DNA of 64,000 nucleotides from contig NC_087245.1 in NCBI RefSeq assembly GCF_037042905.1, forward strand, positions 7,442,001-7,506,000, read 5' to 3'. The notes beneath the pieces are model-generated. The model worked only from the letters and a program-made list of their open reading frames with translations. It was not told the DNA's origin and did not search any database. The DNA comes from Lytechinus pictus (lineage: Eukaryota). Of the stretch, positions 1 through 64,000 are shown in pieces; within the stretch, counting starts at the first letter, position 1, and each line of letters starts with the position of its first letter. The translations under genes and the position numbers were made by a program.

Positions 1-1851
1 AATATTTCCGCTTGAGTGAGCACCACTTACTTTTGAAAAGTTAGTGAAAAATGATTTGCGCAGAACTTTTAAATAGTTATGCGAATAAAAGTAGACCTTA
101 ATCATTAAGAACACATGGAATTTAGCTAGTAAAATTGATTTGAGATATCTTTTACCTTTTAAAACTGTTCCTTGCCCAGAACACTTCGAAGAGTGCATTG
201 AGCCTCACCCCACTCCCCCACACACCGAGGCCATCGAGACGATATTTGCCTTACACTGAGCTGTGATTTACATGAAATGGCATAGGCTTGATTTTCATTT
301 TGTTAATCATTGTCAAGCTTGGGAAAAGTGTGGAGAAACAAGTATTAAATGAAATATGAAATGTAAACCCACTTTAAATTATAACAAGTGGAACGCCTCT
401 GGCAGTCTCGCCTGCATTACGCGAGTTAATATAGCAGCAGTGCTAACTTTGAAAACTACTATAAAATAATCATTCACAAAAACACCATTCATATAATGAC
501 ATAATACCACGTTCATTGACCATAAATGACATTTGAACGGTGACTTAAGACTTGTCAACTACACCCATGTCCACATTTCATTCACTCTATCTATAAACTT
601 TCAAAGTTATGATGGCAATCCAACAATTACCCCAACATGGCCTAAGTTTATTGACCTTAACTGACCTTTGACCTTGGTTTTGTGACCTGAAACTCACAGG
701 GGATGTTCAGTGATACTTTATTACTCAGTTATATATCCCAAGTTTTATGAACTAGATCCATAAACTTTCAGAGTTAGGATGGTAATTTAACAAATACCCC
801 CAACACGGCCAAAGTTCATTGACCTTAAATGACCATTGACCATGGTCATGTGACCTGAAACTCGCACAGGATATTCAGTGGTACCTGATTAACCTAATCA
901 TATGTCCAAGTTTCATGAACTAGATCCATAAATTTTCAAAGTTATGATAATAATTCACCAAATACCCCCAACTTGACCAAAGTTCATTGACCCTAAATGA
1001 CCTTTGACCTGAAACTTGAGCAGGATGTTCACTAATACTTGATTAACCTTATGCCCAAGTTTCATGAACTATAGGTCCATATACTTTCTAAGTTATGATG
1101 TCATTTCAAAAACTTAACCTGAACAAGATTTTGAAAATAATTCTCCCAACATGGTCAAAGTTCATTGACCCTAAATGACCTCTGACCTTGGTCATGTGAT
1201 CTGAAACTCAGGCAGGATGTTCAGTAATACTTGATTAACCTTATGTTTAAGTTTCATGAACTAGGTCCATATACTTTCTAAGTTATGATGTCATTTCAAA
1301 AACTTAACCTTAGGTTAAGATTTGATGTTGACGCCGCCGCCGTCGGAAAAGCGGCGCCTATAGTCTCGCTCTGCTATGCAGGCGAGACAAAAACTTAGTG
1401 AAAAAATATTGGAGATGTCTGATATAAACTTTTGTTCAGATTCAGTTATGTCCTCAGAGTCAGCTGGCACAAAAAGGGTAATGGTTGTGCTTAATAAAAG
1501 TGTTGAAATGTCAATTTGGGTGGCAAAATTGTTAAAAAATGCTTGAATGTATCCGTTTTATTTCAATTGACTAAAAGTGCAAGGAAAATGTATGAGAAAT
1601 ATTTCGCAGGTAAGTTTGATTTCGGCCTTACCCCTTGACACAGCGTGAAAACGAGCATTTCTGCGAGCTTTACAAAAATGGGCAGTGCTCACTCAAGTGT
1701 AACATTCTGTCAAAACCTTTACTTTCATTGAATAGATGAGACCCAAACCCAAGATTAGGCCTATATGTGAAAAAATACCCACATGTTGTATATTTTTTTA
1801 ATTCCCATGCAGGGCTTTTTCAAAGTGTAAACTTTTTTTTTATACGCCCGG
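1..1851. mobile_element. Tc1/mariner-like non-autonomous element (left end outside window), interrupted by the 383-1391 insertion
   Basis: Right end reads ...tcaaagtgtaaacttttttttttatacgcccgg followed by TA. Positions 1-25 (aatatttccgcttgagtgagcacc) are the inverted complement of ~1683-1707 (cagtgctcactcaagtgtaacatt), indicating long TIRs. Confidence 0.55.
383..1391 (-). mobile_element. Helentron/HINE (DINE-like) non-autonomous element with an internal ~140-bp tandem array
   Basis: 13-bp subterminal IR (gtctcgcctgcat at ~405, atgcaggcgagac at ~1376), terminal hairpin gtctcgc..gcgagac, and several ~140-bp units containing 'caaagttcattgacc..tgacctttgacc'. Inserted in an A/T run with no TSD. 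Confidence 0.7.
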
Positions 1852-3220
1852 TACTATAGCCTTCTTGTATCTCTAGCAATGAGCGGGAGAAGGAGCCTAA
1901 AGGGAACTTTTGGCAGCCGCACACCAAGCTAGGGCGGAAATTTTATGTGTGATCAATTTGAAAGAAAAAAAAAAGACGACTTCTAGCTCATACTTCGGTG
2001 TATTTTATACTTTAATTCCATGCTCGAATGTACAGTTTAATACTTGGTGGCAAGATATTGCTAAAAAAAGCCATGAAAAAGGAGTAGCGAAAGTTTGTGG
2101 GAAATATCCGGCCTGCCACCCCTCCCTGCCAACGGCAACACAAAAATAGGTATAGTGCATCTAATTTTGCAGAGCAGTAAAAGCCAGTAATGGACATTCT
2201 ACATTGATCGATGAACACGGCCTTAGTCCTACAACATCGTTAGAGTAAACGAAACTAAACTAAACTTGAGGGAATAATAATAATAGTCATTTTGCTTTTC
2301 GCGGAGCCTTAAAAATAAAAGAAAAACTTTTCGTCAAGTTGGATTTTTATTGATTTGAGGGGGAATGAAAAACATCACGAAGCTACCTTTCTTCCCTTTT
2401 TCCCCTTCGCTTTTCTCCAAGTTTCCCCTGCGATCCCCTTCTCTTTATTCTTATCAAACTAAACCCTTTTTTAAAATTTGGAATGGAAATGTATCTAGTT
2501 GATAATCTCTTATACAATTTGTGTCATTTGAATCAAAATATTATTTAAAATTGAAAAGAAAATAAGAAAATTCGAATGCTAGTTTCAATTACTGTATACT
2601 CTATATATGGTTTAAAATTTAGAACGGGCAAGCTAAATCTCCCGTTTGTGAATACGGGTCATTCGGTTGCCAAAGGTGTTTAATTTTTTTCTGGGGGTCC
2701 CCATGTATGCTCCTTCCTCGGAGACTAATAAATCTAAAAGCAAATTAGTGTATATTGAATTATGGTTTCTTACCATCTGCATCAACCATGAAATTACCAA
2801 TAACCACTGCAATCGTTGAAAAAGGAATGTGAGATGAGGGAGCACTCCCCATAGGATACGGATTCAAGACATTATTCTTCATGCAAAATTAGCTAAACAT
2901 AACTTAGTTTTACAAAAACAAAGCCAAAGATACTGATCTAGATCTATTAACGATTGGCAGTATAAGTTGTGCAGCGGATGATATTTTTTTTTTTTTGGGG
3001 GGGGGGCAGCCGGGATCAAGCACATTTTCCAAAATTTTCAAAACTTCTTTAATGCAAAATCATACTTGTGCTGAAATTGCTTTTGATGTACCGGTAAAGT
3101 TAGCTAGCCTTAGCTAAATTCATATTTGCAAAAGTGTTGATTTGGCAAATCATTAAGTTGCGTGGCTCTAAAAGTATTTCCCTCGGATTTCCCGAGCTGC
3201 ACTAAGGCTCATGCCATCGC

Positions 3221-5547
3221 GGTACGCGAAATTATTTTTCCCACCGAGTTCTGGACCAACATATGAATATTCATGACTTGCGTCTTCGGATTGAGAGTAC
3301 GCATGCGCGTGGACTTGGCCTCGACCAGTGCCGATCGTAAGCATTCACGTTTAGTTGCTCAGAATGAATTAGCATCGTCAAATTACCGGTACCCTTACAT
3401 AGTTACATAGGCCTTATAGGCTTAGATCTATATATACATCCAATTCTTAAACACTTATCAAACTAGCTGCCATTAATGGCAAGACATGTGCTAGGGTAGG
3501 GCTAGCTTAGGCTAGCGCATTAACTTTACCTCAAATCTGGACCTGTCTAATGCCTAATACTAATAGGAATAGCCGACTAATGCCATGGGTAACTTAGAAC
3601 TTGTTAATTCTGAACTTTAATTGATTAGATTCCTATCCTGTTCATATTCTTTATAAGGCGCTATGAATGTCCAGTTGTTAGGTTGGAAAATAAAAAACTT
3701 TCAGCTCGCGCTTCGCGCTCGCATTCATTGTTTAGATTCTTATTCCGTTCATTATTAAGTGCTAAGAATTTCCAGTTTTTAGGTTGGAAATCAAAAACTT
3801 TCAGCTCGCGCTTCACGCTCGCATTAATTGTTTAGTTTCCTATCTTGTTCATATTCTTTTTAAAGTGCTATGAATGTCCAGTATTTAGGTTGGAAAAAAG
3901 TCAGCTCGCGCTCGCATCTATTATTTATTTAAATTCTTATCCTGTTCATGATTTGAAAAATGTGTTACGAATGTCCAGTTTTTAGGTTGGAATATCAAAA
4001 ACTATCAGCTTGCGCTTCGCGCTCACATTAATTGATTAGATTCCTATACTGTTCATATTCTTTTTAAAGTGCTATGAATGTCCAGCATTTAGGCTGGAAA
4101 ATCAAAAACTTTCAGCTCGCGCTCGCATCTATTATCTAGTTAAATTCCTATTCTGTTCATGATTTGAAAAAGTGTTACAAATGTATAGTTTTTAGGTACT
4201 TCCTATCCTGTTCTTAATTTGAAAAATCGTTACGAATGTCCAGTTTTTAGGTTGGAAAATAAATATTAGCTTATTTGCCATGGTTTAATAATTATGTCTA
4301 GTCCGTATACAAAACCAGTCCTAGATCTAAAAAAAAATTATCTTAGTTCTAGTCTAGTCTCTATATCTAGACTCTGATCTACGCTGTATCAGCATGGAAC
4401 TACTAGTGTACCAAGGGGGGGGGGGGGAAGACTGTCCCTCTGACGAGTCACAACTGATTCAGGGGACGTGCCCCCTTTGAGAAGCCAAATTATTAATGTA
4501 ATTTGTAATGTGAAAATGCAATGAAAAAGACGTATGTCCCCTTTTTTTAACATGAAGATCTTTTTTTTTTTTTTTTTTGCTTGTCAATTTTTTTTTCAGC
4601 TAAGAAATCCATAATTTGGGGTGAAGACCCTTTTTTTTTTTTTGGGGGGGGGGGCTTGTCACATTTTTTCGCGGACGAAATATCCTCTAAAAAATTTGCC
4701 CCCCTTTTGGAAAATCCTAGGTACACCAGTGCGTGCATGGAACGTATTCTAACGTCAGGCACAAATTAACGTCAGTGATCTTGATCCCCGTCTTCACCCA
4801 AAAAAAAAAATTGACAAGAAAAAAAAAAGATCTTCACGTTCAAAAGAGGGGACATACGTCTTTTTTCGTTGCATTTTGACATTACAAATTATTAATTTGG
4901 CTTCTCAAGGGGGGGGGGGCACGTCCCCTGGATCAGTTGTGACTCGTCAGGGGGGCAGTCTGCCCCCCCCCCCCCGCCCCTTTGGTACACTAGTGGTTCC
5001 ATGCTGATAGCGCGTAGATCAGAGTCTAAATCTAGAGACTAGACTAGAACTAAGATATTTATTTTAGATCTAGGACTGGTTCTGTATACGGACTAGACAT
5101 ATTAAACCATGGTAAATAAGCTAATATTGGTCCAAACCTAATCAAACGTGAAGTTCGGAATTAACAAGTTCGAAGTTAACCATGGCATTAGTCGGCTATT
5201 CCTATTAGTATTAGGCATTAGACAGGTCCAGATTTGAGGTAAAGTTAATGCGCTAGCCTAAGCTAGCCCTACCCTAGCACATGTCTTGCCATTAATGGCA
5301 GCTAGTTTGATAAGTGTTTAAGAATTGGATGTATATATAGATCTAAGCCTATAAGGCCTATGTAACTATGTAAGGGTACCGGTAATTTGACGATGCTAAT
5401 TCATTCTGAGCAACTAAACGTGAATGCTTACGATCGGCACTGGTCGAGGCCAAGTCCACGCGCATGCGTACTCTCAATCCGAAGACGCAAGTCATGAATA
5501 TTCATATGTTGGTCCAGAACTCGGTGGGAAAAATAATTTCGCTACCG
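3221..5547. repeat. Large inverted duplication (arms ~3221-4590 and ~4797-5547)
   Basis: 3226-3587 is an essentially exact reverse complement of ~5180-5542. 4262-4590 matches ~4797-5127 with scattered mismatches. Confidence 0.95.
3620..4260. repeat. Tandem repeat, ~120-bp unit, about 5 copies
   Basis: Recurring 'aatgtccagtttttaggttggaaaatcaaaaactttcagctcgcgcttcgcgctcgcatt..ttagattcctatcctgttcat'. Confidence 0.9.
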
Positions 5548-5990
5548 GTACCTGTCCAGTACTAGCTACCGGTATACCGTAGCGTACGTAGCTATGATAT
5601 GTGTAGATGATGATGATCGGGCGGCGTACATTCGGACGTAGAATTTGAACAAGGTAATATGTTCGAAGACTTCGGGATGCGGGAGGGACTTATTTTGAGC
5701 TCAGTATTACTTTTTACAGGTGAGTATTTTCTGAATCTGTATGGAGTTTATCCTAAATCTAACCCACGTTCTGATTTTCCTCAGCTAAGCATAAGTCTAA
5801 ACTAAGTAAGGCAAGAGCAGCCGGTAGTTTATCAAGCGCCGGAATCATGGGAATTGAGTGGCGCGTGTCGACTCCGGTGCTGGAGCTGAGCTGGACATCC
5901 GCGGTGTAGCGGATCGATCCGTCGGGAGCTGCGATGGATGGGGCTGTCGCTGGGCAGGGTAGGGGGTGGGGTCAGGTGTCCGGACACTTT
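5540..5990 (+). promoter_or_regulatory. CpG-rich putative promoter and non-coding first exon (donor after 5719, alternative after 5653)
   Basis: Local GC/CpG enrichment in an AT-rich background, strong donor cag|gtgagt at 5719/5720, and an NRF1-like cgcgcatgcgta at ~5459. Linkage to the CCP gene is inferred because no other gene is visible. Confidence 0.5.
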
Positions 5991-6441
5991 ATAATTTTGA
6001 AGCCTTCTTTTTTGTCCTTGGATTACACTAAAACTATGAATTCAAAAGTTGTAATCATCTTCTCTTTTGTTCTCTATGATATTTCCCAACATTTTGTTCT
6101 AAAAATTGATGAAAGTAAAAACTTTGCTTGTAAATTTTTCCAAATGACTTTGAAATTGATCGTCCGGAGGCGGAGGTCCAGACACACAACAACTGGATAT
6201 ACAATACTATACCGGTATGTAGCAGAACAATTTCAAGAGTTCAAATCCGGCTGCCATTAAACTCGAGTTCGATTTCCATCCAACAGTTAGAAGAGGGAAG
6301 CTGGCTACTCTAACTGTTATTACAAGACATGAAAGAAGTGGAGTGCTATTAATATTTATGATGGAGCCAAGTTTTGGTAATGACAGCAATATCCATGATA
6401 TGATAAAGACCATTGTGATTTGTGTTTTTTTTTAATGACAG

Positions 6442-6454
6442 GCCATGGCATTCG
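6442..6454 (+). CDS. Candidate 13-nt start microexon (ATG at 6445, MAF plus phase-1 G)
   Basis: tttttttttaatgacag|gccATGgcattcg|gtaaga has a good acceptor, Kozak context and donor. Phase 1 matches the downstream CCP exons. Confidence 0.5.
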
Positions 6455-7423
6455 GTAAGAAATTCATATGTAGATCTAGGTCTACATTTTTTATTATGCC
6501 AAAATTTTTATGAGGTTTTAAAACGCTTATTCAAATATTCTTGCGAATAAAAGGAACAATATCTCCTGATATAAAATTATGTTCAATTTATTAATTATTG
6601 TGTAGACATGTCACATAGGGCTCACCATCAATCACATCATACTAGAAGAGATTTCATGTTTTCATGACATCTGAATTGCATGTCAACCAAATAGCAAAAT
6701 ACAGGAGAATCTCAAAGTCAAAGTGATTTATTAATAGTGCAATATTTTTTTGTGGTGCAGACTACACTGCTGCTTTTCTCAATGTGGAACAGATTGCCCT
6801 TCCCCATTGCTTTTACCATTGTCAGACATTGTCCTCTATCAGTATCACTGTAGGCCATTTGACAAACCATGCATGCAAGCAATCCACCTCTATTTGGGTA
6901 CTTGTAAATAGTGCAACTCCTTAGCCATAGACTGATAAAGGTATAGGCTTTCTACATCATTATTCCTAATTTTAATGGGCATATTAACCAGCAGCCTGAA
7001 TAGTCCCACCTCAAATCCTAAACTGCTCATATCTGGCCAGGATCATTATCCATAATAATGCAACTTTCTGAGCTGTGCAGTCTTGTAATATAGCAGCATA
7101 GGCACACTTTAGTGATAACTCGCTATCCATGCATACATTCATTTTGCAATTATCATGTTACCAAGTAGCAAAACAGGTAATTTCTTCTCAAAAAACATCA
7201 AGTTTAAACACAAATTACAGAATGATGAGCTATTTTATACCATGTTTTCCAATATTAATATCAAAATATATATTATAAGACTAGCTATTTATAACACACA
7301 GTGTTGTTTAGATCGATCCTCATTTGAATGTCAGAATTCCTTTAACCTCAATATTAACCAATGAGTTTTAATTGGCTGTGTCTGTATGACTACATGTATG
7401 TTCCACTGAAACTAAGACAGAGG

Positions 7424-7806
7424 TTAAAGCTGAATGACAGTAGTTGCAGTAAAATACTGATTTCGTGAGAAAGTCTGCAAAACCAAGGTTAAGTATTACT
7501 ATATCATCGTGGATCTAGATCTGGTACAGTTACATAAACTGAACTTTGTGAAATCATAATATCTAAGCTAAAAACGATCACACTGAAGATCGCCAACACA
7601 GATAGGCACACGTGGGACAGTGTATTATTATTGCTGAAATAGGAAGTGACAGAATCCGCGCTTATTTCTGAGCAATTACACAATTTCTTCCAGAATCCTT
7701 TGGCACATATTTTTTATTCATACAAACAGACACTTTGGTGATCATTATATTAAATTCTGTAAAAAGTCATTTTGAGATTGTCCCCACAACTGGAATTTAC
7801 CTTTAA
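7424..7806 (-). mobile_element. TTAA-flanked MITE (Kolobok-like), family copy
   Basis: Ends ttaa-ag...ct-ttaa. Reverse complement of the copies at 15305, 20262 and 41071. Confidence 0.8.
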
Positions 7807-9248
7807 GCCTTGCTACCTATGAACTCTTGAGTGGATTGAATGTATTTTAATTTATAACTGAATTTCACATTTACATGTAGTTTAGAGAGCCTCTCATTTT
7901 AAAATCTATTTACTATTTCAGTTCTTATAGATATCACCAAATACTTTAGCATAATTTATAAACACTAGATTTAGTCTAGATCGAATAAACACAGTTTCAT
8001 TTCATCTGATAATTACTAAGGATGCTGTTGGCTGTACTTTAATCAGTTCATGTAATCTTATTTGAAAGAAACAATTTCTATTTTTAATGTAATTAATCTC
8101 TTCCTTCATTAATTTCATGGAATGCATGAATATATTTCAATGTTTGGTTCAGTCAGTGTAAATGTAGGTGCTCAGAATAGAGTTGGGATAAGGCCATAAG
8201 GGAATTCCTTTTTTTAGATAAAATAACTTAAACAGTGTCGAGCAAAGTATTTATCCCTATATAGATCTACATTTCAATATTTTGTTTCATTAAGTTTACC
8301 CTAGTAGTCGCATGAGGTCACACGGGCCTAACTACAACTGGCAGGCCAAAGATATTCATTTGAGCCAACCCATTGCTCAATTTTGAAATTTGATATTGCT
8401 GATTGACAAAAATGAATAAATATGATTGACAATCTACATTAACACTGATTCTAGGGAGGGTACCTACTGAACTTCCTTTTTCCAAATTGGAAAGATATAT
8501 CACTACTTTGGAACTATTTTTTTACTGGCGGAAGAATTAGGGCCATATTACTCTCTCAACTGATGAATTTGATCCTGTCAGGTGTAGTCTTCATAAATGC
8601 TGATTTATTTTTAAAATGAGCCGGTCGAGGTACCCTTTTCTGGTCAGATATGGAATCTCAGACATACATCTATATCCTGTCCACTGGTAGTAAACATTCA
8701 ACCCTCGAATTTCCTCATTTTTAATGAATTCTTTTTAAGTGCCACTTTAACACACGAGTCTATGGGAAATGAATTAGGCCTGTGATACCATGAGAGAAAA
8801 GGCTGCTACTTAGTGTTCAAATGATAAGAAATCAATATTTTCTATTCACAGCTCTCCCAACACTGTCTATATCTTGTTCTATGCCTTTATCCTTTTGATT
8901 ATTGTAGGGAAGCCCTTTGTACCATTCAGTAGATCTATAAGACTTTCTTTCACTGGCTACCATCACTCTGAACCTCTTTTATTCAATGCCTGGCGGTCTG
9001 GATTCAGACATGACTCTAATAGATGGATTACTATACAGTCTAAGCATATATGGACATACTAACAGTCTATGCCCAGTTATAAATACACATTGTTGAACTA
9101 TTGAAGGGAATATTTTTCTCTGATAATATAATTTTTAAGGTGCCCCTTGTTCTGATTTCAGAAGAAGTGATAATTAACAAGCATTTCTACACTTTGAAGG
9201 GATAAACTGAAAGAGATGTTTACTTTTGCACAGCATCCTTATAAATAT

Positions 9249-9381
9249 GGGGCCTGTTTCATTAGACTTTGCCATTATTGTTACTACCATGTAAACCTTG
9301 ATTTTGATTGGCTGCTGAGCCCTGTTACCATGGCATTTGCCATGATGGTAAAGTTACTATAGTTGTATTGAAATGGGCCCC
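9249..9381 (-). mobile_element. Short Harbinger-like MITE (ggggcctgtttcat...gaaatgggcccc family)
   Basis: Terminal inverted repeats. Homologous to 59078-59234 and 63539-63700. Confidence 0.7.
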
Positions 9382-9834
9382 TGTTGTGATGACATTTTGG
9401 TTTATAAATCATAAGAATTTTGCTAAGTTTTGAATGCTTAGAATTGTAACACTTCAAAACGGATTTGCGTTACATTATGCAGTCTAAATTCATCAGTGTA
9501 ATGATCCAATGTCTACAAGTGCATTCTACAACATTTATGGTATTTTGAAGAAAAAAAATCTAACTGTTTTCCCTTTCTTTCTGTCAGGATTTGCCCTGCC
9601 ATATTTACATATTTGCTTTACATTCTGTTATGAAAACAAGATTCTTGTACACTTCTTGTTCAATGTAGGTGACACATAATCCATTAAAAGTGTTTTAATT
9701 CTTATTGTTAAACTTAAAGTCTTGAAGATGTAAAATCTACAGTAAATGTAACTTCTGATATGATATTGGCCTATATGTAATTGTTCTTTCATGTCAGTTC
9801 AAGAAGGCATTGTTTCTCTTCTCTCTGTCTCTAA

Positions 9835-10696
9835 GGCCGTGTTTATGCTTAGAACTACTTTTTAGGCCAGAATCAGCGTTTCCAAACGTGATTAGTCCAA
9901 AACACGGTTGCGTTCATGCTTACTTTCATTTAAACGCTGTTTCTATACGCCGATCGTAAACTCACAAAAAGGTGCATTTGTAAACGTCGTTTGACCAGAA
10001 TCAGGCTTTCTGGGGAAGTATAAACAGAACCATGATCGTAAACGTGTTTAAATGACGTCATTTGGTACATGCTTCCGGTGAGATAAAAATCCGCTGGCAA
10101 ATACAGTCGCATTGCTCCATGGTCGCATGTTACCTCCACGGAATTACCTCTCATCTCCCTTGTTACATTCGCATGTGTAGTACTATTACTATTATTACTC
10201 TTCCAATTTGTCATCACGATGAACGTTGAGGGATAAGGGATTTACACCAAAAAAAACCCTGGAACATGAGTTTTAATGAGGAGACATCGCCAGATGCCCC
10301 AGTAGCATAAACAAATAGATATTTCATTATTTTGTATACTTAATATTCTTTATTTGTTCATACTATTATCCTCACCATGGTGGAAATTATATGGCTATAT
10401 CAAGAAGCTCCATGCAATGACTAAAATATCGGAAATTGTTCGATGTTTATATAACAGTCAACGTACCTCCCCCATAACAATACTCAGAAAAAAAACTTTC
10501 GAAAAAGGGCGCGCCCAATTTGACCTCGCTTTCCTGCTCAACGAAAATTACGATGCGAAGCCAGCTGGAGATCGTGATTTCGCCTCTAAAAAGTTAAGCA
10601 CAAACAGCACTCCCAGAACCTTGTTTACGATCGGCGTTTTGAATCGACGTTTGAAAACGCTGATTCTGTCCTCGCAATGGAAGCATAAACACCCCT
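9835..10696. mobile_element. PIF/Harbinger-like MITE
   Basis: TIRs ggccgtgtttatgctt / aagcataaacacccc with TAA/TTA flanks. Interior is richer in CpG than the flanks. Confidence 0.65.
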
Positions 10697-13612
10697 TAAG
10701 ATACTTGTACTTGTGATACGAGTACTCTATTTCAGTGTAGATCACATGTTCCATAGGCCCTAATTCCATTTAAGACTAAATTGCTTTGTGGACCATTGAA
10801 ATTATCAGATGGTAGAAGTACTATTGCCTTGTGGCTAGGGTTTATTGTGAAGTATGTGAATCCTTTTTAATGAATTATAACCCAACTACCTGATGATTAA
10901 ATTGCAAACTTGCAAAAGTGGGAAGTCTGTGTTACCACAATATGGTCCCGAGCAATTAAACTAAGAAGATGCCTTTGAAATGCAATTCAGCAGGAGATTA
11001 AATGGGTTTTACCATTTATCATTTACCCATCAAAGCTCTACGTGTTCTTATGAATAAAAACTAACCATTGTATAGGAAGCCATATTTTATGCTGTGAGAC
11101 TTAATAGTGCTTGAAGATGCTGTTCCCTATCTTGCTCACATCATGTCAGTTTATTGTGCATGTGAAAAATATTAAAAAATTTGTGCAAGTTTAGAACTTA
11201 GGCATACATATTCCATGATTAATCGACTGCAAATGTAAGGCCTACATTTGATTTTAAATTGCTAAAGGCTTTATTGTATACACAGTAGTATACATGCTGT
11301 ATATAGGCCTACATGTACATGGTTAAAATATAATTAACATAGTCAGCTTCTGTAGTTTCATTGCCAAACTATACTGTATACTTGTATAACAAACAGAAAA
11401 TCAGTTCAGCATCACCTGTAAATTTAGAGGATAGTTTGTGTAATTTTTCATTTACTCTGTTCATAAAGATTTAAGATATTTAAGTACCGGTAATTTCATG
11501 TACACACATTATCAGGATGTACAGTACATGTGGTTTTTAACTTGCAATACATATATTTGCAAGTCCTAAATTGCATATGTGTTCTTTAAAAAAAAATGAC
11601 AGAAATGAAATTCCCATTGCAGAACAGAAATTTCTGCAAGCTTTCATTGGAGTTGGTTCTGGTGTGAACCGCAACCTTCCTGCAAAGCTCAAGAATGAAT
11701 TATTATTCTGCCTTTTCATTTGGTCAGTATGATTAATATCTCTATAATGAAAATTTGTAAGAGATAATAAATGGTGTGTGATAGAGATCAAAATGGATTG
11801 GACTTGTCAGATAGATGGGTACAGAGTGATCTACAGAAGAATGGCCTCATGATTACTGCAGTACATCATTGAGTATGGTATACAATCATTAATTCTTAGC
11901 TGGTTGAAAGTGGAAAAGGAATGACTGATTGTTATGCCAAAATAATGTATGTATGTACAGTGTAAATAATTGGCCATTTGATACCATTTTGCATGATACA
12001 TGTTCCTGTGTGTTATTCTCACTTCTTGCTACTTTTCAGGTTGAATGCTTCCAGAAGCAGTCTTGTTTCTCAAGCATGAATTAAGCATTTCTTTTCCTAC
12101 TTTTCCACTTGAGAGTGAAGTGGTTTACTGTATGGATTAATGTTGAAAGCATTGCTTGGCTTAGTTTATATAACAGGAGGGGTGGTGCCCCTTTTTGTAA
12201 TGTTTCTTTAGCTCAGTAGAGATACTTTAGTCTCTGACTATAACCAGAGATATTTTTTTGCAATCATGAAAATTACAGTCAGTTACATGTAGATTCCTTG
12301 TTTGCTGAACATGTACAACCTATTCGCATTACAGGGTATATTGTAAAGGTATTTGTTTATTCTCATGATTTTTTTAATATTATTTTTAATTTATTTATTT
12401 TATATGTATATAAAAAGTTAATATGATATTATATTATTGTTTTTTGTTTTTGTTTTGGGGGCATTGGGGTGAGTTACTAACATTGTAGTTGTCTTGATAA
12501 GCAATTTACTATAGTATGAAAGCCTTTTATAAAGTTGTATAGACATGGACAGTTAATTTTCTTAATAGGCCCATTTGTTTACTTGGTTGTTCCCTTGACA
12601 CAATAATACCTGTGAGAGTCTGGTGATGCCACTGTGATTTCAACCTATGTATAAATGGTGCTTGAACGGTTGATCAATGAGGACGTCTGTTCCTAGAATG
12701 AATATAAATCATTCTAATATAAAGAATGAATATAAATCAAGGGACCTCTGACTAATATTTGTATTGAAATGTGGCTAAATCAACAATGGAGATGACCTCT
12801 CACTGCTAGTATACATGTACATGTACACCATTATTCTCCTAAAAAATATGAATTGTCAGTAGCATGTTCCACTGTGCATGATTTACAGACAGTAGAAACT
12901 CAACTATTTCATTTCATTGTATTCACAACACTTTCCCTCAATCCCTCACCACTTAGATTGGGGATTAAACAGTGATATTTGTACAGCCTAAGCCTCGCCC
13001 TTGGTTCCTATGATTGTATAAAGACTGTATAAAGCGCTAAAGTCTGATAGAGAGGGGGATGTTGGTTTTTTTTGCTTGGAGTCGTTAAGAAGAAGAACTG
13101 ACACTGTGATTGAAAGACAGTCTATTTGCACAGGCTTGTAGTGAGTATGTTAAGCGAGGGTACCACTTATTAAATACAGTCTTCTAGGCGATTCAATTAG
13201 TCAGGTATATTCTGTATTAAACAAAAATGATAGAGGGAATGCTTTAAGAGTAGGTTTGAATTGATGCTTGTGAACACTTGTTTTGATCAGTTAATGTTTG
13301 TTTGATTGCATTGAAGTGCAGCAATTGCAGAGTCATCGATCTTTGACATCCAGCTATAGTTTATTGGTAGAACAGGTAAGAATCTGTTTGACTGAGTAAA
13401 TATGTGATTAACTGTTTTTTCTAGCAATATTAAAGATGTCTGGAAGTATATGATGTGAGCATGCCCTGTGTATGAATGACCAACCACTGGGTATTCATTC
13501 AATGCTTCGATATGACTGTAATATATAGTTGATTGATGCTAGTCCATGTGAACACTGATGGCCTACTTGTACATTGTACTTTGTACATTGAGTGGTTTGA
13601 CCTTATGCTCCT

Positions 13613-13699
13613 ATTACCATGGTAACTGTATACTTTACAGTCCATTCAGTCTGCTTATCAAGTTGGTGATATTAGTAACCATGAAGTTGCCATGGAAAT
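13613..13699. promoter_or_regulatory. Pair of RFX X-box-like motifs
   Basis: attaccatggtaac (13613-13626) and gttgccatggaaat (13686-13699), each about one mismatch from GTTRCCATGGHAAC, lying outside any recognisable repeat. Confidence 0.4.
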
Positions 13700-15304
13700 G
13701 CAATAAGCATCGCTTCTGGTGATTGCACCAAAGTGTCTTGGAACGTAGGACTTGAAAAGCAAGAAAGATATTAGTTTGCACATGTACAGTGTAGGCCTAT
13801 ATACATGTAAATCATGTTTTTTCTTGAAACCACATCATATCATGCTGATTATTGAAAGGGGGGGGGGAGACAGACTGACAGAAAGAGAAGGTGAAGGAGT
13901 GTGGGAAAGGCATTTCATCCATCTCCATGGTTCAATATCTATGTTCTTTATATTCAGAAGCTTGACAATAATCTGTATTTACATGTACAATGTAGTACAC
14001 AGTTTTAAAAAGTCTCTCTTCATCCATGGCAGGGATATGAGTCTGCAGAAAAATCATTGAAACAAGAATACATACATCACAGGTGTATGTAGTATGTACT
14101 CAGTGAATACCACTCTTGTGGGCATTCCTACTTTTTCACGTTTGGGAAAATAATAGTTGGTGGATCCTTGTAGATGATTCTGCTATATTTAACTTCTCTG
14201 GTAATGCCAATTCCTGTTTACTACACTACTACCACTCCCTCCCCATTCCCCCTCCCCAAGAATAAGGAAATGATGTAACTGGTACTGAATAGCACATTAT
14301 GAATAGATTGATATTTCTATAAAATGGTTAAAAGGATCAGATGCCAAACAAAATACCACCAGCATAGTTGGTTTTATTGTGAGAATGGAATAGCAGGATT
14401 ACCGTACTGTTTGCTGTAGAATGTCAAGTTCATTGTTGTTGGCAGATTTGATGTATCGGTACATACTGTATCTCTATTTGAAATCCATTCTTTTATTGGG
14501 AATGGGGATATGTACAACAGGAGTGTGTCAGTTCATGAGCTTTTTCTTGTTAATAATTTTGTATATTTTGTATTATGTATATTTTTAACCGAAAATGAAA
14601 TAAATGCGAATTGAATTGAATGTACTGTATTTCATGTGATATGGTGTCATACCGGTAAATTAAAAATTTGTAATCATTATTTTGGGGATTTTCATCAAAT
14701 CTACACCAATATTTTTCTGTACCTTTTCTGCTTAAATTAAAGCCAACTTATCGTCTGGATGAAATATCCCTTAATATGATGTTTTCACCCTTCCTCCAAT
14801 TTGTGGTTTAGTGGCGTGTGAAGCAAGGCTGTGGTCTATCTATGTACAATCTGAGCTTGTTTCACTCACTGTTATGTGAATGGTGTTGATACCTTGATGT
14901 TATTGAGCAAATAGGTTTGGAATCTGACACAAATGATCCTTCTATTGATTTTTTCTTTTCTTCTCTTTTCTCTTTGTCTGTTACCCCTCTCAAGATCTAG
15001 CAATAAAATTTGTCTACAAGTACAACACATGTCATTGCTTATTTTGTAAGACATTGATCATTTAATGTTTGGCCAATCAGGTTCATAATACTACGTATAT
15101 CATGACCTTGCTTTGTACACTGGATATATGTGGACAATTAAGATTCAGGATCTTTCAATTGTATTGATTATATCATCAGTTGATTTGACAGACTCCTGTC
15201 ACCATAATGCCTATAAGCACTGCAGCCTTGTACACCATTCTTCAGGTTACATACAATGCAAATTCATGTTTGGAATTGGAAGGAGTTCACTTGAATGTTG
15301 AGGT

Positions 15305-15706
15305 TTAAAGATAAATTCCAGTTTTGGTAACGATCTCAAAATGACTTTTTACAGAATCTAATATAATGACCACCCAAGTGTCTGTTTGTATGAATAAAAA
15401 ATATGTGCCAAAGGATTCTGGAAGAAATTGTGTTATTGCTGAGAAATAAGCAAAATAAGCGCGGATTCGGTCACTTCCGTCGGGTCTTTATTCCAGCAAT
15501 AATAATACACTGTCCCACGTGTGCCTATCTGTGTTGGCGATCTTCAGTGTGAACATTTTTCAGCGTAGATTTTAAGATTTCACAAAGTTCAGTTCATGTA
15601 ACTGTACCAGATCTAGATCCTCGATGATATACTGACAATTAAGCCTGGTTTTACAGACTTTCTGATGAAATCAGTGTTTACTGCAATTACTGGAATTTCT
15701 CTTTAA
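15305..15706 (+). mobile_element. TTAA-flanked MITE (Kolobok-like), family copy
   Basis: ttaa-agataaattccagttttgg...actggaatttctct-ttaa. Confidence 0.8.
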
Positions 15707-16042
15707 GAGAGCCATTCAAATAGCTTACTCTATTATACCAAGCAAATGGACATTGCTCTTGTAATCAGATTATTGTACCTATTGCAGTACTAAATGAGGG
15801 TAAAGGTAGCATTTTACATCTGACCTGAGGGAAATTTACCTGTGTCTTACATCGGGGGGGGGGGGGGACTCAAAACTTACTTTTTTTGCAAATTTTCACA
15901 AAATTCTATTAGAAATGTGCACCAAATGAACCTTATAATGGTTGCTCTGCTTACCTTGAACATTCAACACATTCTTGCATACCAGAAAAAAAAATCAATT
16001 GTGTTTAGGTTGTATAAATTTAGTCTGAATCTTCATGAATTA

Positions 16043-16452
16043 TTAAAGATAAATACCTGTTGTGGTAATGATCTCAAAATGAGTTTGAACAGAATCCAAT
16101 GAAATTACCACCAAAGCGTTTGTAATTAATTTGTATAAATAAAAGATATGTGCCAAATAGCTCTGGAAGAAAGTGTGTAATTGCTGAAAAATTAGCAAAA
16201 TAAGCACGGAATTCCATCAAATGTCGGGTATGTTTCGAAGCAATATTAATATACTGTCCCACATATGCTTTTCTGTGTTAGTGATCATTTATCGATTTTT
16301 AGCTAAAATTTCTTGATTTTACAAAGATAAGTTTACCTTTAATGTACATGTACCAGATTCAGATGTATGGTAATATTTTGACAATTAAACTTGATTTAAA
16401 AGACTTTCTCATGAAATAGTTGTTTGCTGCAACTACTGTCTTTTACCTTTAA
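16043..16452 (+). mobile_element. TTAA-flanked MITE (Kolobok-like), diverged copy
   Basis: Same ends and colinear internal similarity to 15305-15706. Confidence 0.75.
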
Positions 16453-17192
16453 AGAAAATAATACTGGGACTTCACTCAAGATTGTTCATAAGTAAAAAAT
16501 AAAAAATACACAACCCAAATAAAATCATCTGAGAAGTGTATCTGTAGATCAAAATCTCTATACAAAGACGATCTTTATGTAATATGCTGGTACTGAATAT
16601 GTATTTTTAAAGTTTGGAGACCTTTATTCTCTACTGACAAGATTGACATGACCCTCCATCAAAATTTGCCTTACTAATTAAATCCCAATTATGTGTAAAT
16701 TGTTGTTGCTCATTAAAGACTGAGTGGTAGCATGCTGTAGCCTAGCAACCAGTATTCTAATCAAACTTGATTTATACTCTACTAGAATCCATCCATTTAA
16801 TGCCATGTATACATTCACTTCTTGATATCTTTCATAAGCTATGATGTACATGTACACACTCAAAGTAAATGTATTATGTGAGTGGTGAAAAAAATCTAGA
16901 ATGAGTAAAGAAGCACAATGAACTACATGTAGCACTTGATATTTTTTCTTTACTCATCTTGTTTTCATTCACTTTTTTTTCCTTCCCTTTTTTTCCTTCC
17001 AAACTCGTGGACTTCTGAAAGTTGATAATCTATACCATGTAAATTATTAGTTGGAGGCCCACAAAAACACCAGAGATATAGAGATATCTTTGCCCTTGGT
17101 TCAGTCATAATACATAATAGTCCTATAAACCAATTTTGGTTGCTGGTATTGGGAGAAAGCGTTATGTATACAGGGTTGCTTTATAGCAACCG

Positions 17193-17437
17193 AGTGTGTT
17201 TATTGACATGCAATGTTCTAAATTCCATCATTCTGTTTGCAGTTGTAATTTGTGTGTACATGTTTATCAATATTGAATTTAAGTACAGTACATGACCATA
17301 GAATGTCAGCATGTTCAGCATTTTTAGGAGGTCAGATATTTCTTTCTGATTCACAATAGGCCTACACTTCATTTACAACCCCAATGTTATTCCAGGGCAC
17401 TTGGAATTTAGAACATTGCACATTCAATAAACACACT
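17193..17437. mobile_element. MITE-like element with ~35-bp inverted ends
   Basis: agtgtgtttattgacatgcaatgttctaaattcca versus tggaatttagaacattgcacattcaataaacacact. Confidence 0.6.
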
Positions 17438-18101
17438 AGGGGAGTGTTTTATGAAATGAGTTGTCAGATGTTTTATCCGACAAATCTCATGTTATCCATC
17501 AGTTACCATAACAACAGTGCTTTTCAGTCGATCGTAACCGAGGAAAGTTGTGGGATCTGACAACTTGTCGGACAAAAATGTTGGTGAAACGCTTCCCTGT
17601 TTTTGTATGGTTCTGTGGCTGCCTTCGTTAAATCTTTATACGAAGGAGTTTCGTTCGCATCTATTTCCAACTGTTGTTATTCGCAAGGCTTCTCAACGAA
17701 ATACACGCTGGACACAATTTGCTAGAATTCCACAAACTTATGTTTTATTCTGCAACCCAATAGCGTAAACTTCAACCTTGAGATCCAAACTCGTACTCAA
17801 ACTTGAGATCGAACTTTGAGTTAAACCTTGAGATAATAATCTGTAACAAAATGAATAAACAAACAATAATAAACAAATGTTTCATCAAAACTTGTCAATA
17901 ACTAAATCTAAATTAGTGTAGCAATAACTATTATATATGATTAAATAAGAATCAACCTTGTGTTAAAATAAATGATCAATATACAGATGTACTATTATAT
18001 CTTAAAATATTAACCTACATAAATCAACAGAGTATAAAAATATACAAGGAATAATGTTAAGCTGGTGATTAAATCCCCATATGAACACAGCTGCACTCAC
18101 T

Positions 18102-18411
18102 GGCCCGTATTCTGAAGTCGGGTTTAAGTTAAACTCAGGTTTAAATTTGTGGTTTAAGTATGGATGGCCAATTGTTACATAAATCACTAACAGTAGAGAT
18201 ATCATATTTCAGCTCATTTGGCTCTTCAATCATTCACAATTATCTAGGAAGTATAAATAGATGATTGTCTTCACCATCGGTGAATCAGGAAAGAGCACAG
18301 TAAACATAAGAAATGTACAACTTAATAAAAATTTTGATACTTTTGGCTTCCCATACTTAAACCACAACTTTAAACCTGAGTTTAATTTAAACCGACTTCA
18401 GAATACGGGCC
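18102..18411. mobile_element. MITE with ~60-bp TIRs (Harbinger-like termini)
   Basis: ggcccgtattctgaagtcgg..gtggtttaagtatgg versus ccatacttaaaccac..ccgacttcagaatacgggcc. Confidence 0.8.
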
Positions 18412-18508
18412 ATACTGTGCAGTGCATTACTAAGTATTCCACCAATAGACAGATTAGCCGTGTGAACATAACTACATTCCAACCCAGTCACAAATTCAAG
18501 GTTTCTCC

Positions 18509-19381
18509 TAGCCTCTTGTTGAGGCCCTGGCGGCTGCTTCCCGAGGGATTTCCTAATTCGCGTAGCGAATTAGGATTGGCGCGAGCCAGGGCCTCTCGAC
18601 ATCTGAGCTGAATTATATATTCATGAGGAACTTCTTCCTAATGAATATACATGAGTCATAATATTACCGGTCACCTTGTAAACCAATGAAAAGTCAAAGC
18701 TGTTTCGTCCGGGGTTCGGAATACTATAGTAGTCCACTATTTTGCAGGGGATTCATTTAATTGCGGGACACTAAAGGGGATATAACCAGCAAAATGCTAC
18801 AAGTAGTGGTACTACTACTAGTACTGGCCGTAACAGACCCATCACCGCCTCGAAACTTCCCGGGAGATACTGGTCAGCCGCTGGTCAGACTCGAGTCAAG
18901 GGAAGCAGCTTCACTCCAGCATTCCCTCACTGCACAGCGGAGATCGATAATCGACGCATGAAATATTACATTTTTTCCATATCCTGTGGGTAGATTTACA
19001 AAAACATCTCGTCCTTTCAGTGCAGATTTAATTTAATCGACTTGCAAATCCTTAAATCGGTCAATATTCAGCATTTTAGAGGCATATTCAATGCTCTTTG
19101 ATATTTCGTCGTCACTCTTCGCCAAGAATCCACGTGTCGCCATTCAAAATGAGCTCATGAATATTCAATATGACGTCATAGCAGCCTGCGCTCTCATTGG
19201 ATGATTTTCACCAACCAGTTTTTGGTCGGAATATTGGTAAAAACAATCAAAAACAAAAGAAAGTCGGTGAAATTCGGCTCAGATGTCAAGAGGCCCTGTC
19301 TTGCAGCGCTCTGCTTCGCTATATCTCTTGCTTCGCCATGTTCACTCGGAAAGCAGCCGACAGGGCCTCGACAAGAGGCTA
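18509..19381. mobile_element. Non-autonomous DNA transposon with TAG..CTA termini and a 9-bp TSD (AcademH-like)
   Basis: ~37-bp imperfect TIRs (tagcctcttgttgaggccctg / cagggcctcgacaagaggcta). Exact flanking repeat ggtttctcc at 18500-18508 and 19382-19390. Confidence 0.8.
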
Positions 19382-20261
19382 GGTTTCTCCCTAAATCACT
19401 CACTCTCCGATGAAAGTTTTAGTTTTGGTCTAATACTCTAAACTGATCATGAACTACATGTATAAACAGTTATCTACATTATCACATAATTATCAAACAT
19501 TTGATTATCACTAACTTACTTACTATATGAATGCACAATTATACTTTCTATCAACATAAAAAAGGAAATCTACTCCACTCTGCTATACACTTCGCACACT
19601 GTATGCATGACTCATCTCTTTGTCTACTACTAACAGGTAGGCTACTGTGTGATGAAAGCATCTCGGTAAAATTATATCTCTACCAAAACTTACTGTATTC
19701 AAATAAAATGACAATTATTAACGTTATATAATATGATTAAGAACATAATTAATATAACTGAATTATATCCTTACGGAATTGGGCCTTTGTAGATGTTCCA
19801 CAACTAACTTTTAAAGATTTCTGCTGCAGTGTTATATAACGTGAACCTTACTGCATCACTTCGACAATGAGAATGACCAATACTCTTCCCAAAATGAAAG
19901 TACATGTAGATGAGATGAACAAAGAAATTCTAACTTTGTGACTCATTAGTGAAGTCCAAGAGGAACTTTCTAGAATCTTACTGGTAGTCTTGTCTTCAGA
20001 CTTTTTATAACTAGAATATTACATTTTCATCACTACATCCTGATGTAGTCACATGTTCATATACTCTCTCTGTTCTGCAAAACACACATTCTTCCCCTCT
20101 ATCTCTCCTTTTCTTTTCTTACTTTCTCTATCTTCTGCTGCTCCTATGTACCATGTGTATGTAAATGTATATTGTTACCACTGATGGAAACTATTTACAG
20201 GTATATTGTATTTCGTCTTACAACATTATGAGCTCATAAAAATAAACCCTTATCATAATGC

Positions 20262-21669
20262 TTAAAGGTAAATGCTAGTTTTGGTAACGATATCAAAATG
20301 AGTTCGTACAGAATCCAATGAAATGACCACCAAAGTGTCTGTTTGTATAAATAAAACGCATGTGCCAAAGGATTCTGGAAGAAATTGTGTAATTCAAGGC
20401 TCCACATTAACTTTTTTTGGTGGTGGCCCGTTCGGGCCACCTAAACCTTCAAAGAATTTTTTTTGGTGGCCCGATATTAAAGTTTGGTGGCCCGAAAAAT
20501 ATAAAGAAAAACATTAAAAATGAATAAATGGGTATAAATGGTTTAACCACTGTAAAAAAAATGAAAGAAAATAATAAAACGGCAAAAAAAAAGTGTGAGA
20601 AAATTCCTTCCCTATGTTTGCCAAAATGTTGGAAAAATTCACATTTCATATTAATGAAATGCCTTCCCAAAGTATTTACTTTCTCAAGAGTTGTTTAAGA
20701 AGTCATTTATAAACAAGAAAGAAAGTAACTGTCTGTTTATTTTTGGCTAGAAAAGACCGGAAAAGACACAGCTTCGAAAGAAACCAAGTAACAACATACA
20801 TACAAATGCACACGTGGGACTGTGATGTACTCACCTTTTTTTTTTAATGTGTATTATTTTCATTTGGAAATCAGTCTTTTTGAGTCAAAAGAGAGGTCAT
20901 GATTCCTCTTTTTAATGCTTGCAAATAATCAGGATACACCAGATTTTAGCAAAAAGGTCTGTAGAAGGGCATTTCATTGGTATAAAATGTGACTTTGACT
21001 TGGATTTTCACAGTTCTGTGGAAGATATCTTAGCAGCAACATTTCGTATTGCAGCTCCCTGAGTCTGAATAGGCTGCTAACGCGCAGCTGCTTCAAGCAT
21101 GCAAAGCTCACGCCAGCCGGCCAGCGCGGTCGGCTGGAAAGCTACTTAATGCTATAGCGGTGGGCCAACTTTGTGTGTAGATCAACAAAAAGGGCGCATG
21201 ACGAACTGGCTTGCAATTTGAACTGTAGAAAGTTGATAAATGCGTGCAAAATGGGGAGAAAAATTGCACTATTCTGAAAATTATTGGTTGCCCGATTCGG
21301 GCCACCAAAACTTAATATTTTTTTAATAATGGTTGCCCGAGGTGAATTTCTGGTGGCCCCGGGCCACCGGGCCACCGCTAATGTCGAGCCTTGTGTAATT
21401 GCTGAGAAATCAGCAAATAAGCACAGGATTCGGGTAGAGCGTCGGGCCCGACGCTCAAAGCAATAATTATACACTGTCCCACGTGCGCTTATCTGTGTTG
21501 GGGAAGTTCAGTCTGAACATTTTTCAGCGTAGATTTCAAGATTTCACAAAGTTCAGTTATGTAACTGTACCAGATCTAGATCCTCGATGATATACTGACA
21601 ATTAAGCCTGGTTTTACAGACTTTCTCATGAAATCAGTGTTTACTGCAACTACTGGAATTTCTCTTTAA
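20262..21669 (+). mobile_element. TTAA-flanked MITE (Kolobok-like) split by a nested insertion
   Basis: 20262-20394 joined to 21401-21669 gives a copy nearly identical to 41071-41473. Confidence 0.85.
20395..21393. mobile_element. Non-autonomous DNA transposon with CAAGG termini and a 7-bp TSD (P-element-like; hAT not excluded)
   Basis: TIR caaggctccacatta / taatgtcgagccttg, subterminal ggtggccc repeats, and TSD tgtaatt defined by comparison with the empty site in the 41071 copy. Confidence 0.8.
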
Positions 21670-23608
21670 CCTGAACCCTAAGTCCTATCCTTAAACCTTA
21701 CCTTAACTCTGTACATTTTTAACATGATATACAGTACATGTATAGACAGGAAACACACTGTACTACCTTAAAAACACTATAAAATGAGCAGATGAACTAC
21801 TTTGGAAGTCAAAACTCATATCAGGCTTTCATAAAATCTAATGAATCATATATCATATCATAAAAAGGAAAGTGCTCAATGCTCATAGCCTTTGTTTTCC
21901 ACCTTTAGAGTTGCGGATTGTGATCAGTCATGCATGAATGATTATAATGATAATGCATATTTTCATAAATGTCTGTGATCATTGAATCTTAACTCGCAAT
22001 GCTTCAATGATCATGACTTATTTATTTTATAATGGCCAATTTAGGAATTTTGGGTTCCAACATAGTTCATCTTCTCATTTTGCATTGTTGAATGTAATGT
22101 AAAATAACTCTTGTAGACACTGTACCTCATTCAAATTTTCATTAAGAATTAATTCATGAACAATATTGTCACTTCACTTTTATGAGAATAGAATGTTATT
22201 GTCTTATCAAATATTTAAGATATCTGCCTTTCCTCATTTCATTCATGAAATTAAGATAATCAAGATCAGCAAGTCCTATAAGATGATGTAGACATATAAA
22301 CCTGATGATAACCAGCCATCATGAACAAATTCAATAGGTTTATCTTCAAGTATTGACTTTAGAGCTCTGTAAATGTAAGTATGATGCTTCATTTGGAAAT
22401 CATCATCATGCTATGACCCTGCTGCAATGAAATACCTTAACTATGAGCTTTTTTAGGGAAATGTTTTTACTAGTAAAATTGTTTTTACATTTTCAATGCA
22501 ACGATAAAAGACGAGGGATATGATAACTTGTATGCAACTGTCTCAGTTGGAAAATGGCAATCTAGTTCGAGATATGTACTTGTTTCGACACATAAAATTA
22601 TGGAATCAAAACATTTTTTGTTTTTACTGTAAGTACAGTTCATGAAATACTCATTGAATGTAAAGTTTGTTTTCTGTTTAATGCAAAACTTGAGCTGTTG
22701 CAGTTGTAGACATTTTCCAGGAAATTCTGACACAATTCAAAGCTAAAGTTTTCATGAAAATGAACTGAAACAATGTATACAAGTAATGCATGCCCAGATT
22801 GCTGAAACAGATAAATATAGATGGGTGCATGTTATACTTGGGAGAAAAGACCTACAGTTCAAAGATAGAATGCTTATTTTGAAAAGTAATATTTATGTTC
22901 TACATGTTCCTGAATAATTAGATACATTGCCTCTGTGATAGAATTCATCTTGTGAAGGTTTAATACCCAATCTGAAGTTTATTTTCAACAATAAAACAAT
23001 CTATTCTTCATTGAATGGCATTATGATAAATACAATTAACTTGTTCCTTATTCTTCATTGTTCTTTACTCCATCTTTTTCTCCATACACTGTACAACCCT
23101 TTGTTTTCCTTTTCCCCTTCTCTATCACTTTGTCTTGTAATATTTTAATTAAATTTTCTTTCTTTTCCTTGTTCTTCTTTACCCTCTTTCCCTTTTTTTC
23201 TCATGTAGGACTCAACGGGAACTGACCGATTCTATCAACCAAATGTGCTTTTATCACCAATGATCAACTCTTTAAAATTATGATCAAATTTTGTTTTTAT
23301 ATGCCATCAGTGATCAACTGTTAACCAGCTTTGAACAAGAATATAGTTCTTTATACCATGGACCTACGAGTAGGTCCATGTTTACACACATACTGATAGT
23401 TGGTTTGAGAATTTATTTTCACCAGTCTGAGATTTATTTCTTATTCTTTAAACACAAATTGCAACAAGTGGCATTGACAGAATGGGAAATATATAAAAAT
23501 GACTAAGTACCATATCTGGATGAAGACTTTGTGCAAAGATAAGTAACAAATCTTCACTGATGATATTGCACTTGATCATGAATAAGTGATACATGTAATC
23601 TTCCTGAG

Positions 23609-23744
23609 ATGAAGGAAGATGATAAAGGAGGAGGAGGAGAAGGAGGAGGAGCTGTAATGAGCAGTGGAGCAACAGAAGAGATGAGTGATAGCTTAGCAGG
23701 GGAGGTAGTACAGAGCGGAGGAAAGGAAAATGTACCAAATCCAG
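23609..23744 (+). CDS. CCP gene: putative first coding exon ([10 protein letters not shown]...NVPNP); exon may begin at acceptor 23209
   Basis: ATG at 23609, purine-rich open frame, donor cca g|gtagtt (phase 1). Long pyrimidine tract precedes the AG at 23207-23208. Confidence 0.7.
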
Positions 23745-26700
23745 GTAGTTATTCTCAGTTTGTTTTAAAAATGTACAGACTTCGGCTTGCTTGTACACAT
23801 ACAGATTGATTTGTTCAATTTTACAAAGTTCAGACAATGACAACTCAACATGCTTACACATTCTAGAATCACTAAAAATAATACATGATTTCTCATGAGA
23901 TAAATGATATTTCAACATGAGTTGTTTGTTGTTGAAACCAGTGTGTGTAATCTTTTGATATGATCTCATCAGAACCTTTAATAGCATACCACAGTCATTA
24001 TAAAGCTAGTTGGGTATATGCCAGTAATTTTAAATGATATCTTTCTAATCAGAGTTTTTGTTACCAAGGATACTCATATCATGAAATTTATATTCTTCAT
24101 GTGCAAATAGACAGAATCAGCATTGTGAATAGTAAATAATATTGATTATGTATTCTGATATTAGATTTTAAACAATATCTTCTGGTGTTTGTATGTTCAA
24201 ACTGTCAAAATTCAATCTATAAATTATTTTTTATTTAAAGTTAAGGTTAGTTAGTCATGAGTTACTATAGTTACTCATGGCCCATACAAAATGCACTTCC
24301 TTCAATTTTCATACAGACGTAGATAAGGATTTTAGTCAGTTTCCAATCAATGACAATGTTCCCACTGAGCCTCTGACTACATCAATGCAGGGCATTAATA
24401 ATACAATATTTTTTAATTTCTTTGTTTTAAGCAGCTCAAGAAAGGCCCTATTCCAGTAGAAGCACAACATCCTTGAAAGATGAAATACAACAACTATCCA
24501 ATAAGAAGAAAGAGCTGCTGATGAAAGATAAAGGTAATTATTTTATGCTGTCTATATGCAACTTTTTTTCTGGGTACAACCCAAAGGCACTTAATAAACT
24601 CTAGATGGCGCTGTTTGTTTTTGTCTATTTTCATCATTGCATAACAATTCTTGATACTATGATCAATTTGTAAATATTTCAATAATGATATGAAAAATAA
24701 GTAGATATGCAGGGGGGGATTTGTTTACCTTTTCTGTCTTCTAAATATTAAAAGTTCTTTTACTTCATCAGAAAAAAATTTACCCTTTGGTTTTTCTTTC
24801 TATTTATTTTGTGTAACGTACATACAAGATTAAATACAGTTTGTAGTGAAATGTTTACTTTCAAATGGGTATATAATAAGTTACAGAATGCAGCGTGAAT
24901 AAGTCTAGAAATACAAACCGTATATGTAGTGCATTGCCAAAAAAAATACTGTACTAGTGAGTTAATGGACTTCAGGACAGGTTGCGGCTCAAACCCAATG
25001 AAAATATATGATGGGTGGGAATACTTGAGTTAACCTGTTAGCTATGTGAACTATGTGAACATGGAATGTACACATTCCTTCAGGATAGATACATTGTTGG
25101 TGTATGGCTGGTCCTGGAAGGTCTTATCCAACATGGAATCCATTATATCTCTACTGCTAATCCTTTTCCAAATGGAATATAGACACTAAACAATCAAAGA
25201 TCTGATTATTTAGGAATAAAAAACACCTTGTGTCCCTTTTCTTTCCTCCTTCCTAAGTTCCATCTCAATATTGACATGTGGATGATGAATAAAGCACCTT
25301 TTGTTTTCTCTGAAACATTGTATCATTCTTTAGCTCCTGAAGGTAAATATTACTGGTAAACATGTTAATGGTGGCTTGGCTTGCAGTGTACATGTTCATT
25401 ATAGTTGGGAGTTAGGAGTTCTGAGTCAGTTACAGTTAAGATTGGAAGGGTGCTTACATGACATGTCTTTGGTGTCTGTTGGATTTCATGCCTGATTTGC
25501 ATGTATTTTGTTCTGGATTCTTTGTGACTAGGAATTGTTGATATATTTTGTGTATTTGGTTTCTGCCTTGCACCCAGTATATAAGATTGCATTCATCGAT
25601 CTGATATTTTATTAGTCAGGAAAAATCTTGGAACCAGTGGGATTTTAACATTTCATTTACCGATTGCCAGTTAGCGACTCAACCAGGCCATCACTGGTCC
25701 ATGGCACAGAGGCGATGATACAAGAACAAATACCACAGTACCTCTTATTTTGTAATACGACTTACATTCCTAGTCCGCCATGGACAATGGAATGAAATGC
25801 CAGAACGCCAGAAACCGAATGTACGATATCAAAACTTCCCAAGCAAGCCTTAACATTCTGTTCATATAGTTTGTATTTATGGCTGAGTAAGAAAATGTTG
25901 TAAACAGTGTTAAGGCTGATGCCCTTTGGTCTTCTTTGAGGTCTCTAACAAGTAAATCATCTATACGAACCTCAGTCACCTGATTGATCTTCCAACTGAG
26001 CTGTTTGTTGTCAGTTCCTTGGTCCAATAAAGGATGACCTTTTTGTTTGAGGATAAACGTGATTTCTAGTCACAATGAGGATGTGGTCATCAGGCTATTT
26101 TAAGTCTGTGGCAACTGGAGATGGAGAATGTCTATACTAACTTTAGCATGTGTACTTGATGCCATGTAGCATTGTCATCTATACAAGCAGCATTTCTCAA
26201 GACTTTGTAGGGTGCCATGTGAAAGATACTTTGTGTTTTGTTTAACCTTTTTTTTGAAACATTTCCTGCAAGCTTTGTTGAATTAGATTTCTCCATGTCA
26301 AAATGAAATGAAATCTCATCAACTTGTTTGGCAAGCATTGGAACCCACTTTTTAAAAAAGACTTTTATACCTTTTGGGAAGACATGGATACTCAGGCTTT
26401 TACAATGGCATAGTCTAGTTCTTACTTCAATTTGGTACAGAGTGGAAAGAGGAGGCTTATAAGTTCAAATGGCTGCCAGTGGAAGTTGCAGTAACTTCCA
26501 TTCCTGGGATGAGTTTGTCACTGTTATAAGAGACCTTTCCAGTAAGTTTGATAGACAGCATGATCACTAAGCAATGATTTCACTTTGAAGGAGAATGTAT
26601 TTAGGAATCCCTATTTTTGTATTGACTCAGTTGTGCAAAATTGTCCATATTTGAATTTCAAGCCTTTATAAAGCTCTTTAGTTATGAGGGGGGCATTTTA

Positions 26701-29700
26701 TTTTGACGTATGTGGAGTGAAGTGAAAATTTGTTGTTGTTAATTTTACTTATTTCCTTCATATTTGAAATTTTGCCATAATTTTATGGAATCTTAATGAT
26801 TGTATACATATTCAGTGAAGCTAATAAAGGATAATTTCCTTGATGTTGATTTTATGCCATCTGATATTTTTACTGTTGATATACTTGGTTTGTTTGTTAT
26901 TCAGAACCAGACCTATGGAAGCAGAACATCCAGGATCAGATAGAAAAGGAGTTAGAGAGAAGAGTCAGAGATGCTCTAGAGACACCTCCTCTTGAGAGAA
27001 TGAGAAGAAACAAACATAAAGCTCGTCTTAGAAAACAACAACAGAAGAAGAAAGAAGAAGAAAAGAGGTGGGATGTGTTGATTTTGCAGTCTTTTTTGTA
27101 AAATGAAGTGAGCTGAACCAAATGAACCTTTCCGTTGATGATCTGCCATGCTGATATGGCAAACTGTATTCTTTGTTGCAGTTATGACAAAGATAATTGA
27201 TTTAGAGGAAAAAATATACAAAACAGGAAGAAAATCTGGATAATCTTCAAGAAATTTGCATGAAAAGAATATATTGAATTAGAATGACTTTATATGCCCC
27301 CGCAGAAGAAGTCCGGAGGGGGCATTAAGCGTTGCCCCTATCCGTCCTTCCGTCCGTCCCCCACTTGGTTTCCGTGCAATGACTCAAAAAATATTCAATG
27401 AATTAAAAAGAAATTTAGTGTGTAGGTAGATGACACCAAAATACAGGCTAAGTTCGATTTCGGAATCTGCAGGTCAAAGGTCACAGCTCATTAAATATGC
27501 GAGTTGGTTTCCGCATGATAACTTATGAAATATTCAACAGATTTTAAATAAAATTGGGTGTGTAGGTAGATTTGTAGGTAGATGACACCAAAATACAGGC
27601 TAAGGTCGAATTCGGAGTCCACAGGTCAAAGGTCACAGCTCATTAAATATGCGAGTTGGTTTCCGCTTGATAACTTATGAAATATTCAACAGATTAAAAA
27701 AAGGTTGGGGTGTGTAGGTAGATGACACCAAAATACAGGCTAACTTTCGAATTCGGAGTCCGCAGGTCAAAGGTCACAGCTCATTATATATGCGAGTTGG
27801 TTTCTGCATGATAACTTATGAAATATTCAACAGATTTAAAAAATTGGGGTGTATAGGTAGATGACACCAAAATACAGGCCAAGTTCAAATTTGGAGCCTG
27901 CAGGTCAAAGGTCACAGCTCATTAAATATGCGAGTTGGTTCAAAGGTCTAAGTTTGTTCATTATATATATGCATATTGGTTTCTGCACGATATTAAGTTC
28001 AATCATAAATGAATTTCTGATCGCGTTAAGCGGGGGTGTCTGTGTCCTTTGGACACGTCAAATTTCTAGTTTTTATCACAAATCATGTATTTGATTATTT
28101 ATTTTCATTTTTTATTCAACATAGTTCATTATATGTATGCTTGTTTTATGTTTAACTTCATGAAACATAAACGTGATTATCATGGTCATGTGGTCTAGTG
28201 GTTGGAGCATTGGACTTGTGATTGAGAGATCATGAGTTTGAATCGCAGCTCGGCCATTATCTCCACTTTAACAAAAAAAGGCTCGAGAGTAATTTCTGTC
28301 GTCTTTAAGGTCAGCTACTATGACTAATCAAAGTAGACATAAAATGTTTCCTGTGTAATTTATTATTTACCAGCTTGACGTTGATGCGGCAGAGAGCTGC
28401 TCTGCCAAGTTCCTACAGGAGTTACTTCAGCTGAAATGGAACAGATTGAGAAATAGCTTGCATTGCAGATCTGACATCTGCCCAGGAGAATGTTCAACTA
28501 TTTATGCTGAAGAAGTGTGTTGTGGATTTTAATTTCAAATGAAAAATACCTTGCAATTTTAATAGCTGAAGCTCTGAAAGATAGTAATAATATGGAATGA
28601 ATGTGATATGATATTTTTATTGACAACCCTTCCTTTCCTAGATCCCTGACCCTAGAAGAGTGTGATAGCCATGCCCAAGCCTTGCCATCTCTTAAAGAGA
28701 AATTCCCTTGGAATGATATCAACTCCTCCTTTACCTACTTTGATAACCCTGAGAGTCCAACATGGTTTGAACGTCAGATCTACAACACCCAGTACACTGA
28801 TAATGGCAGTGAAAGCAGCGCTGGGTACCTTGATGTCAACGGTAATCAACCTGACTGTAGGACTCAAGAAGAACGGGATGCACTCTCTCGTAAGTCTTCA
28901 AGGCCTAGAACTAGAAGTGCAAGTGTCACATTGACTAGAGACAGGCAAAGAATATTGGCTGACAAAGGCGGGGATACAGATCCTGAAGAGGATAGAACTA
29001 TCATAGACATAAAACGAAAGACCTTCCATCGCTTCACCAGCGCTGGTTTCAGGGAGGCAATGAGAAAGGGCAAAGGGGTATTGAAGAAGATTGGAAATGG
29101 GAAGTACATGGATAAGAATGGAGTGATTCTTTCAATGGATGGTCCTTTCTGGCCTCCGGAGTGTGGACCTCTTTACCCTAAACCCAATCACACCAAGAAG
29201 GTGCCATCATCTGCAGAACCACTCTATGATCATGGTAAGAATTGAGACTTGTTCAAACATGTAGCTCATCAAAGCTCAGCAACATGCAAAATCAACTGGA
29301 TATTACTTGAACATTTCAACAGGCAGGAAGTTTTCTTCATGTAGCTACAAAATGGCTTTGAACAAGCAACATTTTGAAAAGATTTTGTGCAAAATTTATG
29401 ATGATTTTGTGATGCTTTTGACCATAATCTTTTTCACAATAAAATGCCTATGGATATTGTACATTTCCCACCAAATACGATCCATGAACACAAAAACACT
29501 GCTGAGATTTGTTGCCCCTATCTGGACAAAGCTTTCACTAGAAATTGTGCAATTTTGTGTCTTACGTACAATACATGTGTGGGGTGTGGGTCTTTATGTT
29601 TGATTATGTCTTTATCTGTTTGTTCACTTGATGTATCTGTTTTCATGTTTGTTCTTTGTCTAGTCTTGTACACTACATCTAGAAATTAGAGTTTGTCATG

Positions 29701-32700
29701 TTTTTTTTTTTTTTACAAAGTTATCATACAGTATCATCTACCAATGTTTGTTGTCATCTTCTACTCTTAATAGTACAGACCACCTTCTGGTTTGGTTTTT
29801 TTTGTGTATGATTGGGATTTTGCTTGGGACTGGCAGGTGCAATACACTGTGTAACACCCTATTCTGACTAATAGTCTATTGGTTTTGACAAGCATACATC
29901 GTAGGTTGTAACTCTTCTGTACACGGGACCAACAGTTGCATCCTTTCCGATGGATGGAGTGTTTTCAAACTGCATTCACACTTGCTCTGAATCCAGTGGT
30001 GAGGCATGCTAACACAATGCTAGCATCAGTTTTTGTCTCACCTGCATAGCAGAGTGAGACTATAGGCGCCGCTTTTCCGATGGCGGCGACGGCGTCAACA
30101 CCAAATCTTAACCGAAGGTTAAGTTTTTGAAATGTCATCATAACTTAGAAAATATATGGAACTAGTTTATGAAACTTGGACATGAGGTTAATCAAGTATC
30201 ACTGAACATCCTGCATGAGTTACATGTCACATGACCAAGGTCAAAGATCATTAGGGTCAATGAACTTTGGCCGAATTGGGAGTATCTGTTGAATTACCAT
30301 TATAACTTTGAAAGTTTATGATTCTGATTCATGAAACTTGGACATAATAGTAATCAAGTATCACTAAACACCCTGTACAAGTTTCAGGTCACATGATTAA
30401 GGTCAAAGGTCATTTAGGGTCAATGAACTTTGGCCAAATTGGGGGTATTTGTTGAATTACCATCATAACTTTGAAAGTATATTGGTCTAGTTCATAAAAC
30501 TTGGATATTTAAGAGTAATCAAGTATCACTGAACATCCTGTGCACATTTCAGGTCACATGACCAAGGTCAAAGGTCAATGAAGTCCATTTCTGTTTTATC
30601 AATCACCCTTTTTTTGTGTGTTTCATATTTAATCGTACATCCTCGTAATTCCATTAACATAATTTCAAAAAATACCTGGTCACTTACAATAAATTTGCAA
30701 GATTTCTTATTGATATCCTCAAACCTAGCCTCATTGTGTTCATTCTTGTCAATATAATTCATTGTTATTTCTTATTTCTTTTATTTTATCTCTTATAATT
30801 TTTACATATTCCTCATCATTTAGAAGTAAACTGCTAAATTTCCAAAATCTGTTACGACATCGACCATTATCTAATTTGAGTTCTAAACTAATCAATTAAT
30901 GATCAGATCTATAGCTATTATGGATCTGACAACTTGAAACCAAAGAAAGTAACTGATTAGATATCAAGAAAAAATCCAAACGACCTTGTTTTAAAGGATT
31001 AGGTTGTCTCCAAGTGTACCGTTTTAAATCTGGATTAATAGATCGCCATGGATCAATTAAGTTAAAATCATTTTTAATTTCTGTAACTTTGTAATGTGCG
31101 TTTTTATTATTTAATCGAACGTAGTTATATGAATCCAAATCAAGATCCTGGAGTAAATTCCAGTCTCCGCACATAATTACAATAGGATCGTTTATGTGTA
31201 ATATAATATTCTCTAATTCTTCGAAAAAGCTGGGACAATCCTTGTTTGGGGCATAAAGTGAAATCAAAGAAAATTCTAATTGTCCAATACAAAGGCTTAA
31301 AGCAGCATAATTAAATTAAGTCATATAATACCTGTTTCACTTCGCATTGATTTCTTTTATCAAGTAATATCACGACACCCCTAGCATTAGAGGATTTGTT
31401 TGCAAAAAAACATGAACCATCTCAATCAAGTTCAACTATAGCCTCTATCTCAGGCACGAAAAGCGTATCTAATAAACAACCTTGGTAGACCAGCAGCACC
31501 ATGATTGATGCTGCTGAGTAGGGCCATCCTCCCGTTTTCTATTTATCAATTCACATGTATCATTTTATATGTATTGTTATCTGTTTTTTAACGGAAAAAA
31601 ATTCAATTCAACAAATATCAGCATTTTTACTTTTAAGATAGTTCAATACATCTTTTCTTTTCTGCAAGTTTCCCAGACCCCTGCAATTTACTGAGATAAT
31701 TTTCAACTTACTATTCATAGATCGAAACATAGCATAACCCATATAAAAGCCATCGAAGGGATTTTTTTTTAACATACAAGACAAAACAAGACTTATAACA
31801 TAAAAGACGACACCAAAACAACACCTGAACAAGACAAGAGACTCGCACTGCGTTTCCTTACATAAATACCACACATAACAAAGGAGAGTAGGACTTTTCC
31901 ATGGGGTCTCCTACGAAATCCATTTCTTACATAAGAACGTAAAATCTGTAAAGAGCTTGAACCTTGCCCTTATTTTATGAAAGAGCATTCTTTCCTGTCA
32001 TTTTTTCCTAAAAAACAAAAGAAAGAAGATATCTAGTTTGTAACCAGGAATTTACAACCATTTAACATAACAAAGGTAAACGCAATGTAGGAATAAATTA
32101 AGATGAACACAGATCATTGAAATGAGAATAGGCAAACAGCGATTCCGGTGCCGTATGTGTTCATAATTATCCTAATGAAAAGGGGGAAAAGTCGAAGCTT
32201 CGAAACCCTAAAATAATTTTTTAGAGTAGATGCAATTGTAAATAATGAAAAAAAAGTAAGGAAAATGATAATAATATATATATTTGCAATTTACAGCACC
32301 TTTGGCCAAATGAATTCTCAATTTTCATGTCTGTGTTCAACCAAATTATCTAAAATGACTTTATAAACATAAATCGAAGTTTCTTCAATTTACTTCCTGA
32401 TCATTCTTACATCAGCTTTTAAACATTTCCGAGAAAATCAGGCTGAAGAAAATGGCTAATAGTGATGTTACTTTCATCGATTGAGTTACAGATCTCCTTG
32501 TATTAGTTTTTCAAAGAAACATAACCGAGGTCAAAATACATCTTGAAAATATTTAATGTAAATTGCATGATAAACGTGCCTATTTCTTATGTTCTTGCTT
32601 GATACACACAATAATATTGATCTCTTCTCATTTGACAGTCATATGAATGCTCTTTTCGTATTAATGTTCCGGAAAATGTTTACACTGTTTATCAAGTAAA

Positions 32701-35700
32701 TATACAAGGAAAAAAAAATCTTTTGAAAAATAGAAAATATTTTGACTCTCTGTAAAAACTATAATTGATCCACTCAATTGCCCGTCCAATTATCATGATT
32801 ATGCGGACACTGACTAGCTCAAGAACTTTAAACTATGCTTAATGACTGCAATAATTGTATAGAGTGAATGAATGGAATCGTGTATTTTATTTCCATTTTG
32901 TTCTGAATATAATTCAAAAAATATTCTTTATGTTTAACTAGGACATTTTTAATGTCACAACTTATTTTTTTCTCTCGTATTAATATAATTATATCATCAA
33001 TCTATTTCCAAATTGTCAAACTTGAAAATAACTACTCTCTTTATACAAGCTATGAAGTCATTATTTATTCCACTTTTTCTAGTTTCACAAGCCTATGTCT
33101 ACTTCACTGTCGACATATTGGATGTTTTTAATCTTTGAGTATTATTCATTGTACAATCTTTCAATTAAAGTTTCAAGTCTTAAGAATTGTATCACCACAT
33201 GCCATGCGTATATATGTGGCAAATAATCCGTGGTCTGTGCTGTTTGAGTGAATGATACAATAAATACATCAATGTACTGAAATAAAAGTCTTTCTTCTTC
33301 TTTTTACATGAGATTGTATGCATACATAGATGAAAACTGGTTGTTCTACCTTTCAACTTAATGTATTTATTTTAAAAAATCATAGCATATAACCAATATA
33401 CATTTTTTATAGCAAATACTATTCATCTTAGTCTCTACCTTCTTTTGGTATTTTGTTATTTAGTGAATTTATATATCTGCTATTTCAAACATAAAGTGGA
33501 AACTTATTTATCATAGTTGTTTCCCATCTGTGATAGCAATTTAATACTTAATTGTTTTATTTATTTTTCTTTACTTTATAGGGGAGACCGGGGTTAGTTG
33601 GAACGTTTTTGACAAAAATGGCTGTAAAATCCAAATAGATTTTATTCGAGAAACAATCAATATATCAGCTTGAAGCATATATCTCAGGGCTTCAAATGTA
33701 CCCAATAAAATTTTTAACTCTATTATGGTTACTGAAAAAATCCACCTTGAACAAGACCATCGCAAACGTTCCAACTTACCCCCATATCGGGGTAAGTTGG
33801 AACATGGTATGGGGTAAGTTGGAACACTGCATGGTCAATTAAGAATTATACTAAAACTACTTAGAACTGTAATATTACATGGTTTTAGCCTATTTGCTTT
33901 ATCTTATTCAAGTTTAAAATATTAAAGTGTGGATTCGTTGAACTTTATGTTTTCTATTATACAGCCACTCACGCAAGCAGACTGTGTAGTAGAATTCTGC
34001 ATATTTGGGTGCGTTTGAGTTTACATGCAATTAAGTGTACTGTCAGCAATTTCATGTACTTCTGCATCAAATTTTTAAGACAAAAATTGATTGTTTATAT
34101 TTTTTTTATAATTAATTATGCAAATAAGCATGTAAAATTTTCCCGATTTTTTTTGGTATGTTTTTGCCTTTAACTATTTATTAAGCTAGTAGAATGCTAA
34201 TTTTTGGTGAGAGTATCAATTTTCACATTTATAACAAATATCCACCAAAAAATATAATTTCTTATGTATTTTTTGTTTTTTATTTGTATTTTTGTTTTTT
34301 CGAACTTTGTTTTTTCTGATGGACTTTGTCAGGAGTCTTTTGCGATCATAAATAGCATATTAATGAATCTAATTGAACCAGCAAAAGTAAAAAAATAATC
34401 ATACATTTATGACTTTTGGTTGAAAAACACAATTTGCATTGACCTTGTACATGGAATCACGTTTTTGATCAATTTTGGGTCCGAACATGCACATACAATT
34501 TGTTGCGTAATTTTGAAACCGCGCACACAGGCATCGCAAATTTGGTCTCAAATGATGCGCAAGACTTGAAAGTAAAAAGTCAGCTAGCAGTGTAGTCAAA
34601 AAATTTCGTGCAACGGCGTAGTGACAAAATTTCTTGAGGGGGGCTCAAATTGACCCCCCCCCCCATTTTGATAAGGGTTAACATTGCATTAGGTGCCTAC
34701 AATAGGCCTTAAATGCACACTCAGACCTAACTGATAAACAAAACAAGCATGGTATACAATACATGTTCAGAAGAGTGTGAAATACTTTGTTTTTTTTCTC
34801 ATATCCAATGTTTTCATTCATAATTGTGTTTGGGGTAAGTTGGAACATGTTCCAACTAGCCCCTTCAATTTTGTTCCAACTAACCCCGGAGGCCCATTTG
34901 ACGTTCATAAGCTTACAGCACAAAAAAGGGACTTTACCATGGCATAATAATAACCTCATTTTGTAGCTTGGTATAAGTGTCTATTATACCCCCAAACTGG
35001 CCAACTTGATCTATAAACTTCTCTGAGATAATCAAACATTTCTGAACGAGAAAAAATTTACTCAGAAGGTCAAAAAACAAAAATTTGTTTCTAACTTCAC
35101 CAGGCTTGTTGCACATGTGTTGTCTGTAATATGGTGGATGGCTGTTGATAATGACAATAAATTGAGGGCAGTATTGCAGAAATTTATTTAAAGACGTTAA
35201 AGAAAATTACAATGTTTCAACTTACCCCATGTTCCAACTAACCCCGGTCTCCCCTACTGTTTTGAATTAATTCTGTATTTTCATTTAGAAACTATCCTGG
35301 ATTCGGAAAATCATAGTATCGTTATTCCATATATTTAGTATTTTCAGAATATCAGAACAATCCAATGGAATTTTATCCATACTCACTGTGAAAAAAAATA
35401 TATTTTACAGTGAAATTACATATTCATGATACAATATTTTCTTTCAAAGGTGCTCACATTTTTACAATATTTTGTTGTGTGTTTTACATTGAATCAATGA
35501 ACATGATAAATATGTGATTGTACAGAGGCTTGCTCACCAACTTCTTTTCAAGCGTTTACAAGTGCTGTCCAAGGTGATGTTGATCCGTTTTTATCGACAC
35601 TCTAGGGTTAGCTTGATTCCATTTAGACGGATCCTTGTTGATTTATTTTCATTTTTCCTCAATTGATAGACGTGATTTTCCAACTCAAACCGTCGCTTTT

Positions 35701-38700
35701 TCAATTGTAATGGAAGATCTGTGACAACTCGAAGCCGTACTGGACTATCAGAAGTTGGTTGAGCATGGTGATTTTTCTTGAGCTGATATTTTTTCAATAC
35801 TGCATCGTGATCGAACATACTCATAAATCAAAACGATGATTGGATCCGGACCTCTGCGTTGCTCCCCCTGAATCTGGCTTCTTGGAAGCCTGTGGGCGTT
35901 TACAAACTTCATTTTACTTGTTTCCTCCTGGGTAAAGCCTAACTTCTGTATACTGCTTCTTACTTTCCTTTCAATATTTTCATCTTTCTCCTTTTCGATT
36001 CCGTACAGCAGAAGGTTGAGTTTGGGATTGTGTAGCTCCAGAGCAAGGATTGAATCCTTAATTTGTGCTTCCATAGCATTTTTCTCCTGTCTTAGCTTCG
36101 GAATTTCCTGATTTTCAATTGTGCTTATTCTTGAAGCCGAATCTGCTGCTGCAGCTTGTAGATCAGCAAGTGTTGTATGCATTCCCGAAATATCCTTCTT
36201 GATAGCAGTCATCTGAGAGCCCAATGTATCCAAACGTTGTACATGTAGAATCTGGTTAGACAGTTTTTGAAAATCTGCACATGTTACCATGTCTGATGTC
36301 TTCCCAGCTTCTAATGCATGGTCCTCTTCCGTGGTGACTTGATTATTAGACATGTTTTTTTAAATTAAACTTGGCTTAGGAGAATACCTGTCCTTTTTTT
36401 TCCAAGGAGAGTCTGTAGAAGAATTACTGAAAAAAATCAGTTATATACTTTGAGATTTTGCTCATGCTGCCCCTTTGGAAGCATTCTGCCATACAGTTGT
36501 AGAAAATGCACTCCTTCAGGCTGAGTGTTGAATGGAGACAACAACACTACAATGTTCGGCAAGCCCAGAGAAATAAACTTTAATTAATATAATATTTTAC
36601 CCCCTCACTTCACAATTAAATATCTAAAACATGGCAGAACTTGAACACATGAAATATGTTCATTTTCTGGTGGGGTTCACTAACTTTTTAGCACCACTGT
36701 ACATGTACAGTGGAGGAGCTGTTGCGTAGTGGTTCTGACTCTCCCCTTGTAAACAGAGGGTTGTGTGTTCAAATCCCACCATGGTCTGGCGTCCTTTGGC
36801 AAGGCGTTAATCCACACTTTGCAACTCTCGACCCAGGTGATAAATGGGTACCCGGTAGGATGTGAAAGTCATTGTAGCTTGTTCAGTACTGTGTGCGCCT
36901 CACCGGCTACTGACTGGAATATTCCCCAGGGAGTGGAGGATGTGCACACATTGTGTGCGGGAATGACTGATTGAATCCGATGACCGGGGTAATAATAGAG
37001 ACTTTTAGGAGCAGTGAACGAGAACGGCGTAGCAGTCGTCTGATCGTTCGAGTCAACGTCGTCTGCACTTGTTGACTACAGATGCGAATACTTTAGATTT
37101 CACTCAACTTGTACATGTATGTACGTCCACGTGAAACAGCGCGATAACCAGCAGGTCATGACACGCTGCCCGACCCGGAAGATCTGTCGTACCATCGCCG
37201 GGCTTTGATTCCTTTTTACGCGAATCAGGATATATATTGATATATATTTTGGAGATCAGAAAGCAATTTCATATATGATAAACATAATGCATCATACAAC
37301 TTTATTTTGTGAAAAAGTCACTGAAAACTGTGTTTTAAAAGGGAAAGGTTGATCTTCATGCTGAGCTTGAGCGGTTGAAATGACATCACTCACGTGCACG
37401 TCGACTATGATTTAGGAGAACAGCAAAATGGATGTGGCGAGGTTCTCGATTCTGATAGTGGAGGTGTGTGAGTACCTGAGGCATATGGAACGCAAAAAAA
37501 TGACGTAATCTCGTACCAGTTGTCTATGTCGACGTGCGTTTCTAAAAGTGCTCAATATATCTGTAAAGCGCTTAGACACGTCGTTGTGATGTTTTAAGGG
37601 CTATATAAAAGATTATTATTACATGTATGTACTTTCTGAGTGAGACCAAGAACTATAGTCAATCATGTATAACCACAATAGACTTCCAAGTGTGATTTTG
37701 ACACATCATTGATTTTTGACAGCACGATTACATTTGTGGTTGATTGATAAAAAGGATAATCATCTTGAAACTAGCTGATTCAATATCAACATACATGTAG
37801 GAATTGAATTTGCAAGGCTGTCAACTATCTATGAGAACAGTATTCATCATTTAGCCCAAGCAAGATGAAATGAAAAGAATGAGTGATTTTTCAAAAGACA
37901 AACATTTATGGCATTTGACCAATAGAGGGCAGCTTCATACATCCAAGTTTTGTTAGATTGAAAGCCAACCACCAGAATTGATGTGTGAATTTTCAAAACA
38001 CCAGCAGTAGCAGCTGCAGCAATAGGTGGTTTCAAACCGCCTCGATCACAAGAATCCCCGTTAAATTACGAGAACTTTTTTAGGCTGAAAAATACCCATT
38101 AATTATTCCTGCATTCACACCGCCCTGAAACATACCCTTCGGGATAAGTTCCTGAAGTTACGAGCATGCGCAGTATGGTCTGATAAGCAGCAAGGCGCGA
38201 AATTCAAAATCACTAGCCCAGCAGCAACCCATGCACGGCGCCGCACCCAACGACACGCTGGGCTAAAAGTTCCCGTAATTTGCTTTCAGACCGCCAAAAT
38301 ACCCACGACCTTGGAAAAATCCCCGCGAAAGTTCTCGTAATTTCGCCAAGTACCTACTATTTATCGGGTATTTTCTTTCGGGGATATTACGCGTAGTTTG
38401 CTTTCACACCGCCAAAATACCTGGTATTTTCTGATCGGGGTAAATTTCCCGATCAGAGAATACCTGGAACTGGCGAACTTCGAGGCGGTCTGAAACCACC
38501 TAATGAGCATCTTTCCCCAAAAAATAATGAGTTGGGCATACTAGGCCTAAATAATTTGTCTTAGTGTGAAAGAAAGAATGTTTCTGCAATCTGTAGTCTT
38601 TGAATGTTTCAAACAAAAATATTGCTCATGAGTAGCTGAACTTGACTCTGTTTTAAAATTATGTTTAAAAACAAATAATTCATGCAAAAAATTTTGAATG

Positions 38701-41700
38701 TTCTGTATTTGAGAACAATTCTTTAAATGTTTGAAAGGCAAAATGGCAAACTTAATGTTTACTAGAAAATGTCCTTGTCAAGCCTGCTTCTTAAAACTCT
38801 CAATATTCAATAAAAGGAGAAACGTATACTGTAGCATCCTGACTTTCTTCTGTAGTTTTTATGTCAGGTCTTTTTATTTTGACACCTTCGTGTTAATGGA
38901 GATATTACAGCTTGAAGTAGCAGTCTCCTTGTTGTTTATGGCTATTAGTACAATATGCTTATGCTGTATAGTTGACCAGTGCAAAGCTTCTGGACAAATA
39001 AGCTTTGGAGTAGTGTTTGCAAGATTTATGTTTTCAATGTACTGTATGCCTATGTAATGCCTGCACATTTTTTCCATATGAAAAATAATGAACCAAAGGT
39101 TTACTTGCTCATTTTTATTCATTCTTCCAATATGTACACCCATGCACTCCATGGATTTTTTTAATAAGATGTTATTTTAAGCATTGTTTTACTGATAAAG
39201 TTTAATGTACCCAAACCTCCAATCATGCATGGATTTAATACTGAGGCTTAAAAAAAAACTGATTAAATACCCAACTGAGATCAATAAATGCTGTTGATAG
39301 CTTTTATAAGGAAATGGAATAGCAGACATTTGCAGTAAGAATATCATACATAGCCTGTTCATTGGTGCTGATCGGGGGGGGGGGGGGGGGTGAGGGAGTG
39401 GGCTTTTGCCGTTTGAAATTAGCCCCTCTTTTGCTGGTCAAAATTGTCCAGGGGAACACTTTCGATGAGTAATGTTTATACCTTTTTTTTGTCGATAATA
39501 ATTGTTGTTTTTAAAGTGCATCTCCTGGTGAATCCTGGATCTGCCCCTTTATGTTGATACATCCTGCAAACTTCTTGCAATTTTTGTGTTGTAAAAAAAC
39601 ATCTCATACAAATATGCTGGAAATGTAAATTATGTGAGTAAATGGATATTTCACTGTGTTACTGTTATTTGTTCTGTGATTGAATTGTAATGTGAATTTA
39701 ATGTCAGAGAATGTTCAATTGCTTAGGGATCTTTTGAGTTTCCTAATGACCAGAAGCCTTCCATATTATACCATGAGATGAGCAGAGATAACAAGCATTG
39801 AAATGGTGCCATATCACATTAACAAAAAGTGTAAGAATCCATCTGAGGCAAACATGCCATTTTTAAGGTTTCCCTCCCCCCCCCCCTTTGAAAGAGGTTT
39901 AACACAACACATTTTTCTCAGAGCCTTTTCACTGAAAGCTTCAGTGAGATTCTGTTGTTCTCTTTAGTAATAGGAGGAAGTGGTTTTTTTTTTCATAAAT
40001 GGAATGATGAAAAATTATGTTAAAGAAAGGTTATGTATCTTTGGAAATTTATATTTAGTGATAATCTTTCATTTATAACTTATTATTCAATGATTGGTTT
40101 AGTTATTCATAGATTGGTTCATTTGGGGTTTTTTAATCAACTTCAATAGAAGGATTTTTCAGACACTTGGAAAAGTTTGAATTGACATATGATCAAGGAG
40201 AGCACATGAAAAGAGTACACGACCATGTGTATTTTCTAGGCCTAAATCAAATATAGGCTTATGTTATCACATTTTTTAAACCACATAAATCTTGATGCAC
40301 ATATACCATACACGTAGTTGACATGAATTTGATTATAGTCTTGTAGCTAAATTACCCCCAATACACTGTAAATATCTTTATTTTTTAGAGACAGATAATA
40401 CAATAGATACTGTAACCTGTCTAATAATGTTTGATACTTTGACTGGTTCCTTGACTGTCACTCTGTTTTCTATCCTGAGAGAAAACTACCATACATACTC
40501 TTGACAGTACCTAGATGAAACCCTATATTACATGTACCTCATATAAAAGAATAGCCCTATTCACAAGAAGTGCCTGGTTGTCTCAAAGCCCAGTTGAGGT
40601 AGGTCCGCTATTGTCAAGGTGTGCTCACTCAGTAGATAGGACTTCGTTCATTGATGTTCCTCTTACCATGAAGCAGATCACAGATGATTTGGAGAGGGGT
40701 TTGCTGGTATTAATCACCCATAAAGGGCAGGACTGGATTAAGAAGTTCATTTTGATGATGGCTGCTGGGTAATGCCATTATTTAGATTCTATAGATTGTT
40801 GTGTGGACAAGGAATTATCCTGGACAAATCCCCTTGATATGGAGTCATGTAGGACTCGCTGAGCTCATCTTTTGATGCCTGGATCTGTTCTTTGAAAACA
40901 ACACTTTCCTCTCTTTAATAGTGAACACATTTTGCAGGTTTATTTTGTGGCTCTGAGAATATTAACCTACTCATAAAAGTTATTAACCTGTGAAGCCTGG
41001 ATGAGGACTGACAAGTACATATTTATTGTGTTAGAAATTGGTTTGTTTATGTAGATTTGCATCTGTGGTATTAAAGGTAAATGCTAGTTTTGGAAACGAT
41101 ATCAAAATGAGTTCGTACAGAATCCAATGAAATGACCACCAAAGTGTCTGTTTGTATAAATAAAACGCATGTGCCAAAGGATTCTGGAAGAAATTGTGTA
41201 ATTGCTGAGAAATCAGCAAATAAGCACAGGATTCGGGTAGAGCGTCGGGCCCGACGCTCAAAGCAATAATTATACACTGTCCCACGTGCGCTTATCTGTG
41301 TTGGGGAAGTTCAGTCTGAACATTTTTCAGCGTAGATTTCAAGATTTCACAAAGTTCAGTTTATGTAACTGTACCAGATCTAGATCCTCGATGATATACT
41401 GACAATTAAGCCTGGTTTTACAGACTTTCTAATGAAATCAGAGTTTACTGCAACTACCGGAATTTCTCTTTAAACTGAGAAAGGGTATATTGTTTTTTAA
41501 GTGAATTCTACTGGGAATATTACCAAAATGTTAAGTGTGCTGTAGTCCAGAAGCTTTAATATACATGTATGATACTATTAAATTCCTTTATAAGCTGTTG
41601 TTTCATGATGTAAAATGCTGATATAATTTTAGAAAGCACATTAATACTTCTGTTAGAGAAAGGGATTAGGCCTAAAATTTATGTTTTATCAAACATGCAC

Positions 41701-44700
41701 AAAATAACTTCAAATTTTAAAAATCACATTCAAAGGACAATTTTATTGTTCAATTTTTTTCTCAAAAAACTGCAAATTTTCCTGTTTGTTTTTTCTTGAA
41801 TTTTACATTTGAATGGATGAAATGTCTAACATTATTTAGTCCTCAATATCAAGGACTTTTAATACATGGTACAAGATCACTTGAAATTTCCTTTGAAAAT
41901 TAAATGGTGGTACATATGTAGTGGATTTACATCATGGCATAGTTTGGGTTGGAATCTCTTTAAAAGAAATCAAAATATATTCTTCTTTCATTTAAGATTT
42001 GATATCATAGTACCACCTGCATGTACACGTGTACTGTAATAGATGAGAAAGAAACACACTGGGACATTTTGGCATCTAAATTTATATTTGGAATATGACC
42101 TACATACATACATGTACATAATACATGTATATTCCAGGAAATGTTTTTGACATGTGACACTGCAGGCGTAAGATTTGTCTCATCATTGCCTCAATTTTGT
42201 TTGTCAAATTCACCTTTATGCAAGTGTGTAAAACCATAAACAATGAGATAAATACCTGGAGGGAAACTCTGTATAGAGTAGAATACAGTGAGTCTATTTG
42301 AAAGAACTTCCATTGATTGTCAATTTTGCCTTTCATCACAAGATAAAATCAATCGCTTCTCTTCTCATCATTCTTTGGAGCTATAGATCAATATCTCTTT
42401 TTTTAGGGAAGAATTTGTTCATTCAAACCACAATCAAGGTTCTTTCAATAGCCCAAAGCTTTCTCTAAATTATGAGTTCACCGTATTCACCCATTTAGAT
42501 TGATAAAGTCTTTTTAACTGTTTTCAAATTAATACGTAAATAAGATGACTTTCATTTGATTAGTTAAAATTAAGCTGAGAAATATAGAATATATATACAC
42601 AAAGATGACATATTTCACATAATTTTTAATTAAAATAACAATGAAAAGCTAATGGGCCTAGATGAATAGGATTTGGGACAGTAAAGGGTTAATTCAATGA
42701 GAACTACATGTACATGTACGCTGTGCATTAAACAGAGCAATTGATAGGAAGATCACATTGCTTTCAAAATGCAAAAATGAATAAATGAGGGTGAAATAAA
42801 GGATGAGATTTCAGTATCTTGGGAAGTGGACCTTCTCTTTATAGTTAATTTTCTTGATAGTTATATAGTCACTAAGATCATGGCAACTTTGTTTGATTCT
42901 GATTGGTTGAGGGTTTTGATACGCTTTTCAAATTTTATTCAGACTTATGTCAAAGAAATAAGAAATTTTTTCAAAAGATTGACCATTGCAATATCTTGTG
43001 GTTTGATGAGGATAGTATGCTCAGTTGCTCACACATGTTAGCCTTTTTTTTTTTAAACATGTCACCAAAAGCAAGTTAGTTATTTCAAAAACATGCAAGT
43101 TGTATTCTTAATTAATTATAGTTGTTAGGTGAATAAAAGTGAACTGAAATTTGCAACTATTGAAGTGAATTGTAGGGATTTTTATATATTTAATGTCATT
43201 ACACAAAATATTGTCAAATATACCCTTTCCTCTGCCAAAATTTACTTCCAAAAGTTGTGCATTATGCTTCAAAGGGAATTTTGTTTTCTTGTGACAATCT
43301 GTTCCCAACTTCCCATATTGATTTTTCCTGCACCTCCTGGGAATAGCCTCAAAATATCAATGAATGAATGGCAGCTAGAACCCATATCTATTGACCCAAT
43401 GCTGACTTGCTACTCACCTATTGGTCATTAGGTTTCGACATATTTGACCAAATAGCAACCTTAGTAGTACATCAGGCTTCTCAGTTTAGACCTATTTAGT
43501 GGGTACTTGATAATCTTGTAGGCAAATAACATTTACAAGACTGCCAATATGCTGTATTAAGAGAATGCACAAACAGAGATGAGATGAAAAGAAAGAGAAC
43601 AAATATGTTGTACAAGTAGTTCTATTTCATCTCTGGAGGTTTTTGTGCACGTTCCTGTAATTACACTCGGTACAAATGTGAAATATTTGCTATGAATATC
43701 AGTAGGTATTTCCACTGCAGAATTAAGTTAAGGACTGATGATCTCAGCTGCAATATAAAGTTGAAAAAACACACAGAAAGCCATAGAAATGTAGAATCAT
43801 GTCAGTGAGTTATTGTGGAAGTGAAATTGAGTTAGGAAATGATGCACTTTTCGACACCCTTGTTCATTTACATGGAAAGAAAAGCACTGGGTTTATTTAT
43901 TCTAATAAACTTTCTGTTTTTATTTTTTTTAAACCCCTAACATGTTGGAATGTCATTTCCAAATTGAAACTCTCGGAAACTTAAAGTCTATGTATTTCAT
44001 ACGCATCATTTGTATTATAAAGATCAATGATTTTGCTAAATCTTTTTTAAAGTACAGTAAATACTACTGTTTCATCCAAAATGCCATTCACATTGGTTAT
44101 TAGTTAATAGTTCATGTATTCATATTTCATGAACACAAGTGATCATTAAACATAGAAGCTATCTGTTACAAATCTGATATGTGCTTCTTTATTTGAACTA
44201 GAGCAAACAGGTGTACTCAAAGTTCAACTGTAACAAATCTATATCTTCCAGACAATCTAATTCTTTCTTTTTTTCATTCTGTCTCAAGTTTGGAATTGGA
44301 AATCTGATCAATGTGTTCTGCAGAGCAGACATTGAACCATCGATCTCAGTAGGATCTGATAACAGATAATTTTACATTCATGACCACTTGGGAGCCTGCC
44401 TTTTGTATCAAGGAATTTATAGTCAGCCACAAGGAACTGCCATGTAACACCATGTCATTGTGGAAGCACAGTTAATCAATAATGACATTGGTTTTTATTG
44501 TTGATTCCTGTTGGATGGATGTGTCTTGGCCTGTAATGAAGAACATCTATGTATGTTGTACGACCGGGTCAGATGTGCATCAGCGATTGGTTTGGAAACT
44601 ACTCAAGTGCTTGACTTGATACTGATATTTTCGTCATAGTTTGTTCACTTCTCTCAAATAATTCAGTTCTAAAAAGGGTCTGTATTCACATTCTCACCTT

Positions 44701-47700
44701 CAATAGAATACAATTGCTCCAGCAGGTACGAGACCTTTGCTTCCATCCATTGATGAATATGCATTTACGGTAGAAGAGGTGTCCTGTGTTCTCCCAAGGT
44801 ACACTCTACTGGGGTAAGATAACCCACACCAAGTCAAATCAAGGACAATCAGCATATTGTGGAATTCAGGAAATTGTCAGTTATAAAGATAGAGAAGTAC
44901 ACGCACATGTAGCTGTCATTTGCGTAAAATTTCATGATGGAATTAAGCCAAGAACTTAACACCTCTCTACAATATCCTGTTCATGAAGTTTTGAATGACA
45001 ATGTTGCTAACAAACATTAGTCAAGAGACCAATACCAACATCATGTTTAGAACTCAGAATCCTTTGAGCATTGTCCTACAGTCATGACAATGAAATCATC
45101 TTCAGAGTCTCCTTACACCCGCAATGGCACTGTCTCACCATCTCGATTCCCATACTACCGCTTCCTCCCTCCACTTAAATCTCCACCCCCTCTGTCAGCT
45201 CCACCCTCCAAGCCCCCATTCCGTGAGGATTACTATGGTGAGCATACTTACACAGCTTATGATACCCATAGGTTCTGGGTCCATGGCCCTCACTGGCCTA
45301 TCTATTTCCTAGGTGAGCTTCTACCCACTCCTGAACACATCTTCACTGTTCCAAAGGAACCTGAGCCTCTATGGCAGTATGGTAAGTATCCAATCAACGC
45401 AACATGACAATTGCTGTATCAACTATCAGTTTTGTCCTACATCATTGGTCTATTTTTTTTAATTTGATTCGTATTGTTCTTGTTCTGTTTTGTTTTGTCT
45501 ATTACTGTTTTTTTAAATAAATTTTTGTCCTGGTCAGTTTTTCCCCATTTTGTGTTTGTTTTGTTTTGTTTTGTCCTGTCCTGTTATGTACTGTCCTATT
45601 TTGATCTCTTTTGTGTTGTTCTGTTCTGCTTTGTTTTTGTTTTTTGTTTTTTTGTTTTTTGCTTTGTTTTCTTTGGTTTTGTTTGTCCTTGGTTTGATTT
45701 TATTAGGTATTGGTACATGCATGCAACTTTATCCACTAATTCAGTATTCTTCACTGTGATCAATTTTGCTTTGTTTTTATTTTGAATATCAGTACAAGTA
45801 CTTATAATTCATTTCATTGAATAATTGTAATATATGAGGTTGACATGGTGATTATGAAAATTTCAGTATCACTGTAAGATTTAATGCACTTTCAATGTAT
45901 AATTATTGTGTAATTTCATTTGAATTTTCTTTAAAAATCTATTTTGGATTTATTCATTAAATAGGAAATATTGAAGAAGTGTGCTAATATCCTTTTCTTT
46001 CAATTTTATGGATTTTATATTGTCCTTTTTGTTTTCTCCAGTTCCTCAGGATGGAAGGACTATTCATACCCAGAAGACTAAATGGTATAGGCCATGGGAA
46101 GGCACTCAGAATGTCTTTGACTCTGAAAGGACATCCAAAGGGACCATTCCACACACCATACCAGAGGGGTGCTGTCCAAGCTTAGTTTTTGAATCACGGT
46201 TTGAAAGTGGCAATCTCAGACAAGCCAGAAGAATGTAAGTTAGGAATACACCTTTTTTATTCTTCTCCTTTGCCAGGATTTTCCTATGATTTTTGGTGGA
46301 CAAAAAATTATATAAAAACTACATGTAATAGCATCAGCATTATTTTTTTTCTCTCTTTTTTTACCCATCTTTCTTGTTGCCATTAATCGTATTATTTTAT
46401 TTTATGCTAAATTTCCGATTGGTACAGTGTATCACATCTTCATGTACTGGTACAACCTCATTTTGGCGTTTGTTTTTTTCTTGTTGCAGTGGTCAGTTTG
46501 AGTATGACCTTGTTCTGAAGACTGACCTTTACACTAGCCGTCACACTCAGTGGTATTACTTCCGGGTTCAAAAGATGCGTCCAGGGGTCACTTACAAGTT
46601 CAACATCATCAATCTACTCAAGAAAGACAGCCTTTATAATCATGGTCAGTTTGAAAACACTATTGTCTAAACCTTTTTTGGAGGGGGGTGGGGTAATTTA
46701 CAGTTTATTACTGTACTAATCATGAGATTTGTTTATTACTTGCAGAAAATTAAGTGGTATTTCTTTCAGGTGCTTCGAATTGTCTCTTTTTTTTCCCTCA
46801 TGAGCAGCACTTTTTTCCAAGAAAATTTCTCCCTTTCATATGATTTCTTACAAAGTAGCGTGTACCCAGATCTAGCTTTTCTTTCTCTTTATTAAATAAG
46901 GCATGATTCCCTATAAACTGATGTTTTTTACAATATTTTTATTTCTAATTTCTCTATTCCAAAATTTTCCATTTATGTATATGGTAATTGCTAAACTTGA
47001 AAGTTAACTCAAACAATTACTATTACTCATGAATGCTGAATAAGATTTCTTTATAATGTTGAGTGTTTGCATGTATATAGATGTATAGATTGTAGTGTCC
47101 CTAAAGTTCCAGTTCCAATTTTTTTTTACTTTGCCAAAGCTTAAAAAAAAAAATCATTAAATCATTTGGAACCCTCCTAGCCCGATATCCTTTCTTTTGA
47201 CACCACCATACAGGTATGAGACCATTGATATATTCAGAGAAGGAAGCAGAGGCTAGTGGTCAAGGCTGGGTCAGGGCTGGTCATCATATCTCTTATTCTA
47301 GGAGTTACGGCTTCAACAAAAATGGACTTCTGCACCCTGAAATTACATATTACGTTCTGGAATGGCAAATGGTAAGGAAGTGTATATTGTTGTATTTGTG
47401 TTGTCTTGTTCTTCAGATGATATTAGATAGAGATGAAGGGTTTACTTTAATGTAGATCATGGAACTTGTTGTAAAGTGCAATCCATGTAAGTGAGGGGTC
47501 CAGACCTAAAAGAATTAATCCTGTATTATATTTATTTTTTTCCAGTTTAGTATTTTAATTATATTTGTTTTCTTGATGATTATTATTGGCTTTTGAAAGC
47601 AGATGTCCACTATTGATTAGATTTTTAAATCCACTCTTTTTATGCAATCATTTCATTTCCTTTTTTGCAGGGGGGGGGGGCATTTTTTCACGAAACAGTC

Positions 47701-50700
47701 ATTCTTTGAAGTACCATCAGATTGCCTATGATAAACATACAACATATTTTGAAAGATGCTGTACTACATATAAAAGAAATATATTCAATGTTTTGTTCCA
47801 TCACAGGAGTTCAAGCATGAAGATGACACCTGTTACCTTGCTCATTGCTATCCGTTCACCTTCACTGATCTGTGTCAGCATTTAGATGATCTGATGGCTC
47901 AGCCAGAGAGACGCAAGACAATGAGAAGAGATGTTCTCTGTGAAAGCAGGGCTGGAAACAGTTGCTTCCTTCTCACTGTATCAAACTTCAGTGGTGAGGT
48001 TTACTTTTTATCATTTATGTTTAACCTATGTCAACATCTTTTATTGTTCAAGATTATTGCATCGATGTACAGGATCTAACGATTGGTACATGTAGTTTAT
48101 TTCTTGTAATGTTATATTGGAAAACTTAAGATTTCTTGTCCATGATGCGTGTCTGATTTAGGGAAACAAGTCTTACTGAGCATGAATAATGAGGAGAGTG
48201 CAGTCTTAAGGGATAGAAAACTCCTTGTCACGAGCTATCTTTATGAAATATAATGCTCCATATTGCTGTTTTGTATTGCTTATCCAATATTTTTTTACAA
48301 AGTAACATTTACAAGGATTTCTATAATATTTGCTCTTTTCAAAAATTGCATTGTACAGCAGCAAAAGAAAAATCTGTACATTGACTCTAAAACCCTTATT
48401 CGCATATTATTCTCATCACAACCCCCTTTTACACTCTTGTATGCTTTGTTTAGAACACCGTCCTAAGAAGGGTATTGTTGTAACAGCTAGGGTACATCCT
48501 GGTGAAACCAATGCTAGCTGGATGATGAGAGGACTTCTAGACTTCATCACTAGCTCAGATCCTGTTGCCAAGGTAATGTCTTACTTTGTCAGTTTACGTG
48601 TTCACGTTTCTTACCTCTCTTCCTTGTTTTATTTTCTTATTCAGAAAATAATCTTTCCTGTACTTCTGTTTATTTCACTTTTTATTCTTTGTCTTCTTGA
48701 TTTGATTTGTTACATGTCATGTTCCTAAGTTTTTAATAATATATTTTACATTGAATTCATGGTTATCCATTCGAAGTATCAATTGACAAGGGACATTCAG
48801 GGTGTCTATCCAAAATTTAGGGAACCAGGGCTATCAGGTGTTAAGTATGACAGAAGTATCCTGCTTTGTGTTAAAAGCTGTACTTTTGTATACCATGGTA
48901 AATTTTTATTCTAATTTTTGTGGGGTCATATATGAGTAGCTGAAGTGATTTCATGATAGGAATTAGAAAATATTCTTTACTAAATTTCTTTTTTTTCTTC
49001 AGTAGGATGAATATTTACCAATGTTATCATTTGACCTTGCATTGTCGGCCATATCTCTGTTCTCATGTTCCACCAACTTTTGTAATTGCTCAATGAGATT
49101 CAAGATTCAAAGTATTATCTGTAAAAAACTGTTATTTGGCCAGAGGACACTAGCGACTTGCCTTTTCAACTTAAGATGCAATTATACCATACATGTTAAC
49201 TGGTATGATCACTACAGGAGCTGAGAAAGTGTTACATCTTTAAGATCATCCCTATGCTGAATCCTGATGGTGTAATTGTTGGTAATTATCGATGCTCTCT
49301 GGCTGGTCGTGATCTCAATCGTAACTATCGTCATCCTAAGAAGGAATCATTCCCCACTGTATGGAATACAAAGCAAATGCTGGCAGATTTTGCTGAGGAA
49401 TGTGAGGTAGGATGGACTCTAATATGCTTGAAATTTCCTTTTTCTTTAGACTGTGAATAAATGGATTTGAAAAGCTCTTGTATAAGGACATGTGATTTTT
49501 ATTGATGAATTAAGTATGTAAGGCAATATTTCAACAATGTTTTTCATCACCTTTAGGACCAGTAAATTTTCATGATTTTTTTTAAACAGATAGAATCAAT
49601 AAATTGGTGTTAAAAACATTTAATAAATTGCTTCTTTTGGCGGTGGGTGGTCATTTTTTAAGTGTTAACTGACTTTTTTTATCATCTTATTCTCTTTTTT
49701 GTTGCTATCTCACCCCAGATCTGAGTGTGATGTGCCTAAATTACAAATTCAGTATGTAATTTTACTTTTTGGAAAATTGTGGTCTATATGTTTACATCTC
49801 GTTTCAGTTTGTCACATACTCTTGTTTTGTTCTATTACAGGAGATTTTAGTGTACTGTGATATGCATGGACACAGCAGAAAACATAATGTCTTCATTTAT
49901 GGATGTGATCCAGATAAACAAGAGCTGGATATGGCTGCCTTCCTGTGTCAAAGGTTGTTTCCTTGGTTACTCTCTCAGAAGGTAAGAATATGTTGTTTAG
50001 CAGTCTTTGAGTTCTTTTTGGTTATATTGGAATGAGAATTGTGAAAAATAAATTGTACCAATGATAAAACTTTTATATATTCTCTATTCATTATGTTGGA
50101 ATTTTATAAGTAGAGAATATAATGTTTGATAATATTTTAGTTCACTTTTGGTGTTTGCACAAGGTTATCTGATTTAAAGCTATTTACAAAGATAAAATGA
50201 ACTTTTTTTATTCATACATTGTACTAATTGATAACATTCATAAATTTGATTTAAGAAGCTCGAGCTTGAGCTTATGCATTGATAGTTTCATTGCGTATCC
50301 TCTGGAAAATTTCTTTGTAAATCCAACTATCATTATTGTATTTCTATGGAATTCTCTTGATCAGGCACCAGACAAGTTTTCATTTCGTGGTTGCAAGTTC
50401 CGAGTAAAGCGTTGCAAGGAGGCAACAGGACGGGTTGTGATGTGGAGGCAAATGGGTATCAGCAACAGCTTCACGTTGGAAGCAACATTCTGTGGCAGCA
50501 AGGATATTACCAGGTAAATTTGAATGTGGCAGCGAAAAGTACTTTGCCCCTCTTTTGTTGAGGCATCAATGAATGTAATAGGTGCTATCCCCCGAAATTT
50601 TGCTTTTAGCTTGGCAAAAGAGGGTCTGAAATGCAAATGCGGTTGATTTCTTTTTATTATTAAAGTACATGTACATATACGAAGCACAATTTATTTTATC

Positions 50701-53700
50701 AAAACAATATAAAACAAAGAATTCATTAATATATGTATGTAATCCATTTTCTTCTAGATTTGACATGACAGTGATTCTGTGTGTAGTAGTCACTTTGTTC
50801 CATTTCTAATGCTCTTATATTGTATTTCAGGGCATCTCATTGATTTCAAACCCTCTGAAGATATTCCAACCGCTGTGTGTATAACATGGTATTATCACTT
50901 TGTTCTTACTATTCACCAGTCATGCTCCAAGACACTTCAATCTTCAAGATTTCCAGGATCTTGGACGTCATTTCTGTGAGGCACTTCTGGTCTACCACCA
51001 AGCTCAGGAGAACACTAGGTAAGCCTGGAAAATAAATCAGACAATCAAGAGTCTCATTATAACCTAATATCTTCAGCTGAAATTTAAGAATGTGTAAATG
51101 AGGACAGATACAATCACAAACAAAAATAGACAGGACAGCTGCAAAGATCATAGCATTTCTCATGAATGATTTTTTTTTCCTCTCTCATTAACAATTTAAT
51201 AGTGTATTATGTTTAAGAATGTATTATGTTTTGCTGAATTTCTATCTATTATATTTCCATTGTTGTTTACTTTTTTGAAGTGCCTTGAGCACCGAAGGTG
51301 GACCTGTGCACCAGATAACTAGCTGCTATTGTATTTATTACTCTACAAAAATAAATTGTGTTTGTGTAATTTAAATAACTAAAACATGGTTTCACTGCCT
51401 CCCAAAACAATCAACATACTTCATAAACATGTATTTTCATTTCCCAGTCTGCATTCTGAATTGATTCTTGAGTTGACGAAGGAGATCACCCATCATATTC
51501 TTCTCAGCCGTGGTTTACTGCCACCAAACATGCCTTTCCCTGATCTATCATCTCTCAAAGATGTCAAACAAGGTGGGTTCGACTGATGTAGCAATCTGCT
51601 TTTGTTCTCTTTCAGACATACACAACTCTATGATTTATACAGTGCTTCATATAATGAATGAGGGGCGAGAATAGATATACTTCAAGTGGACAATTTCATC
51701 ACATTATGTGTCTTGGTATTTCAGTTATAACATGTGGTGAAGCATTACATCTTGTTTTCTTTTCCTGGTATGCTAACATAGTGTCTATAATACTATGTTA
51801 GTTATATGTTCATGTATATTTATTTCTATGATATTGACTTGAGAAAAAGCATATTGGAGTACATCAGTATTTATCATTGAATCATCATTATGTAATAATA
51901 CCTCTCTCTTCTTTATCATCATCTATATGTTGCATTGTCATTGATCTTTTATATTTGTCATTCTAGGACAAAAATCCAAGAAGCATGGTGGGTCCAAGGC
52001 AGACCAGGATGGATCTGAATGGGCTGGGTTAGACAAGAGGACTAAGTCTAAGCTAGCTGCTCTGAAGGTAATAGACACCTTGAGTTCAGAGACCATACAA
52101 GGATGCTATGACCTTCTCGCTGACCTTCACATCAACAAGGAATTTGCAGAATCAGAGTAAGTCTTATGAAACTAGTAAAGTTATCATAGTAATAAACGCT
52201 GAATTTATCAATTGATTTTCCAGGGGAAAAAATGCACAATTATTTAATACTCCGGCTTTACGCATGTATGTATATAGTGCTATCTGTTTAGATGTAATCA
52301 CTTCCAAGGTACACTATCATTACCCCTGCTAGTAAACTATAATACACAGTACTAACTAGCTGCAACTTAAGAAACTTAACATGATACATGATGGATTATT
52401 GAAGAAAAAATATCACTTCATTTCAACCCCCCTTTTTTTTTGCTTTCAGATTTTTTGATTGCCCAATTTTATAAACCCATTGTGACTCAATGCTCACTGT
52501 ATTGTTGAAGGCAATCAATGCTAATATGTTTTATAAAACAGATTCTTGCTGTGATCATGTAAGAACAAACATAGCTTATTGAATCCAGTTTAAAAAAAAA
52601 AAAAAATAATAAAGAGCGAATGAGTAGTTGCACTGTTCTTCATAATTCCTCTATGAATTTTGTGATTTTTTTTTTAGCACAAGTGACAGTGACAGTGCAT
52701 CTGAATCTGAGCTTCCCAAAGGACAGAACGATGATGATGATGAAGATAAAGTGAGGAAAAAGAAGAGGAAGAAGAAGTTGAAAGGTAGATCAAAAAGTGA
52801 AGAGGTGAGCTGGGGGTACAGTGTATACATGTGACAGTAATGCTAATTAATAATGATTATAATGATAATAAATACACAGATTAACAATTGAATGAAATGA
52901 AAAATGTTTGAATGAAATAGATGATAAAGAGAAAATTATTTAGATGAATTTAATAAATTAATGGACATTTGCAATATCAACTGACATTTGTAAGATATTC
53001 AAACCTCTCAAGATTGAATACTCAAGTTGCAATTGTAAAATAGTAATAAAGAAAGCAATCTTTTACGTGCAACATTGAATTATATGTAGACTCTACTGAG
53101 CATGTTCTACCTGAGTATTTTCTTTAAAAATGTTTGAAGGAAAAGTGTTTGGACATTTCATAGCATAGCATGCATCATATTGCTCTGAATATATATATAT
53201 ATACAAATATTTACCAGATTATGTTTTTAAATATATGAATTTATTTTTGTACAGGGACCCGCACCAGATATGAATGCAGATGAGCAATCTAAGAAGAAGG
53301 TAAGGTTTACGATACCTTTCCTAGGTTTTATCTGTTTTATTTCTCCTGCTCATGATCTACTGACAGATATTTTCATGTTTGTTTAATTTCTTTAGTGTTT
53401 AATTCTAGAATTCTGAAATGTTTTACTTTGAAATATAGTTTCAGAAAACTGTAGAATTAGTTGTGACTAATTTACTGGAAAGAATAGTGAAGCAGTGATA
53501 GTGTCTTTCCCAGTCTAGTACTGTGTTCCATGTAGTTACTGTTAAATGTTTTAGTAGGATTTTAGTTTCTAAGTTTCTAATGTATATGTAAATGATGAAT
53601 TAACGAATATAAGAAGATCAGAATGAATCATTATAGATTTAGTTTAGGATAATTGCTTGTATGTCATTGTCACAGATATATGTTTTTCAGTTGCAAGAAT

Positions 53701-56700
53701 AGTTAAACATTCTTTACCATCTGCAAACCCAAAGTATCTTTTAAGATCCATAAATTACCCATAAGAATAGAAAAGATAAAAATTCAAGGGCTTTTTCATT
53801 AAAGAATTTGATATTAGAGATTGATGTACTGTCTGTATATAATTTTATAAATGAAGGAATATCGGAGGGTAACATTTCAGGAGTAATAAATGGAACCAAA
53901 TTAATGTAAAGTACAATCTAAGATGAATGTTTATCTGTAATTAGTGTTGTAGAAGTGATTATTTGATCTTTGTTTTCCCTCTTTAATTCTCAGTAGCAAG
54001 TTAGGCTGTAGATCTTGTGTTGTAATTAGTTTTTATTTTTCCATTTCTGCTTTCAGTGACTAAAATTAGGCCATGATCTAGTTTCCCTTATTGTAACCAT
54101 TCTGTTTAGTAAGCTGTAAAGGTGTTATCCTGTACATAGTATTGATACACCAAACATTATATAAAGTGTACAGTAAAACCTTGCATTTGTCAACCTTACC
54201 AATGTAAAAATTCAGCCAATGTCAAAGCTTCTTACACAACCTATCTCATAAATTACTTATTAGTGCTTTTAAGTCACATAACTCAGATTTAGTCAAAGCT
54301 ATTTTTCAGGGGCATGTTTTCATGATTAGCTACCATAGTAACAGGACTCGACAGCAACTAAAAAACAGAGTTTGCTTGTTAGTCACAGTAATGGCAAAGT
54401 ATCCATCATTTTTTTTTCATAACAGTCCCTTGTTCCAGCTGATTTAATTCAATTTAACTAAATAACTAATTCTTTCAAACATTTGACATTGAAAATTAAA
54501 GCAAAATACTGCTTTTCAAGGAGAATAAACACTCATTGATTTTTTGAAGCAGAGGAAGGGTGGAGGTTGACAAAATTCTTGTTCTCATTTAATAGTAATT
54601 TTATTAAATGAAACTTATCATGGGCTTGTTTATATCAATGCACCAAGTGCTGTTTTACATGTACACTATGATGATTGATATGTAAATTGATCACTGATTT
54701 AATGCTGCGAGACAGAGAGGCACATCATCTTTGAAAAGAGCCCTTGCGACAAGAGGAAAGAAGAGACCAGTACCGGTAGAAGATAGGAAAGAAGAGACGA
54801 GTGATGGTGTATCGTTGATCGATGCTCCTTATAATCCCTCAGACTCTTGCAGTAGTCAGGTGTGTTTGTTAAATCCATCCCTACATACTTCCCTCAGCAT
54901 CGGTTGCCATGGTTACTGTGGAGCACATCATCTCTTTCTAGGATCACTTTATTCACCTCTGTTCTTCAGTAAAACCCTTTTGTAGTTTAGTCCTGTTCCA
55001 CTTTTATAATGTTGATACCAGTGATTGAATACTTGTCCAAGAAGAATATTGAGGAGCCATTGATGGCTTTGAAGGAATCTTATCAGTCACATGGGAGTAT
55101 TCAGTAAAGTGTCTTGCCAGCCTCGGTGATCAGCTGCCAACTAATTTTCCAAGCTATAAAATATATTGCTTTTGATTGACCAAGAAGATATGTGACAGTT
55201 ATGATCTCTGATTCTAGAGAAAATTTCCCCTGTAGCTGTATATTTGGCAATTTTAAAACCAGTAACATATTGAATAGCAATGCCATAGCCTTGAGCCATG
55301 AAAGGCTTCACAAGTTCACCAAATTCATTAAGTTTATACTGTTTTTTAATATTCCAAGTATCCTCAGCAGTCGTCATTTATGGTATGCTTCTGAAGATAT
55401 TTTATATTCTACCTTATTTGAAAAGGGCAAGTGTTGATTTTACACCCATAAATTCACTGGTATAAACACAACATTCACAGTTTATGGTTACCAAATATAC
55501 ACTGATCATGTAGATAAGATAGTAGTTTCTAGCTCTCATCCTCACTTGATCACTCCTGTTTGAGACAATGGTAGAATTAGGTGTTTGGCTGTATAAATTA
55601 ATTAGAAGCACAACACAATACCTCCAATATGTCAATGAGAGAACTCTACACTATCAATTCCTGGATTCTGTGGTGGTTTTGAATAGGTTAAACATACATT
55701 CACTCAGACAAGAAAGACTACTCCACCCATCTGCATTATTTTGTGTAATATCTCTCTGCATTGAAACTATCACTAAATTCTGTATAGTTTTTAGTGTGTA
55801 TTATAGTATTTTCAGATAGAAGTATAAGCTAATATCAGGGGTTGTCTGATTCTAGTGGTAGTTTTTTTTTCTTATTTTTTACATAGGCACTCCCTTAAAG
55901 AAGGTCTTTTTAGTTCAATTGGACTAGCTAGGGCTTGTTCTCATTGCAAATGCTTCCTTATAAAGTCTTCCCTTGAATATTTGGAGGAGCCATGGTGTAG
56001 TGGTTCTGACTCTCGCCTTGTAAACGGAGGGTCGTGTGTTCGAATACCACCACGGTCTGGTGTCCTTTGGCAAGGTGTTAATCCACACTTTGCCACTCTC
56101 GACCCAGGTGCTAAATGAGTACCCGGTAGGATGTGAAAGTCATTGTAGCTTGTCCAGTACTGTGTGTGCCTCACTGGCAACTGACTGGAATACTCCCCAG
56201 GGAGTGGAGGATGTGCACACATTGTGCGCGGGAATGACTGATTTAATCCGATGACCGGGGTAATAATATATCTGTAAAGCGCAATAGACACGTCATCCCG
56301 ATGTATATATTAAGCGCTATATAAAAGCGGATTATTATTATTGATATGAAAAACATACTTAATTGACAATTCCATCAAAAAAGGAATGACATCAGTGTGA
56401 ACAAGCCCAAACCCACAATTCTCCCCTTCTCTCTCATCCTCTCTTCTCCTCTCGTATCCCTCCTTTTTCCTTCCACCTAATTCAGAGGTTGGTTCGTAGA
56501 CGTATGTGGAATAATCCCACATTCATTCAGTCGTGGGTATCTGATGCCATTGAGGAGAATGCAGAGAAGACAAATAAACTAGACTCAGTCACTCCTTCTT
56601 ATAGAGCCATGTCTAGATTACAGGTTTGAAGACAATTTTTCAACTTTAGATTTTGTGAAGCTGCCTTTGTGATGCTGACATTTTTTTTAAATGGTTTGCT

Positions 56701-59700
56701 CCCATCCTTGCATTGCTGTGATTTTGCAATGTGGTGATACAGTGATCAAGAAAGATTGCGTTGAGATAAATGATTTGCAGTTTTGATCCATATTGAAATT
56801 TTAGATTACATCCAAATGGGTCTCATCAGTGCTTTGGTCATTTTGAAAATTCTAAGCTATTCATCAATTTCATGTGACCTACATATTTATGTCTATGCAT
56901 ATTTTAAACTAAATTTTATTATGATGTCAAGATTTAACCATAGAGAAAAGAAGATATTTTCTAAAAAGTTTTGTTAGTGAATTATTACTGTCTTCCAAAT
57001 TTGATTATTGATAATATTGGTCTTCTGTTTCACCACTTTGTGATATCTCAATCAGCTTAGGGTTGGTTCCTGGATATATTCTTTCTTTCTGATGCTATAT
57101 GACTTTTCTTTAGGGTGAAAGGAATGCTCTTGTATTTTTCATCTTTTCTTAAATCATACTGTGTTAAACTACAGGGTTCTTTTTGTTCTGATGGCCTTCT
57201 TTTGTTCTGATGGCCTTCTTCACTTCGAATATTTGATTTCTTTTCTATTGGCTTTTAATGAGCTGCGCCTTGATAAAAATTTGCCTCTTATTCTGATCTA
57301 TATTGAACTTTTCATCTCCTGACTGAAACCTGCTTCTGCCCTTGTTATCCTTTCCTCTTTATAATGAAAATTTTACAGAAAGGCAGCAAATGATTCAAAA
57401 TTTTCACGCTATTTTCACCTTATATCCTTATGCTTTGCATCAAGCTTTTCTTAGAATTTTCCCTTGCAGAGACTTCCCCTTTTCCTTTTTGCTGTGTGTT
57501 TTGTTTGCTCTCCATTCTTTTGCACATACTGGAATCGGAAAAAAAAATAATTCACTGAATAAATGGTGTAAGGTATATACAGAAAAATATGAGCTTAAAA
57601 CGGAATTTAGCTTTATTCAAATTCTGTTCAAGTGTGAGCATTGATGGATGGGTCATGTATTATATCTTTGTCAATTTCATGAGTATTTCTTTACTTTATT
57701 GACAAAGGAAATACCATTTGTGGCACAATACACTCTGAATATGAGGTGGTTGGATTATGGATTTATATCTCCTATTGATTTAAGTACATGTGTATACTTG
57801 AAATAATTAAGTGACAGTAATGAATGAAAGTTCTTTAAATAAATTCATTTAAAATGAACTTTGGAAACTTGTATTAATCTTTTAAAGATTGCCTTATTCA
57901 ATATAATGTATTTTCCATTTCCACTATTGCTACCATGGATACTGACCTCTTGTAATGATAGGATGCTAAAAAGCACCTTGCTATAACCTTGAAATCCGAG
58001 GATGAATCAAAGTCATCCCACCAACCCCAAGACTGCAATGCTTTCCCCATTGAAGCCAGACAGTATGATCTACTACCAATCCATGACACCAGGGTTCTAG
58101 CGAGCGCTACCAATGCAAGACTGAAGGGTCTCTACATGGACACGAGGCCCTTTCATGGTAACTACCATGGCAAGAGTAGATCAGGGTTCACAGGCAAGAA
58201 GCTACCTCAACTGTACGGTCGTGAGGGAACATCCACCCTCTATCGTCTCATCAAACCAAAGACAATGGAAGTACCACATAGATTAGGCCAGGAGAGATGT
58301 GTGACGGAGCTAGGAGAAGCTAACCAGTATGTGGTGTATGGACCAGAAGAATCAGATGAGAATGTAGAGGATCCTTTTATCATATCTTGACACGTCGAGT
58401 GGTGTGGATTTGCACTGAGTGATCTAGCATGGGCTAACAACAATCACTTTCAAGAATTTGTAGTCTTCACATTGGATTCCTTATCACCACATTCCCTTAA
58501 GATTTTGAGGGTAGTCTATGGTCTTCAAAGGATTCATAGGCCAGTTCCACCTGAATCGTTCTGTAGCAGTACATATTGTGCAAGATGACATTTCAGGATG
58601 ATTTTCAAATGTTGAAGTAATCATTACATAACCATTTAAGATTGTTTATCCTTTCTGATACCTGTTGCTACTTATGGGGTTTTTTTTTTTGCATAAGATA
58701 CATCAAATAGTTTGTTTTGTAGGTTGTCATTTCATTCAAGATTTATAAAGTTTAGTCTTGTTTAGAATGATGAAAACAAAATTATTTGAAAATTACTGTT
58801 TTACTTGCTTTTGGCTTTTTTTTTTATAGTTAATGACAAGTTTATAGGAAATTCAGATAATATGTGTTCTGTATCAATTAATAAGATAATGTGTGATTGA
58901 TCTGTATATTTTTATTAGAAGGTCTACATGACATATTTTAGACTGTTCATTAGAAAATCATTTTGAAACGTCATTCCACATTACTGTGAATCATGCACAT
59001 GTACAAAAAAAGTGGTTTAATGTTTAGTTAGTTCAAAGTGGTAACCACTGCATGATTATCGATCTGAACTCACATAAGGGGCCTGTTTCATAAAGGACTT
59101 ACAACTACTGTAACTTTGCCATTATGGCAACTACCATGGTAACAGGGCTCAGCAGCCAATCATAATCAAGGTTTCCATGCTATTTGCCATAATAGCAAGT
59201 TACCATAGTTGTATCTCTTTATGAAATGGGCCCCTGATCTTTTTTTTTGCAGACACTATAAAAAAGATCTTGTATGTAGCCACATGCAAAGTGATCCATA
59301 TTAAATAAATTCATCAGGTACTCAAATATAAATCTATCAACAAAGATTGCTTAGCTGGGAACCAGTCACAATAGTGAGGGTACCCTTATTGGCTTAAAAC
59401 AGAAATCAGATTATTTCAGGTGGTACTGGCCTTGCAGATTACACAGTCTTAGCACATTCTAGTCACTCAAGTCTATCTTCACTTTAAAGGTTAACAAGAC
59501 TCATCCTTTTCTATTTCCAAAGTAATAGTTTATTGATAATGATATTGAGTGATGTTTATACTGTAATTTTAGTAGTTGACAAGTGCAGAAATATTAGGGA
59601 GGCAAGACAAGTTTTGTCATTGACACATATCTAGTGAATAGATGATTTTGATTGACTACTGCGGATATTAACAGATCTTAACAGACCATTGATTCCATCA

Positions 59701-62700
59701 TGTTTTGTGACATATTGAATATAAAAAGTGGAAATGTAGAACTTTGTCATGAATAGACATGCATCACTGCTGTACGTCTTTCCGATGCACTTAAGTTTGT
59801 GTGGAAGTAGAATTGCACAATGAACACTATTTACCAGTACATACATCATACATTCATACATAGTATGCATACGTACATAAATGAGTTTTTTGCACTGTTA
59901 AAGATGATATCTTTGAATTGTAATGGAAAATTATAAAGTCCAACACATTATGCACATGCAGTATGATTGCACAAATACTCATCTACATGTATAACATCAC
60001 TTTATTAAAAAAAAAAACATGACAAAAGTAAAGCTCCATATATACAACATTGGGTTCCAGTTTGAAAGAGCATTGATTTTAACCAGATTGATCACTAATA
60101 ATACTAATTATTAATTTTTGAAATTGTTTAGATTTATTTATACAGGTTACTAAAATGATAAATTGCTGCTGTTCATAAAAGATAGTTGATTTATTGATCA
60201 GTAGGCCTATAGCAAGCAACTTTCTGAAATGCAAACAGATAAAAAGGCAATGAAACGTTTCTTGCAGATTATTCAATGACAGTACTGTAGCTTTATCAAG
60301 AACATCAAATTTCTTGCTGCTGTATACAATTTAAACCAATTCACAAGAAGCTTTATCCATAGCTCAATTCTTATGCTCACTTTGATGCACTCAAACTGCA
60401 ATTTGCAATATGTTGCCTGTTTCAATGTATCTACATACCTACTAATGTGTTATAACTTATATTCAGACTAATGTGTGTGAAACGCTGATATAAATGTGTA
60501 CTGTATGTGATCCGTTGCAGAAAGATTTGCAATCATATTTTGTTCTAAAAATCCACAGCAACTTGATTTTGCAAAAATCAGAAATGAGTATTTATGATCT
60601 TTGATATATTTTGCCATTACGTTTAAACTCGAGCGTAAAAGTATTTCTGCATTTAGCCCTTTTTCTACAAAGCCAGGCAGATTATGGCCAATAAGTTGCA
60701 AAACAGATTTTGTTCATGACAATTAACTAAATGAGGAAAAAAATACTATTTAATTTTTGTCAATTTGTGCTTTTTTTCTGGATATGGGGCCTGTTGGAGA
60801 AAAAGATTACAATTCCCAAAAAATTAAACTTGTCTTGATTGCGTTTGATTTTTTTATATATAGTTCTGTCTGCAATGGGACACAAGTCACATATAATGCA
60901 TTATGAAAAAGAATTATATTTTGTATGTATGTTTTTTTCTTTTGCTTCTCTTCATTTGATGCTCATCATACATATATCATTGGTAAGGAATGTATATGAA
61001 AGAAAGCAACACTATGTTCATTTGTATTTTTTTCATGTGTGATTGTTATTATAAGGCAGATGATTATGCGTGTTTGACAATTTTCTTTTCAAATGTATTT
61101 TTTTTAATGAAAGAAGAAAGTTGTTGTACTTTAGATATTTTTTCCTCTTTGCCAAAGCCTTTATTTATCATACTACATATTTAAGCAAGTGTGTCATTGA
61201 AATGAAATTAACTTTTTGGAAAGTGGCTATTGTTCATAAGTGTGCATGATTTAATAATTTGGACCATATGCAAGCGTGGAGGGGATTTGACCAAAAAATA
61301 ACTGTTCTTCTTTCTTGATTTATTTCCCATTATTATTCTTGTCTAAAGGCAGGCTTTATGTATTTCATGTTTATTTACCTTTTTTTCAATTCTGATTTGT
61401 GTTTGTATGATATTTCTCTGCCTTTGCCTACAGACTTTCCGAATTGGTAAATGCACACAGGCCGTCAAGAAATACCCTCCATTTGTTAACCGGTACGCCA
61501 AACGTTCTAATCATGGTATCCCAATGTTTTCTCAAGAGAGAATACAAGAAAGAGCTAAGGTAAGTTGGAGCTACTTCTTAAAGAACAGTCATTGGTCTTC
61601 TTTGCTTATTTGCTTTTTATCTCATTTGATGTGCATGCGCTTTATAAATCATGTATACTTTTCACTTGAGTAGGGGCCATGTCTCTGTAAGTATTGGTCT
61701 CTAATCCAGTGGTTGAAATCAAGTTGATATTTGTCATCTTTGGGTGGGAATGTGCATTAGTTAAAATGAGAGTTTTCTTGGAGCTTCATATGTATGTAGT
61801 CTGTCCTGCACTATGTGTTTTTGTATGGATCTTGCAAGGAATATTAATTTTTAATTACATGTTGATGTCAAATGGTGTTGGTAATATAACTTTCTATATA
61901 GATAATATAAAAGTATAAGATGAATCAAATCAGCAATGCATAAAATCATGTTAAATCAGTGAAATGGAACAATGTGATAAAGTGGGAAAAAACAAACCAA
62001 ATGTATGAAGTGCCATTGAAATTAACCCAACCCAACCCCCAATATATATACACTATATACATGTATATATATATTTTTTTTTTAACTGCCGAAGTGATTG
62101 ATTCAATTTAGAAAAAAAAAATGTTGAATAATAATTGCTCTGAATTATATTGTGGAAACCGACAACTCCTTTTTGATAACTTTGTTTGTACCGTTTCGTC
62201 TCTATAATTTCTTCAACAAGCAGCATGAAATATATTTTTATAATATTAAGCAAATAAGTTTGTGTGGATTATTTTCCCAAGTTTTGTTCATCCTATAACA
62301 TCATCCAATAACTAATGGGATTCCATTTTTTTCTAATTCCTTCTCCAATCCAAAATACTTCACTTGCTGTTTCCCTTGCAACCATTTGATATGAAATTCA
62401 TATATCACCATTACGATCATATTGTGTGATATTTCCCCTGATACTATGGGAATGCTTTCAAATCTACCACGTGGGTAAATGCTTGAATGGCTCTTACTCC
62501 TGCTTCCTTTGCCTTTCATAATCATTCTCCATGAAAATGTTTCATATGGCACCTCATCATCAACCCCCTTGCCCACCGATCCCAACCATAATGTATTACC
62601 CCTGATTACTGGTTGATTCCCAATGGTTTCCTGTGGTACTATTCCTATCAATCTCCATCATCTCCACCAATGCCATCAACATACCCACCATCATCATCCA

Positions 62701-62880
62701 TCATCTGCAATGTTCCTGCTGTTTCACCATCATACCATTCCATGCAACCACCTGTGAAACCACCACCTGTTACCACCACTGCTTTACCCCGGTACCACCC
62801 ATACCCTATAGCTGCGCATGGAAGCAACCAAGTGTGGTGATCAGGACACCGGTGGTGGGGAGGAAAATGCCCTCGATCAG
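23609..62880 (+). CDS. AGBL2: Cytosolic carboxypeptidase 2/3-like (Nna1/AGBL2-AGBL3 group, M14D tubulin deglutamylase); multi-exon gene, probably continuing beyond the window
   Basis: Spliced frame contains [71 protein letters not shown] and FTLEATFCG. All introns are GT-AG with consistent phases. AGBL2 and AGBL3 cannot be told apart here; the gene is likely co-orthologous or a lineage paralog. Confidence 0.92.
24435..24533 (+). CDS. CCP gene exon ([33 protein letters not shown]), phase 1-1
   Basis: ttttaagcag| acceptor, aaag|gtaatt donor, 99-nt open frame with coiled-coil-like composition. Confidence 0.75.
25334..25342 (+). CDS. Candidate 9-nt microexon (adds A-P-E), phase 1-1
   Basis: cattctttag|ctcctgaag|gtaaat, frame-preserving. 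Confidence 0.4.
26905..27067 (+). CDS. CCP gene exon ([21 protein letters not shown]...KKKEEEK), phase 1-2
   Basis: ttattcag| acceptor, ag|gtggga donor, open frame joining the next exon. Confidence 0.85.
27289..28070 (+). mobile_element. Helentron/HINE (DINE-1-like) element with an internal ~120-bp tandem array
   Basis: 5' tttatatgcccccgc..gggggcat IR followed by (tccg)n, 4-5 units with 'gatgacaccaaaatacaggc..ggtcaaaggtcacagctcatt', then 3' gcggggg, a gtgtcc-ttt-ggacac hairpin and ctagtt. Confidence 0.8.
28184..28500 (+). mobile_element. Decayed tRNA-derived SINE
   Basis: A-box-like tggtctagtgg and B-box-like gagtttgaatc in a tRNA-like head, followed by a non-tRNA body. The 3' end is approximate. 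Confidence 0.55.
28642..29234 (+). CDS. CCP gene exon (RSLTLEEC...[31 protein letters not shown]), phase 2-1
   Basis: ttcctag| acceptor, cat g|gtaaga donor, 593-nt open frame ending in the CCP2/3-type WP..C..H..P..EP motif. Confidence 0.9.
30030..30581 (+). mobile_element. Truncated second copy of the HINE-like element at 383-1391, opposite orientation
   Basis: tttttgtctcacctgcatagcagagtgagactataggcgccgcttttccg... is the reverse complement of the 1391 end, followed by ~140-bp units. Confidence 0.85.
30582..31718 (-). pseudogene. Decayed L1/Tx1-clade LINE ORF2, APE-endonuclease region only
   Basis: [47 protein letters not shown] and YRSDH motifs. Contains stops, frameshifts and an insertion; no RT domain visible. 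Confidence 0.9.
31481..31608 (+). mobile_element. 128-bp 5'-truncated retroposon tail inserted in LINE ORF2
   Basis: Ends in an A-run plus (attca)n and is flanked by caac. Removing it restores the ADIC-CLLD reading. Confidence 0.65.
33581..35254. mobile_element. Tc1/mariner-pogo-like non-autonomous element, TA TSD
   Basis: Perfect 24-bp TIR ggggagaccggggttagttggaac / gttccaactaaccccggtctcccc, TA on both sides, internal ggggtaagttggaac repeats. Confidence 0.85.
34040..34681. mobile_element. piggyBac-like MITE fragment nested in the previous element (left boundary approximate)
   Basis: Ends gggggg-ctcaaattga-cccccc...ataaggg|ttaa, a CCC terminus next to TTAA. Confidence 0.5.
35591..36430 (-). 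pseudogene. Decayed L1/Tx1-type ORF1 (coiled coil, RRM, CTD)
   Basis: Coiled-coil segment followed by [27 protein letters not shown], then a frameshift into ..[16 protein letters not shown]. Confidence 0.75.
36712..37621 (+). mobile_element. tRNA-derived SINE with L2-like (att)n tail, interrupted at 36997-37554
   Basis: Colinear with the intact copy at 55983-56342. Confidence 0.85.
36997..37554. mobile_element. Non-autonomous DNA element with a 2-bp AT TSD (ISL2EU-like)
   Basis: Short imperfect TIR agagacttttag / ctaaaagtgctca. The AT duplication is deduced from the empty site in the 55983 SINE. Confidence 0.6.
38024..38501. mobile_element. PIF/Harbinger-like MITE, AAT TSD
   Basis: 22-bp TIR aggtggtttcaaaccgcctcga / tcgaggcggtctgaaaccacct with aat on both sides. 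Confidence 0.85.
41071..41473 (+). mobile_element. TTAA-flanked MITE (Kolobok-like), intact young copy
   Basis: ttaa-aggtaaatgctag...ggaatttctct-ttaa with the internal palindrome gagcgtcgggcccgacgctc. Confidence 0.85.
45082..45381 (+). CDS. CCP gene alternative or duplicated exon (MTMKSS...[32 protein letters not shown]), phase 1-1, with its own ATG at 45084
   Basis: gtcctacag| acceptor, tat g|gtaagt donor, 300-nt open frame. Its 3' end is homologous to the end of exon 28642-29234. The 5' boundary is less certain. Confidence 0.8.
45470..45790 (+). repeat. Degenerate (TTTTG)n low-complexity tract
   Basis: Repeated ttttg/tgttc/tgtcc pentamers. Confidence 0.85.
46042..46234 (+). CDS. CCP exon (VPQDGR...[15 protein letters not shown]), phase 1-2
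   Basis: Splice sites and the CCP N-terminal domain motif FESGNL. Confidence 0.95.
46490..46644 (+). CDS. CCP exon (GQFEYDL...HTQWYYF...SLYNH), phase 2-1
   Basis: Splice sites and the conserved QWYYF motif. Confidence 0.95.
47214..47371 (+). CDS. CCP exon (GMRPLIYS...GWVRAG...LEWQM), phase 1-0
   Basis: Splice sites and conserved motifs. Confidence 0.95.
47807..47993 (+). CDS. CCP exon ([19 protein letters not shown]...[12 protein letters not shown]), phase 0-1
   Basis: Splice sites and the YPF/YPY motif at the start of the carboxypeptidase domain. Confidence 0.95.
48454..48572 (+). CDS. CCP exon (..[18 protein letters not shown]), zinc ligands HxxE, phase 1-0
   Basis: Splice sites and the HPGE motif. 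Confidence 0.97.
49218..49406 (+). CDS. CCP exon ([26 protein letters not shown]..), phase 0-0
   Basis: Splice sites and M14 NPDG and NR motifs. Confidence 0.97.
49841..49981 (+). CDS. CCP exon ([14 protein letters not shown]...LLSQK), third zinc ligand, phase 0-0
   Basis: Splice sites and the DxHGH motif. Confidence 0.97.
50365..50513 (+). CDS. CCP exon (APDKFSF...[18 protein letters not shown]), catalytic Glu, phase 0-2
   Basis: Splice sites and the FTLE motif. Confidence 0.97.
50920..51018 (+). CDS. CCP exon ([25 protein letters not shown]..), phase 2-2
   Basis: Splice sites; typical C-terminal helix of the CCP domain. Confidence 0.93.
51448..51572 (+). CDS. CCP exon ([16 protein letters not shown]...KDVKQ), phase 2-1
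   Basis: ttcccag| acceptor, g|gtgggt donor, frame continuity. Confidence 0.88.
51967..52156 (+). CDS. CCP exon (GQKSKKHGG...KEFAES), phase 1-2
   Basis: ttctag| acceptor, ga|gtaagt donor, open frame. Confidence 0.88.
52678..52804 (+). CDS. CCP exon ([30 protein letters not shown]..), phase 2-0
   Basis: tttttag| acceptor, gag|gtgagc donor; Ser/acidic stretch followed by a basic cluster. Confidence 0.9.
53255..53299 (+). CDS. CCP exon ([15 protein letters not shown]), phase 0-0
   Basis: tttgtacag| acceptor, aag|gtaagg donor, 45 nt. Confidence 0.82.
54716..54859 (+). CDS. CCP exon ([18 protein letters not shown]...SCSSQ), phase 0-0, probable cassette
   Basis: Atypical acceptor gcgagacag|, donor cag|gtgtgt, 144-nt open frame. 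Confidence 0.65.
55983..56342 (+). mobile_element. tRNA-derived SINE (TGT anticodon-like loop) with L2-like tail, intact
   Basis: A box tggtgtagtgg, B box gttcgaatacc, body tcctttggcaagg..cgacccaggtg, tail tgtaaagcgc..agcgctatataaa..(att)n. Confidence 0.88.
56486..56623 (+). CDS. CCP exon ([25 protein letters not shown]...MSRLQ), phase 0-0
   Basis: Long pyrimidine tract and ttcag| acceptor, cag|gtttga donor, 138-nt open frame. Confidence 0.72.
57962..58390 (+). CDS. CCP alternative terminal coding exon ([15 protein letters not shown]...EDPFIIS*)
   Basis: actgac branch-like motif and gatag| acceptor, phase 0, 142 codons to TGA, coding-like base composition. Confidence 0.7.
   Translation, partial: DAKKHLAITLKSEDESKSSHQPQDCNAFPIEARQYDLLPIHDTRVLASATNARLKGLYMDTRPFHGNYHGKSRSGFTGKKLPQLYGREGTSTLYRLIKPKTMEVPHRLGQERCVTELGEANQYVVYGPEESDENVEDPFIIS
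59078..59234 (+). mobile_element. Short Harbinger-like MITE
   Basis: ggggcctgtttcataaag / ctttatgaaatgggcccc with taa/tga flanks. Confidence 0.75.
61434..61559 (+). CDS. CCP exon ([42 protein letters not shown]), phase 0-0
   Basis: Strong cctacag| acceptor and aag|gtaagt donor, 126-nt open frame. Confidence 0.85.
62812..62880 (+). CDS. CCP exon ([23 protein letters not shown]), phase 0-0, after a long AG-free zone
   Basis: Begins at the first AG in 528 nt (62810-62811), cag|gtatgc donor, 69 nt in frame. Confidence 0.75.
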
Positions 62881-63538
62881 GTATGCTAACATTATTAACT
62901 CATAAAATTTCATTTTGGTATGTTAAGTGAAAAGGGTGCCAATGCTGTATAGATATAAACATTATATATTTCAATGCAGACATAATATAGCTCATAATTG
63001 CTTTTGTATAGTCAGTTTAGCCATCGTATATCTCAAGCCTTTCACAATCATTCAAATCTCAAAGGACTAGCGAAAAGCATTTATTGGTATTGGTATACAT
63101 GTACAGTATGTTGATTCCACATCCCCCCTGCTTACATGATTTTTGGATGACACTGATATTTCAAATTCTATCTTCAATTTTTTTAGACCGTATGGAGGTC
63201 TGTTTGCTGTTGGTGTCTATTGAATTGCAGTTATGTCATGCAGTTTTTATTTTGAATTAGCTTACAAATTAATGTAAAGATATTACAAATGAAAGTATTG
63301 ATTGTTGAGTGCACAGTGCTATCTTCTACTATTTTTCATGAATTATTATACTGCCTTATTATATTCTTATGCATTATGATATATCAATATTTGCATGTAG
63401 ATATTTGCATATGAATATTTGTCATTTACTCCTGAGGAAGACAAAGGATTGTTGAAAATTTGAGGCGTTTAATAAACATTCGACTGGCAAAAGCATTAAC
63501 TGTTGTTTTTTTTGCATGTAATTAAAATATGCATAACT

Positions 63539-63700
63539 GGGACCCATTTCATAAAGGACGTACAACTGTTGTAACTTTGCTACTATGGCAACTACTACCA
63601 TGGTAATAGGCCTCAGCAGCCAATCACAATCAAGATTTTCATGGTAGTTGTCATCATGGCAGCATTACCATAGTAATAACTATTCATGAAATGGGCTCCC
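63539..63700 (+). mobile_element. Short Harbinger-like MITE (same family as 59078)
   Basis: gggacccatttcataaag / tcatgaaatgggctccc with a shared interior. Confidence 0.7.
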
Positions 63701-63724
63701 ATAATTGTGCTTACTTCTTTACAG

Positions 63725-63745
63725 GCACCTATGAATGCTTCAAAG
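63725..63745 (+). CDS. Candidate 21-nt microexon (APMNASK), phase 0-0
   Basis: cttctttacag|gcacctatgaatgcttcaaag|gtattc. Confidence 0.45.
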
Positions 63746-64000
63746 GTATTCACTTTAATTTGTTACAGACAAGTTCTTCACTGTGTAACATGAACCTTAA
63801 TTAATGATCATATGGCTGATTTATTATGATCGGTGGCATTGATCATTATGCACAGTCAATTGTACATGTACATAAAAAATATGGTCAATCAGACTCAGTA
63901 AGTTTTGTGTTAAGGGCCACTTGGCATATTGTCATTTTAAACAAATGCAAACATAAAACTACAAAAAGCTGTACACCTTGTTATAAGGAATGCCTATAGA

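Follow-up and report, generated by a model that had tools for sequence, protein, structure and literature searches.

The window, that is, the whole stretch of 64,000 nucleotides of Lytechinus pictus DNA under study, probably contains one gene for a tubulin deglutamylase of the cytosolic carboxypeptidase 2/3 (CCP2/3) type, expressed as two mutually exclusive classes of mRNA, each of which would furnish its N-terminal arm with its own paralogous copy of a docking motif. In the first class, exon A, closing a long arm, is joined to the common exon C at 46042; in the second, exon B, carrying a short arm and likely transcribed from its own promoter within a 16.8-kb intron, is joined to the same acceptor. 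The motif copy of either arm would sit between the N-domain and the catalytic domain, and given that the splice junction appears to lie directly behind this needed structural element, the alternative front ends must presumably each supply a copy of their own. A long basic, helical arm in one case and a short Pro/Tyr arm in the other would give one core a different activity or placement. An earlier note, which proposed that an old exon duplication had provided interchangeable or tandem N-terminal modules for one deglutamylase core, is partly supported as a whole. The features on which the argument draws are as follows.

23636..23749, + strand: first coding exon of the long form, beginning MKEDDKGG (tblastn of P0038 against the window; limits approximate)
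24431..24532, + strand: second coding exon of the long form (tblastn; limits approximate)
26469..26543, + strand: alternative first coding exon of a third N-terminal variant, P0041, beginning MAASGSCS (tblastn)
26901..27068, + strand: long-form exon with a conserved stretch of 15 residues, aligning to the Lymnaea long arm (E 2e-17)
28642..29234, + strand: exon A, final exon of the long arm, 593 bases, with a phase-1 donor at 29234
29141..29233, + strand: A-type motif copy, 31 residues (83.5 bits against the non-echinoderm A profile)
29235..46041, + strand: long-form intron, 16,807 bases, enclosing exon B and its leader (RNA joint 29233>46041, GT..AG, cut +1)
44289..45083, + strand: 5′ leader of short-form transcripts (L. 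pictus contigs from 44484 and 44581; related-species reads)
45084..45381, + strand: coding part of exon B, with a start ATG at 45084 or 45090 and a phase-1 donor at 45381
45285..45380, + strand: B-type motif copy, 32 residues (sequence, profile, tree, and complex prediction)
46042..46234, + strand: common exon C, acceptor for A and B, in which the Pfam N-domain starts, with a stretch of 10 residues (RNA joints)

The long arm ending in exon A comprises 331 residues and the short arm 99. Judged by its sequence, the gene encodes a cytosolic carboxypeptidase (M14D) of the CCP2/3 type, which may be orthologous to either CCP2 or CCP3: the source-given names among the 120 relatives listed, none of them vertebrate, are cytosolic carboxypeptidase 2-like, CCP3, and AGBL3, not CCP1/4/5/6. 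In the short-form protein P0001, the CCP N-domain (PF18027) lies at residues 149–219 (E 1.1e-8; 35.6 bits, with a cut-off of 23.2) and the catalytic core (PF00246) at residues 307–445 (E 1.8e-13); the 10-residue stretch with the FESGNL motif is encoded at 46.2 kb, and HPGETNASW, with the metal-binding HxxE, and FTLEATFCG, with the catalytic Glu, are both present. The exon C peptide has a single match in the whole genome, no second catalytic core was found between 29.2 and 45 kb, the three exon peptides searched against Pfam hit no family, and Rfam gave no match across the long-form intron.

Likeness and predicted docking of the two exon ends

The two exon ends, their translations, and their donors (cat g/gtaag at 29234 and tat g/gtaag at 45381) are as the earlier note had described them, the G of GPFWP in the A-type copy starting at 29141, and its hand alignment of the tails, with 14 of 32 columns identical, could be reproduced. 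The same holds for joining to 46042 in frame, A+C, B+C, and A+B+C all being open, and for the difference in composition upstream of the motif, which is charged in A (K+R 0.16, D+E 0.15, P 0.04) and rich in Pro and Tyr in B (P 0.18, Y 0.11). By BLASTP, A and B are identical at 16 of 48 positions (E 1e-5 for a single comparison); their local score of 67 is reached by none of 5000 shuffles (mean 31.9, sd 5.1, maximum 56), and urchin B scores 23.3 bits against the A profile, so that the alternative segments qualify as homologous. While the equal splice phase is uninformative, since any exon joining 46042 in frame must share it, the equal distance from motif to junction in A and B argues for homology. 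On these comparisons and those with other animals given below, the tails of A and B are old paralogues. A search of the animal's own genome for further copies of the B tail returned none beyond exon B, with two rows at chance level (E 0.76 and 4.8).

Complex prediction, which covered the B-type motif only, gave residues 40–99 of P0001 against residues 100–560 a score of 0.82, compared with 0.02 for the best of three controls, and the nearness of the two parts is partly given in advance because they are a single chain cut at residue 99/100. The docking mark is passed by 51 of 78 solved complexes and by 2 of 108 mismatched pairs, a calibration outside which peptides and disordered chains fall. 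The runs share at least 49% of contacts, with a partner pLDDT of at least 45, and the motif residues in contact with the partner (77–83, 85–90, and 93–98) cover 10 of the 14 positions identical in A and B. The model supports the view that the half of the motif common to A and B docks between the N-domain and the catalytic domain. AlphaFold2 monomers (P0001, P0034) give the motif low to middling confidence: in the B-type model, residues 1–81 are below 50 and residues 81–100 at 59–72, and in the A-type model residues 241–266 are below 50. The earlier note had wondered whether both motifs dock on the same surface; the B-type motif is predicted to dock, in a groove that residues 150–154, 215–241, 278–289, and 523–539 of P0001 form.

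It may be argued that the tails resemble each other by convergence, in that a shared docking groove would drive any front end towards the same small set of Pro/His/Glu-Pro-Leu contacts, and both the clustering of 10 of the 14 identical residues in the predicted interface and the forced splice phase are in line with this. However, the 14 identities keep their order and spacing over 32 columns, where a single gap is needed, the confident interface does not include four of them (G, P, W, and P), the alignment continues upstream of the motif through aromatic and Leu columns, and the distance to the junction is the same for both tails, all of which makes convergence unlikely and leaves common descent as the preferred explanation.

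Transcripts, gene structure, and age of the pair

RNA data were drawn from contig sets guessed to be RNA and from raw RNA runs added by species label. The joint of A to C (29233>46041, GT..AG) is carried by 6, 4, and 2 reads in the runs X19–X21, of each of which about 6% was read, and by one contig of set X1; that of B to C (45380>46041) is carried by contigs of X1 (depth 17.2) and X15 (depth 3.5) and by 5 reads in X22, a run from a related species. Loose ends before 46041 that spell the end of exon A occur in X22 (5 reads) and X5 (1 contig), and in X1 the contig depths are 22.1 for A and 17.2 for B versus 45.7 for C–D. Two 5′ exons thus run into one common downstream exon (joints 29233>46041 and 45380>46041), as expected of alternative first exons; A and B share nothing but that downstream exon, which sets them apart from internal exons of like length between the same two constitutive flanks. 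These joints bear out the proposal of long and short isoform classes in which one catalytic core is preceded interchangeably by A or by B, and among the junctions named in advance, 29234>46042 and 45381>46042 were seen, while 29234>45082 was not in the four runs examined.

Two limits had to be revised. The common exon ends at 46234 (joint 46234>46490), not at 46236, and 45082 is not used as an exon start, for contigs from two studies, beginning at 44581 and 44484, continue without a break to 45380, and related-species reads begin as far upstream as 44287. Since transcripts pass unbroken across this position, exon B is a 5′ exon with a long leader and not a cassette. The leader, at least 600 bases in length, has an in-frame TAG at 45048 and 20 upstream ATGs, which would damp translation and count as a point against the short form. 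The contigs simply end at 44484 and 44581, and from these ends exon B is likely to be transcribed from its own promoter within the intron. Against such a promoter, 10 reads of the related species are spliced to an acceptor-like AG at 44287–88 from an upstream exon, whose 30-letter loose end has no match in the window at up to 3 mismatches.

NCBI currently annotates the L. pictus locus as a pair, LOC129256691 (“myosin-M heavy chain-like”) and LOC129256700, and it could accordingly represent two separate genes, the upstream one continuing past the donor of exon A to a stop (…EPLYDHGKN) and the downstream one starting at exon B. The models P0038, P0039, P0041, and P0047 do terminate in GKN, every L. 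pictus core model begins MTMK (7/7 exon B proteins found), and low-depth contigs of X1 pass the donor, with 29223–29472 at depth 4.5 versus 22.1 for exon A. Yet 29234 is linked to 46042 by 12 junction reads from three runs together with a contig, the related species shows the same join of A to C, and the catalytic core follows the A-type motif in all 27 orthologues found with exon A, which are without exception echinoderm CCPs in which the motif directly precedes the common exon. A pair of separate genes is therefore very unlikely, although read-through of the donor may yield a minor product consisting of the arm only. In L. variegatus, LOC121427202 lists isoforms X1–X12 (A-type) and X13 (B-type) within one gene; the two forms are already in NCBI as isoforms of one gene for this species, the two-gene split in L. 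pictus is wrong, and the practical outcome is that LOC129256691 and LOC129256700 should be merged.

Newly found here, by comparison of protein sequences, is the same pair of A-type and B-type front ends in bivalves, gastropods, and one brachiopod, splitting at the same junction. Isoform pairs of L. variegatus, Mizuhopecten, and Crassostrea virginica diverge 49, 48, and 48 residues before the 10-residue stretch, respectively, and are identical at 150/150 positions downstream of the divergence point. Urchin B is nearer to sea-slug B (18/34 identical, E 2e-10) than to its own A. Against profiles, urchin A scores 83.5 bits with non-echinoderm A and 8.8 with protostome B, and urchin B 35.1 bits with protostome B and 23.3 with non-echinoderm A, a margin of only about 12 bits. 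Of 139 proteins, 102 were classified as A, 34 as B, and 3 as unclassifiable, the automatic count of 37 B taking in two firefly proteins and amphioxus P0078, all below 7 bits; the snail proteins P0083 and P0095 are A-type with F replaced by Y, though a regular expression sorted them, and P0097, as B.

In a tree of 33 of the 139 proteins, about one per species and type, over 60 columns, A and B separate at 100/99 and urchin B falls inside the B group, with the caveat that two long branches, urchin B (1.06) and P0135 (1.14), join each other. Left out of the tree were the two firefly rows, P0078, the snail proteins P0083, P0095, P0097, and P0098, P0122, all further isoforms, and two proteins of L. 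variegatus, P0042 (segment identical to P0001) and the A-type P0008. Forcing urchin B together with 10 echinoderm A rows, a group chosen after the tree had been inspected, costs 27.5 lnL (p-AU 0.0008), and an echinoderm-only duplication is rejected. Between L. pictus and the related species, exon B shows no change in 97 residues and 4 synonymous changes; the earlier note held that its reading would fall if exon B were never spliced or conserved, and exon B is both, as the B–C joints and this comparison attest.

Among deuterostomes, the B type was found only in the two Lytechinus species and in a fragment cluster, P0135. It is not in the listed models of Strongylocentrotus, Diadema, sea stars, sea cucumbers, a brittle star, crinoids, hemichordates, and amphioxus, where it may be unannotated or lost; a search of 1.84 billion representatives with exon B gave 2 matches only, and the ESM Atlas no usable one. 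This restriction, in which named deuterostomes with the B type are two Lytechinus species only, would suit a recent copying of the exon A tail in Lytechinus alone, with a likeness to mollusc short forms that is due to chance, an idea rendered highly improbable by the closer kinship of urchin B to mollusc B, the A/B split at 100/99, and the AU test. Given the pairs in molluscs and a brachiopod, the split in the tree, and the AU rejection, the duplication is likely older than the protostome–deuterostome split and the arrangement likely dates from early bilaterians. The old exon duplication that had been suggested is thus supported and is older than its proposer supposed, since molluscs and a brachiopod have the same pair.

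A and B are mutually exclusive, no transcript in the available data containing both. A tandem isoform A>B>C that has the motif twice, also suggested earlier and formally allowed by the 300 bases of B, the open A+B+C frame, and the AG preceding 45082, has hardly any chance of being a real, meaningful product, because no joint or loose end occurs at 45082 in four runs (among the joints listed for X19–X21, rare A–B events may have escaped), transcripts read through this position, and none of the 139 proteins has two GP[FHY]WP motifs; nor, by the same count, do orthologues carry both copies constitutively, which the earlier note had held would speak against it.

Comparison with known systems

Of the tubulin deglutamylases, CCP2 and CCP3 are the least understood. 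That urchins and molluscs alike keep two separate front ends, each with its own copy of a motif lying beyond the Pfam domain, points to a needed structural element and to a natural long/short regulatory switch in animals whose embryos, in the case of sea urchins, are a classic cilia system. It is possible, if doubtful, that the pair is a bilaterian-wide, two-promoter switch of CCP2/3 more than 500 million years old, in which each isoform would bring a strap clamping the N-domain to the catalytic domain and the arms would set activity or ciliary placement, and that in vertebrates this pair may have become two genes, CCP2 and CCP3.

The crystal structures of human CCP5 (8v3m and relatives) have the same M14 carboxypeptidase core and CCP N-domain. 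The CCP5 chain begins at the F.S.F.SGNL strand, residue 5 aligning to residue 144 of P0001, and the pre-N-domain motif is in no solved structure found. The minimal constructs of mouse CCP2 and CCP3 presumably contain this motif. According to Tort 2014 (PMC4230590), the shortest active constructs of these two enzymes retain about 120 residues ahead of the N-domain, with the legend of Figure S2 read as indicating that still shorter ones are inactive, and the full-length enzymes are weak and barely active in cells, whereas end-trimmed forms are active. The same paper states that the role of the noncatalytic ends is not known, and it describes no alternative front ends. The mouse enzymes belong to the same subfamily as the urchin protein, as seen in the N-domain motifs FESGNL and YP.T. 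and in FTLEATFC, which is identical to the stretch of the mCCP3 E540Q primer (PMC4230590).

In the literature search, no paper turned up that deals with the two exon ends as paralogues or with how old they are. The closest counterparts are the orthologous gene of L. variegatus (LOC121427202) and the CCP2-like genes of Mizuhopecten yessoensis and Crassostrea virginica, which have the same two front ends, one core, and the same junction; their RefSeq isoform sets are computed models without comment, and the L. pictus locus is instead split in two. More generally, the pair recalls tandem duplicated exon substitution, a rare phenomenon at bilaterian age, of which 21 such events have been counted in human (Martinez-Gomez et al. 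2022, PMC9741552), AGBL not being named in the main text of that paper. As in the events described there, homologous alternative coding segments are old and never co-occur; unlike them, the homology here is limited to the 3′ part of the exons, and A is internal whereas B belongs to a 5′ exon that brings an ATG of its own. Given these positions of A, inside the long arm, and of B, in a 5′ exon that has a separate start codon, the choice between A and B is likely made by promoter and not by splicing.

Two exon ends ahead of one catalytic core

The plus strand of the window carries a gene for a CCP2/3-type cytosolic carboxypeptidase, in which the acceptor at 46042, opening common exon C (46042-46234), is compatible with the donors of exons A and B alike. 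The features concerned are as follows.

28642-29234, plus strand: exon A, end of the long arm, frame 28643; ends [31 protein letters not shown]; donor cat g/gtaag, phase 1
45084-45381, plus strand: coding part of exon B (short arm), from the ATG at 45084; ends [32 protein letters not shown]; donor tat g/gtaag, phase 1
44289-45083, plus strand: short-form mRNA leader; contains 20 upstream ATGs, several of which begin open frames 27-45 codons long
23636-29242 and 45084 onward, plus strand: split NCBI gene models LOC129256691 and LOC129256700, joined by RNA junctions

The duplicated motif described in the earlier note is confirmed: the two tails are identical in 14/32 columns, both end in phase 1, and both fit 46042. 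BLASTP aligns them with 16/48 identities (E 1e-5), and the observed local score of 67 was never attained when the exon B peptide was shuffled 5000 times (mean 31.9, maximum 56). The arms have different compositions ahead of the motif. No Pfam family matched the peptides of exons A, B and C, and in the short protein the Pfam N-domain does not begin before residue 149, which puts the motif outside every curated domain.

RNA supports the proposal that A and B are interchangeable modules on one core. The A>C joint (29233>46041, GT..AG, cut +1) was found in 6, 4 and 2 reads in three raw RNA runs of the same species label, about 6% of each being read, and in one contig of a fourth run. The B>C joint (45380>46041) is present in contigs from two studies, with depths of 17.2 and 3.5 (narrower region); a raw run from a closely related organism adds 5 reads. 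Five further reads of this relative stop before 46041 with letters spelling the end of exon A, as does one contig from another run; both forms thus exist in two species. The A:B ratio varies between data sets: in the three raw runs depth is 0-1.1 over exon B and 7-10 over exon A; in the X1 contig set it is 17.2 for B and 22.1 for A, the two roughly summing to the common-exon depth of 45.7; and the relative has 5 junction reads for each.

The L. pictus models divide this gene. Proteins with exon A are short models, named 'myosin-M heavy chain-like' or LOC129256691, that read through the donor and end in GKN, and all seven found with exon B begin with MTMK. In L. variegatus there is a single gene, LOC121427202, with A in isoforms X1-X12 and B in X13. 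Since A>C reads exist, no second catalytic core was found in the intron, and the exon C peptide matches a single place in the 812-Mb genome, the split is an annotation error. A minor read-through product may also be made, since contigs at a depth of about 4.5 extend beyond the exon A donor. Separately, the L. pictus isoforms P0001-P0007, P0035 and P0036 differ in several optional C-terminal inserts (C-terminal exons, window 52-63 kb).

Between the window and the related organism, 3/197 residues differ in exon A, and the short-form arm is identical over 97 residues. Exon B shows four third-position synonymous changes and a T>A change at 45085 that removes the first ATG (AAG in 8/8 reads), so the short form there would begin at the second ATG, 45090, which fits the L. 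variegatus model starting at the second Met.

The short-form leader and the proposed tandem form

Contigs run continuously from 44581 and 44484 across 45082 up to 45380, and reads of the relative span 44287-45380. With such unbroken transcripts, and neither a joint nor a loose end listed at 45082 in the RNA alignments that showed B>C, exon B is part of a 5' exon whose leader measures at least 600 bases. Its 20 upstream ATGs may place the short form under translational control. In the relative, 10 reads join the AG at 44287-88 to an exon further upstream; the final 30 letters of that exon are absent from the window and differ from the end of exon A. We infer, as the simplest reading, that a separate promoter serves exon B.

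A tandem product (A+B+C) carrying both copies had also been proposed, and its reading frame is open. It gains no support: besides the lack of a joint at 45082, an in-frame TAG stands at 45048, and 0/139 gathered proteins hold two GP[FHY]WP. Rare tandem events may occur in the three raw runs, beyond the joints listed.

Two other RNA-rich spots lie in the intron. At 36696-37600, in the sense of the gene, depth reaches 450-730 versus 7-10 for exon A, and 254-415 reads per run cross a non-canonical joint, 36993>37554 (AA..TC); no Rfam family matches this region. As the reads are mostly 95-99% alike and many run into unlike sequence, it is probably a dispersed repeat expressed elsewhere. The second, 30136-30577, consists of 2.7 tandem copies of a 162-base unit and shows a depth of about 170-200 and joints that go back.

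The A-type and B-type pair across phyla

The core search (5223 matches, 120 listed), the source of many invertebrate isoforms, gave two kinds of segment before FESGNL among the matches listed. The A-type, …NG[VI]….DGPFWP.E.GPL.P.P.[HF]…EPL, follows a long arm and, among these matches, occurs in all five echinoderm classes, hemichordates, amphioxus, a nemertean and molluscs. The B-type, …[RK][FY]W..GP[HY]WP.[YH]……TP.[HF]….P…EPL, sits no further than about 110 residues from the start and, among the same matches, occurs in bivalves, gastropods, Lingula and Lytechinus, and in no non-Lytechinus deuterostome model. In L. variegatus, Mizuhopecten and Crassostrea virginica the two are isoforms that converge 49, 48 and 48 residues, respectively, before [10 protein letters not shown], after which 150/150 residues are identical in all three. 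Because the A/B junction is common to several phyla, a bilaterian age of the pair is likely.

Urchin B resembles sea-slug B (18/34 identical, E 2e-10) more closely than it does its own A. With profiles built without echinoderm rows, urchin B scores 35.1 bits against B versus 23.3 against A, and urchin A scores 8.8 versus 83.5. Among 1.84 billion representatives, exon B retrieved two short proteins, both B-type (E 1.6e-5, 2e-5), and no A-type protein passed. In a maximum-likelihood tree built from 33 segments (13 B, 20 A; 60 columns), A and B part with 100/99 support, protostomes are set apart from deuterostomes inside A, and urchin B stands beside the gathered protein P0135 inside B; the AU test rejects a grouping of urchin B with 10 echinoderm A rows (delta lnL 27.5, p-AU 0.0008), in a test with few columns, two long branches meeting and a group named after the tree was seen. 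The old exon duplication put forward in the earlier note is supported by the similarity of the tails (E 1e-5, 0/5000 shuffles) and by the tree and AU placement of urchin B with B of other phyla. The long arm is old too: over its full length it can be aligned with the arm of a pond snail (E 2e-17, RRVR[DE]ALETPPLER).

Two other front ends were seen. Amphioxus P0078 ('AGBL3', 642 aa) ends in …KFWPHV just before the common exon, without the rest of the motif, and may be a B-type exon shortened by the gene model or a genuine third form. Firefly (Lamprigera) P0048 and P0074, with adjacent locus tags, represent two neighbouring CCP2/3-like genes, each with one WP.EC…H….P..PEP motif scoring below 7 bits with both profiles.

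Predicted docking and comparison with known systems

According to Tort et al. 2014 (PMC4230590), full-length mouse CCP2/3 are weak, and Z1703 and Z1670 are the shortest active constructs, confirmed as such by further N- and C-terminal cuts. Judged by their names, the constructs cut further at the N-terminus lack another 123 and 115 codons (PMC4230590).

No solved structure holding the pre-N-domain motif was found; CCP5 chains start at the FESGNL-like strand. AlphaFold2 monomers give pLDDT below 50 at 1-81, 59-72 at 81-100 and 79-84 at 101-130 for the B-type; for the A-type (a sea cucumber protein), they show a helical long arm and short strands over …KFMD..NGVILT..DGPFW, these with values of 61-75, and values below 50 at residues 241-266. 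Complex prediction of short-form residues 40-99 against 100-560 scored 0.82 versus 0.02 for the best of 3 controls, for one protein cut at the exon junction (B copy); the mark was attained by 51/78 solved complexes and 2/108 mismatched pairs, a calibration that excludes peptides and disordered chains. At least 49% of contacts agree between runs, with partner pLDDT of at least 45. Confident partner contacts (residues 77-83, 85-90 and 93-98) meet the core at 150-154 (FESRFE strand), 189, 215-241, 278-289 (around HCYPFTF) and 523-539 of the catalytic domain. Of the 14 positions identical in A and B, ten fall inside the predicted interface, and G, P, W and P at 68-72 fall outside. The model supports the shared half of the motif as a putative strap that ties the N-domain to the catalytic domain. 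The further mouse N-terminal cuts presumably remove the motif.

Literature searches turned up no paper describing alternative front ends of CCP2/3, and computed models of the sister species and of molluscs already list the A/B isoform pair. New here are the paralogy of the ends, the junction common across phyla with its likely bilaterian age, the site of predicted docking and corrected gene models for L. pictus.

What the first reader, a model, noticed from the sequence alone, without database searches (positions are those of the whole stretch)
62282..62880. 528-nt AG-exclusion zone packed with YCAY motifs before a 69-nt exon: distant branch point and likely Nova-type regulation
Seen: no AG dinucleotide on the + strand from 62282 to 62809, where dozens would be expected. 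The first AG (62810-62811) opens an in-frame 69-nt exon with a good donor. Branch-like motifs (aactaat ~62310-62316, ttctaat 62331-62337) followed by pyrimidines sit at the 5' edge of the zone. The zone is dense in ccat/tcat/ccac, for example accatcatcatccatcatc. Known: long AG-exclusion zones mark distant branch points with scanning to the first AG, and upstream YCAY clusters are Nova/Pasilla sites that usually repress inclusion. Inference: a branch point about 480-500 nt upstream, which is unusually far, controlling a tissue-specific exon.
Basis: partly seen in the sequence, partly recalled or inferred. Interest (0 to 1): 0.78.

Follow-up and report, generated by a model that had tools for sequence, protein, structure and literature searches.

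The report
Long AG-free zone before cassette exon
The last 528 bases of an intron in a sea urchin tubulin-modifying enzyme gene (CCP2/AGBL2-like) contain no AG before a small optional exon, most likely because the splicing branch point lies about 500 bases upstream, a long example of a known splicing layout that recurs in this genome.

Summary
62282-62809 has no AG (about 15 expected) and 40 YCAY motifs. It ends at a real 69-nt in-frame cassette exon of a sea urchin CCP2/AGBL2-like gene. RefSeq isoforms include and skip it in three species, and one RNA run skips it in 7 of 7 junction reads. A distant branch point has indirect support. The used acceptor lacks a U-rich tract (poorer in U than all 51 ordinary acceptors). 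The zone's best pyrimidine tract lies beside two CTAAT motifs at -497 and -476. A related species' one listed AG in the zone lies upstream of them. No lariat read was seen. Nova control rests on motifs alone, and tissue specificity is untested. Coding and structure explanations failed; a repeat origin fits only one 55-nt block. The scan found this before on other DNA: five notes in this genome. Five comparison zones that I re-measured (three from those notes, two new; 0.5-1.3 kb) share the anatomy. Verdict: a new member of the known distant-branch-point exon class. The class in sea urchins is more interesting than this instance.

The parts
61434..61559 (+). Upstream exon (42 aa, TFRIGK...ERAK) of the CCP2/AGBL2-like gene; donor GTAAGT at 61560
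   Evidence: RNA depth in X21 and X22
61560..62811 (+). 1,252-nt U2-type intron that carries the zone
   Evidence: exon mapping from RefSeq isoforms; sequence
62282..62809 (+). 528-nt AG exclusion zone
62310..62316 (+). Candidate distant branch site AACTAAT, branch A 62315 (-497)
   Evidence: sequence; no substitution listed here in organism B
62331..62337 (+). Second candidate branch site TTCTAAT, A 62336 (-476); TTCTCAT in organism B, which still fits YTNAY
62321..62350 (+). Best U-rich polypyrimidine tract of the zone, with a run of seven T
   Evidence: acceptor-matrix maximum 7.4 bits at 62350, against -5.2 at the used acceptor
62436..62442 (+). Alternative branch candidate CCCTGAT, A 62441 (-371)
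62600..62606 (+). Alternative branch candidate CCCTGAT, A 62605 (-207)
62655..62802 (+). YCAY cluster (22 motifs), C-rich and U-poor; the least diverged intronic part against organism B
62781..62787 (+). Only a weak proximal branch candidate, GCTTTAC (A at -26)
62810..62811 (+). Acceptor AG (TAG), the first AG after the zone; no U-rich tract before it
62812..62880 (+). 69-nt in-frame cassette exon, [23 protein letters not shown]
62881..62888 (+). Donor GTATGCTA; the next exon starts beyond the window at L005:210

Best explanation
The zone is the stretch between a distant branch point and the acceptor of a conserved cassette exon. U2AF and U2 snRNP assemble on the CTAAT motifs and U-rich tract at the 5' edge (A 62315 or 62336, -497/-476), perhaps with -371 and -207 as secondary sites. 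Step 1 needs no AG. Step 2 takes the first AG downstream, 62810-62811, which has no tract of its own. Any AG arising in between would capture splicing and is removed by selection. The long distance slows or weakens inclusion, and the unstructured zone offers room for regulators. The YCAY cluster in its last 170 nt is the best candidate silencer, bound by Nova or another KH protein (about 0.4 likely). Shown: the AG gap, the exon, its alternative use, the weak acceptor, the edge motifs and tract, and modest conservation. Inferred: the branch position, scanning, and any regulator.
For: The AG gap is far beyond composition and holds in each sub-segment, including the 323 nt upstream of the -207 motif (P0 1.4e-5), so the constraint starts at the 5' edge. 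T content at -25..-4 is 0.14, against a mean of 0.51 and a minimum of 0.27 for 51 ordinary acceptors from two genes. The used AG ranks 21st of the 30 AGs in its intron, so better-scoring AGs upstream of the zone are tolerated. The best tract of the zone ends at 62348-62350, beside the two CTAAT motifs. Five other long zones share the U-poor acceptor: T 0.09-0.32 over all six, Mann-Whitney p 9e-5. Branch motifs are enriched at the 5' edges: 9 in 450 nt vs 21 in 4,423 nt, p 0.001, and p 0.005 without this zone. In organism B, 1 of 15 listed substitutions in the zone makes an AG, at 62303-62304, 11 nt upstream of A 62315. The last 184 nt differ at 4 positions, against 29 of 303 in mid-intron (p 0.001). 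Cassette behaviour is as in known distant-branch exons (PMC1431707, PMC2991248). In PMC2991248, 8 of 9 mapped long-zone exons used distant branch points.
Against: No lariat, go-back joint or RT stop was seen, but there was also no intronic depth, so this is uninformative. On a recalled human-like matrix the edge motifs (4.4, 4.7) score below CCCTGAT at -371 and -207 (6.6). A weak proximal candidate at -26 (2.7) is near the control median (2.9). The cross-species AG test is weak: only 1.3 AG gains were expected downstream (P0 0.21), a single gain falls in the first 46 nt with chance 0.17, and 44 of 84 substitutions and 13 indel rows were not shown. One of six zones (L011) has no edge motif, and one (L016) has a good proximal motif. 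The motif set and edge window were chosen after seeing the sequences. PMC5378181 found deleting distal branch points had only modest effects in three human minigenes. PMC1431707 estimates that only one-half to one-fifth of human zones of 100 nt or more mark distant branch points.
Confidence: 0.68

Rival explanations
1. Branching is proximal (about -26). The zone is a pyrimidine-rich pad for regulators, and AG is purged only because any AG there would outcompete a very weak true acceptor as a cryptic site.
For: 86% of positions in the zone would have a better upstream tract than the real acceptor if an AG arose there. A YTNAY-type motif exists at -26 with a score near the control median. Distal sites mattered little in the minigenes of PMC5378181 (passages).
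Against: Twenty better-scoring AGs upstream of 62282 are tolerated. There is no U tract between -26 and the AG. This reading does not explain why branch motifs are enriched at the 5' edges across six zones.
Confidence: 0.2
2. The zone is a decayed CAT/CAC microsatellite or low-complexity tract, and its lack of AG and excess of YCAY are neutral by-products.
For: The only other genomic matches are to a CAT microsatellite, covering about 60 nt (query 448-506). Repeat-derived contigs pile on 62652-62704. Weak period-3 signal, 0.33-0.37 against 0.28-0.29. Pure CAT tracts elsewhere in the genome are AG-poor.
Against: Tandem Repeats Finder reports nothing here. 3-mer entropy of 5.34 bits is the highest of the 16 AG-free runs listed. 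The zone has 56 G and 13 GA but 0 AG. 30 of 40 YCAY lie outside the CAT-like block. The zone is less diverged than flanking intron and ends exactly at a used acceptor.
Confidence: 0.08
3. The zone is protein-coding in another transcript (an alternative first exon, a long exon from AG 62280-62281, or an antisense exon), which shapes its composition.
For: Open frames exist: + 62592-62837 (82 aa, Pro-rich), - 62899-62651 (83 aa), - 62657-62304 (118 aa). Other genomes in this scan show dual-use AG-free segments (unchecked notes).
Against: The exon's own frame is closed by stops, including the acceptor TAG. A 4-nt deletion at 62695 in organism B shifts the 82-aa and 83-aa frames. No Pfam hit for the three frames. 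No homolog for the + frame among 18 candidates (weak). Its two marker peptides occur in none of the 66 proteins held. No RNA depth in the zone apart from one read on the CAT-like block (low coverage).
Confidence: 0.03

Closest known systems
Distant-branch-point exons with AG exclusion zones (human PTB exon 11, nPTB, GABA-B receptor exon 23, rat alpha-tropomyosin exon 3; Gooding et al. 2006, PMC1431707)
   Same: Long AG-free intron tail, branch motif plus U-rich tract at its 5' edge, no good tract at the acceptor, alternative exon, candidate regulatory elements in the zone.
   Different: Echinoderm. Predicted distance -497/-476, against -351 tested by mutation in PTB and 'up to 400' in that paper, though human PTPRS has a 1,126-nt zone. 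C/A-rich YCAY fill rather than CU-rich PTB sites. The exon keeps the frame. The branch point is not mapped here.
MBNL1, CLK1, CLK3 and HTR4 long-zone exons (Corvelo et al. 2010, PMC2991248)
   Same: Long zone before a skipped exon; several candidate branch adenosines, often closely spaced and sharing one tract.
   Different: Those zones are 101-291 nt with mapped branch points; this one is 528 nt and unmapped.
Nova-silenced cassette exons (YCAY clusters in the upstream intron; map as stated in PMC3737533; Ciona Nova and YCAY in PMC12445529)
   Same: Dense YCAY cluster directly upstream of a cassette exon, few YCAY downstream; unstructured RNA.
   Different: No binding, knockdown or tissue data here. 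Sea urchin Nova expression was not checked; from recall of Irimia et al. 2011 (not held) it is not neuron-restricted outside chordates.
Other 0.9-1.3 kb AG-free zones of this genome (scan notes on p190RhoGAP, SIPA1L, GALNT and PLCB4)
   Same: Sense strand, complex sequence, end at an exon, U-poor acceptor, branch motifs near the 5' edge (measured here for p190RhoGAP and one RapGAP locus).
   Different: This zone is shorter and the most YCAY-dense: 7.6 per 100 nt against 1.5-4.6.

Membership tests
Distant-branch-point (AGEZ) exon | Extended AG-free region ending at the used acceptor, with normal AG frequency upstream | tested here: met
   528 nt without AG; 29 AGs in the 722 nt of intron upstream
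Distant-branch-point (AGEZ) exon | Branch motif with adjacent polypyrimidine tract near the 5' end of the zone | tested here: met
   CTAAT at -497 and -476; the zone's best tract ends at 62350. Motif scores are moderate.
Distant-branch-point (AGEZ) exon | No good branch site and tract at the conventional position | tested here: met
   T 0.14, below all 51 controls; only GCTTTAC at -26, with no U tract
Distant-branch-point (AGEZ) exon | Zone not explained by a repeat | tested here: met
   one 55-nt CAT-like block is the exception
Distant-branch-point (AGEZ) exon | AG absence conserved in orthologous introns | tested here: inconclusive
   One close relative; no listed AG gain downstream of the branch motif, but 1.3 expected and part of the differences hidden
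Distant-branch-point (AGEZ) exon | Branch point mapped more than 100 nt upstream | tested here: inconclusive
   No intronic depth or lariat reads in two RNA runs
Distant-branch-point (AGEZ) exon | Exon alternatively spliced | tested here: met
   Included/skipped: 6/3 of 9 L. pictus, 12/1 of 13 L. variegatus, 11/2 of 16 S. purpuratus isoforms (3 end earlier); 7 skip reads
Nova-repressed exon | [quoted passage not shown] | tested here: met
   22 motifs in 170 nt, p 0.0007 vs dinucleotide shuffles; the top 45-nt clusters of the window lie here
Nova-repressed exon | YCAY cores conserved | tested here: inconclusive
   Both substitutions inside proximal motifs are Y-to-Y; a 4-nt deletion falls in the cluster; distally 2 motifs lost and 1 gained
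Nova-repressed exon | Nova binds, and inclusion rises on Nova loss | not testable with these tools
   No CLIP or knockdown data
Nova-repressed exon | Skipping follows Nova-expressing tissues | not testable with these tools
   Tissue of the RNA runs is not given; one informative run
Mutually exclusive exon enforced by a distant branch point | Partner exon whose donor lies close upstream of the branch point | tested here: not met
   Upstream donor is 755 nt from A 62315; skipped isoforms have no substitute exon; an acceptor-like site at 62223 has no in-frame donor by inspection

The most novel reading that the evidence does not exclude
Sea urchins routinely build cassette exons on ultra-distant branch points, 0.5-1.3 kb upstream. 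The branch site and U tract sit at the 5' edge, the acceptor has no U tract at all, and the spliceosome reaches the first AG across hundreds of unstructured bases that carry regulator sites (here a Nova-type silencer). The design would be far commoner than in humans: four such zones in 80 kb of one p190RhoGAP gene, against 165 zones of 150 nt or more among 67,334 human exons. It would stretch the tested range of second-step AG search beyond the roughly 350-400 nt known from mammals. This exon would be a short, tractable test case.
Probability: 0.45. Interest if true: 0.6.

Novelty: new member of a known kind. Interest (0 to 1): 0.38.

Why it matters
How far the spliceosome can search from branch point to acceptor, and whether it scans, is still argued. 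Mutation-tested distances in the papers read here reach about 350 nt. A 528-nt unstructured zone before a 69-nt frame-keeping exon, in a laboratory sea urchin, allows a direct test by lariat PCR and AG insertion. If the class reading holds, echinoderm gene models and variant effects must allow for splice signals a kilobase from the exon. The exon itself adds 23 residues to the C-terminal tail of a tubulin deglutamylase, far from the catalytic domain (Pfam hits end at residue 477; the exon is 768-790), so the protein effect is probably modest.

Tried and rejected
Lariat search: two ribo-depleted RNA runs gave 5 and 16 reads on the stretch, no joints, no piled ends and no intronic depth apart from one read; uninformative. 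The run index listed no holder on record as RNA, which is no evidence either way. DNA run X8 gave only repeat-like pieces (4 of 30 bins) and was not used. Secondary structure: z 0.09 for zone plus exon and z 1.08 across the acceptor, so no looping-out or acceptor hairpin. Rfam: one chance hit below the gathering score. Coding use: rejected. Esrp regulation, considered because of two TGGTG motifs in the exon: a name search of six supplementary files of PMC5703972 found only an AGBL5-labelled exon; one large supplement could not be read and the gene may carry another name. Recursive site at 62281: AG is followed by TT, not GT. Look-alike stretches in other genomes of the scan: none. PLC-beta locus search rang nowhere, so that zone and the GALNT zone were not re-measured. 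Of the fetched RapGAP stretches, those on C14 and C10 held no AG-free run of 300 nt or more. No unbiased genome-wide background for long zones was obtained, so their frequency is open. The two papers on invertebrate Nova and on the Pasilla map were not held.

Full report
Observation. The + strand has no AG from 62282 to 62809 (528 nt). The next-longest AG-free run in the window is 229 nt. Shuffles of the zone's letters give 14.3 +/- 3.1 AG, and a model with local composition gives 15.1. 56 G in a row are not preceded by A, where 30% of the window's G are. GA is normal (13), so this is not a mere shortage of purine pairs. The gap holds separately in the segments edge to -371, -371 to -207 and -207 to -26 (P0 0.012, 0.0012, 0.0033). 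YCAY occurs 40 times, against 29.3 in dinucleotide shuffles (p 0.0013); 22 of them lie in the last 170 nt (p 0.0007).

Gene and exon. The upstream exon is 100% identical to Lytechinus pictus proteins named cytosolic carboxypeptidase 2-like (19 hits among 19 candidates), and Pfam finds the M14 peptidase domains. Exon mapping places the intron at 61560-62811 and the 69-nt exon at 62812-62880, phase 0-0. The exon is included/skipped in 6/3 of 9 L. pictus, 12/1 of 13 L. variegatus and 11/2 of 16 S. purpuratus isoforms (3 end earlier). It is present in 3 of 3 Diadema proteins, always as 23 residues. These are predicted isoforms, not inclusion levels. In RNA run X22 (16 reads laid, + strand RNA), 7 reads continue from the upstream donor straight into the next exon and none covers the cassette exon. 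By hand, the one-sided 95% upper bound on inclusion is about 35%. X21 (5 reads) also has no depth on the exon. The tissue is not given.

Splice signals. I compared 51 ordinary acceptors (23 from this gene, 28 from a p190RhoGAP gene; several of them alternative). Their AG-free zones have median 48 and maximum 146 nt. Their T content at -25..-4 averages 0.51, minimum 0.27. The acceptor at 62811 has 0.14. On a matrix built from those acceptors it ranks 21st of the 30 AGs in its intron, while the best tract of the zone (7.4 bits) ends at 62350, beside CTAAT motifs with adenosines at -497 and -476. Two CCCTGAT motifs at -371 and -207 score higher on a branch matrix that I wrote from memory of the human consensus, and the best proximal motif (GCTTTAC, -26) is near the control median. 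A branch point only at -207 would leave 323 upstream AG-free bases unexplained (P0 1.4e-5). The RNA folds no better than shuffles (z 0.09 and 1.08).

Relative. DNA contigs of organism B (run X6) cover all 30 bins. It is probably L. variegatus, because the change at 61464 gives the V-to-L difference seen in that species' protein (inference). 40 of 84 substitutions were shown, 15 of them in the zone. One makes an AG, at 62303-62304, upstream of the first branch motif; none does so downstream, where 1.3 were expected (P0 0.21). This agrees with the model but is weak, and 13 indel rows were hidden. Between 62626 and 62809 four substitutions and a 4-nt deletion are listed, against 29 differences in 303 nt of mid-intron (p 0.001). 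The whole zone, about 21-23 of 528, is less diverged than flanking intron, about 53-56 of 708 (p 0.004-0.02). These totals are my approximate sums from the piece table. No substitution is listed in the exon.

The class. Earlier scan notes report five 0.9-1.3 kb zones in this genome. I fetched 200 kb around p190RhoGAP and three RapGAP loci. In 284 kb including the window there are six AG-free runs of 300 nt or more on either strand, all over 500 nt and all on a gene's sense strand. They are this one; L010 (718 nt within a 1,259-nt zone that has two AG); L011 (916); L012 (645); L016 (516); and L029 (916). L012 and L016 were not in the notes. The four p190 zones end at exons found in 5, 8, 2 and 8 of 9 Lytechinus isoforms. 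For L010 the split falls between species, so my data do not show skipping within one. I did not check the L029 exon against isoforms. All six acceptors are U-poor (0.09-0.32, p 9e-5). YTRAC/CTRAY motifs are enriched in the 75 nt at the 5' edges (9 in 450 nt vs 21 in 4,423; p 0.001, or 0.005 without this zone), though L011 has none and the test was framed after seeing the sequences. The sample was guided by the notes, so it gives no genome-wide frequency. This zone is the richest in YCAY (7.6 per 100 nt vs 1.5-4.6), so YCAY is its own feature and not the class's.

Mechanism. Most likely (0.68), branching occurs near the 5' edge, the first AG downstream is taken, selection clears AG in between, and the long arm weakens inclusion and carries regulator sites. 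Rivals are a proximal branch point with AG purged to avoid cryptic sites (0.2), a decayed CAT/CAC repeat (0.08; it fits only the 55-nt block that matches microsatellites) and coding use (0.03). Nova silencing is about 0.4 likely: the position fits the mammalian map and the cluster is modestly conserved, but there are no binding or tissue data, and other C/A-binding proteins (recalled: hnRNP K, PCBP, hnRNP L) are possible. AACTAAT is also a QKI/SF1-type motif (recalled).

Literature seen. PMC1431707, parts 1-2 of 8: definition of the class; 838 of 67,334 human exons with zones of 100 nt or more, 165 of 150 or more; PTB -351 tested by mutation; repeat-caused false cases. PMC2991248, passages. 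PMC5378181, passages. PMC3737533, passages on the Nova map. PMC12445529, passages. PMC5703972, passages and a name search of six supplements, one large file unreadable. PMC4230590, search listing only, for CCP2/3 as deglutamylases. Irimia 2011 and Brooks 2011 were not held and are recalled only. Searches listed no paper on long AG-free zones in echinoderms or on this exon; the library lacks most subscription journals.

Verdict. The feature is real and is a new member of a known kind. It is longer than the tested mammalian cases but shorter than others already noted in this genome. Interest 0.38. If ultra-distant branch points prove to be a common sea urchin design (probability 0.45), the class would deserve about 0.6.

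Noticed in passing
L012:99-743 (+) (G000:C6:22700099-22700743): 645-nt AG-free zone with a perfect TACTAAC at -622 and an acceptor with no pyrimidine tract, before a 78-nt p190RhoGAP exon found in 2 of 9 Lytechinus isoforms; not among the earlier notes shown. A cleaner test case than the present zone.
   Followed up: partly
L016:624-1139 (+) (G000:C6:22740624-22741139): 516-nt AG-free zone before a p190RhoGAP exon found in 8 of 9 isoforms; it has TTAAC at the 5' edge but also a good proximal motif at -39.
   Followed up: partly
window 54716-61559: The CCP2 tail has further alternative pieces: exons at 54716, 56486 and 57962, and an alternative acceptor at 61460. The 57962 exon is either internal (donor after 58363) or terminal with a stop; the terminal form is seen in 3 S. 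purpuratus isoforms. X22 joins the exon ending at 53299 directly to 61434 in 5 reads.
   Followed up: partly
window 45084-45380: Alternative first coding exon ([11 protein letters not shown]...) used by the L. pictus isoforms, while the long N-terminus from 23609 is annotated there as a separate gene but joined in L. variegatus and S. purpuratus; probably a split annotation.
   Followed up: no
window 62112-62223: An unused acceptor-like site (pyrimidine-rich, AAG/CAG at 62220/62223, the best-scoring AG of the intron) lies just upstream of the zone, after its own 107-nt AG-free run; possible decoy, with no in-frame donor seen.
   Followed up: partly
window 62816-62890: GCATG at 62816 and two TGGTG motifs in the exon, and CTAAC just after the donor: possible Rbfox, Esrp and QKI sites (motif names recalled).
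   Followed up: partly
window 30899-31910 and 35751-36359 (-): Open frames that look like LINE endonuclease and ORF1 remnants inside a CCP2 intron (label recalled, not searched).
   Followed up: no
L012:7600-L014:8450: p190RhoGAP carries a long run of small, similar alternative exons, many with a tyrosine motif such as YGVV, which have ordinary short AG-free zones.
   Followed up: no
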